From IMG/VR virus record IMGVR_UViG_3300031555_001562: a DNA stretch of 64,000 nucleotides; one strand, written 5' to 3'. Positions within the stretch are counted from its first letter, which is position 1. Every line of letters starts with the position of its first letter. Shown here one piece after another: positions 1-64,000 of the stretch. The DNA comes from a virus (Duplodnaviria; Caudoviricetes). Below the pieces are notes generated by a model, which was not told where the DNA came from, made no database searches, and saw nothing but the letters and a program-made list of their open reading frames with translations. The translations under genes were made by a program, and so were the position numbers.

Positions 1-678
1 GCCGATTGCGCACAGAGTATCCATGTCGCAGTCCAGGCTGAACACATTTCTAATGAAGCCAATATAACTGTCGGCCTCATATACGCAACGCATGGCTACA
101 GGAACGCTATCCTGGCAAGTGCCGCTCCATGTGTAAGTGTCACGGATATCGTCAAGAGATCGCTCAGAGCTGAAGGTATACTCACTTCTCGGATACATGG
201 TATTGACGAATGCAAGCATATTATCCTTGTTCCATCCATGCTTTACCATGAATGCGCAGACTGCGGTGACTACGGCTCCTTTGATTCCCTCTGGATCATT
301 GTGGCTACAAGCTGCGGACATCTTTGCATATAGCTTAACATCTTCGATGTTGTCAAAATGATCTGCAACATATGACACTCTCATTGCGGAGCCATTGCCA
401 AAACTGCCATAAGGCTGAGGATCTTCGTCGAAAATCCATCCATAGAACAGTCCACCATATCCTGCATCTGGGTATTCTCTTCCGAATTTCTGATACATTT
501 CAGTAAATGACTTACCATCAATGAGTGCAGCTTTGGTTGCGATTGTCATTACGGTATCATCTGTGTATCTCGAATGTTCGGTGAACAGCTCCATAGTAGC
601 TGGATCACGATCAGGAGACATGCCAAATTCATATTGGGATCCGGCAATATCGCCTAGGATTGCACCGATGATAGACAT
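1..678 (-). CDS. ADP-ribosylglycohydrolase (ARH/DraG family), 3' end runs off the window
   Basis: Manual translation from ATG at 678: MSIIGAILGDIAGSQYEF...YTDDTVMT...SFGNGSAMR...SHNDPEG...DCDMDT. The GD, TDDT, GNGSAMR, SH and DxDT motifs match the ARH family. Not in the ORF track because it is open at the edge. Confidence 0.9.
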   Translation of the reverse strand, partial: MSIIGAILGDIAGSQYEFGMSPDRDPATMELFTEHSRYTDDTVMTIATKAALIDGKSFTEMYQKFGREYPDAGYGGLFYGWIFDEDPQPYGSFGNGSAMRVSYVADHFDNIEDVKLYAKMSAACSHNDPEGIKGAVVTAVCAFMVKHGWNKDNMLAFVNTMYPRSEYTFSSERSLDDIRDTYTWSGTCQDSVPVAMRCVYEADSYIGFIRNVFSLDCDMDTLCAIG

Positions 679-1593
679 TACTCTTCACCGACCTTTGCCA
701 GCATGGTCTGAAAATACTTGAGACCAGCCCGGTAGAAGGCACGCTGATTATTCATATCTTCTTCAGTGATATCGGACAGCTGCCCAAGCTGTGCTTTGAA
801 TAGCTGATCTTGTCTACGCAGCTGAATCGTGTTCTGAATCAAGCGAATAACCTGAGTTAAAATCAGAACAGTGATACAAATAGCCAAATATGTATCCATG
901 TTTATCCTCCAATTGCTTCTCTGACCTGTCGATCAGAATAGTTTCTCATAGCAAGTGCCATATGGCATTTCACATAATCCATGACGAATACCAAGTGATA
1001 ATAGTCTGGACATCTACTATCCTTTTCACCACTATGGTATAATTCCATGCACTTAGAAAATGACTCACATTTGGCACATCTTCCTTCATTCATCATAGCG
1101 CTTACTTTTGTTTATGAGGTCTCGCTTTTTTGGAATGCGAGTCTTTCCCTCTTCTCGATTTGCCTTACACTGATTGCAGTTTCTTCTGCTTTTACAGAAC
1201 CAGCACCCATCTCTATCGAGATAAATCCAATGCGGCATAGCTGGGCGTGGTTTACGTTTTCCTTTGCTCAATTGGCGCTCTCCAACCTTCGAAAGTTTCG
1301 ATGTTTACATTTCAATAAAACACCGTTTTTATAACCATTCAGGCTTTTGGAATCGCTCTGTGTATCGAATTTCCGATCTTTCCTCGGAATCAATGTCATA
1401 AGCATCGTTCCAGTACTTGAATAGGTCTTCGCCCTTGGGCAAGTAGCATACGATGATAGCATAACTGTCGTCCATTGCATATCCGGTACACCACCAGGGC
1501 ATCTGAATCGACTTCATATCGATCAATGGTCTGCAATCATCGACTGCTTTTGTTTTGAATCTATACCAGATCAAATCCATCTGTTTACCTCAT

Positions 1594-2262
1594 TTATGAC
1601 ATTTTGCACTTTACGTGGAACTCAAATGCCTGATCTGGTTCTGACAAAACAACATGACATGTTTCTCCACGGTAGATCTGGCCTTTTGTATGATCGCAAT
1701 CAAATCCACCATATTCCTCTTCGCAGATAGAGCAATAGGATTTACGCATTGAAAGGCCAACATGTACTTCTGTCTTAATGCCGAATGAAACCAGTTTCAA
1801 AACCTCTTCTGTTACGCTATTGCGATAGACAAAGATGTATGCCCTCACTTTTGCTACACCGTCTTTGATAACAGTCTCTGCATCAAAAATGGCTGCATTC
1901 GTCCCGGTACACAACTCTTTATTGCCGACAATGCCCTTAACTCCGATGAACTTTTCTGCGATTTCCGGCAGACTATCTCTGTCAAATCGCTCAAAATCAG
2001 AGTCAACCTGATCGTTGCACAGTTCGGCTTGCAGCACAAACACATCTGACGGTTTTGCGTTGCTGCCTAGACTTGCCATCTTTTTAATCATTTCCCACTG
2101 CGCAGGAGTAGGATTATAGTCAAGCGTCTTCATACCGGAAGCAGATCCGATCTTTACAGCTTCTCCGTTTCGTTTATCCTTTAGCAGAATATTGCCATTG
2201 AACACAGAAACCTCAAGATCGCCCTTATTGATTAGAGTTTTTACCTCAATAATGTCGATCAT
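1594..2262 (-). CDS. Phage prohead-protease-like protein, catalytic residues apparently degenerate
   Basis: C-terminal LCNDQVDSDFERF...GIKTEVHVG...CSIC...CDHTKGQIY...AFEF resembles clostridial phage head-maturation proteases (family recalled from memory). Confidence 0.5.
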   Translation of the reverse strand: MIDIIEVKTLINKGDLEVSVFNGNILLKDKRNGEAVKIGSASGMKTLDYNPTPAQWEMIKKMASLGSNAKPSDVFVLQAELCNDQVDSDFERFDRDSLPEIAEKFIGVKGIVGNKELCTGTNAAIFDAETVIKDGVAKVRAYIFVYRNSVTEEVLKLVSFGIKTEVHVGLSMRKSYCSICEEEYGGFDCDHTKGQIYRGETCHVVLSEPDQAFEFHVKCKMS

Positions 2263-2657
2263 TTCGATTCCTCCTGTTTGATAGGCGGCTCAGGCATTGG
2301 TTTCCAATGTGTGACACAGCAACTACCGATCTTTGACCAGTACCAGCCGTAGTCATCGCCGCCGTATTTTCGCTGTCTAAACTGAGAAACCAGCTTACCA
2401 TTCTTATATGGTGGGTGCGCCACAATGCAATTAATTACTTTCTTGCCCTTGTTTTCAGGCATGTCCTCCGGTAACATCTCAGATATCGGAATCCACCGCT
2501 CAATGGTTACGCCTTTTGAAATAAGGTGGTCGGCAACTTCTTCATTCCACACTTCATCGTCAAGCCGTATCCCATGTCGCTCATGCTCTGTATATCCAGC
2601 GCCGTGTCTTTGAACATCGTTCAAAATTTCAATTAGTTGTTCTCTTATTTTATCCAT
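2259..2657 (-). CDS. DUF551-like phage protein
   Basis: WIPISEMLPE...VTHWKPMPEPP signature. Confidence 0.7.
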   Translation of the reverse strand: MDKIREQLIEILNDVQRHGAGYTEHERHGIRLDDEVWNEEVADHLISKGVTIERWIPISEMLPEDMPENKGKKVINCIVAHPPYKNGKLVSQFRQRKYGGDDYGWYWSKIGSCCVTHWKPMPEPPIKQEESK

Positions 2658-3220
2658 TGTTCCTCGGATGGTTTTTCAAGAGGACGATAGTATGTACCAA
2701 CAGTACCATCCCATGCAGACCATATTACTTCCATTGTTGGGCTACCGGATTTCTGACCATACAGAAAATCAGGTCTCCATGTAAGCGGTAACACATAGGA
2801 CGGTGCATCATTTCGGAACATATTGATTCTGGATTTTGCATGCCAGAATTGGGATTTCAGCAGGAATGCGCAATTTGTGTTGAGATCACGTGCATGCTGA
2901 ATAAACTCCGCCGCCTTTGAAAACGGAGGATTAGTAATGATCCAGTCACAATCTCTTTGAGATTCAAGAAAATCTACACCAGATTCACCATAACCAAAGT
3001 CATTGAGATCTGTACAGATTACTTCATAACCTCGTCTCTTCAGCACTTCTGCAAGCTTGCCAGCTCCGCATGCAGGTTCCCATACCTTTGCTCCCGGATG
3101 TAGTGAACCATTCGCCTCTAGAAAATCAATTAATGCTACAGTCGCCAGGGGGGGTGTCTCATAGAAATCCACCTGGTTACGATCCTTGGCTGATCTGTTA
3201 GCCAAAATATTGCCGTTCAT
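2645..3220 (-). CDS. DNA amino-methyltransferase (N6-adenine/N4-cytosine type)
   Basis: DFYETP, SAM-binding WEPACGAG and catalytic ITNPPF motifs; start taken at MNGNIL. Confidence 0.85.
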   Translation of the reverse strand: MNGNILANRSAKDRNQVDFYETPPLATVALIDFLEANGSLHPGAKVWEPACGAGKLAEVLKRRGYEVICTDLNDFGYGESGVDFLESQRDCDWIITNPPFSKAAEFIQHARDLNTNCAFLLKSQFWHAKSRINMFRNDAPSYVLPLTWRPDFLYGQKSGSPTMEVIWSAWDGTVGTYYRPLEKPSEEQWIK

Positions 3221-3963
3221 CTTCTTTTGTCCTCTAACCATTTGTTATCGATGTAGTAGAATCCAGCCACCAAGCAGCCGGTAAAGAACACCCAGAACAC
3301 CCAGAAGATAGCGACAGAACCATCGGTCAATTTAGACTCAAGTGTTTCTGCAATCGTCATATAATCATACATGTTTGTCGCAGTAATAGTATTGTCTCCT
3401 AGCTTCGTATAAATCGTGCCAACGCTATAGGTTGGCGCTCCGTTATACACATATCTGACCTTACTGGATTCTTTGATTGTCGCAATATGGCTCTTATACG
3501 GAAAATCGATCATGCCATAGTCGAACTCAACGTCCAAGAAAGTAATTTTCTCAGAATGCTTCTTCCACGAATCGGCATAATCCCAAGAGTAATATACTTC
3601 CTCTTCTGTGTATGTTACGGTTTTACCGTCTACAGTTTTTGTCTTTGTAACAGTTCTGGTGTGCCTCGTATACTTTTCTTTGATTTTCTCGACATACGAA
3701 TACTCTCCGCCGATTTCATCAAATGTAACAGTATCGACTGCCTTCAACTCACCGTATACGAAAGCATTACCAACATTCGTTTTCATACCGTATTCAAACA
3801 GATCTTTGTCATTATCAATCTTGACTGCGGTATTAAACTCTTGTTGCCGTTCCATAACTGTATCATTGATCCCGTCTGCAATGATTACTCCAAACAGGAT
3901 CATGACACATACAATGACAATACTGACCAAAACTTCCCGTTTGGTGATTGTCATATCATACAT
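3217..3963 (-). CDS. Membrane protein with N- and C-terminal TM helices, adjacent to LemA
   Basis: Hydrophobic segments at both ends; directly downstream of lemA. Confidence 0.6.
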   Translation of the reverse strand: MYDMTITKREVLVSIVIVCVMILFGVIIADGINDTVMERQQEFNTAVKIDNDKDLFEYGMKTNVGNAFVYGELKAVDTVTFDEIGGEYSYVEKIKEKYTRHTRTVTKTKTVDGKTVTYTEEEVYYSWDYADSWKKHSEKITFLDVEFDYGMIDFPYKSHIATIKESSKVRYVYNGAPTYSVGTIYTKLGDNTITATNMYDYMTIAETLESKLTDGSVAIFWVFWVFFTGCLVAGFYYIDNKWLEDKRR

Positions 3964-3966
3964 CGC

Positions 3967-4524
3967 TTAGTCCTCGAAGAGATTCGTTGGAGCATCCTGA
4001 TATTCGTCACCAAATTCAAGATACTCAAAGTCCACAACTTCATAGCCCAGGCTCTCAAGGATGGCTGCATTAGGGAACTTTCTAACGTACTGCTTGTACT
4101 TTTTGACCCAAGTATTATAGTTTCCTCTGTGATCTGCGATCAGGTTCTCAGTGATTGCAAGCTCCTTCATGAGTTCCTTATAGTTCTCATCACTCTTCAG
4201 CTCAGGATAAGCTTCTGCAACCGCATTAATCATAGTCTGGATTTCGCCGGAAACAGCGTCGGAAGAACTGCCTCTGGCCTCAATGACTGCCATCAGAGTA
4301 TTGTACTCGTGTTCGTCATAAGCCTTCACGCAGTCAACCAGATTAGGAATAAGATCTGCTCTCCGCTTTTCCTGAACGCTAATATCAGACTTAGCCGTTC
4401 CGATCTGCTCTTCCAGAGAAATAGCCTTATTCTGTACCCCCTGAACGATAAAAGTCCAGAGCAGTGCAACTGCGAGAATGATTGCAACGACGATCAGGAT
4501 AAGCTTGATACTTACTTTGTTCAT
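3967..4524 (-). CDS. lemA: LemA family protein
   Basis: N-terminal TM helix, RRADLIPNLV, EAYPELKS and RKFP motifs. Confidence 0.9.
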   Translation of the reverse strand: MNKVSIKLILIVVAIILAVALLWTFIVQGVQNKAISLEEQIGTAKSDISVQEKRRADLIPNLVDCVKAYDEHEYNTLMAVIEARGSSSDAVSGEIQTMINAVAEAYPELKSDENYKELMKELAITENLIADHRGNYNTWVKKYKQYVRKFPNAAILESLGYEVVDFEYLEFGDEYQDAPTNLFED

Positions 4525-4911
4525 TTCATTCACTCTCCACAAATTTCAGATAGATTGGTTTTGGGTTCAACATTGCCCCTGTTTCAGTTTCATACTGAAT
4601 GATCTTTGGTGCGATTTCAGCGTCTAACTCTTTTCTGCTCATTCTCTGATCGACAATAATAACGTGCGATTCTTTGCCCTTGGGTCTGTCTGCAATGAAT
4701 TCAAACACGCTACCATTGTTGAAAAGGAACTTCAGACTTGTCTCTGCATTAACCCATTCCGCAAGAATAAGATAGCTTTGCAGTTCATCAATGGAATTGC
4801 GAACAGCTTCGCAGCTCTTTTTATCTTTGAGGTACACCGTGACGATGTACCCCGGAAGATTAATGCATCGCTTCAGAAAACGTGAAATCTTGCTGCTGGT
4901 TTCTTCGTTCA

Positions 4912-5535
4912 TCAGCACAGGCTGTCGAATGAGGCGACATCAACAACACCGCTGGCCTTGTAGTCAGAGGTGATCTTAGACATAGTGGAATACACGGAAC
5001 CGATGCCTCTGGAATTTGCGCTGTAGGACTTTGCATAATCCAGGTTGATGCCGATGCCACCGGCAACTTCCTCAACGTCGATATTTGCGCCCAGGAAGAT
5101 AAACTGCCAGCTGTACTTGTTGGTCTGATGCTCGATCATTTCCTTTACCTTGCGCTGGCTGTACTCTCGGCTGGCGTTCTCCATGCCATCAGTGGTAATG
5201 ACAAAAATGATCTTGGAAGGTCTTTCATCTTCAGCAGTGTTGCTCAGTCTATGACCAACATCATTGATGGTCTTGCCGATTGCGTCATACAGTGCGGTGC
5301 AACCACGAGGCCAATAGTCCTTGGTGGTCATGGGAGCAACATCATGAACGTTCACGCCATTGTGCAGGATCTCGTATTCATGGTCAAACAGAACAGTGGT
5401 CAGTTTGGTCTCGCCAGGATCCTTTTTCTGTTCCTCGATGAAGGCATTGTAACCGCCGATAGTATCGTTGGTCAGACCAGCCATAGAGCCGCTTCTGTCG
5501 AGAATGAAAATGACTTCGCTTAGATTGGGATTCAT
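4912..5535 (-). CDS. von Willebrand factor A domain protein
   Basis: MIDAS motif ILDRSGSM, TALYDAIG and TTDGMEN. Confidence 0.9.
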   Translation of the reverse strand: MNPNLSEVIFILDRSGSMAGLTNDTIGGYNAFIEEQKKDPGETKLTTVLFDHEYEILHNGVNVHDVAPMTTKDYWPRGCTALYDAIGKTINDVGHRLSNTAEDERPSKIIFVITTDGMENASREYSQRKVKEMIEHQTNKYSWQFIFLGANIDVEEVAGGIGINLDYAKSYSANSRGIGSVYSTMSKITSDYKASGVVDVASFDSLC

Positions 5536-5552
5536 TATCTTATTTCCTTTCT

Positions 5553-6860
5553 TCATATCTCACTTTGTTGGGTTGCTTTTATACTGTTTAATAAATGGGA
5601 GATTACAGATACCGTCCATCCATTTCCGAGCATCTTATATGCTTGTGTGTCTGAGACAGGGAACTCGTACCATTCAGGGACAGTCTGGAGGCGCATGCAC
5701 TCGCTGACAGTCAGCTTTCGGATGATATAGTGTCCATCTTCCAACTTAATGGGATACTGCTTATTATTAATGGTGATTTCACCATCTTTGACTTTGTAAA
5801 CGGAGTATGCCTTTCCGTCAGTATCGCATACCGAATCGGCTGGAACTCCGTCTGTAAATTCTACCGGGACAGCATAGAGACCAGTTTTAGCACCCATGCC
5901 ACCACCGTTGCCGCAAAGAGTGTCACGCTTTGCGGCAACGGAATAGATTCTGTATTGCTGCGAATCGTGCGCCTGATTTTTCGCCTTGTTAGGCCAAGTG
6001 CCTACTCGCACAGGTTCTGCAACTCCGCTTTGAGGGTAATGGCCTCCGCCATTCACAAAATTCGCAAATGCAGACTTATAATAATTTGCTTTGATCGCAA
6101 AACTCTTATCTCCGTCTACAACATTTACGGGAGCTGCCGCCATTGTTCTATTCGATCTCGCATGTCCCTTTTCCAGAAATGTTTCCGGTGATCCTGGCGT
6201 CTTCCAGTAATTTGCGTCCAAACAATAACTTTTGTCTTCAGCTGTATTACTGTAGCCGAATGCGCTGTCAAGCACATCTTGAAGTAGGATACCACGATCA
6301 TTTGGTAATTGAACATCTACTTTGCTATACGTTCCATCTTCGTTGCGCTTTCCAACCCAGTACAATCTCTGTCTGTGCTGTGCGGAAACCAAAGAGGAAT
6401 TTATACAAATAGGTTCGAAACCAAAGGTTTGATTAATACTCCCCCGGATAGCTCTGGACATAGATTTGTTATTTTCATAGATGAAGTACTTAGGCTGCGC
6501 TTCATCTAATGCCTTCACATAGCGGCAGAACAGTTCCCAGCCCATGCCACTTGCTTCGGTCTCTCTGTTGCTCTTCTGAGCAATAGACCAGTATGTACAA
6601 GGAGATCCGCCCATCAGAATATCGAATCCTTTATACTGTGCAAAGTCAGCTTCGAACACATCTCCCATATGCTCGATGAACGGGAAGTTGTGGGAAGTAG
6701 TCTGCACAGCATATTTATCGATCTCATATGCGACGTATCTGCCTACTTTGATCCCAGCCTCGATCAGTGCCAGCATTGCACAGGCCATACCGTCAAAGAG
6801 GCTGAGGATCTTTAAGCCGTCCGGAGTTAAAAGAACTTTTTTATTGCTGTTGCAATTCAT
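5553..6860 (-). CDS. DNA (cytosine-5)-methyltransferase
   Basis: LSLFDG (motif I), GGSPC (motif IV), YEN, QHRQRLYW, RKLTVSECMRLQ and LGNGW. Confidence 0.93.
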   Translation of the reverse strand: MNCNSNKKVLLTPDGLKILSLFDGMACAMLALIEAGIKVGRYVAYEIDKYAVQTTSHNFPFIEHMGDVFEADFAQYKGFDILMGGSPCTYWSIAQKSNRETEASGMGWELFCRYVKALDEAQPKYFIYENNKSMSRAIRGSINQTFGFEPICINSSLVSAQHRQRLYWVGKRNEDGTYSKVDVQLPNDRGILLQDVLDSAFGYSNTAEDKSYCLDANYWKTPGSPETFLEKGHARSNRTMAAAPVNVVDGDKSFAIKANYYKSAFANFVNGGGHYPQSGVAEPVRVGTWPNKAKNQAHDSQQYRIYSVAAKRDTLCGNGGGMGAKTGLYAVPVEFTDGVPADSVCDTDGKAYSVYKVKDGEITINNKQYPIKLEDGHYIIRKLTVSECMRLQTVPEWYEFPVSDTQAYKMLGNGWTVSVISHLLNSIKATQQSEI

Positions 6861-6880
6861 GTATCTCTTACTTCTCCTTA

Positions 6881-6925
6881 ATTATAGCACACATTAGCTG
6901 TTTTGTCAACAACTATTTTGTTGCG
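6881..6925 (-). promoter_or_regulatory. sigmaA-type promoter with upstream CGCAACAAA motif
   Basis: Minus strand TTGACA (6909-6904), 17-nt spacer, TATAAT (6886-6881); CGCAACAAA upstream of the -35. Confidence 0.8.
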
Positions 6926-8972
6926 ATTTCTTTTGGGTTAAACAAAGTGCAATAAAGTCACTCTCAGACAAGATCTGAGTGCCATACTTCATTGCTTTCT
7001 GATTCTTACTGCTGCCGGAGTCCTTATCATTGGTAATAAGGTAGCTCGTTTTAGCTGTCACGCTGGACACGATCTTGCCGCCATACTTCTCGATCTCCGC
7101 CACCAGCTCTCCACGGTTAGCGAATACTTCCAGCTTGCCAGTGATACAGAATGACTTACCACCGAAAATATTGTTCAGCACTGCGGATTCGTCATGCTCA
7201 ATGTTCAGGACATTGCACAAAGGCTTGATTTCATAAACATGATCCTGGATATACTTGTTGATTCCGGCGCTTGTAGTCTCACCAAAGTCCTCCAGACAAG
7301 TCCAGTCATAGTTGTTCATGCCATAGTAGATCAGCAGTTCCAGAAGATTCTCACCGTTGACAGCCTTTGACTCGCAGTGTCGTGCGATGGTTTTTGCGCT
7401 GGATTTACCGATGCCTGGAATGCCAATAGCGACAATGACATTTTCAAGCTTTCTGTTCTTGCTCTGCTCAATAGATTCAAGCAACTTTGCAACTCTGACC
7501 TTGCCGAAACCACTGGACTGCTCAAGGTTGTCCTTAAACAAACGAATATCATAGATATCCTTGAAGTCACGGATATAGCCAACAGTCACAAGATTGTCAA
7601 CAGTTTCGCTTGACAGGCCGACAATATCCATTCCAGTCTTGCCGCAGAAGTTGACTAACTTATCAACAATCCGTTCATGGCACTGATCGTTGGTGCAGTA
7701 TAGCATCTCTCGTCCATTGTCATTCTTGATCGTAACGGGAGAACCGCAACACGGACATGCGGTTGGAATGTCGTATGTATCACTCTTTGTCAGGTTTGCT
7801 GTGATCTGTGGAATGATCTGATTGGCTTTAATCAAGGTCACAGTGTCGCCAATACCAAGCTTCAGCTCACGGATGACGCTAACATTACTAAGAGTAGCAC
7901 GAGCTACAGTAGTACCGTCAATCTCAACGGGATCCAAGATAGCAACAGGGTTTACCAGTCCAGTTCTGCTAACAGACCATTCAATATCCAGCAGCGTAGT
8001 CTCATTCGGTTCCTGATAAAATTTGAACGCCAGTGAATGTTTTGGATGATGGCTCGTAGAACCAAGGCTCTGACCATAAGTTACATCATCAAAAGAACCA
8101 ACCAAACCGTCAATAGGCCAGCCAACAGTTGCGCAGTAATCCTTGATCGTGTCAAAGAATCCATAGCAGTTCATTGGGTCTTCAATGTGATATGGCACAA
8201 TAGTAAAGCCGAGCGCCCAGAGAAAATCAAAGCTTTGATGGAATGTGTATCCACTGTGGCGCAAACCGTCCTTGCCAATAGCTGAATGCAACTTCCAGGC
8301 AACAAATTTCACGTTTCTCTGTGCTGCAATCTCGCTGTTCAGCTGACGCATAGTGCCGCTTGCAAGATTTCTGGGATTTGCGTAAGAATGCTCACGCACA
8401 TAATCCTTGAACTCCTTACCCTCAAGACCTTTTTCCTTTGCTTCTCTTTCAGCCTTTTCGATCAGAGGCTTGTTGATAGCATCGAAAGTTTCGGAGTCAA
8501 TGATGCATTCACCGTCGATAATTAATTCACCGTCAAAAGGAATAACCTTCGGCAGATTGGAGATAACCAACGCATTGTGGGTGATATCTTCTCCAACGTC
8601 GCCGTTGCCACGGCTCTCTGCAAGAACCAGTCTACCATTCCGGTATGTAATGGAGCAAGTCAGACCGTCCATCTTCGCCATCAGAACAATCTTCTTACCA
8701 CCAAAATAGTTGATAAACTCGTCTGGATCTGTTGTCTTACCGAGTGATAGCAACTGATGGTTGTGTTTCACCTTTTTCAGCTTGCTAATGACTTCATAGC
8801 CAACAGTCTGCGTGGGAGAATTGGGGTAGATAATACCAGTCTGATCCTCCAGCAATCGCAGCCGGTCAAACAATGTGTCATATTCCTTGTCTGAAACAAG
8901 GCTCCTATTATCATTGTAATAGGCGTTTCTGTATCTGTTGAGTTCTTCAACAAGATTTTTCATCTCAAGCAT
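6906..8972 (-). CDS. ligA: NAD-dependent DNA ligase
   Basis: KMDG adenylation motif, SRGNG, NPRNLASG, AFKF, zinc finger CPCC...C...C, HhH repeats and C-terminal BRCT. Confidence 0.95.
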   Translation of the reverse strand: MLEMKNLVEELNRYRNAYYNDNRSLVSDKEYDTLFDRLRLLEDQTGIIYPNSPTQTVGYEVISKLKKVKHNHQLLSLGKTTDPDEFINYFGGKKIVLMAKMDGLTCSITYRNGRLVLAESRGNGDVGEDITHNALVISNLPKVIPFDGELIIDGECIIDSETFDAINKPLIEKAEREAKEKGLEGKEFKDYVREHSYANPRNLASGTMRQLNSEIAAQRNVKFVAWKLHSAIGKDGLRHSGYTFHQSFDFLWALGFTIVPYHIEDPMNCYGFFDTIKDYCATVGWPIDGLVGSFDDVTYGQSLGSTSHHPKHSLAFKFYQEPNETTLLDIEWSVSRTGLVNPVAILDPVEIDGTTVARATLSNVSVIRELKLGIGDTVTLIKANQIIPQITANLTKSDTYDIPTACPCCGSPVTIKNDNGREMLYCTNDQCHERIVDKLVNFCGKTGMDIVGLSSETVDNLVTVGYIRDFKDIYDIRLFKDNLEQSSGFGKVRVAKLLESIEQSKNRKLENVIVAIGIPGIGKSSAKTIARHCESKAVNGENLLELLIYYGMNNYDWTCLEDFGETTSAGINKYIQDHVYEIKPLCNVLNIEHDESAVLNNIFGGKSFCITGKLEVFANRGELVAEIEKYGGKIVSSVTAKTSYLITNDKDSGSSKNQKAMKYGTQILSESDFIALCLTQKKSQQNSC

Positions 8973-9549
8973 AAAGCAGTTCCTTGTATCCTTTATATCC
9001 TTCCAGAATATCTTTTGCAGTTCTGGGTGTATAACACATGTATGGCATCATGCAACCGACATTAATCATGTCGCACTGTTTACCGTACAGAGTAGTCATC
9101 TCATACTGCATGCGCTCCATCATGTTCCACTCGAAACTGACATGTACATGACCATAGAAATGAATCCAGCCATAGAAGTGGTCTCTGTAACAAGGAATCG
9201 GATAGTGGCACAAAACAATGTTATAGCCATCAATCTGAAGTTCCTTGTAATCGCAGACTTCGTTGAACAAGCTGCGGACACGCTTATCTCTCAGCAACTT
9301 ATGATCGTGGTTGCCAATGCAGAGGTTCTTCTTACCGTTCAAACGGCTGAAAATCTCAATCGTCTTTGTGGATCCATACCAACTGAAATCGCCCAGGATC
9401 CAAACTTCATCATCCTCACCGACAACTGAATTCCAGTTATTGATAAGTGCCTCGTCATGTTCTTCGATAGTTCTAAACGGACGATTATCAAATGTTAGAA
9501 TATTTCTGTGTCCAAAATGAGGATCGGAAATGAAAAATGTCTTTCTCAT
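8965..9549 (-). CDS. Calcineurin-like metallophosphoesterase
   Basis: SDPHFGH, LGDF, GNHD, CHYP and YGHVH motifs. Confidence 0.9.
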   Translation of the reverse strand: MRKTFFISDPHFGHRNILTFDNRPFRTIEEHDEALINNWNSVVGEDDEVWILGDFSWYGSTKTIEIFSRLNGKKNLCIGNHDHKLLRDKRVRSLFNEVCDYKELQIDGYNIVLCHYPIPCYRDHFYGWIHFYGHVHVSFEWNMMERMQYEMTTLYGKQCDMINVGCMMPYMCYTPRTAKDILEGYKGYKELLYA

Positions 9550-10379
9550 ATTTGATTCGTTTACCTTTTACTCATAATCCACCAGAGATCAGATTTGTGG
9601 AAATCTCTACCATACCAATAGATAAACGCATGACCATCTTTCTTGAAAGAAATATACAGCCGATCTGTCATATCCACGTCATATGTAAGAATCTCTTCCA
9701 TGTTCTCAATGGAGATCTTATCGACTTCTTCCTGGTTCATGCCCCATATACCTTTGGCAAACGGGTCAATCCAGTTATTAAATTCAATTCTTCTTGGTTC
9801 ATACTCTTCAACAAGCTTCTTCCAGACTTCTTTGAATTCAGGATCGTCCCATTCATCTCCGTCTTGATCCCACTCATCTGGTACATCCGGTTCATCATCA
9901 TAGAAATGAATAGAAAACTCTTCTGTTTTGTATTTTGCAAACAGCCAATCGATAAACCGCTGGCTAAGTGCAAATTTCTTGAATGTCAATCCATTTGTGC
10001 ATCCACTTTGAAGCTGCTTTTCAATCAGATCAACTCTAATGTTAATCAAGATCATCAACTTCTTTTGATAGGGATTGACCACAATTTGTGCAATACTTCG
10101 CACTCTTTGTGATACGTCTTTCACAGTTCGGACAATGCAAAATATTGTGCCACAGAATTTTCTTTTTCTGAACATCTCTTGATCTTTCTTCGGAAACCAG
10201 TCTTCTAGTTGGTCTAACTAGAATTCTACCATTGTCCCAGTCAAATCCGGAGAAAACAGATTCAATACCGGCGCTTGCATGTGCGCCGATACTCTTATCT
10301 GCCAAGACAATAACAACCTCATCATTTGCATGCCCAAGTTTACAAAGTGTATCTAATTTGTATTTCAGATCTTTGCACG

Positions 10380-10703
10380 TCATATAGATTGCTCCTTCAG
10401 AACATCTGTATATGTGGCGCATTTCACATCACAATGCAAATACTCGTTCAATGCTGCGCCAAGAATGCTCTCCACTTCGTCGATAAGCACAGTGTCATAC
10501 AGACGCATGCCTCTGCATTTCCAGTTCCGTAGCTCATAGAATGTTACAGGAGTTGGAATAGTGCATCCCATCTCTGCGGCTTTGTCTTTGATTGACTTTG
10601 CCATGCATTCATTCGCCGTTGCGATAGGATATCCGGTTGCTTCGCTTGCATATATCAGGCCAGTTGTTTTACCAGACTGACGTTTCTTAATCAGTAGCCG
10701 CAT
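10380..10703 (-). CDS. Small P-loop NTPase-like protein
   Basis: RQSGKTT (Walker A-like) and VLIDE (Walker B-like). Confidence 0.55.
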   Translation of the reverse strand: MRLLIKKRQSGKTTGLIYASEATGYPIATANECMAKSIKDKAAEMGCTIPTPVTFYELRNWKCRGMRLYDTVLIDEVESILGAALNEYLHCDVKCATYTDVLKEQSI

Positions 10704-11048
10704 CTTGTACCTCCTTACCGATCATATCGGACTTTGCAGATTCAATCATACGCCGAAGATTATCGATACGTCGCTGAACAAGATCGTTGTACATTTCGAC
10801 TGCCTCTTCATATGTATCCGCATACATTCTTGAATCTCTTCTGACGGAACCAGATCCACGCTTTACTTTTGTTCCTTTCTTATACGGAACAAAGTGTAAT
10901 GAATTATATCTCAATCCATTATTAACGATCTCGCCCAATACTGGTTCGCATTTCAGATCGTGCCGTTCGGTATCATCATTGATATCATAGGCCAATCCCC
11001 AAATTGGTTTGCCAATTGGAGCTTTACTTCTATCACCGTAGTAGTATT

Positions 11049-11846
11049 TCATTTTTCAAACCAATGCTTTCCTTTGAATTTGTAATCCTTACAAGTATCT
11101 GCTGTTTTGTCTGGATGCCGCTCTTTCTGATCGCAATCCAAAGAACCATGAATTATACATGAATGCGAAATATATCCGCAAAAATGGTCTTCCATACAAT
11201 TCTCGCAGTCATAACACCATCTTTTGCCTTTCTCGGCAGCATTTCGTAAACGCTGAAGAAAATCCAAATATGGTTTATCATGATCTTCATCATAGATCTC
11301 TTCAACAACATAGCACATTGGGACTTCCTCAATGCACCATACATCATTATCTGAACAACCAAATACGTATCCAGTCTCACACATATCATGCGCAGAGACC
11401 TTCAATACAACAGGAGTCTTGTTCCAGCGCTTCGCAGACTTCCATGCCATAGACTCATCTGCCGTCAGATGCACAGCATGGCGGCTCATTTTGCTGATAT
11501 GACCACTCTTCTGAATCTTTCTATATGCCTCCAGAGTAGTTCCGTGATACAGGAAATCAGGCGGAGTCCGATAATCAAGCTCAGGCTCAACCCAGGGGAT
11601 AGAGTGGCCTTGACATGCCTTAATCCTGGAACCGTCTGTATTGAACCGATATCTGCCCTTGTTATCGTTTGCTACTATGTCCTTCAGCTGGCTCAATGTG
11701 ACAGAATAGCTACTGTTTGAATTAATCTTATCAATCAGCTGCGCAACATCCACCCAACCATGTTTATCCATAGACAAGCCAATATCATCCGGTTTGTGCC
11801 GGAGAATGTATGACAGATAGATTGAAATGTCTTTCTTCTTTGCCAT
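11049..11846 (-). CDS. kptA: RNA 2'-phosphotransferase Tpt1/KptA with Cys-rich C-terminal extension
   Basis: LSYILRH, KGRY, IKACQGHS, LYHGT and SRHAVHL motifs; start taken at MAKKKD (11846). Confidence 0.92.
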   Translation of the reverse strand: MAKKKDISIYLSYILRHKPDDIGLSMDKHGWVDVAQLIDKINSNSSYSVTLSQLKDIVANDNKGRYRFNTDGSRIKACQGHSIPWVEPELDYRTPPDFLYHGTTLEAYRKIQKSGHISKMSRHAVHLTADESMAWKSAKRWNKTPVVLKVSAHDMCETGYVFGCSDNDVWCIEEVPMCYVVEEIYDEDHDKPYLDFLQRLRNAAEKGKRWCYDCENCMEDHFCGYISHSCIIHGSLDCDQKERHPDKTADTCKDYKFKGKHWFEK

Positions 11847-14800
11847 GTTATACACCTCTTGGTATATGTATCTTATAATTTCTTGGATGGTAATGAGGAT
11901 AACGGCTGGCGTTGCGCCACATCCATTCATGCGCTGATCTTGAATACAGAGTTTCTTCATCGTACTTCAAGTATTTTTCACCATCACAATATTGCTCATA
12001 TACCGTCCTGGCATCTTTGAACCGTTCTCGCAATGGATCTGAATCGCTTATTTCTGATATCACAAATTTGTGGTCTTCACCAATAATAAACGCAAATGGA
12101 TCATCAAAATCTCTGCGAACAAGATTAATCACCTTCATGGTGTGTACCTCTTCGCAAATTTGTCGAACCAGTCATCACAGTACCATTTCTCAAGAGAATC
12201 CTTATCTTTGATAACTTTATCTTTTACATGGTACGGCGGAACAGGATTCTCAGCATCAACCAGTTCATATCTGGATTCATCTCTGTATCCGACTCTACCG
12301 CAGATCACGCAAACCTTAGTTGCAGACACATTGTAACTTTTGGTTTTGCTGTCAAATAAGCTTCCAAAGTTCCGGTGCAAAAGAACGGTTTCATATTCAT
12401 GCTTATGATCGGCACGAGGCTGACCCTTCTTCTTTGATTTCTTTCTGTGTTTCGGTTCCTCTTTTTCAAGAGGAAAACGTCTTTCGTTCATAATTCCTAC
12501 GTCCTCGCAAACTCAGTTATTACCATATAACTGGCTATAACTTTTCAGTTCCTCACAAGAAATAATCTGAAAATTAGAATATCCATTGTTTTGAAACTGT
12601 TTAATAGCGTACTCTCTTGCCATTTCTTTTGTGTTAGCTTTGACAAGAGTTTTCATTCTTTTCTTATATGTTCTGTCTTTGCACGTTACAACCCAGGATT
12701 TGACCATAAACAAATATCTCCGATTCCGGCAATAAACATTGGCATGATAATAGTTCTGAACCACTCGCTATCACAAACTTCTTTTGTTGTGTAAACATAG
12801 TTCAAACGCCAACCAAGAAAATTCACAGCTCCTGTCTTTATCCAGTCAATGCGCAAAACATTTGTCTCAACAGAATATTCACCAATACCACACTTTATTT
12901 TCAAAGCATCAGGAGCTAACTTACTTATGAAATCTTGCGCTTCTTGCAATGTGTCACAGATAACAGCAACCCGAATTTTCTGTATCACTTTGTAGCTTCC
13001 TTTTTCTTGTCTTCTCCGAAGATCCATCTCCATTTTCTATTGTGCATTTCCGTCAACAGTAATAGTAATTGGGCAAATGGCGGAATCTTTTTGTATCCCA
13101 TTTTTATCACGTCTTTCTTCAAGTAACTTGATCCGACAATCAATTATATGTCTAAGTTCTTCTTCAGTAGATTCAGCCGTACAGGACATATGCACAATGA
13201 ATTCTCCGTCTTTAGTAATGATTATGTGGTAGCAATATGGATCCATAACAGCGGTATATCCTCTGTGATTAACTACCAAAGATGGTTTATAGAGTCTGTC
13301 ATCCTCTACGCCAAATCCATGAAATTTTTCAAATTCACTGCCTTCAATACACTCCCAACACGGGATGTTATTGCCAATTGCATAGTTGTATGAACAATCG
13401 CAACACAACTTTTTTCGCCAAGTGAGTTTCCAAATAACCTTTTTAATACCATCAATTATTTTCATTGTTCCACCATTGTTGCCCTGGATGTTGACCGATC
13501 ATTCTTGCACCGCAGCTTGAGCAATAATGAAGCCCAAGATCATCGATTGGATCATAGTCGTCACAGCATTCAGCGTGACCGCAAGCTCCACATTTCCATT
13601 CGTCTGAATCATCGGTCTGATACCATTCAGCTTCAATTAGCGGAACAAGCTTTGTATTTGCTGCTTTATTGAGCATATCTTCAAAAGAATACTCATTGCC
13701 ATTATGTAGAAACGCAAGTCGATCTTTATAGATAATCAGCGCATTCTTATCGTCACCAATAACAAATGCGTCTCTTTCTTCATCGACACAGATATTGCCG
13801 ATTCTCATATCAGATGATACCCTCTCTTTTCATAAGATTCTCTTGGGCGGACAACACATTGCGCAAAGCTTCATGTATCAGATCGACGGTTCCATCGTCC
13901 TCTTCATACCTGAAATTATTGCACATGTCACTGAATACTCTTGACAACACTTCATGCGCAACTTTGACCCTTACCAATCGTTCTGCATTATTCACCTGAG
14001 CGCCCTCTTGATTCTTTCGAGTAACCGGTACTCAAACTTCTTGCAAGGGCATCCACCACCTAAATTCCTCATAGATCCATCCAGGGAGCAGATTACCTTA
14101 TCTGAAAATTGGGTACATTTGCTGTAGTATTTGCATTTATCGGGGTCTGGATAGTAAACTCTTCGTACACTCTTACCCATAAAATTCCTCTTTCTTTATT
14201 CGAACAGATCTTCCGATTCACGATAAAATCATTCTTTCATTCTCGTTGTCTGATTCTCAAGAATTAATTTCTTCTTTGTGCCATCGTTGTAACAGACAAA
14301 GATTTGAGTATCCGGATCATCGAGATATACATTGAACAGATAATAGACATCATCTTTATCCTGGGTATCCACCTCGATAATTCGTTTTGGTGAATTTGTT
14401 CCATGATAGTTTTCTGGAACATGCAACTCATAGTGCGTTCTAACTCTCATTGCATCCTCCCGAAAAATCCCACTCATAGCTTCCGCATATATCTGCCATG
14501 CAGCCATCTTGAATGATGTTACAAAGTGTTCTAACCGAGCATTGCTTCTCATTGACATATGAGAATACATCTGGATTCTTCTTACACACATTTGTGTTTA
14601 GAAGTCTTGATTTGATAGAATCAAATTCAGATACAAAACGCTCATAGTTTACCTTGATTCTATAGTGATTATTGATACAATAGCATCCGGCAACAGTAGG
14701 GATCCTTTGTACTTCCTTTTCAATTACCAGGCCGCAAGTATCTTCCAATATTTTCTTGAATGGCTTCTTAGACTGAAACCATTCCCAGTCATACGTAGGT

Positions 14801-15112
14801 TTCTTCATAACTCACCCATAGAAATTACATTTGCCTTTGTCTCCGCCACATGAACATAATTCTCGTTCTTTGGTTCCATAGCAAACGGTCTTTCCATATT
14901 CCTCATGAAAACAGTCGCATTTCTTATTAACCGGGGACACAATAGCCAACGCTACCTCCAGAATCTCCGGTTCCAGATCTGCATACTGTTCGACGATTTC
15001 CTGTGCAAATTTCAGCGAATGATAGATCTTCGCTTTACGCAGCTGTTTATCAAAATACTTGTAACCACACCAGAACAAACCGTTACTGGTTCTGATTACG
15101 TACATTTTCTTA

Positions 15113-15619
15113 TCAGCCATTTTCACACTTCCTTACAATCCTGGGCAAAGCAACAAATGATGCAATCACATCAGACAGCTTATAGTCCATCGTATCGATC
15201 TGAAGGATTTCAAAACCGACTGTGTTCATAAGCTCTTTGATGTTTTCTTCGTATCTGTCTTTTGCGTTCATCATTGCCTTGTAGTCTTTTACCAGCCCGG
15301 TATCCTGATAGCGCTTTTCCAGCTTTTCAATCCACTGATCCTTCAGCCTAGGACTAGGGCAAACGATCACTAATCTGGCCTGATCTGCATGGAAAGACAG
15401 ATAGTTTCTTACACACTCATGTGATGACACAAACACGGTGTAGCCCTGTTCAGACAAATTCATTGCGATATTGCAATAGGGAATATACCAATCATTCTGG
15501 CGAACACCATTGACAAAGAAATTACTGCTTTCCAGATCAATGAATCCGTTTCCGTTCTTTGCCAGAGTAGACTTACCGATTCCCTGGTAGCCAACAATAA
15601 TCATTGTTATACCTCTCAA
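15113..15619 (-). CDS. P-loop nucleotide kinase-like protein
   Basis: GYQGIGKST Walker A followed by IDLESS. Confidence 0.65.
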   Translation of the reverse strand: MRGITMIIVGYQGIGKSTLAKNGNGFIDLESSNFFVNGVRQNDWYIPYCNIAMNLSEQGYTVFVSSHECVRNYLSFHADQARLVIVCPSPRLKDQWIEKLEKRYQDTGLVKDYKAMMNAKDRYEENIKELMNTVGFEILQIDTMDYKLSDVIASFVALPRIVRKCENG

Positions 15620-17024
15620 TCAACTTGGCAAAAGCATGTATCAAAGTCGCCAGCATCATCTCTAAGCTTTTCAATGGCGACGATCAACATGGTATCCATT
15701 CCTGCATTGCCGGAATCAAGAACCTCATCTCTTGCTGCTTTGAATCTTTCTTCCCCAAGCGCCTTCTTAATACCCTCATATAAGTGAGTATAGTAGCCCT
15801 GATAGTTCACCGACGTTTCAATGAACTTAATTGCTGCTTCAAACGGCTTTCTGCATGCTTCCCACTGCCCAGTTGACAGCATTGAAGTCATAATTTTTGA
15901 AGCATCCTTCAACATAGTTTCGTTATGTATCATTTGAATCTTTTTCCTCTATGTAAAAGATATTTGCATCTTCACGATTACAAATTAAGAACAAGATCAT
16001 GCTCTCAAGATCTCCATCTGGATCGCCCCAATCAAAACAACCATCATGTTCTTTAACAAAATCGATCATATCCTCAACAAGACCAGAGAAATGTTCGCAC
16101 TCTTCTGCACCAGTTGCTTGCGATACCCACAAATCATAACTGTGTGCTTCCTGTCTTAGTCTCGGTTCCAACTCTGTACGAATACGGAAATCAAGGGATG
16201 AATTTTCGTCCTTCGCCTTGTCTAGCTGTAATTCCAGGTTTGCACAACGCATACGAGATTGTTCAAGTTTCCACTTTAGATCTTCTATGTAGCTTTCATC
16301 AACTTCAATCATTCTTCCCGCGGTTGCATCATCCTCGTTCCGTTTTCTCTTACTTTCTTGTGAAAGATAATCATGTCCGCAAGCTTGATTGCAGTCTGAA
16401 TAGCCTTTCTTTGGTTTTCGTTTTTTGCCATACTCAGGAGATGACTATCTGGATCAAACATCCATAATGCCGTATTTTTGTCTTGATTCTTCATGTAGTA
16501 ACATTGCGGCTTCCAGTTGGTCTTTTGTGACCAGATTCTCTAGCGGTATACTATTGAACTTATCGATAGCTCTTTCCATCCAATCGTGTTCACAGTCTAT
16601 CTCTTTGATAAACATCTTATATGCAGCCAACATATCATCGGCGCAGATCATCCAATTCCAACCATTATACTCAGCGCAAAAACTGAAACCATTGTGCTTT
16701 CTCTTCAAGTTATTCTCTCTAAGCTCTTTCTTAGAGAAAACCATCTTCTCTTCTCTTAGGATAGCTCCACGGCGCAATACCTCTCTGCGCCATCTCATTG
16801 CAATTTTCTTTCTCATTTTCAATCCCTATACCACAAACCGTCAAATGAATCATCGACACACTGTTTCTTCAGGCAACAAGGACAAATCAAGTAATCGACT
16901 GCCCTTCGCTTCCTGCCAGTCCTGACCATGATTCCGCCGGAAGTCACATATTCTTCTTCTGTGAACCAGACAGGTTCATATTCGACTCCACATTCGTCGC
17001 ATATGCCATAGTCATTCGATTTCA

Positions 17025-18158
17025 TCAACATAACTCACCCGGAAACAAATCCCTGATATCGATCTCTTCTCTTGCCAAGCAAGTGTCCTTGATAAAGACA
17101 GTCTCGTTTTCGTATTCCGTGTACTCTGTTGCCAGATACCGGGTGAACACAAAACCATTGTTGACCAAATCAATAGCATCCTTTACAGAATACCAGTGCA
17201 TCAGGTCTTCCTTATGGGAGCAAGAGCTGAACCAATTTCTGCCGCCAGCATGATATCTGGGATCATAATCCATAGGAAGATCTTTGGTCTCACACTCAGG
17301 CAGCTTGCCGATTCCCCAAACCAGCTTATTGTCTGCGTTATACCACAGGCCATTGTCCGGAGACTTGCTTTCCAGTCTGTACAGCCACTTTAGTGTACGA
17401 TTCACATCGAACTCAACACGGCTAAATACTTCACCCATCTCTTCATGGAATACCAAACTTGCATAGCTATCCATAGAAGTCGTATCTCTGTTCACAATGA
17501 CGAGTTTTCTGGGTGGAACATAGCTAATCATTCCGGCGGCAGGCCATACACTTAATGAAGTGCCGCACACAATTACCAGATCCGCATTGCGCAGATGATC
17601 GGTTGCATTGTTCCATGCTTGCCAGGGAAGATTTTCTCCATAAAGAGTAACGTCAGGACGAATCTTGCCGCCACATTCACAACGAGGAATAGATTCACCG
17701 GATTCAAAGATATGATTTGAATCGTATTCTTTCATGCAGTCTTCACAATAATTCTTCCTTGTGGTTCCATGAATTTCATCAACGACTGTACTTCCGGCCT
17801 TTCCATGCAGATCATCAATATTCTGCGTGACAACTGAAACGACCTTGCCGTGCCGTTCCAACTCTGCCATCAGATAATGTGCAATGTTGGGATTAACAGT
17901 GCGACAATCCAACTTCTGCCGATAGAATTCATAAAATACGTTTGGATTATTTTGCAGACATTCTCTGCTCAAAAGATACTCAGGAGAAAATGCTTCAAAC
18001 TGGATATCATTCTGATTGTATAGGCCGTCTTTGCTGCGGAAATCAGGAATGCCACTTTCGGTTGACACACCGGCTCCGCTGAAGAACACAATCCTTTTGC
18101 TGGCAGCTACCAGCTTATTCAGTTCTTCGATTCTCTTTTCAAATGATTCTCGATTCAT
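17025..18158 (-). CDS. Sir2/CobB NAD-dependent deacylase fused to a ~120-aa C-terminal domain
   Basis: GAGVSTESGIPDFRS, TQNIDDLH, IHG, CxxC...CxC, RPDVTLYGE and GTSL motifs; start taken at MNRESF. Confidence 0.92.
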   Translation of the reverse strand: MNRESFEKRIEELNKLVAASKRIVFFSGAGVSTESGIPDFRSKDGLYNQNDIQFEAFSPEYLLSRECLQNNPNVFYEFYRQKLDCRTVNPNIAHYLMAELERHGKVVSVVTQNIDDLHGKAGSTVVDEIHGTTRKNYCEDCMKEYDSNHIFESGESIPRCECGGKIRPDVTLYGENLPWQAWNNATDHLRNADLVIVCGTSLSVWPAAGMISYVPPRKLVIVNRDTTSMDSYASLVFHEEMGEVFSRVEFDVNRTLKWLYRLESKSPDNGLWYNADNKLVWGIGKLPECETKDLPMDYDPRYHAGGRNWFSSCSHKEDLMHWYSVKDAIDLVNNGFVFTRYLATEYTEYENETVFIKDTCLAREEIDIRDLFPGELC

Positions 18159-18160
18159 AA

Positions 18161-18925
18161 TCAAACAATCCTCACAATACTTTCGTACAGAATATTGAAC
18201 TTGCCCATAATCTGCGTGTTTAAGTGGTAATGTCCACAATACCACTTTGTAAACTTCAAACCATTGCGCAACAGTGTATTGAAGAATAACGTGATCGTGT
18301 CTGGTTCCCTGAAACCAAGCATAGAGCATACTTCCTGCGGAAGACAATGAGTGATTACATAGTCAACTTTGTACCCACGTTCACTCAAGGTCTTCAACCC
18401 GAAGTCCATCTCTTCTTGACTAGGTAGTTCTTCCTTCCACCAGGAAATGTGGTTGATCCTGAACATTCGCCGCCACCACTGATAGATCTTTATGATCTTC
18501 TTGAACTCTTTGTCGGTCTGATAGTCGTCACGATCCAGAATACCATCTTTGATATCGTGACAACTTGCGCCCCCGAAAGCAAAGAACTTCTTACCTTCGA
18601 AATTGAATACATAGCCACGCATAAGATGGTAGATATTGTCTCTGATCTTGTGTGCCTTGCCACCGTGGAAGTCAACAATCTCAAACTCGTTATAGAGTCT
18701 ATCGAAGTTTTCGTGATTGCCATCCACAAAACAGATCGTGAAGCTCTTCTGTGATAGCCAGTTCAGCCAATACCGTTCTTCTTCAGTATCAGCCCAAACT
18801 CCGCCGAAGTCTCCGCAAATGATAACTATGTCATCTCTGGTTAGTTTCTTTTGAAGAGGAAACCGTTTTCTATTGAAACGGTGAAAGTCTGCATGGCAAT
18901 CGCCTGTAACGAACACCATAGTCAT
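18161..18925 (-). CDS. Calcineurin-like metallophosphoesterase
   Basis: GDCH, GDFG, DGNHE, THC and GHYH motifs. Confidence 0.9.
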   Translation of the reverse strand: MTMVFVTGDCHADFHRFNRKRFPLQKKLTRDDIVIICGDFGGVWADTEEERYWLNWLSQKSFTICFVDGNHENFDRLYNEFEIVDFHGGKAHKIRDNIYHLMRGYVFNFEGKKFFAFGGASCHDIKDGILDRDDYQTDKEFKKIIKIYQWWRRMFRINHISWWKEELPSQEEMDFGLKTLSERGYKVDYVITHCLPQEVCSMLGFREPDTITLFFNTLLRNGLKFTKWYCGHYHLNTQIMGKFNILYESIVRIV

Positions 18926-18929
18926 ACAC

Positions 18930-19424
18930 CTACTTTCTTACCAGTTCAGCCGGACAGAAGATGACTTCTTTGCCGATAGACTTCGCATACTGAATTGTCT
19001 TATAGACTCCTCCAGCGTTGATTCCATCGAAGATTGCAATCAGCTTGTCGCAATTGTCAACCATGTATCTATCACGATCATCGTCGCACGTAGAACACCA
19101 GTTCTCATGCATGAAGATTCTTTCATCAGATGCATCGATGATTTCTCTTCTCCATAACAAATAACGTTTGTCTTTTGATTTGCTACCATATCCGTTGCAC
19201 GGGAAAACAAGGCGCAAATCCATATTGATGCCGCTTTCTTTGATCTCTTTGACAGCCAGAGCAAACAGCATATCACTTCCGCTTGCCATTCCGGAATAGG
19301 CAACTGTGCAGCCATTTTGCACCAGAGTGGTCTTAATCCACTCAGAGATCTTCTGCCATTTACCATTCTTTAGATTGTTGCCAAATAGTCTTTGCGGTCT
19401 ATGTCCAGTTAGTGCAATTTTCAT
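18930..19424 (-). CDS. SLOG family protein (YspA/DUF1273-like)
   Basis: ALTGHRP, SGMASGSD, RDRYMVD and GGVYKTIQYA motifs. Confidence 0.85.
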   Translation of the reverse strand: MKIALTGHRPQRLFGNNLKNGKWQKISEWIKTTLVQNGCTVAYSGMASGSDMLFALAVKEIKESGINMDLRLVFPCNGYGSKSKDKRYLLWRREIIDASDERIFMHENWCSTCDDDRDRYMVDNCDKLIAIFDGINAGGVYKTIQYAKSIGKEVIFCPAELVRK

Positions 19425-19765
19425 AACTTTCCCATCATAACTGCGTATGCCATTGCAAGTTTCATCCTGCGCAGATCCACATCTTCTGGATCACTCATGA
19501 ACACTTGGGATGTACCCATATCAATGGTCATATAGCATACTTCGTTTTCACCAAGCAACTTGGCGACTCGCAGCTTTTCACCGTAGTCGGTATATTTCAG
19601 ATCCCAAAGACAGCCTTCCTGCTTAGGAGGGCTATTTTGATTCAATTCAACAGCTAGAATCTTCGCAAGATTATTCATTTGCTCTAATACAGCCTCTTCG
19701 GAATCCGCATCCATCATTCCCAAGATTGCTTCCAACTTCTTATCTTTCATTGATTACCTCTAACA

Positions 19766-19796
19766 CAAAAATAGGGAGTAGTTTCCCACTCCCTAT
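19766..19796 (-). terminator. Rho-independent terminator
   Basis: Minus strand ATAGGGAGT-loop-ACTCCCTAT followed by TTTTGTGTT. Confidence 0.7.
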
Positions 19797-19808
19797 CGTG
19801 TAAACATA

Positions 19809-20531
19809 TTAGCCTACCGCTTCATCGGAAGTTCCGTTGATATTGCTGAATGCACGCTGGATAGCGGCAGATAGGATGTTGATCTGATCTTCACGCTTTG
19901 CGGCAGCACGCTTGGCGCTCTTCTCACGCTTCTTTGCAAGCTTGCGCTCACGTCTTGCTTTCTCTTCCGCTGCTTCACGAGCCTTAGTCTCTTCAGCCTT
20001 GATACGGTTCTTATAGACCTTCAGGCCACGATCAATGACCTTGTTGTACAGAGAGCTGCCGTGTCCGGTTCCGTGATCCAGCAGATGCTTAGTAACGCAG
20101 ACGGAAATACCCTGTTCCAGAGAGAATTCATCGTTGTCGCACAGGACTGCTTTCTGCGTAGAACCGTCTCCAAATGTAACGACAACAACCTTTTTCTCGC
20201 CGCCGTTCTCAATGACGGAAACATCTACGATATCGTTCATCAGGAACTTGACTTCTCCGACATAACCCTTGCCATCTGCAATATCGGCATACAGATTGAT
20301 TTTGCCGCCAATTCCAGTAGATGATCTTACAACGGTCTTTGCCTTGCGTGGCATTTCTCTCTTTTCCCGCTGACCAAAAACCATAGGGAAAATGCCATTT
20401 GATCTCAGCGCATCCAGATCAATTTCTGCTCCGCTGGCGAAATGAAGTACTTCTCCGACTGGCGCAGGGCAACCATAAGCCTTATTCTCGCCGGAAACAA
20501 CGTCTGCCTTAACAGAAAAAGTTTCGCTCAT
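19809..20531 (-). CDS. Hypothetical phage protein with basic coiled-coil C-terminus
   Basis: Long ORF with RBS; DEFSLEQGISVC segment and K/R/E/A-rich tail. Confidence 0.6.
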   Translation of the reverse strand: MSETFSVKADVVSGENKAYGCPAPVGEVLHFASGAEIDLDALRSNGIFPMVFGQREKREMPRKAKTVVRSSTGIGGKINLYADIADGKGYVGEVKFLMNDIVDVSVIENGGEKKVVVVTFGDGSTQKAVLCDNDEFSLEQGISVCVTKHLLDHGTGHGSSLYNKVIDRGLKVYKNRIKAEETKAREAAEEKARRERKLAKKREKSAKRAAAKREDQINILSAAIQRAFSNINGTSDEAVG

Positions 20532-20623
20532 TTTGATTTACCTCGTATGTAGCTTTTATATATCATCAAGATATGCATTCGGCGGATCCCTTAGCTGTGA
20601 CCGTTTGCATATCTTGTTGTTTT

Positions 20624-20710
20624 TGGTACTGGCGATGGGACTTGAACCCATAATGTGCTAACACCAGTGGTACTTGAGGCCACCGTGTATACCAATTCCA
20701 CCACGCCAGC
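20624..20710 (-). tRNA. tRNA-Leu(CAA)
   Basis: Cloverleaf with long variable arm, anticodon loop CTCAAGT, T-loop GTTCAAGTCC, encoded CCA. Confidence 0.9.
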
Positions 20711-20718
20711 ATATTTGT

Positions 20719-20865
20719 TTATTCGTTCTTATTGGTAGGACATTCATTCCTGCCAATGGTTTCATCGTCAGTAGAAACCGTATGAGTCGGCAAGTCGATT
20801 TCACCACGCTCATAAGCTAATGCTTCTTCTAACGCTTGTTTTAGTTCATCAAAGAATTTACTCAT
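20719..20865 (-). CDS. 48-aa peptide resembling the toxin-binding N-terminus of HigA2-type antitoxins, lacking the HTH
   Basis: Manual translation: MSKFFDELKQALEEALAYERGEIDLPTHTVSTDDETIGRNECPTNKNE. Confidence 0.55.
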   Translation of the reverse strand: MSKFFDELKQALEEALAYERGEIDLPTHTVSTDDETIGRNECPTNKNE

Positions 20866-21086
20866 ACTTTTGATTCATGAAATAGTTGTTTTATTGCACC
20901 TCTGTGCAAGAGATCGGACGCACATTAAAGTAACCATCATCACTCAGCTGGCGAATTGCTCCACGGATTGCATTGCCAGACTTGTTAGATTCGATAATCA
21001 CTTCTCTGATCTCTTCCGCACGCATATTAACTTCGCAGTGAACTCTGAATAGTTTTCTCATAGTTGCCTCCGATCTTTGTTTGAAA

Positions 21087-21560
21087 CAACCTCTACTCCA
21101 AACCAGTAGCAATCAACTCTACTCTATACCTGACACCGTTGGTTGGTCATCATAGCCACTCCGCATCCTTTTTCCCTCGAATGAGAACCCTTAGCCGAAG
21201 TAGAGGTTGCCGTACACGCATTTCCGATATTCACCTTGTAGCTTGCTCACTGACGCACAATGTCAGCTACCGGATCAGCTAATGTACTATCTTTGTTCAA
21301 CATGCCACAATCTTCTATTCCGCCCACCATTGTGCTTACATCCGATTTAACGTATCGGTAGGGCTATAACGCTGTATGAACATCTGATACGTATCAGCAC
21401 GGGCAGCGGATATATCATTTCACCGATTGCCAGGTTTGGCTTCCCTTATTCATACAGAGCATTGTAAGAAACCTTCAGCCATAGGAGCAGTTTCCGTGTG
21501 TCGGACTAACGACATGTGTCCTTGTTGGTTCGCCGCCTATATTCACATCTACAACACTTC
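21087..21560 (-). ncRNA. Large structured ncRNA candidate (~480 nt, possibly ROOL-like)
   Basis: No convincing ORF; directly 3' of tRNA-Gly. Long-range complementary pairs: CAACCTCTACT (21087-97)/AGTAGAGGTTG (21199-209), CTGTATGAA/TTCATACAG and GTAGCT/AGCTAC. Confidence 0.5.
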
Positions 21561-21561
21561 A

Positions 21562-21636
21562 TGGAGTGGCATACGAGACTCGAACTCGCAACATCCAGAG
21601 TGGAGGTCTGGCGCTCTACCATTGAACTAATGCCAC
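21562..21636 (-). tRNA. tRNA-Gly(TCC) with atypical C33
   Basis: Anticodon arm CCAGA-CCTCCAC-TCTGG, U73 discriminator, CCA. Confidence 0.85.
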
Positions 21637-21731
21637 GTATTGCCCGACCAGTTTGGGCTGGACGCATAAGCGTTGCACATTACGGGCTGTGCGTTAAAAA
21701 GGAGCAAACAAAATGAAAATTCCCAAGCGGG

Positions 21732-21807
21732 TGGTCTGAGTAGCCGGACTTGAACCGGCAGCCTCATGAACCCAAATCATGCCGTCTACCAATTGACCTA
21801 TACCCAG
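21732..21807 (-). tRNA. tRNA-Pro(TGG)
   Basis: Anticodon arm CATGA-TTTGGGT-TCATG, CCA end. Confidence 0.92.
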
Positions 21808-21848
21808 ATGAAATGGGGATATGTTTCAATCCCCAATATTCATTTGTT

Positions 21849-22244
21849 TTAGTCCAGGCTGTTGCGCATTGCCAGCAGCTCTTCGACGCTCATGTTCTGA
21901 AGCGCCTCATCCTGCTTTGCGGCGATGATCTCATCGATTCTGCGCTGCTGTTCCTTGTTGGCGGCGGCAGTAGCCTTCTGCTTTGCCTCTTCCTGCTTGA
22001 CCGCAACGATGTACTTGATGATCTCGATCTTGGCTTCCAGCTCTGCATCTGCGGCGGACTTGGTTGCCAGCAGACTCTCTTCCTTGGCCTGTTTTGCCTC
22101 TGCGTTCAGTGCCTTGAAGATAGTGTCCAGATTCTTGACGGACAGATCCCACAGATCTTCAACGGAAATCTGACCCTTGAAGGGGAATCTGAACTTGCAA
22201 CGGGTAGCCATTACGAACAAAGTGTTCATATCCATATCTTTCAT
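21849..22244 (-). CDS. Phage coiled-coil protein, probable partner of the 703-aa protein
   Basis: ATRCKFRFPFKGQISVEDLWDL N-terminus, helical C-terminus; 5 nt downstream of the large gene. Confidence 0.7.
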   Translation of the reverse strand: MKDMDMNTLFVMATRCKFRFPFKGQISVEDLWDLSVKNLDTIFKALNAEAKQAKEESLLATKSAADAELEAKIEIIKYIVAVKQEEAKQKATAAANKEQQRRIDEIIAAKQDEALQNMSVEELLAMRNSLD

Positions 22245-22249
22245 TCTCC

Positions 22250-24361
22250 TTAGAACTTGATTCTCATAATTCTTTCGGTCTGACCCTTAACCTTAACGAC
22301 CAGATCGTTTCTCTTAGTGGAGCTGAAGCCTAGGCCGGACAGCTGATCTTCGACAGATTCAACAGCCATCTTACCGCCCAGAGCCTCAAAGACTCTCTTG
22401 TGCTGAACCAGCTCATTCTTCAGGAACTCGTTATAGAATCCGTTGGGATTTTCGGGATTCACGCAATCCTTCAGCATGAACATGTAGTGCTTGTGACCGA
22501 TGCCAGTCTGTTCATCCCAGTAGTTAGGAGAGAACATGACGACGGACACAGGGACGAACTGGTTGGTTTTCAGATTCCAGATATCAATGGGAGTCGTGTC
22601 ACATTCCATCATTTCCAGAATCTTGAACACGCCGTTCTTCAGTTCCAGCTTTGCAACAGTGACCCACTCCTTGTTTGCAAGGGGCTTTTCACGAACAAAC
22701 TGATAAACCTCACCGTTAAAGGCAAGCTCTGCCTTGAAACCACCATTGGTAGGAGTACGATGCCGCCAGTTATGAATCTTGAATGTGTAAATGCCATCTC
22801 TCAGCTTATCCATAGAGGGGAACGTAGTGTTCTCAACGGGAATGTAGCCAGCAGGAGCGGCAGCGGTATAGTCAACGTCCTGAATGCCACCAGAAGAAAC
22901 GTGTCTTCTGTGGTTCCAACCGACACGCTCACCGTTACCATAGTTATCATGAATCTCTCTGCCAGACTTATCATGACATTCAGGCTGATTGGAACCAGGC
23001 ATGAACACATGCAGATCCATAAGGGAAGCGTTACGCATACCGTCATAGTTCCAGCTGTGGGAGAATCTGAGTACACCATCTGTTCTGCCACCAGCTGCCT
23101 GTACTCTCTGGGTAATATCGCTGTCAGTGATGTTGCCAGAGTATGCCCAGGAGAAACCGTTATCCCACTTGAACATAGTAGGAGCGTCGGGATTCTTAGG
23201 AGCAATCAGAGAAACCATATTGGAAGCATGTCTGTTTTCCAGATATACTTCAACAGTCTTTGCGCTCGGCAAGACATCAGAAACGAACTTCTCAATGGAG
23301 ATTTCTTCGACTCGGCTGAACTTCTTTGCGGAGCTGGAAACCTGAGAAAGCATTTCATCGAACACGTCCATTCCTCCAGTAATCCGCTTTGCGGCATCTC
23401 TGTTAGAGAAAAGGATGTTGTTTACGTTGATGTCGTTCAGGGTTGCGAAACGTCTGCCAAGAGATTCCATGTAACCCAGAGCAGAGATGGTCTTCTTTGC
23501 ATCCTCCAGCATCTTCTTGGTGAAGATTGCCTTGGGACGCTTGTAGTTGGCAGGAGCAACGATCTTTTCATACTTCTTCACCGCAATATCCAGGTCTTCA
23601 CCATTGCTGATATCGATCAGCAGAGTACCGATACTGTGATTGCGGATTTTACCGATTGCCTCGCCAGCTGCCTTTGCATTCTCCCATGCGAAGTTGCTCT
23701 TTTCTTCATCGGGGAGCTTGTCGAAAGCACGCTTGTACTGGAGGAACTTGGTCAGAACTGCTTTCCATTCGGAGCCACGATACAGGGTGTTGGAAGCAAT
23801 CAGTTCCAGGACAGTCATGACCGCATCCTCGGTAATCTCGGTCAGTGAACGGTTGAACACGTTTCTCACATCTCTGAGAGAACCCTGGATATCACCGATA
23901 GATCTGCCGGAACGATCAACGAACTTGTCAGGAATGTTCAGGTAGAAATGATCCCACTTGATAGACTTAACGCCATCGATTCGCTCCCAGTTGGAGTCAA
24001 CGCCGACGTAATTCTCCTTGATGACGAAGAAATCCTTGACTGCTCGTTCTTTCAGGTAGGCATCCAGAGCATTGATAACAGTCTGGTAGGTTTCATCCCC
24101 CGTAGTGAAGTCCCACATGGTACGAACCTTATTGCCGCTGATAACAACAACATGACCGATGGCCTTGATGAAGTGTCTGCAACAGCTGCAATCATGTTCT
24201 CTGCGCTCCCGGAAGACTTCGTTGGTTCCACTGGGGAAGCTGTCGAGATACAGGTTCCAGAACTCGTCCTTATCGACAGTGACTTCAAACAGAGAATCGG
24301 CATTCTTTACCATCTCTGCGAAGTTTCTCTGGAACACCGCCTTGAATTCAGAAAAATTCAT
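22250..24361 (-). CDS. Large hypothetical phage protein (703 aa)
   Basis: Long ORF with HDCSCCRHF metal-binding motif and C-terminal SPNYW and QLSGLGFS segments; function unknown. Confidence 0.75.
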   Translation of the reverse strand: MNFSEFKAVFQRNFAEMVKNADSLFEVTVDKDEFWNLYLDSFPSGTNEVFRERREHDCSCCRHFIKAIGHVVVISGNKVRTMWDFTTGDETYQTVINALDAYLKERAVKDFFVIKENYVGVDSNWERIDGVKSIKWDHFYLNIPDKFVDRSGRSIGDIQGSLRDVRNVFNRSLTEITEDAVMTVLELIASNTLYRGSEWKAVLTKFLQYKRAFDKLPDEEKSNFAWENAKAAGEAIGKIRNHSIGTLLIDISNGEDLDIAVKKYEKIVAPANYKRPKAIFTKKMLEDAKKTISALGYMESLGRRFATLNDINVNNILFSNRDAAKRITGGMDVFDEMLSQVSSSAKKFSRVEEISIEKFVSDVLPSAKTVEVYLENRHASNMVSLIAPKNPDAPTMFKWDNGFSWAYSGNITDSDITQRVQAAGGRTDGVLRFSHSWNYDGMRNASLMDLHVFMPGSNQPECHDKSGREIHDNYGNGERVGWNHRRHVSSGGIQDVDYTAAAPAGYIPVENTTFPSMDKLRDGIYTFKIHNWRHRTPTNGGFKAELAFNGEVYQFVREKPLANKEWVTVAKLELKNGVFKILEMMECDTTPIDIWNLKTNQFVPVSVVMFSPNYWDEQTGIGHKHYMFMLKDCVNPENPNGFYNEFLKNELVQHKRVFEALGGKMAVESVEDQLSGLGFSSTKRNDLVVKVKGQTERIMRIKF

Positions 24362-24586
24362 ATTGTTTGCACTTCCTTGTTTTACTTCTTTTTTATCTTA
24401 GAGCGAATGAAATCGTAGATGATTACGATTGCAACCGCCATAATGATGAATGCCAGAATCGTACTGACCTTATAGAGCGAAATCATGATTGCACGAATCA
24501 TAATCAGTACCAGCGTTACCACGGCAACGATCAGCACAAATTTCAGTATTTTCTTGAAATCCATTTGGATCCCTCTTTCTTGTTGA

Positions 24587-24674
24587 TGGTGTGGCTGACG
24601 GGACTTGAACCCGTATGGTGTCAACCACCGGCAGATTTTAAGTCTGCTGCCTCTACCGATTTGACCACAGCCAC
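24587..24674 (-). tRNA. tRNA-Leu(TAA)
   Basis: Anticodon arm GCAGA-CTTAAAA-TCTGC, long variable arm, CCA. Confidence 0.92.
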
Positions 24675-24677
24675 ATA

Positions 24678-24754
24678 TGGTGGTTCCGTTCAGACTCGAA
24701 CTAAAGACTTTCCGGTTATGAGCCGGAGGCTCTAACCAACTGAGCTACGGAACC
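24678..24754 (-). tRNA. tRNA-CAT (Ile2 or elongator Met)
   Basis: Anticodon arm TCCGG-CTCATAA-CCGGA, CCA. Confidence 0.88.
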
Positions 24755-24912
24755 GTGTTTTGTGCAGTTCCCGATTAATTATCACATCATAGCTACAGAT
24801 TCAACCAATCCAGTACGATCAGCATCTTTTCACCATGCAGTTTTCATCGGGCATTGTCATTTTTTGTGAGGTGTCCTGCTCTCGCTCACATAGCAAGGTG
24901 CGACCTTGCCTC

Positions 24913-24989
24913 TGGTATGGGTGAAGGGACTCGAACCCCTGACCTATGACTTAGAAGGACATTGCTCTATCCATCTGAGCTACACCCAC
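24913..24989 (-). tRNA. tRNA-Arg(TCT)
   Basis: Anticodon loop CTTCTAA, T-loop GTTCGAGTCC, CCA. Confidence 0.9.
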
Positions 24990-24992
24990 ATA

Positions 24993-25076
24993 TGGTGCCG
25001 GTGAGGGGACTCGAACCCCTATGCTGTTGGCAGCGGAACCTAAATCCGCCGAGTCTACCAATTCCACCACACCGGC
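24993..25076 (-). tRNA. tRNA-Leu(TAG)
   Basis: Anticodon arm GCGGA-TTTAGGT-TCCGC, long variable arm, CCA. Confidence 0.92.
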
Positions 25077-25232
25077 CTATATAAACTGCAAAGACCTTTG
25101 CGAATTAACTTTGCAGATGGTTTTAATCGACACTAAAAAGAAAGGAGGTAAACAAGAAAAGATCGGTATGCAATATAGGAGGTGAAAACATGGAAGAAAA
25201 AGAGGGGTGTGTCGATAAGGTTTTGGTTGGAA

Positions 25233-25418
25233 TCAATTTGAATTACTCTTCCCGTAGAAGCCATCACACTTCACAACGAAGTTGCAGCTAAATCCTTCGG
25301 GATCTCTGACTAACTCTTCACCGCAGTCACATTTGTGGCCTTTCGCTGTGTACTCAGAGATTCGCATTGAGATTTCATGCTTCTTCCCACACTTGGGACA
25401 GATAAACTTGTATGTCAT
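25233..25418 (-). CDS. FmdB-like zinc-ribbon protein
   Basis: YKFICPKCG...CDCG...GFY pattern. Confidence 0.7.
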   Translation of the reverse strand: MTYKFICPKCGKKHEISMRISEYTAKGHKCDCGEELVRDPEGFSCNFVVKCDGFYGKSNSN

Positions 25419-25464
25419 GCGTTTTATCTTTCTTTGTTGGGTTGTCTTTGGTCTTGAAATGAAT

Positions 25465-25540
25465 GTCGGAAATCCAGGATTCTAAAAACAAATTTTCATC
25501 TTTTACATATGTAGTAGAAGGATGAATCCTGATAGCCGAC
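25465..25540 (-). ncRNA. AUCCUUCUA hairpin motif, copy 1
   Basis: GTCGG-CTAT-CAGGATTC-ATCCTTCTA-(loop)-GAATCCTG-GATTT-CCGAC. Confidence 0.8.
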
Positions 25541-25557
25541 TATATGAATGGGCATGA

Positions 25558-25700
25558 TCCGGAAATTGAAGTTTCTGTTCTTGTGTGATGCTCTACCAAT
25601 TGAGCTAAACGACAGGCGGCTATGCCGTAGCTGCCGTTGGTGGACTCGAACCACCGACACTCGCATTGCTTAACTAGAAGGATGAAACTTATAGGCCGGA
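25558..25700 (-). ncRNA. AUCCUUCUA hairpin motif, copy 2, containing a circularly permuted tRNA-like domain (Y RNA-like)
   Basis: TCCGG-CCTAT-AAGTTTC-ATCCTTCTA, then T-arm GGTGG-TTCGAGT-CCACC, AACGGCA/TGTCGTT acceptor stem closed by a linker, D-arm GCTC-AATTGGTA-GAGC, then GAAACTT-CAATTT-CCGGA. Confidence 0.8.
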
Positions 25701-25703
25701 ACA

Positions 25704-25780
25704 TGGCGGAAATTAAGAACTCGATCAACACTACAAATCCAAATTGTTTTTAATAGAAGGATGAGTTCTTATAGCCGCCA
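25704..25780 (-). ncRNA. AUCCUUCUA hairpin motif, copy 3
   Basis: TGGCGG-CTAT-AAGAACTC-ATCCTTCTA-(loop)-GAGTTCTT-AATTT-CCGCCA. Confidence 0.8.
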
Positions 25781-25801
25781 GTAGCTCCAAATCACGTTGT
25801 T

Positions 25802-25844
25802 ATTATAGCATACGCTTTGCTGTTTGTCAAGCACTTTGTTGCGT
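25802..25844 (-). promoter_or_regulatory. sigmaA-type promoter driving the three-copy RNA array
   Basis: TTGACA (25830-25), 17-nt spacer, TGcTATAAT (TATAAT at 25807-02); ACGCAACAAAG upstream. Confidence 0.85.
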
Positions 25845-25860
25845 TTTCTTTGGATTATTT

Positions 25861-28092
25861 TTAGATCAACTGACCCATGAAATAGTCGCAGTCAAGCGCA
25901 GTAACGATCTGACAATCCTTCGGCAGCTCAACGGTATGTTTATGCCCGGTAGCCTGATCCTGAATCTCAACATCGACAATCGGCTTCTCCGTGTCGTTGC
26001 TGAAGATTACATCAGCCTCTTCTCTGCTGGATACGATATTGCCTCTGGCCTTAGCGTTCAGCATAATCAGATCATACAGGTTGGGCTTATTCAGGTTCAC
26101 CATCGCATAACAAGTTGCGATAACGTTGTTCATGTTACTTTCCAGATTGATACCACCATAATGGCTACCAACGGAATTCATGGACAGATTCATATCGCAC
26201 CAGACGAACTTGCGCTCGTAGATATCGAAGATCACGGGGATCGCAACGGTGCTTTCTGCGTTCAGATCGATCTTCATCTCCACAGTGGAAGGTTCGAAGA
26301 TCTCGCCGGAGTTGACATCCTCACGCTCCATCCAACCAAAGCGGCAGTTTGGTATCTTGCCGAAATTGATATCACAGTAGCTATACACCTGGAACACAAT
26401 GTATCTTGCATCCAGATCATTTGCACGTTCGATGTCGATATCGATAAATTCAGCAGCACCAGCACCATCAGGTATTCCACCGTTTACAATGTCACCAGAA
26501 TGACACATATTAAACTTGTGGGAGCGCAGATTAGTATAGGAAACATGTTCCATATATCCCCAGTTTGCATCAAAGACGGTTGCGGACAAATCAATGTCTA
26601 CACTATCAGTCCAATCGTCTTCGCCAACATTCGTCCACCAGATAAATGCACGAACTGCGGTTGCGGCATCATTGACGGGAAGCTTGCTTCCACGAACAAC
26701 GATCTTGTTGGACTTGCTTGTGCTTCTCTGGCTGAAAGGCACGAGATAGTTCTTCATGCACTCGTCAATATAGACGTTGCCCATGAACTCACGTTCCTTA
26801 TACTGGCTCATCAGAGCATTGTCGCAGATCTTAACGATAGCATCACAATACTTCTGGTCAATGCCAGGAAGCTCGTTTTTCACATGCATAGCACGTGCCA
26901 GATTGCCCTTGGGGAAGAACACTCTGATAGGCGGCAGATTGTTGCGGTGGATGAAATGCTGTCTGACTTGCAAAAGAACATTGGTGGAAACATTTTCAGC
27001 GATGTTGTTGAAGCAGTTCACCACATAATTCTTGTTGTCAGAATCACGCAGAACCTTATCCAGCTGCCGTGCGAAGTCGCCAGGTCTGTACATCAGCAGA
27101 TCAGAAGCCAGCTTCATGTCGCCTCTCTTGATTGCACTCTGGATCTGTCCAGGCAAGAACATGGGCTTAGTGCCGTTGCGGAGATTGTCAAATGCCTTAT
27201 TGACATTTACATATCTCTTGCTCTTGTAAGTACCAGGATGCACAATCTCACCCACACGAATCCACTCGTACTGATAACGATACATATCCTCTAGGATATC
27301 ACCGCAGCCAGCAAGCAGATCCATTACCATGCGGCGCTCACAGCGTCTCATATGCTTGAATTGTGTTGTGCTTGCCAGACTGATATCGCCGCCGGAAATA
27401 GCCACAACGAATCTCAAAACATCAGTTGCAGTCTTGAAGTACTTCTGGATTGCCCCCGAATTCTTGATCGCTGCCTTATTTGCGATGATCTTTGCGACCA
27501 AAGCCACATTTTCCTTCAGAGGAATCTCATCTGGCAGATAATTGTAGAAATCTGCGTAGTTTTCTACGATTTTCTCAACGTCCTCCCGATCCTGGGGTGA
27601 AATAGACGTTTTGCTGCCCAAAATGTTCTGGAAAATGCCGAAAACATCGGTAACTTGCCCCAAAGATAAAACAGTCATTTTATCGGCATCAAACAGGGGC
27701 ATGCGCAGATCTTTTTCGTACTCAGGCATCAGAGTGCCGGAAGTTACGTAATGCACGATGGCATTGAAGAACAGCTCAATGTCGGATGCTTCCATGACTT
27801 GCTGAGGGAAGTTGGGATACATAGGATTGTACTCAACATCTGCTCCGACGAGCGCCTTCAGCTTAGGCAGAAGATCCTTGTAGAACTCTTCGATGTCAGG
27901 CTTGGTATATGTAAACAGAACATCCAAAACGTCACTGGAAAACACGAATCCAAGGGATGCAATGTTCTTCATCATGGCGGCGATCATGGCCTTTTCAGTT
28001 CTGCCCACTGCATTTTCATTCTGGTTCTTTGCGATGGTCAGCTTATGCTTTCTACGCAGCAGAACCTCGTCGATAGTATTGGTATAAGACAT
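25861..28092 (-). CDS. 743-aa protein: large helical N-terminal region plus C-terminal TerD-like domain (possible Ro60/TROVE analogue)
   Basis: C-terminal DIDLSA...HSGDIVNG...GAAEFIDID is TerD-like; N-terminal PMYPNFPQQV, TATDVLR and RPGDFARQLD. The Ro-like role is an inference from the flanking RNAs. Confidence 0.7.
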   Translation of the reverse strand: MSYTNTIDEVLLRRKHKLTIAKNQNENAVGRTEKAMIAAMMKNIASLGFVFSSDVLDVLFTYTKPDIEEFYKDLLPKLKALVGADVEYNPMYPNFPQQVMEASDIELFFNAIVHYVTSGTLMPEYEKDLRMPLFDADKMTVLSLGQVTDVFGIFQNILGSKTSISPQDREDVEKIVENYADFYNYLPDEIPLKENVALVAKIIANKAAIKNSGAIQKYFKTATDVLRFVVAISGGDISLASTTQFKHMRRCERRMVMDLLAGCGDILEDMYRYQYEWIRVGEIVHPGTYKSKRYVNVNKAFDNLRNGTKPMFLPGQIQSAIKRGDMKLASDLLMYRPGDFARQLDKVLRDSDNKNYVVNCFNNIAENVSTNVLLQVRQHFIHRNNLPPIRVFFPKGNLARAMHVKNELPGIDQKYCDAIVKICDNALMSQYKEREFMGNVYIDECMKNYLVPFSQRSTSKSNKIVVRGSKLPVNDAATAVRAFIWWTNVGEDDWTDSVDIDLSATVFDANWGYMEHVSYTNLRSHKFNMCHSGDIVNGGIPDGAGAAEFIDIDIERANDLDARYIVFQVYSYCDINFGKIPNCRFGWMEREDVNSGEIFEPSTVEMKIDLNAESTVAIPVIFDIYERKFVWCDMNLSMNSVGSHYGGINLESNMNNVIATCYAMVNLNKPNLYDLIMLNAKARGNIVSSREEADVIFSNDTEKPIVDVEIQDQATGHKHTVELPKDCQIVTALDCDYFMGQLI

Positions 28093-28112
28093 AGTAACTC
28101 TCCTTGTCTGTC

Positions 28113-28183
28113 CCGGAAATTATGGCAGCTGTAACCAAGTCATATTTTATATATAGAATAGAAGGATGCTGCCATATAGCCGG
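28113..28183 (-). ncRNA. AUCCUUCUA hairpin motif, copy 4 (5' UTR, just upstream of the RBS)
   Basis: CCGG-CTAT-ATGGCAGC-ATCCTTCTA-(loop)-GCTGCCAT-AATTT-CCGG. Confidence 0.8.
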
Positions 28184-28189
28184 TTGATT

Positions 28190-28268
28190 GCGGAAACTTT
28201 GAAATCGAAAAACAATCCACGTTTAATAGGAGTCGAACCTAAATAGAAGGATGATTTCAAATAGCCGC
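28190..28268 (-). ncRNA. AUCCUUCUA hairpin motif, copy 5, with internal T-loop hairpin
   Basis: GCGG-CTAT-TTGAAATC-ATCCTTCTA-TT-TAGG-TTCGACT-CCTA...GATTTCAA-AGTTT-CCGC. Confidence 0.8.
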
Positions 28269-28495
28269 TATACTAATTTACTTGTGATTGTTAGCTCGTA
28301 TCCAAACTCAAGCTTCTTCACGGTTATACTCAAGTCAGATATTAGGTCAAAAAGGTTGTTCAGCAAACGATGCAGATTTACATCCTAGCTTACACCATAC
28401 GTGATGGTCATTTCATCTGTTTCAATAGGTGTAGTACGTTCTTGATCTACGATCTTCTGATAGATCTTTCCAGTTGTAAAATCTGTCTTGTCCAT
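28268..28495 (-). pseudogene. 75-codon reading frame interrupted by an in-frame TAG at codon 37
   Basis: MDKTDFTTG...TYGVS*DVNLHRLL...ITSKLV*; the ATG has an RBS and starts 1 nt after the hydrolase stop codon. Confidence 0.4.
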
Positions 28496-28496
28496 A

Positions 28497-29363
28497 CTAA
28501 ACTTCCTTTCCGGTGATAAAGTCAATCATTTCTGTGTTGATCGATTGCGCTTCTTTTGTTTCCGGATAAAGCGCATTGAAAGCATGTTCAAACCCATCAT
28601 CGTCAAGATAAACGATGTCAAACGGATTTATGAACAAACCGTTGAAAAACATGTCTCTTGTATACTTATATTTGAAGTCATCTTTGGATGTAGAAAGAAT
28701 GCACCTTGGCATCAGGGAAATAACCATCTCCGGATGACTCAAATACCGATACAAATACTTGTATTTCTTCTTGCAGTCTTTGCCGTAGAAGAGACGGCTC
28801 ATAAACAGGCCAACATCATCAAATCTGGTTGTGTAGAACATTCCGCTCTGAAATGCAACACCCAGAATTTCTGGATCATCCGCCGATTGTTGAACTCCGA
28901 ATAATCTTGCGATACGCTCACTCTTTTGGCAAGCGATTGCATACATTGCCAGCAAAGCTCCGGCGCTGTCAGCCATTATGTAGAATTTCTTGTTTGATGG
29001 AACACGTCTTGAGACCTCACGCATGCCATTGACAACATCATGAACCTGATCCATCATAAGAACCTCTGGAACAAGACGATATTCAATTGCGCATACATCA
29101 AACCCCTGTTTTGCTACCCAGGCATTCAGCCATTGATTTTGTGCATTATCTCCCATAATAAGACCGCCACCATGAATATTAATCATTACACGGTCTGTCT
29201 CTGTTGGACATGCGAATTTATCAACAAACTGTCTTGGATGTTTGCCATAAGCAAATCGCCAAATGTCGATGTCAGTAACTTCTCCAAGTTCCTGAATACG
29301 CTTTGCGGTCTGCTTATCCAGTTCTTCTCTCTTTTGTGCTACGATTTTGTCTGCGAAACCCAT
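28497..29363 (-). CDS. Alpha/beta hydrolase (HSL-like esterase)
   Basis: HGGG oxyanion motif, YRLVPE, nucleophile ADSAG and C-terminal HAF. Confidence 0.88.
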   Translation of the reverse strand: MGFADKIVAQKREELDKQTAKRIQELGEVTDIDIWRFAYGKHPRQFVDKFACPTETDRVMINIHGGGLIMGDNAQNQWLNAWVAKQGFDVCAIEYRLVPEVLMMDQVHDVVNGMREVSRRVPSNKKFYIMADSAGALLAMYAIACQKSERIARLFGVQQSADDPEILGVAFQSGMFYTTRFDDVGLFMSRLFYGKDCKKKYKYLYRYLSHPEMVISLMPRCILSTSKDDFKYKYTRDMFFNGLFINPFDIVYLDDDGFEHAFNALYPETKEAQSINTEMIDFITGKEV

Positions 29364-29389
29364 AGATATGCTTCCTTATGTAAAATGTG

Positions 29390-29465
29390 TGGTGCGCCAG
29401 AAGGGATTCGAACCCCCGACCCACGCCTTAAAAGGGCGCTGCTCTACCAACTGAGCTACTGGCGC
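29390..29465 (-). tRNA. tRNA-Lys(TTT)
   Basis: Anticodon arm GCGCC-CTTTTAA-GGCGT, CCA. Confidence 0.93.
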
Positions 29466-29714
29466 ATATTTAGTTCTTGTAATCAATGATCTTATCAAAA
29501 TCCAGTGGATTATCTGCGACAGATAATTTCTCATATCCACCTGACACAACTAGCCAAAGAGTGAACTTCTCTTTGATTGGATTGTTTGTTATCAGATATT
29601 CTTTTCCGGACTTCGTTTTACAACCCGTTCTAGCTCCCGTCTCAGATGACGGAATAGATTTTACGATTGTTGACTTATCTGATTTCTTCTTTGCCAATTG
29701 AATTTCTCCCGTAT

Positions 29715-30420
29715 CTATGTAAAGGAACCTAACAGCGCAATCTACTGCCTTACACAGTTGCTTTTGCCCAATAGTGTTTTCAGTGCGTCGGACTCATTCG
29801 ACTGTACCCAGCTATCGCCAACAGCCAGCTATAGCCCCAAATATCTAACTTATTGGTCTCATGGTTACTGGTTTGTTCCACTCGCTTACTGGAAACCATT
29901 TTTCAGCTTGTGCCGGAGTCAGATCCGGCCTCGCTTACGCACATGGGCGAACCAACGAGCGTAGTCCAATATGTACGATCTCTCGCAATACTGCCTATGC
30001 GACGGCCTAGCTATCACCGCCATGTGGACTGTCCGCACGAGCATTTCGTCTACTTCGGGATGTCTCCCTCACGTCTAATACTCTAATCCCTTTGTGCAGC
30101 ACTATACTAAGATCGGATATGCTGCCGTTACCGAAATAGCTTTTCGGGCATCCCCAGGTAATTTCTAACCTTTTTTGGAATCTTTCACTCTTCCATCAGC
30201 ACGGTTTACCAACCCTGACAGACTCGCCATCTGCCGTACTCACATCTATGGGCGTAATCGATATATCCTATAAACATGATCCAATACGCACGATTTCTCG
30301 CAGTATTGCCTTTGCAAGCTCATGCACCTAGCGCTCGGCATCAGAACTTGTACCCTCGTCACCATCGACCTTTCGGTATGGCGCTCTCAGGAGGCTACCC
30401 TTTTGAGGCATGATTTAATC
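29715..30420 (-). ncRNA. Very large structured ncRNA candidate (~700 nt, possibly GOLLD-like)
   Basis: No credible minus-strand ORF; directly 3' of tRNA-Tyr; many hairpins and an internally duplicated module (29966-30002 vs 30280-30317). Confidence 0.55.
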
Positions 30421-30430
30421 TTCACTTATT

Positions 30431-30536
30431 TGGTGAGACAGGATAGGATTCGAACCTACGAAGCGTCTAACTACCTAGGATCCTGTGCGACGCACGGTTT
30501 TACAGACCGCCCGTTTGACCACTTCGGCACTGTCTC
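30431..30536 (-). tRNA. tRNA-Tyr(GTA) with oversized variable arm
   Basis: Anticodon arm GCGGT-CTGTAAA-ACCGT; variable arm GCGTC-(21 nt)-GACGC; 106 nt total. Confidence 0.85.
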
Positions 30537-30540
30537 ATAT

Positions 30541-30616
30541 TGGCAGGAGAGGAAGGATTCGAACCCTCGTTGATGATTTTGGAGACCATAGTCCTAGGCC
30601 ACTAAACGACTCTCCT
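30541..30616 (-). tRNA. tRNA-Trp(CCA)
   Basis: Anticodon arm ATGGT-CTCCAAA-ATCAT, GCCA end. Confidence 0.9.
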
Positions 30617-30620
30617 GTAT

Positions 30621-30706
30621 TGGCGGAACGCAGTGGACTCGAACCACATACCTTTCAGTACCAACCGATTAGCAGTCGGAGCCAGTACCTCACTGGTTTA
30701 CGTTCC
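30621..30706 (-). tRNA. tRNA-Ser(GCT)
   Basis: Anticodon loop CTGCTAA, long variable arm, GCCA end. Confidence 0.88.
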
Positions 30707-30709
30707 ATA

Positions 30710-30784
30710 TGGCTGCCCCGGCTGGTTTCGAACCAGCGAATACGAGAGTCAAAGTCTCGTGCCTTACCGCTTGGCTACGGGGCA
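30710..30784 (-). tRNA. tRNA-Gln(TTG)
   Basis: Anticodon arm CGAGA-CTTTGAC-TCTCG, U1-A72 pair, GCCA end. Confidence 0.93.
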
Positions 30785-30832
30785 ATATATACATTGCACC
30801 TACCCTCCCGATTCTCCAAGTAGGACATCCAC

Positions 30833-31474
30833 TCACGGCAGTCCGTTATATCTGCCGTCGTTAAGGAATCGCAAGAACGTGGACATGGCTAATCCCTTTA
30901 TTGCGTTTGTTTCTTCTACAACTGCAACATATGTCCATCCGATTCCGTACATCATTAGGATTGCGTTCATGATGGATGGCAATGCGGCAGGAAGCAGTAT
31001 CTCGAAAATGATCTCATGTTTTTTCATTCCGATTGATCTGCCAGTATCGATCAGGTCTTGTGGTACTTCCTGAAGACAATTGACCGTAGATGGCAAAACA
31101 TATACGAATGTTGCGATGAACAGGAACGAGATCTTCATTGTTTCATCAATGCCGAACCAGAGGATCAGCAGCGGTGAAAAAGCTGTTACAGGGATATACC
31201 GCATGGCAGAAACAATCGGAGAAATCATATCGTTCAGTGTTTTGCTTGAGCATATCAGCAATGCCAGCGGAACTGCAATTCCGGTTGCCAGCAGAGTGGC
31301 GGTCGAAATTCTGTTGAAAGAATAGATCAGACCTGGGATCAGCTGATCCGTTTCGATCAGGCCAATCAATGCTTCCCATACAGACGCTGGTGACGGAACA
31401 AACAGCGGAGTTGTCATCGTTGAACCGATTTGCCATACGATCAGTAGGATCAAGACTCCTAATACCTTCTTCAC
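30833..31474 (-). CDS. NitT/TauT-family ABC transporter permease, C-terminally truncated, orphan
   Basis: PSPASVW, RYIPVTAFSPLLILWFGIDE, EAA-loop LIDTGRSIG and LPAALPSI motifs; last TM helix absent after KGL; GTG start with GGAGG RBS. Confidence 0.8.
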   Translation of the reverse strand: MKKVLGVLILLIVWQIGSTMTTPLFVPSPASVWEALIGLIETDQLIPGLIYSFNRISTATLLATGIAVPLALLICSSKTLNDMISPIVSAMRYIPVTAFSPLLILWFGIDETMKISFLFIATFVYVLPSTVNCLQEVPQDLIDTGRSIGMKKHEIIFEILLPAALPSIMNAILMMYGIGWTYVAVVEETNAIKGLAMSTFLRFLNDGRYNGLP

Positions 31475-31501
31475 TTTTTCACCTCCGTGTTTAGTTTTGT
31501 T

Positions 31502-31592
31502 TGGCGGACGGGGTGGGATTCGAACCCACGGTGGAGCAAGCCCCATCACTGGTTTTCAAGACCAGCTCCATAAACCGCTCGGACACCCGTCC
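31502..31592 (-). tRNA. tRNA-Ser(TGA)
   Basis: Anticodon arm CTGGT-CTTGAAA-ACCAG, long variable arm, GCCA end. Confidence 0.93.
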
Positions 31593-31625
31593 GTGTTATA
31601 TTCCGATTTGTTGGGTCTACTTTTG

Positions 31626-31972
31626 AATCAAGCTGTTGAGCCATAGGTCTCACACCTATGGGAGTGATGGTTGGATTTGGCTGCGCAAACCTTACCAACG
31701 GTCTTTTCACCTTCGATGACCAATCTTTTAACCTTTGTTTACATCACTTTTTCACACAGATCACTTTTAAGAGACTTTCTTTTTGTTCACACTCAGAAGA
31801 TTCGAACTCCAACCGCCCAATACCCTTTGGGCAGCTCTGCCCCTTGAGACTTATCGTTGTGCTAATCTCTGCCACACCGGACTGATCGTTGTACATCCGA
31901 TGCTTTGTCCGGCCTGTACATTGTGGCATAATCTGTGAGGATCTTTACTCACCACTCAACCGCTCCTTGATT
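31626..31972 (-). ncRNA. Unassigned ~350-nt structured RNA with internal tRNA-like elbow
   Basis: Own promoter; terminal helix AATCAAG..GTTGAG/CTCAAC..CTTGATT; internal helices; D-loop-like CTC-AAGGGGCA-GAG and T-loop GGAG-TTCGAAT-CTTC. Confidence 0.6.
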
Positions 31973-31980
31973 ACAAGAGG

Positions 31981-32023
31981 ATTATATCACATTTATCTCC
32001 ATTTGTCAACTACTTTGTTGCGT
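31981..32023 (-). promoter_or_regulatory. sigmaA-type promoter for the ncRNA/tRNA cluster
   Basis: TTGACA (32009-04), 17-nt spacer, TGaTATAAT (TATAAT at 31986-81); ACGCAACAAAG upstream. Confidence 0.85.
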
Positions 32024-32026
32024 TTA

Positions 32027-32608
32027 TTATAAATATTTTTCGGAGAATTCTCTGTATGATCCAAACTCAGTCTTCCAGCCGGAAGCAATCTGAATGGGAT
32101 CCAGATCATGCATCTTACATACATGTGTGATATACTCACTGTCATACAGCTTCTTTCTGCGGCGGTTCACCTTCTTGACTTCCGCAAACACATCCGCACG
32201 AGAAACACCGTATTTCTTTTCGAGATACTTCGCCATATCGTTCTGGGAGTACTCAATGAACTGGCAGATAGGGCAGCATGCCTCTGGCATATCATACCTG
32301 ACATCATCTATGCCAAAGTATTCATACATGAGATCATCATCGTCCATAGCTTCCAGCTCTTCTTTTGAATGCATTTCGCTGGGATCCAGACCGTCCATGT
32401 TTGCCGCATAATACTCAAGAAGTGTATTGATAAAGTTCTCTCTGGGAACCTGAAGCATTTCACTTTCACAAATGGTATGACCATTCACACAGCGAATCAT
32501 TTCGGCTTCAGATAGAGACATTTCCCAACCACTCTCTACTGCGCCGCAGATGTCGCAGACAAAGCTTGAGCTACTGGAATTCGTCACAAAGTCTTTTCTG
32601 TATTTCAT
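32027..32608 (-). CDS. TNSSSSS-motif protein 5 (Cys-rich)
   Basis: Begins MKYRKDFVTNSSSSSFVCDICG; also CVNGHTIC and CPICQ. Confidence 0.8.
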   Translation of the reverse strand: MKYRKDFVTNSSSSSFVCDICGAVESGWEMSLSEAEMIRCVNGHTICESEMLQVPRENFINTLLEYYAANMDGLDPSEMHSKEELEAMDDDDLMYEYFGIDDVRYDMPEACCPICQFIEYSQNDMAKYLEKKYGVSRADVFAEVKKVNRRRKKLYDSEYITHVCKMHDLDPIQIASGWKTEFGSYREFSEKYL

Positions 32609-32617
32609 TGTATCACC

Positions 32618-32989
32618 TTAATCGCTGGATGATTGATAGATATCTTCCTTGAACTTTCCGGGGATATGCTCATAGAGCCACGCATCATCGCCCTCAGTAT
32701 CTCCGTCATTCGTCCATGAAATGAAAGAAGCGGCAAGATACTTTGCGGTGGTATCACTCTCGTCAATGCGATCCAGAACGCTACTTGCAATACAATCCAG
32801 GCCAATACACTCATCGAGATAGTCCTTTAATGCCTTTGCGCCCATAAGATACTCATCGAGCAGTCTTACACCATGTTTGCCATGCTCTTCTTTCATATAG
32901 TCAAGCAGCTCGTCACAATATGTAATATTCGCCACAACAATGTAGCTGGAACTACTTGAATTTGTTACAAAATCCTGCCTCAGTTTCAT
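32618..32989 (-). CDS. TNSSSSS-motif protein 4
   Basis: Begins MKLRQDFVTNSSSSSYIV. Confidence 0.8.
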   Translation of the reverse strand: MKLRQDFVTNSSSSSYIVVANITYCDELLDYMKEEHGKHGVRLLDEYLMGAKALKDYLDECIGLDCIASSVLDRIDESDTTAKYLAASFISWTNDGDTEGDDAWLYEHIPGKFKEDIYQSSSD

Positions 32990-33339
32990 CGATATACCTC
33001 GCCATAATCAAAAGTCAATTCATCAGGGCGAAGATCGATATTGTATTCCGTCTTTATGTCTTCTACGACTTTCTTTCTGAGATCAGTCAATGTGTGATCT
33101 TGCAGATCAGATTCATAAATTGGATAACCAACATAATTAACATCAGCGCATTCGCAAATATCAACCACGAGATTTCCCTTTAACGAAATCTGATCGTCAC
33201 CAACTTCATATGCATCACTTAATTTCTCTTTTGTAATGCCGTTTGCCAGCAAAATCAGTTCTTGCGTATTGCTGTCTACCTTTAGGCAAATGAAAGAACT
33301 GCTTCTTGAATTCGTCACATAGTCAGTACGTACTTTCAT
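32986..33339 (-). CDS. TNSSSSS-motif protein 3
   Basis: Begins MKVRTDYVTNSRSSSFIC. Confidence 0.8.
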   Translation of the reverse strand: MKVRTDYVTNSRSSSFICLKVDSNTQELILLANGITKEKLSDAYEVGDDQISLKGNLVVDICECADVNYVGYPIYESDLQDHTLTDLRKKVVEDIKTEYNIDLRPDELTFDYGEVYR

Positions 33340-33761
33340 TAGCCATTTCTCCCTGCGCCATAATCACACTGGATATCGGCAAAACCGTTTTCTTCAGTGA
33401 TTGCATCAATCACTTGCGTATCGAAGTCACTGTAGTCAACGTAATAATCAACTTCGCCATCTTCATCGCTGTAAAGATCTTCGCAATGCGAATGCATAAC
33501 AAATCTTGCATCCATATGCTCACGAATATAATCTTTACTAGGTGTAATATCTACACCAGCCCAATCGCATTCCAGCCAATTACGCCATCTGCCTTCACCA
33601 TGCTCAATGCTGGCAAGTGCTTCTTCTGCGGTATATACTTCGATTTTTGAAGAAAACTCATTCAATACCTTTGCGGCCTTGGACTCGTCTGCGATTCTGG
33701 CAAAACACACAATATAGCTGCTAGAGCTGCTATTGGTTACATAGTCTGTCCTAATCTTCAT
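33339..33761 (-). CDS. TNSSSSS-motif protein 2
   Basis: Begins MKIRTDYVTNSSSSSYIV. Confidence 0.8.
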   Translation of the reverse strand: MKIRTDYVTNSSSSSYIVCFARIADESKAAKVLNEFSSKIEVYTAEEALASIEHGEGRWRNWLECDWAGVDITPSKDYIREHMDARFVMHSHCEDLYSDEDGEVDYYVDYSDFDTQVIDAITEENGFADIQCDYGAGRNG

Positions 33762-33763
33762 TA

Positions 33764-34192
33764 TTACGCACCCTCAAGGATCACGAATCCATCGTTATCC
33801 TTTGCCATAGTCTTAATGAAGCTTTCCGGGCTGCAATCGGAATCACTTACACGCTTCCTCATAATAGCATATCCATCTGCAAGATACTTGCTGGCCTCTT
33901 CATACTCTCTGCGGTAATCTTCATCATCTTCGATGATCTCCTGCACGGTATGTTTCTTCCAACCGTATCTGTCGATGAAAAACTTGTCATACTCTTCTTG
34001 CGTAGTGAATACTTCTGCAACCTGAGTATCGCAATAGTCAACCGCATCAATGAGCGCTTCAATAAGTCTCGGATACAAATTGACAAAAGGATACTTTTTC
34101 ACAGTTTCTTCGTCAACCTCTACGTTTGTACGGTAGGCAATCACAAAGCTACTGCTTGAACTGTTGGTTACGAAATCGCTTCTTACTTTCAT
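33764..34192 (-). CDS. TNSSSSS-motif protein 1
   Basis: Begins MKVRSDFVTNSSSSSFVI. Confidence 0.8.
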   Translation of the reverse strand: MKVRSDFVTNSSSSSFVIAYRTNVEVDEETVKKYPFVNLYPRLIEALIDAVDYCDTQVAEVFTTQEEYDKFFIDRYGWKKHTVQEIIEDDEDYRREYEEASKYLADGYAIMRKRVSDSDCSPESFIKTMAKDNDGFVILEGA

Positions 34193-34201
34193 ATACTTTC
34201 C

Positions 34202-34843
34202 TTAACTTTCATACGGAGACGGTAAACTGTAATCCCAAATTTCATAATCACCACTGTAGTGATTTCTGAAATAGTTTACTTCTCCGTCACCTCTGAACCA
34301 CAAATAATCATCCGGTAAAACCCTTCCAACATCCGTATATCCGGACTTTTCTTTGCTCCACCGGATAAGTACATCTTCTGCCAGATCGTAAAGCTCTTCA
34401 GTTACTGGTGCAGAACTGTTCCATGCAAACTGATTTGGCTTTGTAGCTGCCGCATATATGCTCTTTGAATCGCCAGCATCAACACGATTTACAATTGTCC
34501 ATGCAACACATGCCTGTTGTGTAACGCTCTTAACACCACGACATTCTTCCCAAAGAACTTTCGCAACTACTATTACATCATCTTCAGTAAAGTAATATAC
34601 AATCTCCGGTTCGGTACATTCAGTTTCAACAATCACTTCCAGTTCCGGGGGTTCCGTTTCTGGTTCTGTAGTTTCTACTGGTTCCGTAACACATGTAGTT
34701 TCAGCTATAGTTTCTTCTGTGGGAACAGTCGTAGATTTTGGTGCTGTATATTGCGGATCATATGTATCAATAGCTGCAATACCAATCATCAATAATACAA
34801 TGGCAACGATCAGCATCAGATATATGTTATATTTGTCGCTCAA
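34202..34843 (-). CDS. Membrane-anchored SleB/Hydrolase_2-like cell wall hydrolase
   Basis: N-terminal TM helix, T/E/P-rich linker, AKVLWEECRG, VAWTIVNRV and PNQFAW motifs. Confidence 0.8.
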   Translation of the reverse strand: MSDKYNIYLMLIVAIVLLMIGIAAIDTYDPQYTAPKSTTVPTEETIAETTCVTEPVETTEPETEPPELEVIVETECTEPEIVYYFTEDDVIVVAKVLWEECRGVKSVTQQACVAWTIVNRVDAGDSKSIYAAATKPNQFAWNSSAPVTEELYDLAEDVLIRWSKEKSGYTDVGRVLPDDYLWFRGDGEVNYFRNHYSGDYEIWDYSLPSPYES

Positions 34844-35904
34844 ACCAAATCTTTCTCCTGTCTATTGCAGATAACGATGTCTCTACAAATAGGACATCCG
34901 CCAGCACAAGTCGCTCTGGAGGGGCAGGATGCACAAGAATATCTCAGAGAATTTCTGAACTTCTCAAACACTTCTCCATCCCAAGCTTCTTGGATGGTAT
35001 GATTCTTCAGACTGACAAAGTACTTCGGATCCTGATTGCCAAAAGAACATGGCATTGCATTCATACTCGCATCAATGTACATGCTGTGCCTTCCGCCCTC
35101 GCAATAATCCATGCTGTCCAGATTGATCTTACTTGTAAAGTTCACGATACCAGAGCAAGAGCAGCTGTCGAAGCCGATCTTGTGGTGGAACTTACCTGTG
35201 TCAATCAGTTCGAAGAACTCTTTGACTTTGGGATTATCATAAGTCAATATGTTCTCCATCTTGCCCAGGCCAATAGGCTTATACAGCAAGAAAACCACCG
35301 CATTAATACCCATCTTGAAGCTATTTGTTCTCAACTTCTGGATTGCATCATCAATGGTTTTCGCACTCAATACATAGTGAATATTCGTCTTTACACCAGC
35401 ATCCAGAAGCATATCAATTGCTCCATTGGTATAAGGTGCAAAGTGTTCACTCACTGCAATTGCACCACAGTACTTCTTACAGACCTCAGCCTTTTCCTTT
35501 GTCATAGCAATACCAGAGGTTGTAAAGTTAGGAATGATACCATGCTCTCTGGTTGCCTTTAGAATCTCTTCAAAATTTTCATGCGTGTCCACATCCCCCG
35601 CACCGCCCAGGGCGACCTGAAGAACCTTACCTTTGCACTGTTCCATAATACTCAGGTAGTTCTCAAGACTCATATTGGAGCCGGTTCGATCAATGGCTTT
35701 CTGGTAGCAGTCAACGTTGCACTTGTGCGCACATACGCATCGCTCCATAATACCGATATCGATCAGTGAAGGGAAGCATCGCATAAAAGGATCGATACCA
35801 GTATCTTTACCTTCAGCATCGATCACACCGCTGCGAACATAAAATCCTGTATCCGGATTGAAAAGTTCAACAAAACGGTTCTTTTTGTCAATGAATCTAA
35901 TCAC
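34840..35904 (-). CDS. Radical SAM protein with SPASM domain
   Basis: CVCAHKCNVDCYQ cluster motif (CxxxCxxxC spacing), ALGGAGD, FTTSG; C-terminal CEGG...PCSF...CASC...CAGGC. Confidence 0.9.
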   Translation of the reverse strand: MIRFIDKKNRFVELFNPDTGFYVRSGVIDAEGKDTGIDPFMRCFPSLIDIGIMERCVCAHKCNVDCYQKAIDRTGSNMSLENYLSIMEQCKGKVLQVALGGAGDVDTHENFEEILKATREHGIIPNFTTSGIAMTKEKAEVCKKYCGAIAVSEHFAPYTNGAIDMLLDAGVKTNIHYVLSAKTIDDAIQKLRTNSFKMGINAVVFLLYKPIGLGKMENILTYDNPKVKEFFELIDTGKFHHKIGFDSCSCSGIVNFTSKINLDSMDYCEGGRHSMYIDASMNAMPCSFGNQDPKYFVSLKNHTIQEAWDGEVFEKFRNSLRYSCASCPSRATCAGGCPICRDIVICNRQEKDLV

Positions 35905-35926
35905 TTGTTGTCCTCTTGATTTCTAA

Positions 35927-35974
35927 ACACTATATATTGTGGTTATACCAAACACCAAACACAATATCTAGGTT
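35927..35974. promoter_or_regulatory. Tandem NrdR-like boxes overlapping the radical SAM operon promoter
   Basis: ACACTATATATTGTGG (35927-42) and ACACAATATCTAGGTT (35959-74), 32 bp apart, match consensus acaCwAtATaTwGtgt; minus-strand promoter TAGATA-17-TATAAC lies across them. Confidence 0.7.
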
Positions 35975-36221
35975 GTTTTTGTCGATAAAACTATTATTTC
36001 ATTCAGTCTTGCATTTGATGTCGCAATAGGGATCGATCAGGGATACGGGCTTCCTGCATTCTGGAGGGCATGTGCAATTCGGCAGATATGCCCGTGATTC
36101 ACATTCTGAAAAGTCATGATCTCTTCCGCAAAACAAATCACATCTGAAACAATTCCTTTCAACGTATGCCTTCTTGATTGCCTGATTGTTTGGTGTATCA
36201 ATCCGCAATCCTTTATACTTT

Positions 36222-37277
36222 TTAGGATGCACGTATTCCATGATCTTCTCCTTCGTTTTCAAAGAGCGAGTCAACAAATTGATCCATGCTGCATATCAAC
36301 TTATAGCAGTTGCCGTGCGACGCATGATTCTTCCACGAACCATACTTTTCGTAGAATTTTTCTTTCGTCATCTTACCGCTCTTTACGAGCTTCGCATTTT
36401 TGCGTAAGCGTTTCTTGATCTGACGTTTGTTATCTCCGGTCAGCTTCCGGATGACCTTGCCATCTTCTGTGATGTATGTATGAAACCCTAAGAATCTAAT
36501 GCCTTTTCTTAGCGGAACAATCTCTGTCTTATCGTTCAAAGTCAGACACAAACCAGCTAAGTACTCTTCAATTTTCTTCAGACAATCTTTTAGATATTCT
36601 TTATCATCAGAAATCAGGTAGAAGTCATCCATGTATCTGCCGTAATACTCGCAGCCAAGATCCTCGGTGATGAAGTAATCAAGTCCGGTCAGATACATCA
36701 GTGCAAACACCTGGCTACTTTGATTGCCGAGCGGCAGACCATCTCCGTCCACACTATCAACAAACAAGTTGCAGATCCATTGAATATCTTCATCCGGGAA
36801 GTACACCCGGATAATTCTCTTCATAATATCGTGATTGATACTGTAAAAGAATTTTGTGATATCGCACTTGAGTATGTATCCTTCGCAGCCATGATTGTCA
36901 TAAAAATCAAGTAGATTTTCTGACAAGCGATCTAGGCCAAATAAGGTTCCTTTGCCTATTTGACCAGCATAGTTGTCGAGAAGAAAGATGTCTTTCATCT
37001 TCGGCAACAATACATAGTCACACAGGCAGTGTTGCAGAACCTTATCTCTAAAAGCGCCAGAAGTAATAAGCCTTTTCTTTGGTTCAGAAATAATAAACTG
37101 AGAATACTTAGATATCTCATATGTGTGTTCAATGAGTTGACGCTTCATCCTGTAAAGGTTTTCTAGCGCCAACACACTGAACTGGATTGCGCTTTTCTTC
37201 TTACCCTTGCCTCGCATTGAGACAGTGTAAGAGGCATACAGATTCTCAAAGTCTATTAGCTTCTGAAAATCTTCCAT
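36222..37277 (-). CDS. DGR reverse transcriptase
   Basis: RDKVLQH, KGTLFG, KCDITKFF, GLPLGNQSSQ (DGR SQ signature), RYMDD and FLGF motifs. Confidence 0.95.
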   Translation of the reverse strand: MEDFQKLIDFENLYASYTVSMRGKGKKKSAIQFSVLALENLYRMKRQLIEHTYEISKYSQFIISEPKKRLITSGAFRDKVLQHCLCDYVLLPKMKDIFLLDNYAGQIGKGTLFGLDRLSENLLDFYDNHGCEGYILKCDITKFFYSINHDIMKRIIRVYFPDEDIQWICNLFVDSVDGDGLPLGNQSSQVFALMYLTGLDYFITEDLGCEYYGRYMDDFYLISDDKEYLKDCLKKIEEYLAGLCLTLNDKTEIVPLRKGIRFLGFHTYITEDGKVIRKLTGDNKRQIKKRLRKNAKLVKSGKMTKEKFYEKYGSWKNHASHGNCYKLICSMDQFVDSLFENEGEDHGIRAS

Positions 37278-37392
37278 ATGATCCTTTTGTATTTATCCCA
37301 CCGTTCCCGGTGAGAAAGGTTATACGCTCTTTTGATGATGTGGTGTACTCCTTGTAGTTGCCGGAGCAACTTATAGACCTCGCAAATCCACC

Positions 37393-37474
37393 AGAACGGA
37401 CGGACACCGTTGCTCCAATCACAGTCATTCCAATTCAGAATGCCATTAGAGTTGACGTAGCAAACGTTGCCAGT
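37393..37474 (-). repeat. DGR template repeat (TR)
   Basis: 82-nt non-coding near-copy of VR1/VR2 between avd and RT; carries A on the coding strand at the variable positions. Confidence 0.93.
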
Positions 37475-37498
37475 TTCAGCGCATAACCTAAAGGCTTA

Positions 37499-37867
37499 TT
37501 AGGTCTTCTTCCGCCACGCAAGCGTCATATGTTTTATGTCGTATGCGAGGCCAGTCCATTGTTCGCTCATAGCGGCGCTTATTAACTTGGCATGCAAGCT
37601 GTATCTCACCAGGCTCAAGAATTTATTGCATTCCGTTATTGCTAAGGTTTGCTTTTCTATTCTTTTGGCTCTGTGTCCCTCTGAATCAGGAACATAGGAA
37701 TTTGCGTCCAGCAAATACCCATATATGTTCAAAGAGATCTCCTGAAGTTTATCTGTAATCCGCCGATACCTTACTGGATAGTGTTGGCGAATAGTAGTAA
37801 TATCAAAGACTGAAAAATACAGCTGCTCTGCCTTATTGCCTATTTCAAATCTTACTTCTTCACTCAT
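37499..37867 (-). CDS. avd: DGR accessory variability determinant (Avd, four-helix bundle)
   Basis: 122-aa helical protein (YPVRYR...LLDAN...LAW) between the target gene and TR. Confidence 0.85.
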   Translation of the reverse strand: MSEEVRFEIGNKAEQLYFSVFDITTIRQHYPVRYRRITDKLQEISLNIYGYLLDANSYVPDSEGHRAKRIEKQTLAITECNKFLSLVRYSLHAKLISAAMSEQWTGLAYDIKHMTLAWRKKT

Positions 37868-37875
37868 TTGTTATC

Positions 37876-38331
37876 TCACTCTACCAAGAGGGAAGAGTCG
37901 AGGATCAAGAACGGACGGACACCGTTGCCCCAACCACAGACATTCCAAAGCAGAATGCCATCAGAGCTGACGTAGCAAACGCTGCCAGTATAACCAGATA
38001 CCTCAGCGGTGACTCTGGTTGCAGTCCACCATGCTTCGCCCATTGCCTTCAGGAACTTCCGGTAACGGCGATACCGATCAGTAGTCAGAATGGACACGAA
38101 ACCCTCAACGGTCTTGATACCAGTGCCATCGTCTGCGGTCAGATCGACGGTATGACGGATGATATTCTCAGCACCCACCGACTTGACCATCTCGTTGTAG
38201 AAGTCATTGATACAGTAGCTGCGAACATCGCTGGTCTCATAGTCGCCGGTGGAACCATATTCCATACGCTTAACGAAATCCTTGGCAATTACTGCGGTTC
38301 CATGTTCGGTGTGTTCCAGGACAATGAACTC
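37876..38331 (-). pseudogene. DGR target gene 1, C-terminal 151 codons (DUF6273-like/CLec-fold), separated from its N-terminus by an inversion
   Basis: EFIVLEH...DLTADDG...WWTAT...GVRPFLIL; paralogous to 59463..60101. Confidence 0.85.
37908..37989 (-). repeat. DGR variable repeat VR1
   Basis: 82-nt alignment to TR with 8 mismatches, all at TR adenines. Confidence 0.93.
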
Positions 38332-38528
38332 ACCTGCTGAAGGCAAAAGATAAGGCAATCGAACTGGGTCTGATCGAGGGCGAACAGTTTGGCCTGATCT
38401 ATGATAACTGCATGACAGAGCTTGTTCCGGAAGAAGAAAATGGAACGACTCTGACTGGAATCTGGTTCTGTCCTTTACCTGATGAGGTTGCACACACAAT
38501 TAGTAAAAAATATCAGCTATATCGTTAA
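38331..38528 (+). pseudogene. pth2: Peptidyl-tRNA hydrolase Pth2, C-terminal half (inverted)
   Basis: HLLKAKDKAIELGL...IYDNCMTELVPEEENGTTLTGIWFCPLPDEVAHTISKKYQLYR*. Confidence 0.8.
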
Positions 38529-38533
38529 AGTAG

Positions 38534-38603
38534 ACGCAATATAGTTGTTGACAAAACGATTCAAGTGTGTTATAATACCCACAGTAAGACAACGCAACAA
38601 AGT
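38534..38603 (+). promoter_or_regulatory. sigmaA-type promoter of the DGR cassette, now pointing away from it
   Basis: TTGACA (38548-53), 17-nt spacer, TGtTATAAT (TATAAT at 38571-76); ACGCAA motifs on both sides. Confidence 0.85.
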
Positions 38604-38628
38604 AGAATATAACGCAAGGAGAATTTAT

Positions 38629-38780
38629 ATGGAGATCAAGGTTATCAACAATGTTCCCAATCTCAATGTCACCGTAAACCAGGCAGAAGACGGCAGCTTT
38701 GCTATCCTGCTGGCTGAAGACAAGAGAAAGGCGCTCGGTAGCGCCGAACTGGGATCCATCAAGAAGATCGGCAATCGTGA
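38629..38780 (+). pseudogene. DGR target gene 1, N-terminal 50 codons (inverted)
   Basis: AAGGAG RBS then MEIKVINNVP...LGSAELGSIKKIGNR; joins EFIVLEH upon re-inversion. Confidence 0.82.
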
Positions 38781-39019
38781 TTCTTGTTGCGTGCCTCACA
38801 GATTGTCTTCACAAACGATCCGTTGATATACTGCTCGAACATGTCTTTTTCAAACGACGCACGATATGTGTAATCATCAACAGATTCATCGGGAGGCCAT
38901 GAACTATTCCTGATATCGTTTGTCCAATATGCCTCCGCACAATGCGCTACCTGGGCAGCAAGCTTACCGGGAGACATATGTAGATCTTTGCGCATTATGA
39001 AAAGTCTTCTGTATCCCAT
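38777..39019 (-). pseudogene. pth2: Peptidyl-tRNA hydrolase Pth2, N-terminal half
   Basis: IMRKDLHMSPGKLAAQVAH is the Pth2 signature; homology ends at KTICEARNKNH. Confidence 0.88.
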
Positions 39020-39245
39020 GCTTATATGACTCCTTTTCCTTTTAGCCATTCCGCAGCGTCAAGCAGAATTGCAACTACGAACCATAGTCCAAGGCAGATT
39101 CCAAGGTCTGCCCATCCACTATGATCCCATCCAAGGATTGCGACAACACCATCAAGTAAATATCCTATAGAGACTGCGAATAAGACGCCAATTCCTGCGC
39201 ACAACAGAAGGTTAATTGCAGTTCTCAAAAACTTGATTACATGTT

Positions 39246-40088
39246 TCATGGCTCACCAACAAAAACCAGATCCTCGACATACTTTCTCCCGTCTCCCTTG
39301 AAGATAGGAATCTTTTTATCGATAATCCATTTAGGACGTTTATCTTCGTCTCCCTGAACCTTTATGCAACAGCTGCCACGCTTTTGATGTACAGGGAAAT
39401 CGTTCCAGTTGATACCCTTTTCCAGCATAAGCATGTCTTGCATCTGGCTCTGGGACTTGTTTTGTAACATTCCATGTGAGAAATGCGCCTGAGCTACCAT
39501 TTCCACGGAATTTCTGGTTGCATCATTCTGCCGCCACAAAACACAGTTGCAGACTTCTTCCTTTGGAATGTTGAACACACGTGCATCGAACAGAGCGCCC
39601 TTCTCAGCCGCCTTCTTGTATGCCTCGTAGTATTTGCCATTGTCCTCTTCTGAGAATGTAATATGATATCCAATCTCAGTAAGATCAATGTCAGTATTGA
39701 ACTCATAGAAAGCATTCAGATTTGCAACAAAGAATCTGTTGAACGCAAATGTAGCCATCGACGCAGCAATACTGCACATCTTCTGGATGTTGTTATCAAA
39801 CCATGCGCAGCTGTTGAGTTTCTTGTAATCCACCAGAACAAGTGTGATTTCGTCGGACTGTGTATAGCCCAAAACGCAACCTTGAATATTTTCGCATAGA
39901 TACTTCGTGGTATCCTGCATGGTGGAGATCAGCACTTCATCAAAAGGTCTTTTGAAACCTCTTGTGAAAGTGTGGAATGCCTTACCATCCAGCCGGATGA
40001 TTACTGGCATTCTGGGTACGAGATATGTACGGGTGATATACTCGTACTTTTTCATGCGATCACCCAGCGCATCTCTTTTCTTTGCCAT
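39246..40088 (-). CDS. tRNA(His) guanylyltransferase Thg1-like protein
   Basis: RMKKYE, RLDGKAFHTFT, YTQSDEI, FDAR, WRQNDATRNS and KRG motifs. Confidence 0.93.
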   Translation of the reverse strand: MAKKRDALGDRMKKYEYITRTYLVPRMPVIIRLDGKAFHTFTRGFKRPFDEVLISTMQDTTKYLCENIQGCVLGYTQSDEITLVLVDYKKLNSCAWFDNNIQKMCSIAASMATFAFNRFFVANLNAFYEFNTDIDLTEIGYHITFSEEDNGKYYEAYKKAAEKGALFDARVFNIPKEEVCNCVLWRQNDATRNSVEMVAQAHFSHGMLQNKSQSQMQDMLMLEKGINWNDFPVHQKRGSCCIKVQGDEDKRPKWIIDKKIPIFKGDGRKYVEDLVFVGEP

Positions 40089-40381
40089 ATATGCTCCTTA
40101 CGTTGTAAAGAATTCATCGACTATCGTCAGGTTCGCATTGACATCTAGAACCATATCCTTGACATAATCATTTTTGCATCTGCCCCTGTCCATCCTGAAA
40201 CAAAGAGGATTTGGTTCTGTTTCATCAACATAGTATTCTCTTCCGCAGTGATTGCATGTTTCTTTGGAATACCTATCGTCGGGAAGCTCTTTGAACTTAT
40301 AGAAATGTTGCCATGTCAAATTATATCTATTTTCATGTCCGCAGTTTGGACATCTCCAATAGCTAAAAACATCAACCCAAC

Positions 40382-41149
40382 TCATGTTTCAGCGGAATAA
40401 GGGAAAGATGGCATAAGCTCAAGCTTGAACTTGTTCTTCTCATGCATGCGGTCAATCTTTTCTTTTACAACTTCATCCTCGCATACGCCAGTACGAATGT
40501 ATTTATTCAGAACGGCATATGTAAAGCCAAAATTGTCTTCGTCAGTCTTACCACACAGACCATCAGCAGGAACCTTGTAGGCCAGATCATAAGGAAGACC
40601 ACATTCCACACCGATTGCCATAACCTCATCTGTGGTCAAATTTGACAGAGGGCTAAAATCACCGACACTATCACCATAACGAGTGGAATAGCCGATCCAA
40701 TCTTCTGACAGATTGCAAGTGTTGGCAACTCGTCCATTGCATGACTGAGATACAGCATAGAGCGTAACCATACGCAGACGTGCAGGAAGATTGATTCTGG
40801 TCTGCTCAGAAATATCGAACTTCATGTTCTGCGGATTCTTGCGATTATCGCAGATCCCACGATAAATACCATGTTCTGCATCATGGATATTGATCCACAC
40901 TCGCTTGATTCCAAGATGATCCACTACCGCAAGAGAATCATCGATATCTGCTTGTTCACCGTTGGGCATCAGAACTCCGATAACACGATCTTTACCCAGT
41001 GCTTCCACACACAGAGCAGCCACAACAGAGCTGTCCTTGCCACCGGAGATGCCGACGATAGCATTACATCCGTTACCGTTTTTCTCGAACCACTCACGGA
41101 TCCACTCAACGCACGCTTCCTTTACTTTCTTCACATCGAACTTGTACAT
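40382..41149 (-). CDS. nadE: NH3-dependent NAD+ synthetase
   Basis: GISGGKDSS, NLPARLRM, GYSTRYGD, PADGL and TDED motifs. Confidence 0.93.
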   Translation of the reverse strand: MYKFDVKKVKEACVEWIREWFEKNGNGCNAIVGISGGKDSSVVAALCVEALGKDRVIGVLMPNGEQADIDDSLAVVDHLGIKRVWINIHDAEHGIYRGICDNRKNPQNMKFDISEQTRINLPARLRMVTLYAVSQSCNGRVANTCNLSEDWIGYSTRYGDSVGDFSPLSNLTTDEVMAIGVECGLPYDLAYKVPADGLCGKTDEDNFGFTYAVLNKYIRTGVCEDEVVKEKIDRMHEKNKFKLELMPSFPYSAET

Positions 41150-41556
41150 AATTCAGATCTCACTCTCATTAGAATTCTGCCGAGTCTATTTTCACCAACT
41201 CCATGCACAGCGCCCCAAATACGGTCTCCCCAGGTATTACCCTCGACAAGAATCTCATCGCCTGTTGCCAGAAGCTTTGCTCGAAGATCAGGGTTTTGCT
41301 CGAACTTCGCCTTGCAAATTTCGTACATAACCTGGTCTTTGATCTGCTCCCAGTCTTCACGCAGCTGAACTTGTCTACCGAGTTTCTTTGCGTCAGATGG
41401 ATTCAGCTGGTGGAATTTCATGCGAATGAACTTATTGGTGGTCTTCTGTGCCTGAAATGCTGCTTCGTTATTTCTATAGGTGATGCCACCGTAAGTGACA
41501 TCACTCTCATAGAAATTACTCAGAAAGTAGAATTCGCCTTTGAACTCTCCAATCAT
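41131..41556 (-). CDS. NADAR (YbiA-like) family protein
   Basis: FLSNFY, EAAFQAQK, AKKLGR, KFEQN, LVEGN, WG and GENRLG motifs. Confidence 0.93.
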   Translation of the reverse strand: MIGEFKGEFYFLSNFYESDVTYGGITYRNNEAAFQAQKTTNKFIRMKFHQLNPSDAKKLGRQVQLREDWEQIKDQVMYEICKAKFEQNPDLRAKLLATGDEILVEGNTWGDRIWGAVHGVGENRLGRILMRVRSELCTSSM

Positions 41557-43082
41557 CAGAATTTGCCTCCATTCAGGTTTGCACGGACTTCCTGCAAGGT
41601 GTATTCCTTTACCATCTTGCCGTCCTTGAAAACAGTCTTCAGCTGGTTATCAGGATCATTGACTGCCTGTTCCCAGGTATAACCGTCCTCAAATACGTAT
41701 TCGCCATTGTTATCCAGATGGACAACACAGCATCCCTTCTGGGACTTCTTGAAGCCACCATCCTTGGGATTTTTGAAAATCGGATGGGGATCGCCGTTGA
41801 TCTCGCAGTAGGTAGCCTTGATGCAGAAGCTGAAGGTATCTCTGGTAAAAGGCTTCAACAGCTTGACCTTTCCAGTAACTTTGGTTCCGTCTTCCAAGGT
41901 AACAGTAACGTCATCAACTTCCTCAATGCACTGCATGGAGAAAGAACCAACACCCAGAGCAACATTGGAACATGCAAAGCCATTCTCCATCAGAATCTGA
42001 TAGATCTCTTCGCAACGCTGAACGGTGATGCTATCACCATAGATTGCCTTAACATGGGGATCCAACACCTTGTAGCCCTTGGAATTGATAGTGCCGCCAA
42101 ACTGATCCCAAAGCTTGAAAACAGTCTTAGTAACAACTTCAACACAATCACCGGAGTCGCCACGCATGAGCATACAACCGTTATGGTTCATGATTTCTTC
42201 CTTGGTCTGGGGCAGAACATTGTCAATAATGTTCCAATAGTCATAGGAATCCAGAACGGCAGAGAAACTTGTGTTGGGATAGATTTCGGTCAACAGACGC
42301 TTCAGAAGCGTAACCTCATCGCCGTCAACCGCATAGTTGGAACACATGACGGAATGTTCGGTACTGGGGCTACCAAATGCAACCGGCTCTTTGGTGCAGT
42401 CACAGTTATACATTTCCTCCAGATAGGGAATTGTTGGTACGGTTGCGGTATTCAGGAAAGACAGACACCATGCAGCGCCAGCCTTAGTTGCAGAATCCAG
42501 GCATTCCTCGCCACGGAAGTCAAATGCGCCCAAAGCTCTTGCACGAGGCACATTATCATCACAGGTCAGATCATAATACTTGTTTACGATCTGGCGGTAA
42601 GTATGGCCTACGGTTGCAACGATCATGGGATGCCAAATTTCAGCAGACAGTAGACTCTCAAGAGCCTGGGGAAGCCACGCAAAGTCCGGATGGGTATTGG
42701 TAATACCGAACATGGGAACATGCATGGGAACCATAGTGCCTTCAGGAAGTGCAACGATTTCGATGGGCAGATATCCCAGCTTGTGCAGCTTAGAAATCTT
42801 TTCAATTCCATACACATTCTTGCCCAGAGCGGCATCCATGACTCTGGTATAGCTTTCGATAACTTCATCGTGGGACTTCTCGAAGAACTCGGTGTTGAAG
42901 TAGTCGATCAGATAGGTTTTACAAAATGCCTGGAGGATGAACATGACCATCTTATCCCAGCGGTTAACTCTGCCCATTCTGGGAGTTGCATAGGACATGG
43001 ATTTAGTCATATTCTTTGGGAGCATTTCTGCATGAACGCCCTTGTAAAAGTCGATCAGCAGATTGGGATTAGTTCGCATCAT
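41556..43082 (-). CDS. Nicotinamide/nicotinate phosphoribosyltransferase-like protein (NAMPT/Namat-like)
   Basis: LIDFYK, FDFRG, TEHSVM, DSYD, RGDSGD, IYGDSIT, TRDT and KKSQKG motifs. Confidence 0.9.
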   Translation of the reverse strand: MMRTNPNLLIDFYKGVHAEMLPKNMTKSMSYATPRMGRVNRWDKMVMFILQAFCKTYLIDYFNTEFFEKSHDEVIESYTRVMDAALGKNVYGIEKISKLHKLGYLPIEIVALPEGTMVPMHVPMFGITNTHPDFAWLPQALESLLSAEIWHPMIVATVGHTYRQIVNKYYDLTCDDNVPRARALGAFDFRGEECLDSATKAGAAWCLSFLNTATVPTIPYLEEMYNCDCTKEPVAFGSPSTEHSVMCSNYAVDGDEVTLLKRLLTEIYPNTSFSAVLDSYDYWNIIDNVLPQTKEEIMNHNGCMLMRGDSGDCVEVVTKTVFKLWDQFGGTINSKGYKVLDPHVKAIYGDSITVQRCEEIYQILMENGFACSNVALGVGSFSMQCIEEVDDVTVTLEDGTKVTGKVKLLKPFTRDTFSFCIKATYCEINGDPHPIFKNPKDGGFKKSQKGCCVVHLDNNGEYVFEDGYTWEQAVNDPDNQLKTVFKDGKMVKEYTLQEVRANLNGGKF

Positions 43083-43917
43083 AGTTCATTACCTCGATCT
43101 TTTCGTGTTCTTTGGTGAAAATGCTGTTTGTGGTAAAAACACGGTCAACGAGTCCACTGGTCAGCAGCTCGCCGTCCAGAATTGTGTTCTCGCAGTGAGA
43201 AACATACAGATAGATTTCTTTTGCGCCCAGTTCCTTCAGCTTCTTTGCGCTATGGTAGAACGTACCGCCACGGCTGCAAATGTCATCGACGATCAGAATG
43301 CGCTTTCCGGCAATCATATCAGTCATACCGGACACATCCAGACCATTGATCTTTCCAGTAGACCAGTCACGCTTTTTGATGCCGAAAGCATACGGAATAT
43401 TAAACATGCTGGAATATCTCTTCATTGCGCCCTCATCGGGGTAGAACATCATGAGATCATTTTCGCCGGATGCAGACTTCAGCTTGTCGATTACGTTTTC
43501 AACCAACTTCTTCGGAGTGCGGATCTTGATTCTGTCAATGAGTGCTTCACTCACAGAAGAATGGGGATCCAGAACTTCAACGGAAGTAAAATCCAGCCAG
43601 TTAATGACTTCCGCAAAGCTCTTCAGAGTGAACACATCCTCTTCACTCTTAACTCTGTCCTGCCGTGCATTAGGAATGTACGGCATCTTCAGGCAGATAT
43701 TTGTGATTCCATTTCTTCTCAGATGTTTCGTGACATGGATCAGCGCCACCAGCTCTGCGTCATTCTCGTACAGCCATGTGATAGTAGCACGAGAAATATT
43801 AGTGGGGAAAGCCAGAGGCCAGAAACCATATGCCATTTCCGGACGCATCTTAATCAGCATAGTACCATCGGGGAACTTGCCAATATTTACTTCACGATCA
43901 TTTCCGAAAAGCAACAT
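43069..43917 (-). CDS. PRPP synthetase-like protein (Prs/Adps-like)
   Basis: FPDG, PYIPNARQDR, LDPHS, PDEGA, KKRD and IVDDICSRGGTF motifs. Confidence 0.9.
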   Translation of the reverse strand: MLLFGNDREVNIGKFPDGTMLIKMRPEMAYGFWPLAFPTNISRATITWLYENDAELVALIHVTKHLRRNGITNICLKMPYIPNARQDRVKSEEDVFTLKSFAEVINWLDFTSVEVLDPHSSVSEALIDRIKIRTPKKLVENVIDKLKSASGENDLMMFYPDEGAMKRYSSMFNIPYAFGIKKRDWSTGKINGLDVSGMTDMIAGKRILIVDDICSRGGTFYHSAKKLKELGAKEIYLYVSHCENTILDGELLTSGLVDRVFTTNSIFTKEHEKIEVMNYDAN

Positions 43918-43921
43918 TGCA

Positions 43922-44449
43922 TTAACCTCCGATGATGTCGATCTGGCACATGTTCATGGTATGCAGAGCTGCCTGATGGGTCTGTGGAGTAACACCAGCG
44001 CAGCAGGATGCATCCACGGCAATGTCGGTCTCAGGGTAGTTTGCCTTCAGAAGCATTGCATTGGATACAACGCAGATATCGGTGCAAAGACCGACCAGCT
44101 CGATGTACTCATAGCCGAGGCCACGAATGATCTCAGGAAGTGCAGTGCTGCCGAAAGTCAGCTTGTTCAGAGAAGCAACATGGTTGGGATGTTTCACCAG
44201 GGCGGCAAACACGTCACCATTGATCTTATGACCGTCAGTATTCTCAATGCAGTGAGAAACAGGCAGATTCTTGCCTTCTCTGGTTTCCATATAGTTGTTG
44301 AAGTGGGTATCCTGAGTAGTGATGATGTCACCATCCCAGTTGTTAATCTTTGCGATAACATTGGGAACGATTGCAACTGCCTCAGCAGTACCCAGGGAGC
44401 CGTCGATGAAGTCGTTCTGCATATCGACTACGACCAAAAGTTTCTTCAT
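43922..44449 (-). CDS. pncA: Nicotinamidase / isochorismatase-family cysteine hydrolase
   Basis: VVDMQNDF, DTH, HC, K-x-TFGS and GLCTDICV motifs. Confidence 0.88.
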   Translation of the reverse strand: MKKLLVVVDMQNDFIDGSLGTAEAVAIVPNVIAKINNWDGDIITTQDTHFNNYMETREGKNLPVSHCIENTDGHKINGDVFAALVKHPNHVASLNKLTFGSTALPEIIRGLGYEYIELVGLCTDICVVSNAMLLKANYPETDIAVDASCCAGVTPQTHQAALHTMNMCQIDIIGG

Positions 44450-45067
44450 AATTATTCTCCTTCACTGTTATTATCAAAGCTGTTAATCAGCTGAGTGACA
44501 TATTCAATGTGGTTCTTTGCTCTTGTTGTTTCTGCTTCCCATTCTCCTTTTGCAGTAAGAACTCTCTTTTCGCAGAATTTGATCTGTCGATCAATGTACG
44601 CACGCACGGCCTCTTCGCTCACATCAAGAACCGCAATTGATTCTCGTTTGTACATATCGATTATCTCAGCCGGGATCATAGAAATTCTGATCTGCTTGAG
44701 TGCAAATTCTTTCAGTCCCTTATGCTCATCGGTGGGCGGAACCCAGGCAATTACCTTGTCTCTCATTGCTGAAAGACGGCGATTGGTTTCTTCATACTCT
44801 CCGAGTATCCTCAGTGCATCATCGACATTCTTCTTGTGGTCTGCTTCCATTTCAGCACGAGCTTCCTCAATAGTCAGCTTCTGTGCAATGTCAAGATTTG
44901 TGACCGCCTTTTCATACTTATCCAGAAAAGAATCGGAAAAGTCCTGGCAGTCAGCACCGCCTACGCAGATGACGAGAAAATCTTTCAGCGAGGTTACTTC
45001 TCCGGATTCAACTCCTGATGTATAAGAAGTCATACTCAACATCTCCTTCGTCTTGAATTTTATGTAA

Positions 45068-45718
45068 TCAATCAAAAAGTTGCGTCAGAACTCTTGGGGC
45101 ATACTTTCTGTTACCCAGTTCTGCAATCGCATTTTTGATATCAATCATCATATCAGATGTGATTTTGCACTCTCCTAGCTGATTGATTACAGATAATTCA
45201 TCTTTGATCTTTCTGCGCTTTCTCAGCCGGTTCTGTAGCATAGTGAATGCAAGCCATCCCTGATATGCATTGAACTTACCGAACTCAATGTAGTGGTTTA
45301 TATCTGAGATTTCCTTATCGACCTCACTCAATAGACCAACAAGTTCTTCCTTACGTTTTTCGGCATCCATGACAAACTCAGTCAGTGCTTCAGCACCAGA
45401 CACCCATTTTTCCGTCTGACTCTCCACTGGTTTTTCACTTGCAATTGTCTTCACAACCTGATCTTTGTTGCTTGTACTATTTACTTCTCTGACAGTTGGC
45501 CTAATGGGAGCCGTTTCTTCTTCGATATCCACAACTTTGTATTTGCTGCGGATATTCTTGCCGATTGCGTTCTTCAACACATTTGCGGCTTTACATCTCT
45601 GTTCAAACCGCTCTGCAAAAGAAGCGTTCCGGACAGGAACATATTTGCCGGAGAATTCATCCTTGCGTATGTATGATCCGTGTCCATCGGTAATCACGTA
45701 GAATATCAACTCGACCAC
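45068..45718 (-). CDS. Hypothetical coiled-coil phage protein, paralog of 52730..53359
   Basis: Shared pattern D..DI.H..EF...G...RR..KD...Y.PRVL. Confidence 0.6.
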   Translation of the reverse strand: MVELIFYVITDGHGSYIRKDEFSGKYVPVRNASFAERFEQRCKAANVLKNAIGKNIRSKYKVVDIEEETAPIRPTVREVNSTSNKDQVVKTIASEKPVESQTEKWVSGAEALTEFVMDAEKRKEELVGLLSEVDKEISDINHYIEFGKFNAYQGWLAFTMLQNRLRKRRKIKDELSVINQLGECKITSDMMIDIKNAIAELGNRKYAPRVLTQLFD

Positions 45719-45793
45719 TCCTTTTGTATTCTACTTTGTTGGGTATTCTTTTACCGTTTAAGCATAGGCCGCTTTCGCAGCCTATACTATCAA

Positions 45794-46777
45794 TCAAATA
45801 AACTGAACCAAGTTCCGTTTTAGGTATGTCATATTTTCGATGACCAGACCGTAGTCATTCATGACCGCAGCCAGATCGCTGACATCCTTGGAAACTCTGA
45901 CGGAAGTGATAATCTCCTTTGTACGCTCTTCGCCGTAACGTTTTACGAGTGTATCATAGAAGCCCAGCAAGTACAACTTCCGGTATCCGATATCAACTCC
46001 GAACTCTTTAGACACTTTGGTAAACAAAGTTGTATTGATCTTTCTGCCAAGATAGGTGAGATCCTTGTTCTGGAACTCATCAGATTCAGCCGGTCTGACA
46101 ACAAACTTGAAGTATCCGTTATGCCAAGTCATCATGTAGAAGTTGCCACGCATACCTTCCATCTCCTGCATATCGTGGACAGAAGTCAGCAACTCAAAGC
46201 ATCGATCAGTCAGCTTAATGGTTCTTCCGGGAAGACGCACTTCCTTTTTGCGGAAATTGATCTGATCTTCTTTCAAGTTAGCAATCTCTTGCGCTTCAGC
46301 AAAGCCATCATAGAACAGTCTGATAATCAGCTCATAGTAATCGGCATGCTCACGATCATACAAACCGTGAAGCTTTTCAATGATTTCCTCAAGCTGCTTA
46401 TAAGTAAACCGATCCTTGTTGTCTGCCAGCAATGCATCTGCCTGGATACCTTTGAACTTCGCACTATGGAATGGGTTCTTAATGACTTCAAAGTTGTCAA
46501 TATAGAACTGGAAGATAAGTCTGAAGTTGGAAACATACTTCTTGAATGTGCCACTACCAACCTTGAGTCCTTCACGTACTGCGGACTTCTTGTTGTTGAA
46601 CGTGCAAATCATTGCAAACAATTCCTCTTCGTTCATTTCGACGAGCTGCTTGCCAATCTTGATTTCATATGCATACACTTCGGGGCGATCAACCTGGGGT
46701 CTCGTTTTGCGAACAGTTTCAGGATCCTTGCCCTCAAAAAACTTATCGAATAATTCCTGTGTTGAGATAACAGCCAT
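45794..46777 (-). CDS. Tyrosine-recombinase-fold protein, probably catalytically inactive
   Basis: LIIRLFYDG...EIANLKEDQINF resembles integrase box I, but the canonical R, HxxR and Y residues are not evident. Confidence 0.5.
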   Translation of the reverse strand: MAVISTQELFDKFFEGKDPETVRKTRPQVDRPEVYAYEIKIGKQLVEMNEEELFAMICTFNNKKSAVREGLKVGSGTFKKYVSNFRLIFQFYIDNFEVIKNPFHSAKFKGIQADALLADNKDRFTYKQLEEIIEKLHGLYDREHADYYELIIRLFYDGFAEAQEIANLKEDQINFRKKEVRLPGRTIKLTDRCFELLTSVHDMQEMEGMRGNFYMMTWHNGYFKFVVRPAESDEFQNKDLTYLGRKINTTLFTKVSKEFGVDIGYRKLYLLGFYDTLVKRYGEERTKEIITSVRVSKDVSDLAAVMNDYGLVIENMTYLKRNLVQFI

Positions 46778-46844
46778 AACAATCCCTCCGTTCATCTCAT
46801 TTTACCAACGTTTTACGGTTTTGTCAAGAACATTATTGCGTATA

Positions 46845-47234
46845 TTAAACCGCAATAACAGGGAATTGAACCCTCATAGCCCTACTAATATCTCCAAGTA
46901 CATTCTTGTCAAGGATTTTCCCGATATACTTATCCAGACTAGAAAGCGCAACTGTCGTGGTCTGCTCCACCATCAAAGTGCTTGGCGCTTTCAGGCCGTA
47001 TCTCTGATAGTTCCAGAGTTCCACATGCACGGGAAGCTTGCGTTTATTCATCTTGGTGGTAATCGGAATGATATTGATAGTTGGACTATATGTATTGTTC
47101 TTATCGTTGGATACGATGAACACAGGTCTATAGCCGCTCTGGATGCTTCCTTCACTCTCGGAAAGATTGCACATCCAAATCTCACCGCATTTAGGGCGAG
47201 ACTTTTCGATTGTAGGATTGTTAGTGTTTAGCAT
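46845..47234 (-). CDS. mazF: MazF/PemK-family endoribonuclease toxin, no cognate antitoxin recognised
   Basis: GEIWMCNL...GSIQSGYRPVFIVSND...IIPITT...LPVHV...EQ motifs. Confidence 0.88.
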   Translation of the reverse strand: MLNTNNPTIEKSRPKCGEIWMCNLSESEGSIQSGYRPVFIVSNDKNNTYSPTINIIPITTKMNKRKLPVHVELWNYQRYGLKAPSTLMVEQTTTVALSSLDKYIGKILDKNVLGDISRAMRVQFPVIAV

Positions 47235-47536
47235 ATACTATCCCGTCCTCATAGATATAAAACGTATGTAATACGATTATTACCAGAACGGGCAGTATTC
47301 AAACTTTGTCGGATGGATTGATTGATTTATCTCTTTATTTGCTAGGTGGTCAGTTCTCCTAGCCACATATCCAAACCCTGTTTAATTGTTGTATCCGGGC
47401 AATAGAATAAATCATTGTCCTTCCATCCGGCCTTTTGCGCCGCAATGGTCATAATCTGCTGGAAACGCAGTTCGGGATGAACTTGGTGGATTGCCCGAAC
47501 ATTGCTGAAAATTGTCTCAAACATCATAAAACCTTC

Positions 47537-48487
47537 TTACTTCTTTAATTGATCGACCATTGCCATCAGCTGCGTAATTGCATCAACATGAGCCATCACG
47601 TCCACATTGTCCGCATTGGTTCTGCCAGCTTCATATGCAGCCTTGATGATATCTCTGAGATCATTGGCCTCAAGACTCAGGATAAAGCTATTGGACACAT
47701 CCTGATATTCTCTGTCACCAATGATATAGTCTTCGAAGAAGTCACCCATATCATCATAGTATTTATCGACCTTCTGCTTGGTTAAACCGATGTAGTGCTT
47801 GGTTGTTTTCACATCGGAATGGTTGAAGATAGTTTGCAGAATCTCCATGCTGTCATAATCGCCAGGGTGGAGCATTCTGTTCATCATGCCAAAAGTCTTT
47901 CTGGGGCTATGAGTTCCGACATTATATTCGATACCCAGATCAGCGGCAGCTTTCTTGACATTCTTGTAGTAACAACTCTCAGACATCACTCTGCCCTTGT
48001 AGTTACCGGAAAGCTGCATACAAATAGGAACGGAGTAGTTTTCCTTCGCAGGATCACATCCTGTTTCCTTGAGATACAGCTGGATCGCAGATCTGCATGC
48101 AGAATTAATCTTAGGATTTGCCAGCTTATCAGTCTTCTCTTCTGCGAATTCCAGAAGATTGACTCTGAGCTGCCCGGTGACGGGATTGAAGAAGTTCTCC
48201 CAAGTCAAACTCAGGGTATCTCCAACTCGTCTTGCCATGTTGCAACTCAGAACAAAGATCATGTAGCACAACCACTTCTCATTGTCACGGAAATAAGCAG
48301 TGATCTTCTTCATGTCTTCAATCTCAAGGTGGTAGACTTCAGACTTCTTGCCTTTCTGCTTGTTCTGACAGATCTTCTTAGGAGTACCATCCTTTTTCAG
48401 TTTCGGTTTGCTCTCAACGACTTGCAGCTTAATTGCCGGATCGGGATTACCAGCGCAATTGGCCTGAACCAGAGATAACACCGCCAT
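47537..48487 (-). CDS. Tyrosine recombinase/integrase
   Basis: ARRVGDTLSL (R), EEKT (K), THSPRKTFG (HxxR) and NHS...TKHYIG (H, Y); start taken at MAVLSL. Confidence 0.9.
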   Translation of the reverse strand: MAVLSLVQANCAGNPDPAIKLQVVESKPKLKKDGTPKKICQNKQKGKKSEVYHLEIEDMKKITAYFRDNEKWLCYMIFVLSCNMARRVGDTLSLTWENFFNPVTGQLRVNLLEFAEEKTDKLANPKINSACRSAIQLYLKETGCDPAKENYSVPICMQLSGNYKGRVMSESCYYKNVKKAAADLGIEYNVGTHSPRKTFGMMNRMLHPGDYDSMEILQTIFNHSDVKTTKHYIGLTKQKVDKYYDDMGDFFEDYIIGDREYQDVSNSFILSLEANDLRDIIKAAYEAGRTNADNVDVMAHVDAITQLMAMVDQLKK

Positions 48488-48509
48488 ACATTTCCCTCCA
48501 ATCTTTTGT

Positions 48510-48576
48510 GGTAAGTTGGTTACTACTTGGATTATACCATATCGTCCATTGTTTGTCAACAATTATTTTGTTGGGT
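48510..48576 (-). promoter_or_regulatory. sigmaA promoter with GTAA-N5-TTAC operator at +1
   Basis: TTGACA (48559-54), 17-nt spacer, TATAAT (48536-31); palindrome at 48511-23. Confidence 0.75.
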
Positions 48577-49080
48577 TTTCTTTGTTGTGATGAATTACTC
48601 TTGTATAAGAAGCTAACACAACTTCATCAAGGATCATTTCAGATCCACAATTGGGGCAGAATTTCCTTACCCCCGTACTGCCACAGAACGGGCATTCCAG
48701 ACCATCCAGATAACTCACAACGGGATCACCGTCTGAATCACAGTACGTTATGTAGTGCGGATTAGGTTTACCACGCTTCGGTGCTGCCGACTTCTTCCCG
48801 GCCTCGTAACCATTCTTGTACGCCTCTTCAGCAACGGTGTACTTATCCATAGATTAACCTCCAACGGTTTTACCGTTCCACTTCCAACAGTTCTTCTTGT
48901 TGGTGCATCCAGGACACGTCTCGTCGAACTCATACAAGCACTGATCGCAGCCGCTGCTATGGTTCAACACATACTGACCGAATGCGATCTCCATGTCTGC
49001 AAGTTTGGCCTTTAGTGCCTCGTTCTCTTCCCGAAGCCGTGTGATAATTGCTTCATCCATTGTTTTCCCTCCGATCAATT

Positions 49081-49144
49081 AGTAACTCATTTACTAATGG
49101 TATTATAGCAGATCACCATGTATTTGTCAACTACTTTGTTGCGT
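49081..49144 (-). promoter_or_regulatory. sigmaA promoter with GTAA-N5-TTAC operator and ACGCAACAAAG motif
   Basis: TTGACA (49130-25), 17-nt spacer, TATAAT (49107-02); palindrome at 49082-94. Confidence 0.8.
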
Positions 49145-50577
49145 TTATTTTAGACAAATTTTAAGGGAGCTACGGAATCGGCAAGTTCACCGCCCGTAAC
49201 TCCCGAAAGTTTCGAAGGTTAGAAATCAATAAAACTGGGATTTGATTACTTCTTGATAGACCATCCAGTTTCCCATCGTCCGCCGACACGCTCCCGGATA
49301 CCGTCTCTTCTTGAGCAACCAAAGGAGTACCAGTCTTCAAACAGATAGCCGTTCTCATCGTACACGTTGCCGTCTTGCGCAGAGTAAATGTACTCGAACT
49401 CGTCGAATAGCGTATGAGTGATCTTCACGATTGGATTTGCCTTGATAAACTGGATCATCTCATCTCGGCTCATAGTCTTGTTTTCAGGCGGCAGCTTCTT
49501 CGTGGTACATGAAGCTTCTTGAGTAAACGTACAATAGCGGCAAGCTCTCTTGCAGAAGTTGGCCTCATTCAATTCTTTCTTGTAGATACATTCCATTTAT
49601 AAATATCCCTTCAGGTTCTCTTTTGCTCTGTCATTTGCCCAGTTCCAATTATTGAGCCTTCTTCCACATAACGGACAATGGAAGATTTCGATGCTGCCGG
49701 ATACACCCTTCTCCTTATCCTGGAATTCCAGATGCCATGTACCATAAGTTTCGTGAAGGGAAAACTGCTTATACTCTACAGACTTATGTGACACAACACT
49801 CATATCCAGACCATTATCGGACATGTGTTTGCATATACAATCCATCAGGCTACCTCATTCTATCACATTCAGGTCTTCATCAACCTTAAAGAGTCTCTTG
49901 CCGCAATCTGCGCATGTTGCATACTTTGAAGTGTTGCGGTAATTCAGGTAGGTGTGCAGATCTGTACCTTCAACATCACCCGTTTCAAGATCAACATAAT
50001 ATGTTCCGTATCCGCTGATGTATTGACGAATCTTTATGTATCCGCCACCGCACTTTGGACATTCCTTAATGGGAAAATTTTTATTCCTACCCATCGTTCA
50101 TTCCTCCACATTCTTTGCGCACTCAGGGCATAAGGTTTTGCCCTTTCTGCACTTCCACCCAGACCGATAGGCTGCTTTACTGAGCCACTGTTTATTGGTT
50201 GCCATGCCCATTCCGCCGTCCGACATCTGTCTTTCGTTTGCGTTAAAATCAGTACTCCAACTCTTTGCGCAACCATCACACGTAATGTCGAAGTAGGTAT
50301 CAATTCTGATCTTCATATTCCGGATTCTCCCACTCTTTGAAATCGTCACTTAGTACATTTGCCAAGTTCCTACAATCCAGACATTCAATTCCCTCATGAC
50401 CGTCAGCTCCACTCAAGGAATGATCATATGGTTTCTTATATGGTTTTCCATCTTTCCTGAGCTTATAGTGGATCTCTGTGACTTGTTCTTCCCACCATCC
50501 TATGTTCGTGCTGCCGCATTCCGGGCATCTGTATTTATGTCTCATGTCGAAAAACTGCATCTCCTTAATCATAAATA

Positions 50578-50646
50578 ACAAATATATAATATATATAAGA
50601 ATAATATACATATAAGATCCTTATATAATATATATTATATATTTGT
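50578..50646. repeat. AT-rich 18-bp perfect inverted repeat
   Basis: ACAAATATATAATATATA (50578-95) / TATATATTATATATTTGT (50629-46). Confidence 0.75.
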
Positions 50647-50957
50647 ACACAGCCGTTACTTGCGTAACGATCTGTGTATTAACCAGAAGAGAACAGTATC
50701 ATATTTTCTGTCTGGTTTTTGTGACGAGTACTTGACGTATGACAAGTACGATTACCGGAACACTTCATGCAGCTTATAGCCGGTTCCGATCATCTGGTTC
50801 TTGTCATCAAAATCTGCTTCGATACAGGCTAACAGACCGCTTTCCCTGGAATACTGCTTTTTGAAAGCTTCTCCCATCTTCATTGCTTCTTCCTTGGTAT
50901 CCTTGACGCACAGAATGGTAACGTCATCACCCTTGGTAAGCTTGATTGCAAACTTCT

Positions 50958-51254
50958 TCATTCTTCTTCCTCCGTCAGAAATAGTTGTACATCGATATTC
51001 AAAGCCTCAGCAATCATACATAGCTTAATAATGGGAACTTTGACATCTTCTCTGCTTTTGTTCATCCACGCATAAGTGGTATGTGTGCTTGAGCCTGTAA
51101 GTTCAGATAGTTTTTTATGCATCACTGAGCGAACTTCGCACTCAGGATATCTTTCGATCATATATTTGTTGACGTTACTGGCAATGACCATGTGGTTGGT
51201 TTCTTCCCATTTGTCAGTCAACGATAAATATTCCTTTGCGATTGGTTCTCGCAT
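50958..51254 (-). CDS. HTH (XRE-like) DNA-binding protein
   Basis: KLSELTGSSTHTTYAW...P...LCMIAEALNIDV pattern; start taken at MREPIA. Confidence 0.6.
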   Translation of the reverse strand: MREPIAKEYLSLTDKWEETNHMVIASNVNKYMIERYPECEVRSVMHKKLSELTGSSTHTTYAWMNKSREDVKVPIIKLCMIAEALNIDVQLFLTEEEE

Positions 51255-51339
51255 TGGATCCCCTCCGTTCCTAAGCATAGCGCCATAATTGGTAACTTAC
51301 TTACTACCAATATAAATGGCGCTATACCTATTTGTCAAG

Positions 51340-52533
51340 TTAATTCCGCATAGATTCGTACAGCTTTGCTACACGAGCGGAAACATTATAGGACGGATTA
51401 ACAGGGAGAATATAGGAATACAGATCTTCGCCGGACTTCATGGACAAAAGACCGATGTTGCATTCATTTGCACCAGTCTTGTTTTCAAGTTCCACTCTGA
51501 TATCATCCTTACCAAACAGTGCGGCAGAATCCATCAGGAACACAGGATTGATACAGAAGCAGAAATTCTCGGTGGTATCATCTGTCACGTCCAGCTGGTC
51601 AATGGAACTGTAATTTGCGGAGTTGATGGAACAGAAGACGCCATCTTCATTCTTGAAGATAATCAGGGGAATCTTCTCAATGATCTTACCCTTACGGAGT
51701 TCATTGTAATACTCCTTTGCAATGGTAGCAACATCGGAAGCTTTAACGGTAAAACCAAAGTCACGCTTTGCATTTCTCTTGATCTGCTCGATGTCCATGT
51801 ACTCACCAGGTTCCTGCAAACACCAGTATGTAAAACCATTGCCGGAGATCTTGATTATGCTGGAACTCTTCATTGCACCAACGGAAAGCTGTACCATGTC
51901 TTCAGACTTAGCATTGATGATTTTCTTCATACTCTGGAAAGAGTACCAGGGCAGAGTGAAATAACCTTTATCGGTGAACCAGTTGCCGCAGATCTTCTTA
52001 ATCGTAAAGCGGAATCCGTCAGTAGCAGCCATCCGCTGATGCTGGCAGTTGATATTGAAGCCGGTATACAGAGGTCTTACGGCATAGTCCTCGTGGCGCA
52101 TGCGGTCAGTAGCTACCATTGCGGACAGCAGTTCTTTCTCGGACATCTCGCATTTCAGCTCCATGTCACCATCAGGGAACTTAGGCCATACATCGTTTTC
52201 ATCGGCCTCATACATCGGAACAGCACGGTACTTCTTGTTACCCACAACAGAAAATTTGCCCCCGAAAGTATCGATGATAATCTTCCCGGTGAATGCGCTG
52301 ATCTTTGCAAGATCGTCCGTACCTACACGGATTTCACCACTTTCGATAACCTGAGCAGGAATACACACCTTGATAAACTGTTGCAGATTGGAAGCACTGA
52401 TGGTCGCATGATCGTCAGCAGCTTCAAACTTGATGGTACAAAGATCTTCCAGGTGGCTTTTTCTCGGAGCAACGGTCATGACCTTGCTCAGCGCATCGAA
52501 AAAATCCTTTCCGTTATTAATCGCAAACTTCAT
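51340..52533 (-). CDS. DNA polymerase III beta clamp-like protein
   Basis: 397 aa with ISASNL, AATDGFR, INPVFLMD and YILPV motifs; divergent DnaN pattern. Confidence 0.75.
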   Translation of the reverse strand: MKFAINNGKDFFDALSKVMTVAPRKSHLEDLCTIKFEAADDHATISASNLQQFIKVCIPAQVIESGEIRVGTDDLAKISAFTGKIIIDTFGGKFSVVGNKKYRAVPMYEADENDVWPKFPDGDMELKCEMSEKELLSAMVATDRMRHEDYAVRPLYTGFNINCQHQRMAATDGFRFTIKKICGNWFTDKGYFTLPWYSFQSMKKIINAKSEDMVQLSVGAMKSSSIIKISGNGFTYWCLQEPGEYMDIEQIKRNAKRDFGFTVKASDVATIAKEYYNELRKGKIIEKIPLIIFKNEDGVFCSINSANYSSIDQLDVTDDTTENFCFCINPVFLMDSAALFGKDDIRVELENKTGANECNIGLLSMKSGEDLYSYILPVNPSYNVSARVAKLYESMRN

Positions 52534-52729
52534 TCCTGTACCACCTTTCTCAGTTTCATGTATTCTTTCAGGGAAATGCCCATGCAGTTTGCCGCAACCT
52601 TCATTGCCGTCTTCTTATCTCCACGGCTACCAGGAATGGCTTCCTTACTACCAACCTTGTGGGCATACCACTGTCCGCCCTTTTCTTTCGATACTTCGTA
52701 TGTAATCTCCATTTGTTCCTCTCTTTCAA

Positions 52730-53359
52730 TTATTCTTCTTCAGGATCATCAAACATGCTCGTAAGCACTCTTGGTTTATATTCTCTTGTTTCTCCGAATT
52801 CCTTCAAATCCGCAATGTCTGTCTTCAGTTTTCTAAGACACGGCAACAAACCACTGGAAATAATCAGACTTGCAAATTCAAGTGCGTCTTTTGCTTCACG
52901 TCTGCGCTGACGAACTTCCTGCATCTGTTTGTATCTTTTGAAACCATTGATAACATTCTCATTGGTGAATTCCATCTTGTGAAGAATGTCCAATGTTTCC
53001 ATGTCACACTGTTTTACAATGCCACCGAAGTAACCGGGCAAAAACAGGAATTTGTCTGTGTTTTCAACGATCTGCTCATAGAATGCAATCATCTCATCAA
53101 GAGCCTGTTTAGCAGTTTCGGGAGTAAACTCGCTGCCATCACCGGAATATTCTTCAGCAAGGTTATCGGTATTGAGAATTTTTACTTCAGTCGGGCTAAC
53201 AGTTGGAAACATACCTGGGAAATTGTTATCCATGAAGTTCGTTGCTTTATCCAAGGTGATGAACTTCGTTGCATTTTTCAGGAGTGTTGACCAGCTGCCT
53301 TTGCCGCCTCTGCATTTCACATATCCACCGCTAGTGCAGTGGGAAATAACATATGACAT
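52730..53359 (-). CDS. Hypothetical coiled-coil phage protein, paralog of 45068..45718
   Basis: DILHKMEF...RQRRREAKD...EYKPRVL. Confidence 0.6.
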   Translation of the reverse strand: MSYVISHCTSGGYVKCRGGKGSWSTLLKNATKFITLDKATNFMDNNFPGMFPTVSPTEVKILNTDNLAEEYSGDGSEFTPETAKQALDEMIAFYEQIVENTDKFLFLPGYFGGIVKQCDMETLDILHKMEFTNENVINGFKRYKQMQEVRQRRREAKDALEFASLIISSGLLPCLRKLKTDIADLKEFGETREYKPRVLTSMFDDPEEE

Positions 53360-54142
53360 TTTCTTCTTCCTTTATTCATCGCCAGACATGACGGATTTCA
53401 AAATCTTCTTGTACTCAGGATCGGTCTTTACGGCAACCTTCGGTCTGCGATTGCTGTATTTGCTAATCTCGTTGACTCCGGTGACAACATGACCTTCCTT
53501 TGTACATTTAGCAAGATACATAAACAGATCCTGCTTACTGGTGCATTCAACGAATGCATAACTCATTGCGCTAAACTGAACAAGATACAGTTCGCAATCT
53601 CTGCCAAGTTCTCTTGCCATAACTTCCTCCTTAATAGGTGAGCCGATATCCGTTTTCAACGAATTTCTTTATAAATGCTTCGATCTTCGCATTTCCGTCC
53701 AGAATTGTAAATGTGAATTCATTTCCTGACCGTTCCTCAAGCTGGCTATATTTAACCATCCTCACGGAGTAGTCAATATCCATGAGCTTGAAAAGCAACT
53801 TCAGCTTTGATATACGTTCTTCCGAAACGGTATCCCATTGCTCAAAAGACACATATGTATTTCCGTATTTGGTTTCTACTTTTGCTTCATGAGCTTTTCT
53901 GAACTTATCCAAATACTCAGCCATGATTGCATCTTGATCTTTCTTAATCTGATGATCCGCTATCATATGTCTTTCTCAGCACTCCTTCCATCGCATCTTG
54001 CAACCTATCGACTTTCTCGCCGCACTGTCTGCAACGATGCCATACAAGGGTAGCAATTCCGATAAATTCAGACCCTCGTGCGACTTCCATCCTGGTTTTA
54101 ATCTTTCCGCATTTGCGGCAGTAAAATTTTCCGAACATTTTT

Positions 54143-54562
54143 TTACCTCTTGATCTGTCTTCTCATATGGACAACAATTCCACTCTTACCATTCGGCTTT
54201 ACTTCAACAGTGTCCATAAAGCTTTCCATGATAGTGAAACCCATGCCACTACGTTCCGCCCCACCAGTGGTGAAGAATGGCTTTCTGGCCTGTTCGATAT
54301 CGGGGATGCCAACTCCCTTATCCTTAATGACAATATCCAGAACATTGCCACCCAGGATTCGGCAGCGCAGCCAGATGGTTCCGTGAGTCTTCGGATATGC
54401 ATGGACGATGCAGTTAGTTACTGCTTCAGATACGGAAGTTCTGATATCACCCAGTTCCTCCAGGGTGGGTTCCAACTGACTAGCGAAAGTGGCGACAGCG
54501 GTTCGTGCCAGGTATTCATTTACGGGCTTGCTCAGGAATTCCATCTTCATCTGATTTTCCAT
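54143..54562 (-). CDS. spoIIAB: Anti-sigma F factor / Ser kinase SpoIIAB
   Basis: NEYLAR...F..QLEPTLEEL.DIRTSVSEAVTNCIVHAY...D.GVGI.DIEQA..PFFTT...ERSGMGFTIMESFMD. Confidence 0.93.
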   Translation of the reverse strand: MENQMKMEFLSKPVNEYLARTAVATFASQLEPTLEELGDIRTSVSEAVTNCIVHAYPKTHGTIWLRCRILGGNVLDIVIKDKGVGIPDIEQARKPFFTTGGAERSGMGFTIMESFMDTVEVKPNGKSGIVVHMRRQIKR

Positions 54563-55282
54563 AATTCCACCTCAAAACAACGTATTGTCGCATGCCTCGA
54601 TGCGATCAAGTCTGACGTTATCGCCAGACCAATGAGAATCACCGTTTAGCTTAAAATAAACCTTGATCTTCGTTTCGTTCATTCGCAGCTTCAGATAACC
54701 GTGGGAAGTTCCGCATGATAGTTCAGAACAAAGTACCCAATCCTTGAGATATGTTCCGATGAAAGTATGAAAAGTCATCTTTAACACCTCATTTAGTTTA
54801 ATTCCACACCGTCAATCGGTTCATACACCATAGGATACTGTTTAACTCCACCAACGTATTTGGGTTTGTGATACGCTTTTATCGTTGCCTGTAGTCTTCC
54901 GTTCACCACAAGATCTCCATACAGCCAAACATTGAGCGGAACGTAGTAGATGATCTCATAATTTCCGTTCAATACAACAGCAACACCGTGACTCTTGTAG
55001 TTATCTGTCAGCCATGCTTCCTTGAAGATTTTCCAGTAATCCTCAAAATTCGTCCAGTCCTCAAAATCCTTGTAGTCGGGATTAGACGGAACAAATTCCG
55101 AACAGATAATGTGGTGAGCGCCGCAGTCATATGTTTTGAAGTATGGCTTATAAAGTTTGATCTTTTTATGATCCAGCTTAGGGCAAGTACATTCGCCCAT
55201 GTCTGCATTGACTTTCCATTTAGCACAATGCCGACACATGAAGTGCGGACAGTCATCCACATTATACATTTTCTTACCTCGC

Positions 55283-57031
<1,749 letters not shown>

Positions 57032-59462
57032 TTCTGTAACCTCCGATAGTTTCGCTCATATTTTCCATTCAACTATATAGCTTTTTCAGATTGAACTTCT
57101 TGATAATGGTATCTTTCAGTTCATCAAAAGTAGGGGTATCGCCAAAAGGCATTTCGATCTTTGCCCCATCAACCCAGAGTCCGAAGTGGTAGAAACCCTT
57201 GGATTCATCGTAGGAGAAACTGATGGAAACATCCGCATTCAATTCCTTGCGGTTCAAGCGGCTATGCCAAATTCCGCAAGCGAAATTGGTCACACCCCAG
57301 TCAGTTCTAGGATGCAGGACACGCATACTCCATTCGATGCCGTGTTTCTGGTTATCTGCATAAGCTGCATTTCTCAGGAACTCAGCCACTTCTTGCAACT
57401 TAGGTACATTCTTCTTCATGATTGACCTCCAGTTTCTTGCCAACTGCCAGCATAGCCAGACAGATGATTAGTGAGATGACGTTCATGGTTTCGATCAGGC
57501 TCATAACATATTCCCCATAGTTGTAGCGATACACAGCAATCCAGCTTCCGCTGCACTGTCAGAACAATTGATAATTGACTCAATGGAATTAATGAACTCA
57601 CATCCACTGCCGTGTTCTTTCGCAGGAGAAATCGTTACACACTCAGGCATGTAGACGATGATCTCAGGCTCAAATTTTCCAACATAATTAGTATCACCAC
57701 GAGCTGCGGCGATCCTATTGGCTTCTTCCACTGCTTTCTGTCCGTCCAGTGCGGAGAAATAGCGCTCATTGGAGATGTTGGAATTGTAGTGGTAGTCAAC
57801 AGAAAGACTTGTTCCGCCATGATTATGACCCAGGCCAAAAGTGTAAATTCAGTATCTAGGTTCTGCCGTCTGAACATAAAGCGTTCCGTCTACCAAAAGA
57901 TACTTACTCATACCTTCTACTGCCTTGGCAATCATATCTTCTCTGCTAGGATGTTCGTTCCAGTATCTGCTGGAAAAGTACATGCTTCCGTGTTCGTTCC
58001 ACCACATCACGGCTTCAAGAGGAGTCTTGTATCTCTCAGAATCGTTGCTTCCGCAAATGGATCTGATGGTGGCTGCATTCCAGAACAGGCCATTGTAGGA
58101 GTAGATAAAACCCTTGCCGCCATAACTTCTGTCCTCAAAAGCTTTGCTGAGTGCGGAGATAGGGGCTTCCGCAAGCTCGATGTCAACGTATTCCTCGCAC
58201 TCCCGGTATCTGTACTTCCTGCATCTGGGAGTGGGAAGATACTTCTCTTCATATTTGATCCATGTTTTGATTTTCATATTATCCTCCCATCACAGGATGA
58301 ACTCTCTGTCGGTCTTCTTATCTGCGATTCCCTTTTTGGAATAGGGTCTTACCCAAATAACCTTTCCGGTCTTTGTCTTTCGGTAGTGGCCTCTGACGCT
58401 GAAGGTGGACTTGTAACCGTGCCATTCTTTCTTCGGTGCAGGAAGCTCTTCCAGCATGCTATTGGAGATTGTGTATCTCCGAATGGTTAGCGGCTTTCTC
58501 TGGCTTCCCTTGCGCTTGCCTCCCTTGCTACTCTTGGCAGTAGTACGGTGAACGGTCTTGGTACGCTCGACATCTTCCCGGTAGTAGGTTGCAAACAGCA
58601 TGAGCGCCTTGAACTTACTGACACACTTCCAGATGGTATTATCCTGTGCTAGAATCATACTCATCTGTGCTTTTCTGATAGGATCATCTACGTTGATTTT
58701 CAGATCTTCCAAATGATTGTCTTCCATATTGCTCTTCCATGAAGCGATCTTCAACAGCTCTGCGCCGCCATCTTTCATAAAGAACATCTCAAAAGCAACT
58801 ATAGGAGAACCTTCATCTCGGAACCGGAGTGTAATCAATTCTTCCTGGAACTCAATATCCGCAGTTGCAAAGGGCAGTGCAATCGCCGCACCAGTCAGCT
58901 TTTCCGACCAGTCAATGACTCTCTGCATATCGGTATTGGCTCTAACGATGATCTTATCCACTCCGGTTCCTCCTGTCTTTTCTTACTTTGCGCTGTAGTA
59001 GACTTCGGGCGGAACCTTGTAGATCCACGAGCCGCTTCTTACCAGCAACGCATCTTTTCCGTAGTACTTTTCCTTCATACCCTGAATGCTGCCGGTTGCA
59101 GAGAAGTTAGGGTACTGAGAAAGATTGTATATTTTCTTCTGTTCCTTGTTCATGTATCTTACTCTGGGCATTTGAACCTCCTGTAACATTCGAAACTTTC
59201 GGGGTTTGCATCTGCATGAAATACTGATTTTATTGATATCTCCGGTAGCTGGAATGGAAGTTTGTGTACACCACCACAGCATCGTCCGGAATCTCTTTCA
59301 GTTTGATAGAACCGGGATTTACCCATTCATCTCCGCCTAGCTGCGGACTGATCCATTCAAGGAACTTGCTTACCGCCTCGGATCTGCCTTCGGCACGGAT
59401 GATGCATACCCGGTCTTCATATGAAACACCCGTGTCGAAGACAAACTCAACCTTGTAGGTCA

Positions 59463-60101
59463 TCATTCCTCCGTATCGACAAGAGTAGAAGAGGAAAGAG
59501 TCAAAACCGGACGGACACCGTAGCCCCAATCACAGTCATCCCCATTCAGAATGCCACTAGAGTTGACGCAGCAAACGTGGCCAGTGTAGTCATTGCTGGG
59601 AGTGGAGAAGGGAGTGATGGTCAGCCAGGAGCATTCGTACTCGGACATGACACCCAGGATCTTGTGGTACTTTGCGTACTCAGCGGCGGTCAGCATGGAA
59701 ACCTTGTCAATGCACGTGCCGTAGTCATCCAGGCCATCCAGAGAAGTCAGGTCACGGTGCATGTCGATGATATTCTCAGCGCCGAACAGCTCACACATGT
59801 GCTGGTAGATCTCGCCGCTGTTCATACTGGTACGAATGGGACTCACTCGCCAGTCATTGTTCTCACCGAACTCATGGCGGTCATCCAGGAAGTCAGCCTT
59901 GATAACGAACACTTCGCCGTTGGGCTTCTTGTCCAGGACGATGAACTTCTCGCCGTTCTGGGTGAAAGTATCGCCGGAGTTCAGCGTGCCGACTTCGATC
60001 TTGCTGTGGAACAGGGTCTTGGGATCGACGTTACCGCAGTCGATGATGATCTTGTTGCCGCTGATGGTGAACTGTGCATTGTTGATAGTAAACTGATTCA
60101 T
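59463..60101 (-). CDS. DGR target gene 2 (DUF6273-like/CLec-fold), remote target
   Basis: KFIVLD...DLTSLDGLDDYG...WLTITP...GVRPVLTL; carries VR2. Confidence 0.88.
   Translation of the reverse strand: MNQFTINNAQFTISGNKIIIDCGNVDPKTLFHSKIEVGTLNSGDTFTQNGEKFIVLDKKPNGEVFVIKADFLDDRHEFGENNDWRVSPIRTSMNSGEIYQHMCELFGAENIIDMHRDLTSLDGLDDYGTCIDKVSMLTAAEYAKYHKILGVMSEYECSWLTITPFSTPSNDYTGHVCCVNSSGILNGDDCDWGYGVRPVLTLSSSTLVDTEE
59508..59585 (-). repeat. DGR variable repeat VR2
   Basis: 78-nt alignment to TR with 7 mismatches, 6 at TR adenines. Confidence 0.9.
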
Positions 60102-60440
60102 ATGTATTCTCCTTTTTTGTTTTGGTTTATTATTTGTTTGTTGGGTCTACTTTTTGGACTAAAATTAAAGGTAGTAGTCGAACTCTCTCAGGCCACCGGA
60201 GTCTTCGACATACTGCTTGCATCCGTCGATAGTAAACTCTTCGCCGTATTCCTCGTGGTTGTCCGGGCTATCGAAGTGAAGCAGGATCATGTGGACTAGG
60301 TTTTCGATAGTGGTTTTGATCTTGTAACCGCTGTCGATGATCCACTGTGCGATTCTGTCGCAGTCACACCACTTTGCCTTTGGCAGCGAAGGCTCCCATG
60401 TCCATCTGCCATAACAATCAACCATTGTATTGACCTCCTT

Positions 60441-60505
60441 GGTAATTCATTTACTAAAAGAATTCTATCACATCTCATCTTATTTGTCAACCACTTTATT
60501 GCGTC
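60441..60505 (-). promoter_or_regulatory. sigmaA promoter with GTAA-N5-TTAC operator, upstream of the operon carrying DGR target 2
   Basis: TTGACA (60490-85), 17-nt spacer, TAGAAT (60467-62); palindrome at 60442-54; AGACGCAATAAAG upstream. Confidence 0.75.
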
Positions 60506-60935
60506 TACTGTGAACAAATTTCGTAAAATACTTTTATGCGTAAACCAACCTCCACAAACGGTTGACAAGTCACATGAAATAAACGACTTGCCATAAGGAT
60601 TACATATGTTTCCTTAAAGCTACTGATTCCATCATGCAATCTATCCTGGATCCATTTTGCCGCTTCCCTTGCATGTTTACCAGCAATGATTATCACTCGG
60701 AAATTAATTCCTCTGCATGAAGCGAATCCTTGTTCTGTCTTGCATACAAAAGAATAGATTTCTTCATCCTTATTTCTATCGCATTCATGATGTATATCCA
60801 TAAAACACTCCTAGGCCATTAGTGATCTCTGACTGTCTGTATTATAGCAGATGCAGCACCATTTGTCAACTCTTATTTTCTAATTTCTTTGAAATTATTT
60901 TGTGGCATTTCACAAAGGAAAGGAAGGCACTTGTA

Positions 60936-61364
60936 TTAAACAATAGTGCCATCCTCAAATTCAAACCTTGACACATACTCGCAGTTCATATATCCAGCAA
61001 TCTTTGAAAGATCATCCTGTGTCTGCTTGCCAATAACGAGGCGCTTTGACATAGCTTGCTGTGACAGCCCCATCTTGGCTGCAAGCTCGGTTATTGTCAT
61101 ATTGGCATGCTCCAATGCATCCTTTATCTGTTGTCCGTTTGTAGAGGCGCTGAAAGCCTTACCGTCTTCGAACACAAACGCACTGTAAAATTTGCATCCA
61201 ATAACACTCGCAATCTTTTCAAGCTCTTCCTTTGTAAATTTGTCGTTTTCTAATCGCTTTGTTAATGTCGGATGTGTAACATTCATTGCAGATGCAATGT
61301 CACATAATTTGACATGCCCAATTGCGCATGCAATTTTCACTCTCTGCTTTATGGTAAACGGCAA
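60936..61364 (-). CDS. Tandem (double) XRE-type HTH transcriptional regulator
   Basis: Two internal repeats: I.Q..K.A...LA..M......L.KRL...T.++L.KIA...C.+.S.F.FEDG. Confidence 0.85.
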   Translation of the reverse strand: MPFTIKQRVKIACAIGHVKLCDIASAMNVTHPTLTKRLENDKFTKEELEKIASVIGCKFYSAFVFEDGKAFSASTNGQQIKDALEHANMTITELAAKMGLSQQAMSKRLVIGKQTQDDLSKIAGYMNCEYVSRFEFEDGTIV

Positions 61365-62712
61365 ACCTACTTCACCTCTTTCTTATTCGCCGTATTTCTT
61401 AATAATCTGACGGCATTCCTTCTGTGATTTACCCACCATCTCTCTGTTCATTGCGTTAAGCTCTTCTCCGGTAAACACATGATGATTTTTTGTGCAGCTG
61501 TCATAGAAAGACTTGCTAATCAGAATAGCACCGATTGCAATCAAAATGAGTAATGGCATGATGATCCTCCTTTACCGATCATTGTAAATCCTGTCCTGGC
61601 ATTCCAGAAAATAGGAGTCAACCACGACCATCTGCTTAGTAGTCAGAATGAACAGGCCGACCAGACCGACGGCAGCGCCGAAGATCTGCATGATCCTGGA
61701 AGCGATATAGCAACCCAGAATCAGGAAGAAAATACCGATGATGCCAACCACAGCGCCCAGAATACGCTGACGGTGGAAATATGTAGCACGGTTCTTGCGC
61801 TCCTTGGCTCTGCGGCTGTTGCGCCGCTGTTCCATCTTATCCTGGATGTTTGCGAACTCGTCATAGCTCATAACGGTCACGATGCCGTCATCCGTGTTGT
61901 TCATACCCTTGTAGCCGTAGCCCATTGTGTTGTCCTCCAATATTATATCTGAAAATTTTGTGTTTGTCTATTCAAAATTCAACCAATTCGTTCAGTTTTT
62001 CTAAAACGCATTTGTTGCAACAGGAAATGTCAATATCTTCTCCATTTCTTTGTTTGATCTTTGAATGATATTTTACACTTTTGTTTGTACCGCAGAAGTA
62101 ACATATTTTTGTACTTCTATCTTTGGCAGGAAATAGCTTAAACTTCATATTTTATACTCCCGTTTGTCATGCCGCTTTGTTAACTCTAACCTTGATTCGG
62201 AACATTCGCATTGCCATATCATATCCAATAGGTTTTTCATAATTTGCTCCGGTAACTTCACGGTGAGTCATATTAGAAAGAATTTCGACGGCTTGCATTT
62301 CAGCATAATTTGCTCCGCATGCGCTCAAGATCCACGTATATGCAGGATTTTGTTCTGTTTTGATAAAAGCTTCGACTTTATATTCTCTCTTCTTATTCAT
62401 GCATTGCCTCTTTGTTGCGTCTACTTTGAATGCTAAAAAATTATGCCACTAACCATCCTGAGAAAGCGTTCCATGAGATAGTGTACTTGCGACCGTCGAT
62501 CTTAACTTGCTTTACATAAGTTCCAGTGAAAATTTTCGTTTCATCACAGAATTCACCGAACAGTTTATACCAATAGTCGATGTTCTTATGCAGCTGGAAC
62601 AGAACATAATTTCGCATTTCGTTGTGATCCATATGAAAGCCTTTCATTATTAGCATTTTGGTTCATTTTTTCCACATATACTATAGTTATGGGGAGTGTT
62701 ACCTCCCCATAT

Positions 62713-63924
62713 TTAGCTAGTGTGGGTGGCAGCGTTTACTTCGTTGATAACTTTTCCGGTATTGATACCTCTGGATTCACAGAAAGCAACTGCAAGCTTC
62801 ATCGCCTTGCTGATTTCTTCATTGGAAAGGCAATCGAGCAGAGACTTCTTGCCGGTCTTTCTGTTCTTCAGCTTCGTATGGTACTTATAGTCGAACTCCC
62901 TGTAGAATTCTGCGAAGGCATTCGCAAAGTTTCCATTCAGACAATTGGCAGCATAGGAACGAATCAGCGCATTAATCATGCTCTTCTCATCCCAGGTGTT
63001 GATCTCATCGGACATTGCCTTGTTTGCAATGGAAAGCTCTCTGTTCTTTTCCTGTTCACTCTTCAAGGTTTCCAGCAGTACAATCAGAGACGCAGGATCC
63101 TGCAAGGACTTTGTAAGAGTATCAGGAGTCATGTATGCTCCATGCTTACGGACACTAGGAAGCACCTCGGCCGTTACCCATCTCTTGAACTGCTTTGCAC
63201 CAGGAAGCTTAGAGGACATAATCAGGGAGTACAGGCCGGACTCGTTGATGATAACGGTTTTCTGTTTTCCACCAGGGGTGTCCATCCAATGGACTCCCTT
63301 ATCATCTTCATCAACATTTGTCTTGAGCGCCTGTCTATGATTGCCATAGCCCAATGTATCCGCCACATCCTTGCCAACGAACCAAGGCTGACATCCGATC
63401 TCCATGACACGGATGGAACCAAATTCCATATTGGTGAAAGTCAGGATATTTTCTGCCATATTTTCCACATTATTAATCGTATCTTCATTAGCTGCAAGTG
63501 CTTCATTTTCAGCGGCTGTAACGGCGGCTCTGATCTTGTCGGCAACTTCACTTCTGCTCAGGCCAAGTGCCATATTGAAAATTGCTGCCTTGGACATGCA
63601 TCTTGCGCCAACGCTAGTGACTCTTGCGGAACAATCACCATGCTTTACGATATTACAACCTCTGATGTTCTCAGGATCGACGGAATAGCCAGCATTGGCA
63701 AAGTCTTTCGTCTTCATCTTGATAATGCCGTATTCTTCCAGTTCTTTCTGGTGTCCGCTGTAGTAACCAGAAACAACCGAATATTCAGTTTCGAAGTACT
63801 CGGCAACCATAGTCAGCGTTGCAATGTCCAGCACGGGCAGGAGCTTAACAGGCTTGATTTCGTCCATGATTCCGATATATTCCATGCGCTTGTTGCGGAT
63901 GTCCTTAGAACTAATTGTTTTCAT
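62713..63924 (-). CDS. BRO-N domain phage antirepressor-like protein
   Basis: FGSIR...PWFVGKDVA..LGY...INESGLYSLIMSSKLP.AKQFKRWVTAEVLPSVRKHGAY. Confidence 0.92.
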   Translation of the reverse strand: MKTISSKDIRNKRMEYIGIMDEIKPVKLLPVLDIATLTMVAEYFETEYSVVSGYYSGHQKELEEYGIIKMKTKDFANAGYSVDPENIRGCNIVKHGDCSARVTSVGARCMSKAAIFNMALGLSRSEVADKIRAAVTAAENEALAANEDTINNVENMAENILTFTNMEFGSIRVMEIGCQPWFVGKDVADTLGYGNHRQALKTNVDEDDKGVHWMDTPGGKQKTVIINESGLYSLIMSSKLPGAKQFKRWVTAEVLPSVRKHGAYMTPDTLTKSLQDPASLIVLLETLKSEQEKNRELSIANKAMSDEINTWDEKSMINALIRSYAANCLNGNFANAFAEFYREFDYKYHTKLKNRKTGKKSLLDCLSNEEISKAMKLAVAFCESRGINTGKVINEVNAATHTS

Positions 63925-64000
63925 TGATATTCATTCTCCTGTCAACTGCTGCCCGATCTCTGTTTCGTTGAGCATCTTACGGATTGCATCAGAGGCAGTA

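Follow-up and report, generated by a model that had tools for sequence, protein, structure and literature searches.

In a complete phage genome, a short island of plus-strand coding sequence interrupts a region whose genes lie on the minus strand, and two genes, pth2 and a DGR target gene, are broken at its edges. The island also carries the promoter that would be expected to serve the DGR. Is this a switch that turns the DGR on and off, a one-off mutation, or an artefact of amplification or assembly? We addressed the question in a window of 64,000 nucleotides, the whole stretch of DNA analysed here, which is taken in minus-strand orientation from an IMG/VR virus record of 163,674 bp, rated complete by CheckV. 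Around the island the gene order, all on the minus strand, is a NAD-salvage cluster, a Thg1-like gene (39246-40088), a gene for a 75-aa membrane protein, pth2 and the DGR cassette, such that the Thg1-like gene is upstream of the membrane-protein gene and pth2. The island itself spans positions 38330-38780 (451 bp, made up of a 443-bp unique core and a 4-nt core at each end). On its plus strand it holds the C-terminal 64 codons of Pth2, a promoter, an AAGGAG ribosome-binding site and codons 1-50 of the target gene, which we call target 1. A preliminary description, made from the letters of the window, had proposed that an inversion of about 450 bp cut pth2 and the DGR target gene and flipped the promoter. 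Our analysis bears this out, as the segment lies opposite to the order found in every relative that we examined.

The evidence for an inversion comes from related genomes, the comparison that the preliminary description had called for. A megablast search against a phage GenBank collection gave no match, and the informative relatives are metagenome contigs. In a distant relative, L005 (51-80% protein identity), the N- and C-terminal parts of pth2, the N- and C-terminal parts of the target gene, avd, the TR and the RT gene are collinear on one strand, and in 19 further metagenome relatives the two Pth2 halves are adjacent and collinear. A protein search with the N-terminal Pth2 fragment retrieved intact 145-aa Pth2 proteins at 97-100% identity. 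The contigs that encode them (L104-L113 and L125-L134) share 90-98% DNA identity with the window and carry an intact Pth2 (145 or 137 aa), an intact 201-aa target and an RT. In total, Pth2 is intact in 20 distant relatives and 22 close contigs, and the 201-aa target is intact wherever a contig reaches it. When L104 is aligned to the window by BLAST, the strand of the match changes exactly at 38330 and 38780. Re-inverting the segment turns the window into one collinear match to 12 un-inverted contigs of the same species at 94.8-98% nucleotide identity; nine relatives align over a single 8.4 kb (94.8-97% identity), and L127, L133, L104 and L108 align in shorter collinear pieces (up to 98%). Because the Pth2 halves are collinear in L005 and the 19 other relatives, and because the 12 same-species contigs align in one piece, we consider it settled that the segment is an inversion. 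The un-inverted order is present in all of the approximately 42 relatives, with a pth2-site core that is unlike the target-site core in each of them, and only the clone of the window is flipped; the inversion does not recur across lineages. L104 also differs from the window elsewhere: it is without approximately 2.96 kb (window 32271-35234), and its alignment jumps from window position 35235 to 32270. Comparison with L104 and L109 indicates that this gap takes away the greater part of a radical SAM/SPASM gene together with its downstream genes, and the 354-aa radical SAM/SPASM gene is kept in L125-L134.

Flipping positions 38330-38780 in silico restores both broken reading frames together. The predicted products of this operation, a 145-aa Pth2 and a 201-aa target, were both obtained, with the joints ...ARNKN-HLLKAK... 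and ...KKIGNR-EFIVLEH... in frame, and genes of the same lengths are called intact in un-inverted relatives. The restored Pth2 is 145 aa when read from the ATG at 39019 and 155 aa when read from 39049. In the window as it stands, the 5' fragment of pth2 occupies 38781-39019 on the minus strand (Pfam PTH2, E 2.4e-6) and is identical to residues 1-79 of the intact allele P0121. Its open reading frame runs on to 38759, giving a cut-short product of 86 aa (protein P0123) that is called on 14 contigs. The 3' fragment lies on the plus strand at 38334-38528, with 64 codons at 38334-38525, a stop at 38526-38528 and no start codon; it was recognized by tblastn against relatives, with which it shares 62-84% identity, and it is identical to residues 82-145 of P0121. 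The break, at residue 81, falls inside the PTH2 domain. Intact P0121 covers positions 4-115 of the 115-position profile (PF01981), the N-terminal fragment of the window covers positions 4-36 only, and a complete PF01981 domain is absent from the Pth2 of the inverted clone. By its domain content, pth2 in this clone is a broken member of the PTH2 peptidyl-tRNA hydrolase family.

The re-inverted Pth2 differs from P0121, the commonest intact allele, at one residue, the junction codon, where Gln81 has become His. Since the two proteins are otherwise identical, we take the event to be recent, as had been proposed. P0121 itself is found in 93 blocks of the collection, as against 14 contigs with the 86-aa form.

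The second broken gene, target 1, is divided in the same manner. Its first 50 codons are at 38629-38778 on the plus strand (74% identity to the N-terminus of the L005 target), in an open reading frame that runs to 38826 and would specify a 65-aa product. The remainder, from codon 51 to the stop, is at 37876-38329 on the minus strand; it matches Pfam DUF6273, includes VR1 (37908-38000), recognized from the VR1/TR repeat, and shares 42% identity with its paralog. When rejoined, the two parts match the 201-aa targets of relatives. In the inverted arrangement, the reading frame of the C-terminal part is open upstream only through antisense pth2 sequence, in which a Shine-Dalgarno sequence is not visible. 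Compared with nine intact relatives, the inverted clone alone carries the replacements D127G and E135D in this part of target 1 (37876-38329). They may be ordinary variation of the lineage or a sign that constraint was relaxed once the gene had been broken, and two replacements are too few to speak of decay. VR1 is the same in all contigs of the inverted clone, and among strains of the species both VR1 and VR2 have many differing positions.

Between the two gene ends, at 38548-38576 on the plus strand, lies the promoter. As the preliminary description had noted, it is a consensus promoter; its type is sigma-70 (TTGACA-17-TATAAT, 12/12 positions), and a TG extension makes it an extended -10 promoter. 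It is now directed away from the DGR cassette and faces, in antisense, pth2 and the genes for the small membrane protein and Thg1. Upstream of the target gene, the promoter is conserved in L104, L106-L108 and L005. In L109-L113 a 46-nt deletion, in the region equivalent to window 38540-38590, takes it out, and the target-avd-TR-RT cassette of these contigs is still intact.

Downstream of target 1, all on the minus strand, we find avd, the gene for the DGR accessory protein (37499-37867; its L125 ortholog has a match to PHROG 3206, annotated as 'Avd protein of DGR'), the template repeat or TR (37393-37485; a 93-nt TR/VR1 repeat in which VR1 departs from the TR at adenines of the TR, read on the gene strand) and the DGR reverse transcriptase (36222-37277; Pfam RVT_1, E 8e-14). 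The 212-aa paralog that had been noted earlier is a second, intact DGR target at 59463-60101 on the minus strand, 21 kb from the cassette, and its VR2 (approximately 59504-59596) matches the TR with mismatches at TR adenines save for one T-to-G difference. The region thus contains what defines a DGR: an RT, an Avd and TR/VR pairs with mismatches at TR adenines. In its RT, its Avd and its TR with two VRs showing adenine-specific mismatches, it is like phage DGRs of the BPP-1 type with one adjacent and one remote target (target-avd-TR-RT), and here the VRs are C-terminal in DUF6273 proteins. Unlike in DGRs of that type, the adjacent target of this clone is split and the promoter reversed. Between strains with 96-98% identity in the surrounding sequence, VR2 differs at 10-15 of its approximately 93 positions; read at the level of the clade, as variability between related strains, this pattern indicates that the clade is diversifying the second target. 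We also considered whether the DGR had a part in the inversion. No such part is evident, and we rejected the idea because the break, at codon 50, is a long way from VR1.

To learn how widely the inverted form occurs, we turn to the contigs of the same clone, which were gathered by exact-protein look-ups across many assemblies. Both junctions are spanned in the inverted form by five contigs from five JGI samples (L077, L080, L082, L083 and L136) at 99.5-100% identity to the window, and the right junction is also spanned by L079 and L135. The few differences between the clone contigs and the window are mostly at contig ends. The corresponding pattern of gene calls (an 86-aa Pth2, a 65-aa ORF on the opposite strand and a 205-aa ORF) appears in further JGI and ENA assemblies, and a second full-size contig of the clone, of approximately 163.9 kb, is among those that carry the 86-aa Pth2. 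The same junctions are present in at least 7 samples by DNA and in approximately 13 by gene pattern. The clone was traced to JGI samples 3300018878, 3300018494, 3300018475, 3300018495, 3300024268/69/72, 3300029705 and 3300032167, to the ENA ERZ272483xx series and to SRR7032251. These samples have neighboring accession numbers and probably stem from one or two related projects, possibly from a single source community, so the assemblies are independent as sequencing libraries and not as biological origins. Among the assembled contigs of the clone (n=14), only the inverted orientation is found, although un-inverted molecules may still make up a minority in these samples.

Two features of these contigs could be mistaken for other arrangements. 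After window position 38380, L079 continues into a 134-nt tail (L079:2139-2272), which we rejected as an alternative junction because it is unrelated, GC-rich sequence; it is most likely an assembly chimera. L135 stops at window position 38384, close to the L079 join at 38380, and there is probably a graph branch or a chimera in the assemblies of these two contigs. L078 was likewise rejected as a sign of mixed orientations: it ends 20 nt outside the right junction and has three third-codon-position differences, which points to a co-occurring related strain.

What kind of event, then, produced the inverted form? We favor a single, recent, non-programmed inversion that arose in one clone of a common phage species of approximately 164 kb and became fixed there, most likely through an exchange with a 4-nt stagger, and we give this reading a probability of roughly 85%. 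The preliminary description had left three options open: an amplification or assembly chimera, an ON/OFF switch and a one-off inactivation. A chimera would mean that the inversion is not present in phage DNA at all. The junctions share a repeat of only 4 bp, and multiple-displacement amplification typically produces inverted chimeras joined at short microhomologies. However, both reciprocal junctions are present, identical junctions recur across samples and across different pipelines (JGI, ENA k141), and a k-mer assembler cannot be misled by a 4-bp repeat. With identical junctions in many independent assemblies, this option is in practice excluded, and we grant it next to no credence. A programmed and reversible switch is an attractive idea: a phage or host recombinase would flip the segment and thereby toggle the target-avd-TR-RT cassette together with pth2. 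The sole consensus promoter of the region sits in the segment, the inversion is base-exact with zero net gain or loss, the genome encodes three tyrosine recombinases, and intragenic invertons are known in bacteria (PMC10028968). Invertons such as fimS, hin/hix and the Bacteroides promoters are like this locus in that a short segment bearing a promoter and gene ends is flipped exactly, reversing the promoter and changing coding sequence. They differ from it in having inverted repeats of approximately 10-30 bp that are conserved along with a recombinase, and in that both orientations coexist in a population. The intragenic invertons of bacteria, too, rely on recognizable inverted repeats (PMC10028968). 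In the window, the repeats are at chance level, the ancestral sites are unrelated, a single orientation is seen per lineage and a scar has been left. The junction repeat amounts to 4 perfect bp, with a best gapped match of 11/13, where an inverted repeat of approximately 10 bp or more would be expected, and we agree with the earlier judgment that 4 bp is too short for a programmed site. The gapped similarity reported for the flanks (ACAATGAACTCAC versus ACAA-GAA-TCAC) does exist but is not above chance, as 6.5% of random pairs of sites 451 bp apart score as high; in un-inverted L104, 95% of random site pairs outscore the two sites. The distribution of orientations also argues against a switch. 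Each of the 14 clone contigs has the inverted form and each relative the un-inverted one, and the ends of the clone contigs show no excess at the junctions, which would be expected if both orientations were common in a sample. The pth2 junction bears the Q81H scar, so that flipping back would not return the parental sequence, and a conservative, reversible site-specific system would leave no such scar. A designed switch, moreover, normally keeps its genes whole in both states. No serine recombinase is encoded in the phage genome, and hence no serine invertase. Altogether, a programmed switch finds no support here, and we judge it very improbable, while the one-off inactivation is supported.

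The three tyrosine recombinases (G000:C1:519-1088, 32672-33202 and 83592-84137, the last being window 47537-48562) are integrase-like by PHROGs; the nearest is approximately 9 kb from the segment and none is adjacent. Nothing ties any of the three to the segment, and this includes the one at 47537-48562, which had been put forward as a possible agent of the inversion. An exact-string scan of viral and metagenome contigs for the predicted un-inverted left junction gave no match. The observed junction string was likewise unmatched, meaning that near-identical records of the window are absent from the scanned set, and the negative for the un-inverted form carries little weight. A weaker form of the switch idea is that the flip is reversible at low frequency, in which case the clone might toggle DGR target 1, avd-TR-RT and pth2. 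Here the inversion event itself would have improved the inverted repeat at the junctions. Such a clone would represent phase variation newly arisen in a phage DGR, but we see very little prospect that it does.

The case for a non-programmed exchange can be made from the junctions themselves. Their sequences are as had been described: TCAC at 38330-38333 and GTGA at 38777-38780, both given on the plus strand. The left core is the reverse complement of the target-site core GTGA, and the right core stands in place of the pth2-site core, CCAA or CCAG, of all un-inverted relatives. The sequence of the pth2 site is AAGAAC-CAA/CAG-CTG (Asn-Gln-Leu) in 12/12 un-inverted loci of the species, and that of the target site is ATC-GTGA-GTTCAT in 11/11 of the loci that extend to it. 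The window has AAGAA-TCAC-GATTGCC at its right junction, read in the gene direction, and AATGAAC-TCAC-CTGCTG at its left junction, read on the plus strand. The four target-site nucleotides (GTGA/TCAC) are therefore at both junctions in inverted orientation, the four of the pth2 site (CCAR) are lost, and the flanks segregate cleanly. We enumerated by hand all positions at which a blunt break-and-join could have taken place, and for each of them two further substitutions have to be assumed; none is needed if the exchange had a 4-nt stagger and the target-site core was kept. With overlaps of 2 bp (serine-type) or of 6-8 bp (tyrosine-type), the two junctions can be arrived at only through additional changes, and we rejected these overlaps. 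By hand analysis, a template switch at the shared GAAC predicts an additional C at the right junction, and the window has no such C.

These observations are suggestive of a mechanism in which a site in pth2 and a site in DGR target gene 1, whose mutual resemblance is at chance level, would have been joined by a reciprocal break-and-join. With a stagger of 4 nt, the overlaps at the two junctions would come from the target site on one DNA strand and from the pth2 site on the other. The mismatched 4-nt heteroduplex would then be resolved by replication or repair, leaving the target-site core at both junctions. The enzyme may have been a type II topoisomerase such as host gyrase; type IIA topoisomerases cut with a 4-nt stagger. 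No type II topoisomerase gene is present in the phage genome, so a host enzyme must be assumed. By analogy, the scar pattern appears to resemble illegitimate recombination mediated by a type II topoisomerase, for which an exchange between non-homologous sites with a 4-nt stagger is characteristic, and such an exchange is what the junctions point to. For gyrase, a subunit-exchange model of illegitimate recombination has been published (Ikeda; discussed in PMC11164529). The likeness lies in a reciprocal exchange with no meaningful homology and no net loss or gain of bases, and the junction anatomy fits the model in that there is a 4-nt cut at each site and a mismatched overlap resolved to one parent at both junctions. 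Most of the cases on record are deletions, or joins between plasmid and lambda DNA, in E. coli; in contrast, the present one is a balanced 451-bp inversion in an uncultured phage, and its enzyme is a putative one.

An alternative route to the same junctions is that the pth2 site of this lineage already read AAT-CAC, and that the exchange took place within a pre-existing 4-bp inverted microhomology, TCAC/GTGA, either by illegitimate recombination over a short homology or by template switching during replication, and a staggered heteroduplex would not be involved. Microhomology-mediated rearrangements are common. His is the commonest residue at the junction position in the wider PTH2 family (84/114 homologs), and L005 has AAT-CAT at its pth2 site. 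Among close relatives, however, Q81 is present in 16/16 intact Pth2 alleles and CCAA or CCAG in 12/12 un-inverted loci. The lineage is 2-3% diverged overall and the rest of its Pth2 is identical, and by a rough estimate it is unlikely that two substitutions would fall in precisely these 4 nt, both toward the bases of the other site. We regard this route as unlikely, though less so than a switch, and retain the staggered exchange as the preferred reading of the scar.

The predicted consequences of the inversion concern two accessory genes. By their reading frames, both Pth2 and DGR target 1 are lost: pth2 is cut mid-way through its only annotated domain, and the C-terminal part of target 1 is deprived of the first 50 codons and of the ribosome-binding site. 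The 65-aa N-terminal product of target 1 is predicted to be made from the flipped promoter and ribosome-binding site, and the promoter is predicted to fire antisense over the N-terminal part of pth2, the membrane-protein gene and the Thg1 gene. The genes for avd and the RT, the TR and the second target are all intact in the inverted clone. Since L109-L113 are without the promoter and have yet kept the whole cassette, read-through from the upstream operon probably suffices for avd-TR-RT expression, and in the inverted clone the DGR may still be serving target 2.

We therefore read this locus best as a real, recent, lineage-specific inversion, in which a one-off illegitimate recombination, ordinary in kind, inactivated two accessory genes. 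Its value is mainly that of a clean negative, since the appealing idea of a "DGR promoter switch" gives way to a structural mutation of an ordinary sort. The clone is at the same time a natural double knockout of pth2 and the adjacent DGR target that can be compared with abundant intact siblings. Its persistence across many samples indicates that both genes are dispensable for propagation in that community. The scar, in which the 4-nt core of one site has ended up at both junctions, is a natural footprint of a rare kind and informs how illegitimate inversions arise in phage genomes.

The segment had also been called the only plus-strand coding island of the window, a claim that we checked in part. 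The window has very long plus-strand ORFs over minus-strand ORFs at 51316-52764, 62689-63927, 22400-23848, 25936-27294 and 3487-4602. None of these five had a Pfam match (0/5), and they look like antisense shadow ORFs. For two of the five the minus-strand partner was tested as well, and both partners are Pfam-positive, one being DnaN-like and the other Bro-N.

Follow-up and report, generated by a model that had tools for sequence, protein, structure and literature searches.

NARP1, the adjacent pair of the Prs-fold enzyme Adps and the Nampt-fold transferase Namat, makes NAD+ directly from nicotinamide and ADPR-PP and has been described in phages SPbetaL1, FADO, Bas63 and ICP1 as well as in Paenibacillus foliorum (bioRxiv 10.1101/2024.02.11.579819; PMC12774641; PMC13586617). 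In the related NARP1-AP system, Adps and Namat are joined by a Macro phosphatase, Adpp, which has been established experimentally to feed ADPR into NARP1, and the three-gene system counters aRES (bioRxiv 10.64898/2026.01.28.702374). NARP2, of the vibriophage KVP40 type, restores NAD+ through the Nampt NadV and the NMNAT/Nudix protein NatV, while Preiss-Handler salvage proceeds through PncA, PncB, NadD and NadE; gut jumbo phages encode part of it in clusters of pncB, nadD and nadE (PMC11662467).

The locus examined here lies in a 64,000-nucleotide stretch (hereafter the window) of a virus record of 163,674 bp with a completeness rating of 100%, the genome of a ~164-kb gut phage. Five co-oriented genes occupy positions 40382-44449 on the minus strand, in the contiguous arrangement read in the initial annotation: a pncA-like gene (43922..44449, 175 aa), an Adps-like, Prs-fold gene (43069..43917, 282 aa), a Namat-like transferase gene (41556..43082, 508 aa), a NADAR gene (41131..41556, 141 aa) and nadE (40382..41149, 255 aa). 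Consecutive genes are separated by a 4-nt spacer or overlap by 14, 1 and 19 nt, the 14-nt overlap being that of the adjacent Adps-like and Namat-like genes. A six-frame search of the complete 163.7-kb genome with PF01467, the fold of NadD, NadR, NadM and NMNAT, returned no match and hence no NMN/NaMN adenylyltransferase fold, while the same search was positive in 14/14 control genomes; the lack of a recognisable adenylyltransferase, noted initially for the window, thus holds for the whole 163,674-bp genome.

We consider it probable that the five genes encode a deamidated form of NARP1, working through nicotinate, that rebuilds NAD+ from its breakdown products. A Preiss-Handler-type salvage that borrows the host's NadD is the main chemical alternative: here the Prs-like enzyme would make PRPP, the transferase would convert nicotinate supplied by PncA and PRPP into NaMN, host NadD would form NaAD, and the phage NadE would amidate it. 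Such a PRPP/NaMN route is feasible, since NadD is near-universal and present in essentially all bacteria, and the jumbo phage clusters provide a precedent for phage-borne genes of this pathway. Nevertheless, we judge it unlikely, and several of the observations below weaken it.

The first of these concerns the Prs-like partner. The protein matches phrog_619 (4.6e-71), reaches the Pfam Prs family only below threshold, and shares 39% identity with SPbetaL1 Adps and 35% and 32% with the FADO and ICP1 genes, respectively (tblastn). With 282 residues it falls in the length class of ICP1 Adps (280 aa) and is devoid of the C-terminal PRPS module; it retains the equivalents of ICP1 F18, R87, H121, D161, K185, D212 and D213, which comprise the catalytic Lys and acceptor-site residues, and its PP loop, DDICSRGGTF, resembles the DDLSSxGGTF of SPbetaL1 and FADO. 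The phylogeny against Adps that the initial annotation had proposed as a check places the protein among Adps, with the housekeeping Prs of carrier bacteria falling outside at 100% support in a tree that contains three Prs outgroup sequences only. In carrier bacteria the Adps-like protein is a second, divergent paralogue beside the housekeeping Prs. By sequence, the partner is therefore a member of the group of validated Adps rather than a housekeeping Prs, which argues against a PRPP-forming role.

The transferase (phrog_448, 2.4e-156) is likewise closest to the NARP1 enzyme. In phmmer searches of the PDB its best matches are SPbetaL1 Namat (9w5x, 2.4e-110) and Haemophilus ducreyi NadV (2.4e-87), followed by Nampts from Xanthomonas (5e-48) and from human, mouse and rat (~1e-44), and its AlphaFold2 model (pLDDT 94) has Namat as the first-ranking Foldseek match, with a predicted fold superposing at a TM-score of 0.93. 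Alignments show that the catalytic His243, Arg307 and Asp309, together with Phe187, Arg190, Asp11 and Tyr13, are retained. A Nampt/NadV identity was rejected because Ala213 replaces the equivalent of the Nampt Asp219, an Asp that the Xanthomonas enzyme has, and GSFSMQ replaces the Nampt-type GG..LLQ segment, features that, together with the Prs-like partner and the missing NMNAT, also set the locus apart from NARP2 despite the shared Nampt-fold enzyme and phage NAD-restoring context. A PncB identity was rejected in turn, as the Pfam domain is NAMPT_N and not NAPRTase_N; profile comparison with the PncB of carrier bacteria gives a probability of only 47-75%. Canonical PncB is also encoded in 2/4 carrier bacteria, so that the transferase is not simply a PncB replacement, a further point against the host-NadD route. 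Taken at the level of sequence comparison, the transferase is a relative of Namat rather than of Nampt.

The selectivity clamp, as defined for Namat (PMC12774641), is partly preserved. The clamp loop has the Namat length, with Arg38 aligned to SPbetaL1 Arg40, the stacking residue (Arg, Lys or Tyr in Namats) of this loop, whereas the loop of the Xanthomonas Nampt is three residues shorter; similarly, the clamp helix starts with GSF (GSFSMQ) where the Xanthomonas enzyme has GGA (GGALLQ). The Namat clamp helix carries the motif GS-X-phi-X-phi-X-phi-TRD, in which positions 3 and 7 are aromatic. In the window this motif is nonetheless interrupted: the first clamp aromatic is kept (Phe381 for Phe392, in GSF-S-M-Q), a 27-residue insertion follows (residues 385-411, 41850..41930, minus strand; alignment with SPbetaL1 Namat), and the sequence resumes with F-TRD, leaving no aromatic at the Tyr396 position, so that the second clamp aromatic is lost. 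The insertion is predicted to form a long beta-hairpin (DSSP strands 385-395 and 401-411, pLDDT ~90); the closest relatives carry only 8-12 extra residues at this site. Furthermore, the Arg40 position is Met in 68/81 close relatives (the first 81 examined). The broken motif and the frequent Met count against the deamidated NARP1 reading and favor the host-NadD alternative, as does the residual turnover of PRPP by SPbetaL1 Namat in vitro (PMC12774641). Against that alternative stand the Arg38 and first aromatic kept in the window and the transferase of phage phAss-1, which belongs to the same base-pocket type as that of the window, lies in a pncA-adps-namat-x-nadE gene row and has an intact adenine-clamp motif, GAYTYQYVTRD. 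The base-pocket switch described next and an ADPR-PP clamp can thus coexist, as both are present in phAss-1.

Two residues of the nicotinamide pocket are changed in the alignments: Ala213 (codon GCA, 42444..42446, minus strand) replaces Namat Asp215, which hydrogen-bonds the amide of nicotinamide and corresponds to human NAMPT Asp219, and Ser240 (codon AGT, 42363..42365, minus strand) replaces Namat Ala242. Among 213 homologues from phages and gut Clostridia, 176 have Ala or Ser at position 215 (Ser in 74 relatives, Ala in the window protein and 101 others), while Asp is found in 36/36 canonical homologues. Position 242 switches in step, being Ser in 176/176 Ala/Ser-type and Ala in 36/36 Asp-type sequences. 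The family tree places the Asp to Ala/Ser change once, on one branch with 100% support; the clean co-occurrence with neighboring genes described below therefore reflects one evolutionary event kept over deep divergence rather than many independent ones, which counts against the deamidated NARP1 reading. In a profile alignment, true nicotinate phosphoribosyltransferases from carrier bacteria have the Ser of their GTSN motif at position 215. Two reviews that cite Khan et al. 2006 bear on the human enzyme (PMC4919578; PMC7096376): one gives D219S in a table as a switch of substrate affinity and D219A as a loss-of-activity mutant, and the other says that Asp219 defines NAMPT specificity. D219S alters the same position as here, yet it was made in the laboratory, in an enzyme that uses PRPP, whereas the change in the window's subfamily is natural, fixed throughout and accompanied by dozens of further subfamily-specific changes. 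The window residue is Ala and not Ser, which, given the inactive human D219A, counts against the deamidated NARP1 reading. The pocket change itself fits nicotinate use with either ribosyl donor and so leaves room for the PRPP-dependent route.

The same pocket bears on a second alternative, namely that the locus encodes an ordinary NARP1 that joins nicotinamide and ADPR-PP directly into NAD+, with PncA and NadE as a separate, parallel contribution to the host's nicotinate salvage that happens to be linked. The position of the transferase nearest Namat and next to an Adps-like gene would suit such a system; however, the amide-binding Asp is absent from 176/176 pncA/nadE-linked and present in 36/36 unlinked homologues, the second pocket residue follows it, the human D219A is listed as inactive, and a coexpressed PncA would destroy the nicotinamide that the pathway requires. 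We hold this alternative to be very improbable.

To the deamidated NARP1 reading, gene neighborhoods add a consistent signal. Within 5 kb of the transferase, at 96 phage and 80 bacterial Ala/Ser-type loci and 35 Asp-type phage loci, pncA is found at 90/96 phage and 75/80 bacterial Ala/Ser-type loci and nadE at 92/96 and 69/80, respectively, versus 0/35 Asp-type phage loci for either gene. Where phage Ala/Ser-type loci lacking pncA or nadE were inspected, they lay at contig ends; some bacterial loci have no adjacent NadE. Unlike in NARP1, pncA and nadE are thus obligate neighbors of the window-type transferase. Consecutive steps are suggested by a naturally occurring 865-aa protein in which NadE is fused to a Ser-type transferase and whose gene has pncA immediately upstream, as an enzyme forming NaMN would be followed by NadD and not NadE. 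The choice of NadE rather than an adenylyltransferase as fusion partner argues against the host-NadD route, and the fusion would make no sense in an ordinary NARP1, where the product is already NAD+.

As for the flanking enzymes themselves, the PncA-like protein matches the Isochorismatase family (PF00857, 2.6e-20, above cut-off), its best solved relative is the Pyrococcus horikoshii pyrazinamidase/nicotinamidase 1im5 (2.9e-13), and its residues match in the alignment at the positions that we take to form the Asp/Lys/Cys triad and Asp-His-His metal site of that enzyme. NadE is covered by PF02540 over residues 11-244 of 255 (4e-46), carries the P-loop GISGGKDS and is devoid of a CN_hydrolase (glutaminase) domain; its best solved relatives are the NH3-dependent NAD synthetases 2e18 (7e-33) and 3fiu (5e-27). 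The latter is the Francisella enzyme, which we take to be the NaMN-preferring 'NMN synthetase', and its rank as second-best relative counts against the deamidated NARP1 reading, as does the possibility that in bacteria the operon's NadE is no more than the housekeeping enzyme.

The NADAR protein (PF08719, 7.3e-31; 108 bits, gathering score 35.1) is YbiA-like, with Escherichia coli YbiA 2b3w as its best solved relative (2.1e-21), and is fused to NadE in a single 392-402-aa open reading frame in the four closest relatives. Across phage Ala/Ser-type loci, NADAR is encoded at 35/96, Macro at 56/96 and either or both at 62/96, mostly between the transferase and NadE and, in many relatives, with Macro right after the transferase. 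In this respect the locus resembles NARP1-AP, in which an ADP-ribose-processing accessory gene is likewise inserted into a NARP1-type core, but the window's own operon has no Macro gene, and hence NADAR in place of a Poa1p-like Macro phosphatase (Adpp); the relatives' Macro proteins match yeast Poa1p only weakly (E 0.1-0.3) and are thus no more than putative equivalents of Adpp. By analogy with Adpp and with the RyR-domain glycosidase that feed NARP1, we speculate that NADAR could be an accessory N-glycosidase freeing ADP-ribose from adducts. Genes handling ADPR inside the operon argue, moreover, for the deamidated NARP1 reading and against a route through PRPP and host NadD.

In the resulting model, a host NADase would split NAD+ into ADP-ribose and nicotinamide, and PncA would convert the latter into nicotinate and NH3. 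The Adps-like enzyme would use ATP to turn ADPR, including any that NADAR may release from adducts, into ADPR-PP with formation of AMP, and the Namat-like transferase, with its rebuilt base pocket, would join ADPR-PP and nicotinate into NaAD and PPi with no need for an adenylyltransferase. NH3-dependent NadE could then amidate NaAD at the expense of ATP, possibly re-using the NH3 released by PncA. The locus shares with NARP1 the adjacent Prs-fold and Nampt-fold pair, a transferase closest to the solved Namat in sequence and predicted fold, an Adps-like enzyme of matching length, catalytic Lys and PP loop, and the absence of an adenylyltransferase, along with the clamp-loop Arg and first clamp aromatic of Namat, and differs from it in the two pocket substitutions, the hairpin with loss of the second aromatic, and a predicted product, NaAD instead of NAD+, so that the route would require two additional enzymes and an additional ATP. 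This extra cost, for no evident gain, counts against the deamidated NARP1 reading. With Preiss-Handler salvage the locus has in common the entry through PncA, the passage through nicotinate and NadE as the last enzyme; unlike that pathway and the jumbo phage clusters, it has neither a PncB-type enzyme nor NadD, whose places would be taken by the Namat-like and Adps-like enzymes.

What the pathway does for the phage is a separate matter. In gut Clostridia the four core genes recur as a chromosomal operon accompanied by the regulator NrtR, and the window transferase shares 70-81% identity with chromosomal copies from Lachnospiraceae, Ruminococcus albus 8 and Pseudoruminococcus massiliensis. The module has probably been exchanged between phage and gut Clostridia. 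With the same chemistry, and overlapping the deamidated NARP1 reading in all but role, the genes could serve as a host-derived NAD recycling operon, that is, as auxiliary metabolic genes keeping NAD+ high during infection; the close chromosomal copies and the NrtR-type regulator within 5 kb at 55/80 bacterial loci speak for this role, which we rate as rather doubtful. Phage copies, on the other hand, drop the regulator (1/96) and add Macro and/or NADAR (62/96), a pattern shared with NARP1-AP, which counters aRES defence, and canonical NARP1 is experimentally a counter-defence system; a similar function is the one we would favor for the phage operon.

The deamidated NARP1 that the initial annotation had suggested, with a transferase acting on nicotinate and NadE finishing the product, is thus supported by the computational tests, through the Namat-like character of the transferase, the replacement of its amide-reading Asp, the co-occurrence with pncA and nadE and the Namat-NadE fusions. 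We found no description of a nicotinate-type NARP1 variant in the literature. If true, the proposal would endow these phages and gut Clostridia with a reaction found in no paper, in which ADPR-PP and nicotinate are joined to yield NaAD.

The initial annotation's five contiguous genes at 40382-44449 are borne out by coordinates and family matches. All on the minus strand, they encode a PncA-like isochorismatase-fold protein (43922-44449, 175 aa; PF00857, 2.6e-20), a Prs-like protein resembling Adps, the phage enzyme that converts ADP-ribose (ADPR) to ADPR-PP (43069-43917, 282 aa; phrog_619, 4.6e-71), a NAMPT-like protein resembling Namat, the transferase paired with Adps in NARP1 (41556-43082, 508 aa; phrog_448, 2.4e-156), a NADAR protein (41131-41556, 141 aa; PF08719, 7e-31) and NadE (40382-41149, 255 aa; PF02540, 4e-46). 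The gene junctions comprise one 4-nt spacer and overlaps of 14, 1 and 19 nt, which suggests translational coupling of the five genes. The absence of an NMN/NaMN adenylyltransferase, noted previously for the window, now extends to the complete phage genome: a six-frame search of the whole 163,674-bp source record, rated 100% complete, returned zero matches to PF01467 (NadD/NadR/NadM/NMNAT fold), and 14 of 14 control genomes were positive.

Promoter and terminator scans yielded site numbers no higher than shuffled sequence, and the operon limits are thus set by gene packing only. At pattern level, a near-consensus sigma-70-like promoter (46799-46827, minus strand; TTGACA and TAAAAT 17 nt apart, plus an upstream TG) and a hairpin rich in GC with a T-rich tail (38730-38745, minus strand) flank the co-oriented gene block that holds the operon. 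The neighbouring 333-, 216-, 207- and 95-aa genes and a Thg1-like gene were checked for module membership and rejected as lineage-specific neighbours, since their recurrence is confined to the closest phage relatives; the module therefore consists of the five genes. The 95-aa ORF (40098-40385, minus strand) carries zinc-ribbon-like Cys pairs, overlaps the nadE end by 4 nt and has no homologue among the related loci fetched. The Thg1-like tRNA-His guanylyltransferase (39246-40088, minus strand; PF04446, 1e-30; phrog_4717, 7e-93) lies directly downstream of the NAD module in the window and its closest relatives, and RNA ligase genes adjoin the module in two further phages (Thg1-like or RNA-ligase sites in related loci: L004 13306-14139; L132 12645-13436; L001 3538-4287; L226 1-991 and 4211-5389), so that RNA-repair and NAD-repair genes may form a single anti-defence neighbourhood.

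Against solved structures, the window transferase matches SPbetaL1 Namat at 2.4e-110 (9w5x/9w5w, labelled by Foldseek as complexes with nicotinamide and with NAD), Haemophilus ducreyi NadV at 2.4e-87, Xanthomonas Nampt at 5e-48 and human, mouse and rat NAMPT at ~1e-44, and Namat is also the top fold match (TM 0.93) of its ligand-free AF2 model (pLDDT 94, pTM 0.92). The Namat nicotinamide pocket comprises Phe189, Arg192, Asp215, Ala242, Arg306, Asp13' and Tyr15', while an adenine "selectivity clamp" combines the Arg40 loop with the helix motif GS-X-phi-X-phi-X-phi-TRD, with aromatics at 3 and 7 (PMC12774641). The window protein keeps Asp11, Tyr13, Phe187, Arg190, His243 (which aligns with the phosphorylated catalytic His), Arg307 and Asp309, together with the clamp residues Arg38 (equivalent to Arg40) and Gly-Ser-Phe381 (equivalent to Phe392). 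The amide-hydrogen-bonding Asp215 is replaced by Ala213 and Ala242 by Ser240; by sequence, the protein is a relative of Namat whose base pocket has been rebuilt. In its clamp, GSFSMQ is followed by 27 extra residues and then F-TRD, and the second clamp aromatic is absent; the insertion (41850-41930, minus strand), ~17 residues longer than in relatives of 78-81% identity, is predicted to form a long beta-hairpin (pLDDT ~90). In Xanthomonas Nampt the two pocket sites are Asp and Ala, the clamp loop is shorter by 3 residues, and GGALLQ stands where the window has GSFSMQ. For human NAMPT, whose Asp219 corresponds to Namat Asp215, two reviews citing Khan et al. 2006 (the pair PMC4919578 / PMC7096376) respectively tabulate D219S as a substrate-affinity switch and D219A as inactive, and describe Asp219 as defining specificity. 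The GTSN-motif Ser of the carrier bacteria's nicotinate phosphoribosyltransferases also aligns with position 215, with a profile-alignment probability of only 47-75%. We propose that an Ala/Ser-type Namat would act as a nicotinate ADP-ribosyltransferase, converting nicotinate and ADPR-PP to NaAD and PPi.

To place the substitution in the wider family, Namat-family loci with their flanks were collected from IMG/VR with the window protein (80) or SPbetaL1 Namat (52) and from GTDB genomes (80), and the window's proteins served as blastp queries to score their neighbours. Among 213 full-length homologues, position 215 is Ala (102) or Ser (74) in 176, every one of which carries Ser242; 36 combine Asp215 with Ala242 and one Glu215 with Ala242. 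Within 5 kb of the 96 phage Ala/Ser-type genes we find PncA at 90, an Adps-like protein at 93, NadE at 92, Macro at 56, NADAR at 35 and NrtR at 1, and in those missing cases that were inspected the locus is truncated by a contig end. The 80 bacterial Ala/Ser-type genes have PncA at 75, Adps-like at 78, NadE at 69, Macro at 4, NADAR at 3 and NrtR at 55; where adjacent NadE is absent, we assume it to be located elsewhere in the genome. Around the 35 phage Asp/Glu-type genes, Adps-like proteins occur at 34, Macro at 5, NADAR at 2, and PncA, NadE and NrtR at none. We give little probability to an unchanged NARP1.

On a FastTree phylogeny of 143 representatives, one branch (100% support) separates all of the Ala/Ser type from the rest, which indicates that the switch from Asp happened once, and the Adps-like partners of Ala/Ser-type operons form one group (88% support). 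Independent origins had been sought as a test of co-evolution; the tree requires a single change, so that no statistical test of this kind is possible, and the pncA/nadE linkage, retained across more than 45 clusters of less than 50% identity, counts as one event rather than independent ones. The subfamily is large: when 1.84 billion cluster representatives were searched, roughly one in three of the 150 nearest clusters (50% identity) belonged to it, ~50 having Ala/Ser and Ser242 and 96 Asp and Ala242.

The partner enzyme points to ADP-ribose, not ribose-5-phosphate, as the probable ribosyl source. The Prs-like protein shares 39% identity with SPbetaL1 Adps (by tblastn, 35% with the FADO gene and 32% with the ICP1 gene), has Adps length (ICP1 Adps, 280 aa) and a PP loop resembling those of SPbetaL1 and FADO, and is without the 5-residue catalytic-hairpin insertion of the carrier bacteria's housekeeping Prs. 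The Adps residues for ADPR binding and catalysis, Phe18, Arg87, His121, Asp161, Lys185 and Asp212/213 (PMC13586617), are all kept, and the same residues are conserved in PRPS. A separate housekeeping Prs is present in 4 of 4 carrier bacteria checked, and canonical PncB in 2 of 4. NadE is of the single-domain, NH3-dependent type with the P-loop GISGGKDS, and its top solved relatives include both ordinary NAD synthetases and, as second-best match, a Francisella enzyme that we take to be NaMN-preferring. Set beside the Adps-like features of the Prs-like protein and the carriers' separate Prs, a conventional route through PRPP and NaMN, completed by host NadD, is in our view unlikely. NaAD as the transferase product would fit a natural 865-aa protein (cluster representative P0069) in which a Ser-type transferase is fused to NadE, a fusion that would join consecutive enzymes; pncA lies immediately upstream of it, and a Prs-like gene is close by. 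We consider the nicotinate/ADPR-PP/NaAD route reasonably probable, and the deamidated NARP1 variant initially suggested agrees with all available sequence-level tests.

A search for further step-linking fusions among long family members left P0069 as the only true Namat-NadE fusion: P0040 and P0041 bear unrelated N-terminal extensions (homing-endonuclease-like and low-complexity, respectively), and P0004, P0024, P0028 and P0038 have large internal insertions. Large internal insertions, presumably inteins or homing-endonuclease inserts, interrupt the Pfam match of many Namat-family representatives (the latter four, P0076 and others) and bring them to 800-1100 aa.

The remaining enzymes would close the pathway. 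The best solved relative of PncA is Pyrococcus horikoshii nicotinamidase, and matching residues occupy the positions that we take to be its catalytic triad and metal ligands. Together, PncA, Adps, Ala/Ser-type Namat and NadE would form a closed four-enzyme cycle from nicotinamide and ADP-ribose to NAD+, in which the NH3 released by PncA would be re-used. The NADAR protein is YbiA-like (2.1e-21), and in the four closest relatives NADAR and NadE form one 392-402-aa ORF (L003 11470-12648; L004 11476-12654; L132 11458-12642; L135 3107-4315). The window has both halves intact, in frames with a 19-nt overlap (41131-41149), so that a frame change where they meet is what separates it from the fused form; fusion and overlap together tie NADAR to the pathway. 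Characterised NADAR/YbiA enzymes are N-glycosidases, from which we guess that NADAR frees ADPR from adducts. After the Macro phosphatase Adpp and the RyR-domain feeder RyDEP, it would then be the third type of enzyme to supply ADP-ribose. In phages, genes for ADPR handling usually stand between those of the transferase and NadE, and feeding of ADPR into NARP1 by Macro phosphatases is experimentally established as NARP1-AP (bioRxiv 10.64898/2026.01.28.702374). When the Macro proteins of related operons were compared with solved structures in order to equate them with Adpp, they matched Poa1p only at E 0.1-0.3, their best matches being uncharacterised macro proteins. The published gut phage phAss-1 has pncA, adps, an Ala/Ser-type transferase with an intact clamp motif (GAYTYQYVTRD), a 139-aa ORF and nadE in a row. 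That ORF (L227 5576-5995; phAss-1 record OQ749652.1), for which a Pfam search gave no match, sits in the slot taken elsewhere by Macro or NADAR and may encode a further accessory enzyme; in phAss-1, TAG is recoded.

Copies that share 70-81% identity with the window transferase occur in gut and rumen Clostridia (Lachnospiraceae, Acetatifactor, Ruminococcus albus 8, Pseudoruminococcus massiliensis and others), whose pncA, adps, namat and nadE genes adjoin an NrtR-type Nudix/winged-helix regulator. NrtR regulators respond to ADP-ribose; the phage copies have dropped NrtR and added Macro or NADAR. One 11-kb contig labelled as a Clostridia bacterium MAG (L135, JAZQDA010000014.1) carries homologues of the window's phage-specific 207-, 122- and 351-aa proteins and probably represents phage sequence that was binned with a bacterial MAG. 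A megablast of the 4-kb region against GenBank phages gave no match, leaving protein-level searches alone informative, and a NadE homologue occurs in only 46 of 50,697 GenBank phage records, the close ones being uncultured human-gut phages. The joint proposal of a nicotinate ADP-ribosyltransferase, an NH3-re-using cycle that is widespread in gut/rumen phages and, under NrtR control, in Clostridia chromosomes, and a NADAR feeder has, from sequence, a slightly better than even chance of being correct as a whole.

Few bacterial strategies against phages are commoner than NAD+ depletion, and since 2024 three pathways by which phages rebuild NAD+ (NARP1-3) have been reported. NARP3, built from PnuC and NadR, shares no parts with the operon and was set aside. 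In full-text literature searches, none of the papers listed combined NARP1 with NAD synthetase/NadE, PncA/nicotinamidase, NaAD or deamido-NAD; NARP4, NARP5 and nicotinate ADP-ribose gave no match among the listed results, and NARP1 co-occurred with nicotinic acid only in generic passages of the NARP3 paper. The pncA-adps-namat-nadE arrangement is unmentioned in the NARP1, NARP1-AP, RyDEP and NARP3 papers, phAss-1's own module is left undiscussed in the phAss-1 paper, and work on gut jumbo phages describes only pncB-nadD-nadE clusters (PMC11662467). The reaction of nicotinate with ADPR-PP to NaAD and PPi is not known to have been described. If correct, the proposal would thus add a new enzyme reaction, in which NaAD is made directly from ADPR-PP, and a natural case of the Asp to Ser/Ala specificity switch, known to us only from a NAMPT mutant. 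It would also account for the presence of pncA and nadE in gut phages, and the signature of Ala/Ser215, Ser242 and pncA plus nadE neighbours would offer both an annotation rule and a testable prediction. Finally, many gut Clostridia would recycle ADP-ribose to NAD+ by a route absent from current metabolic reconstructions, which annotate these genes as Prs and NAMPT/NAPRT.
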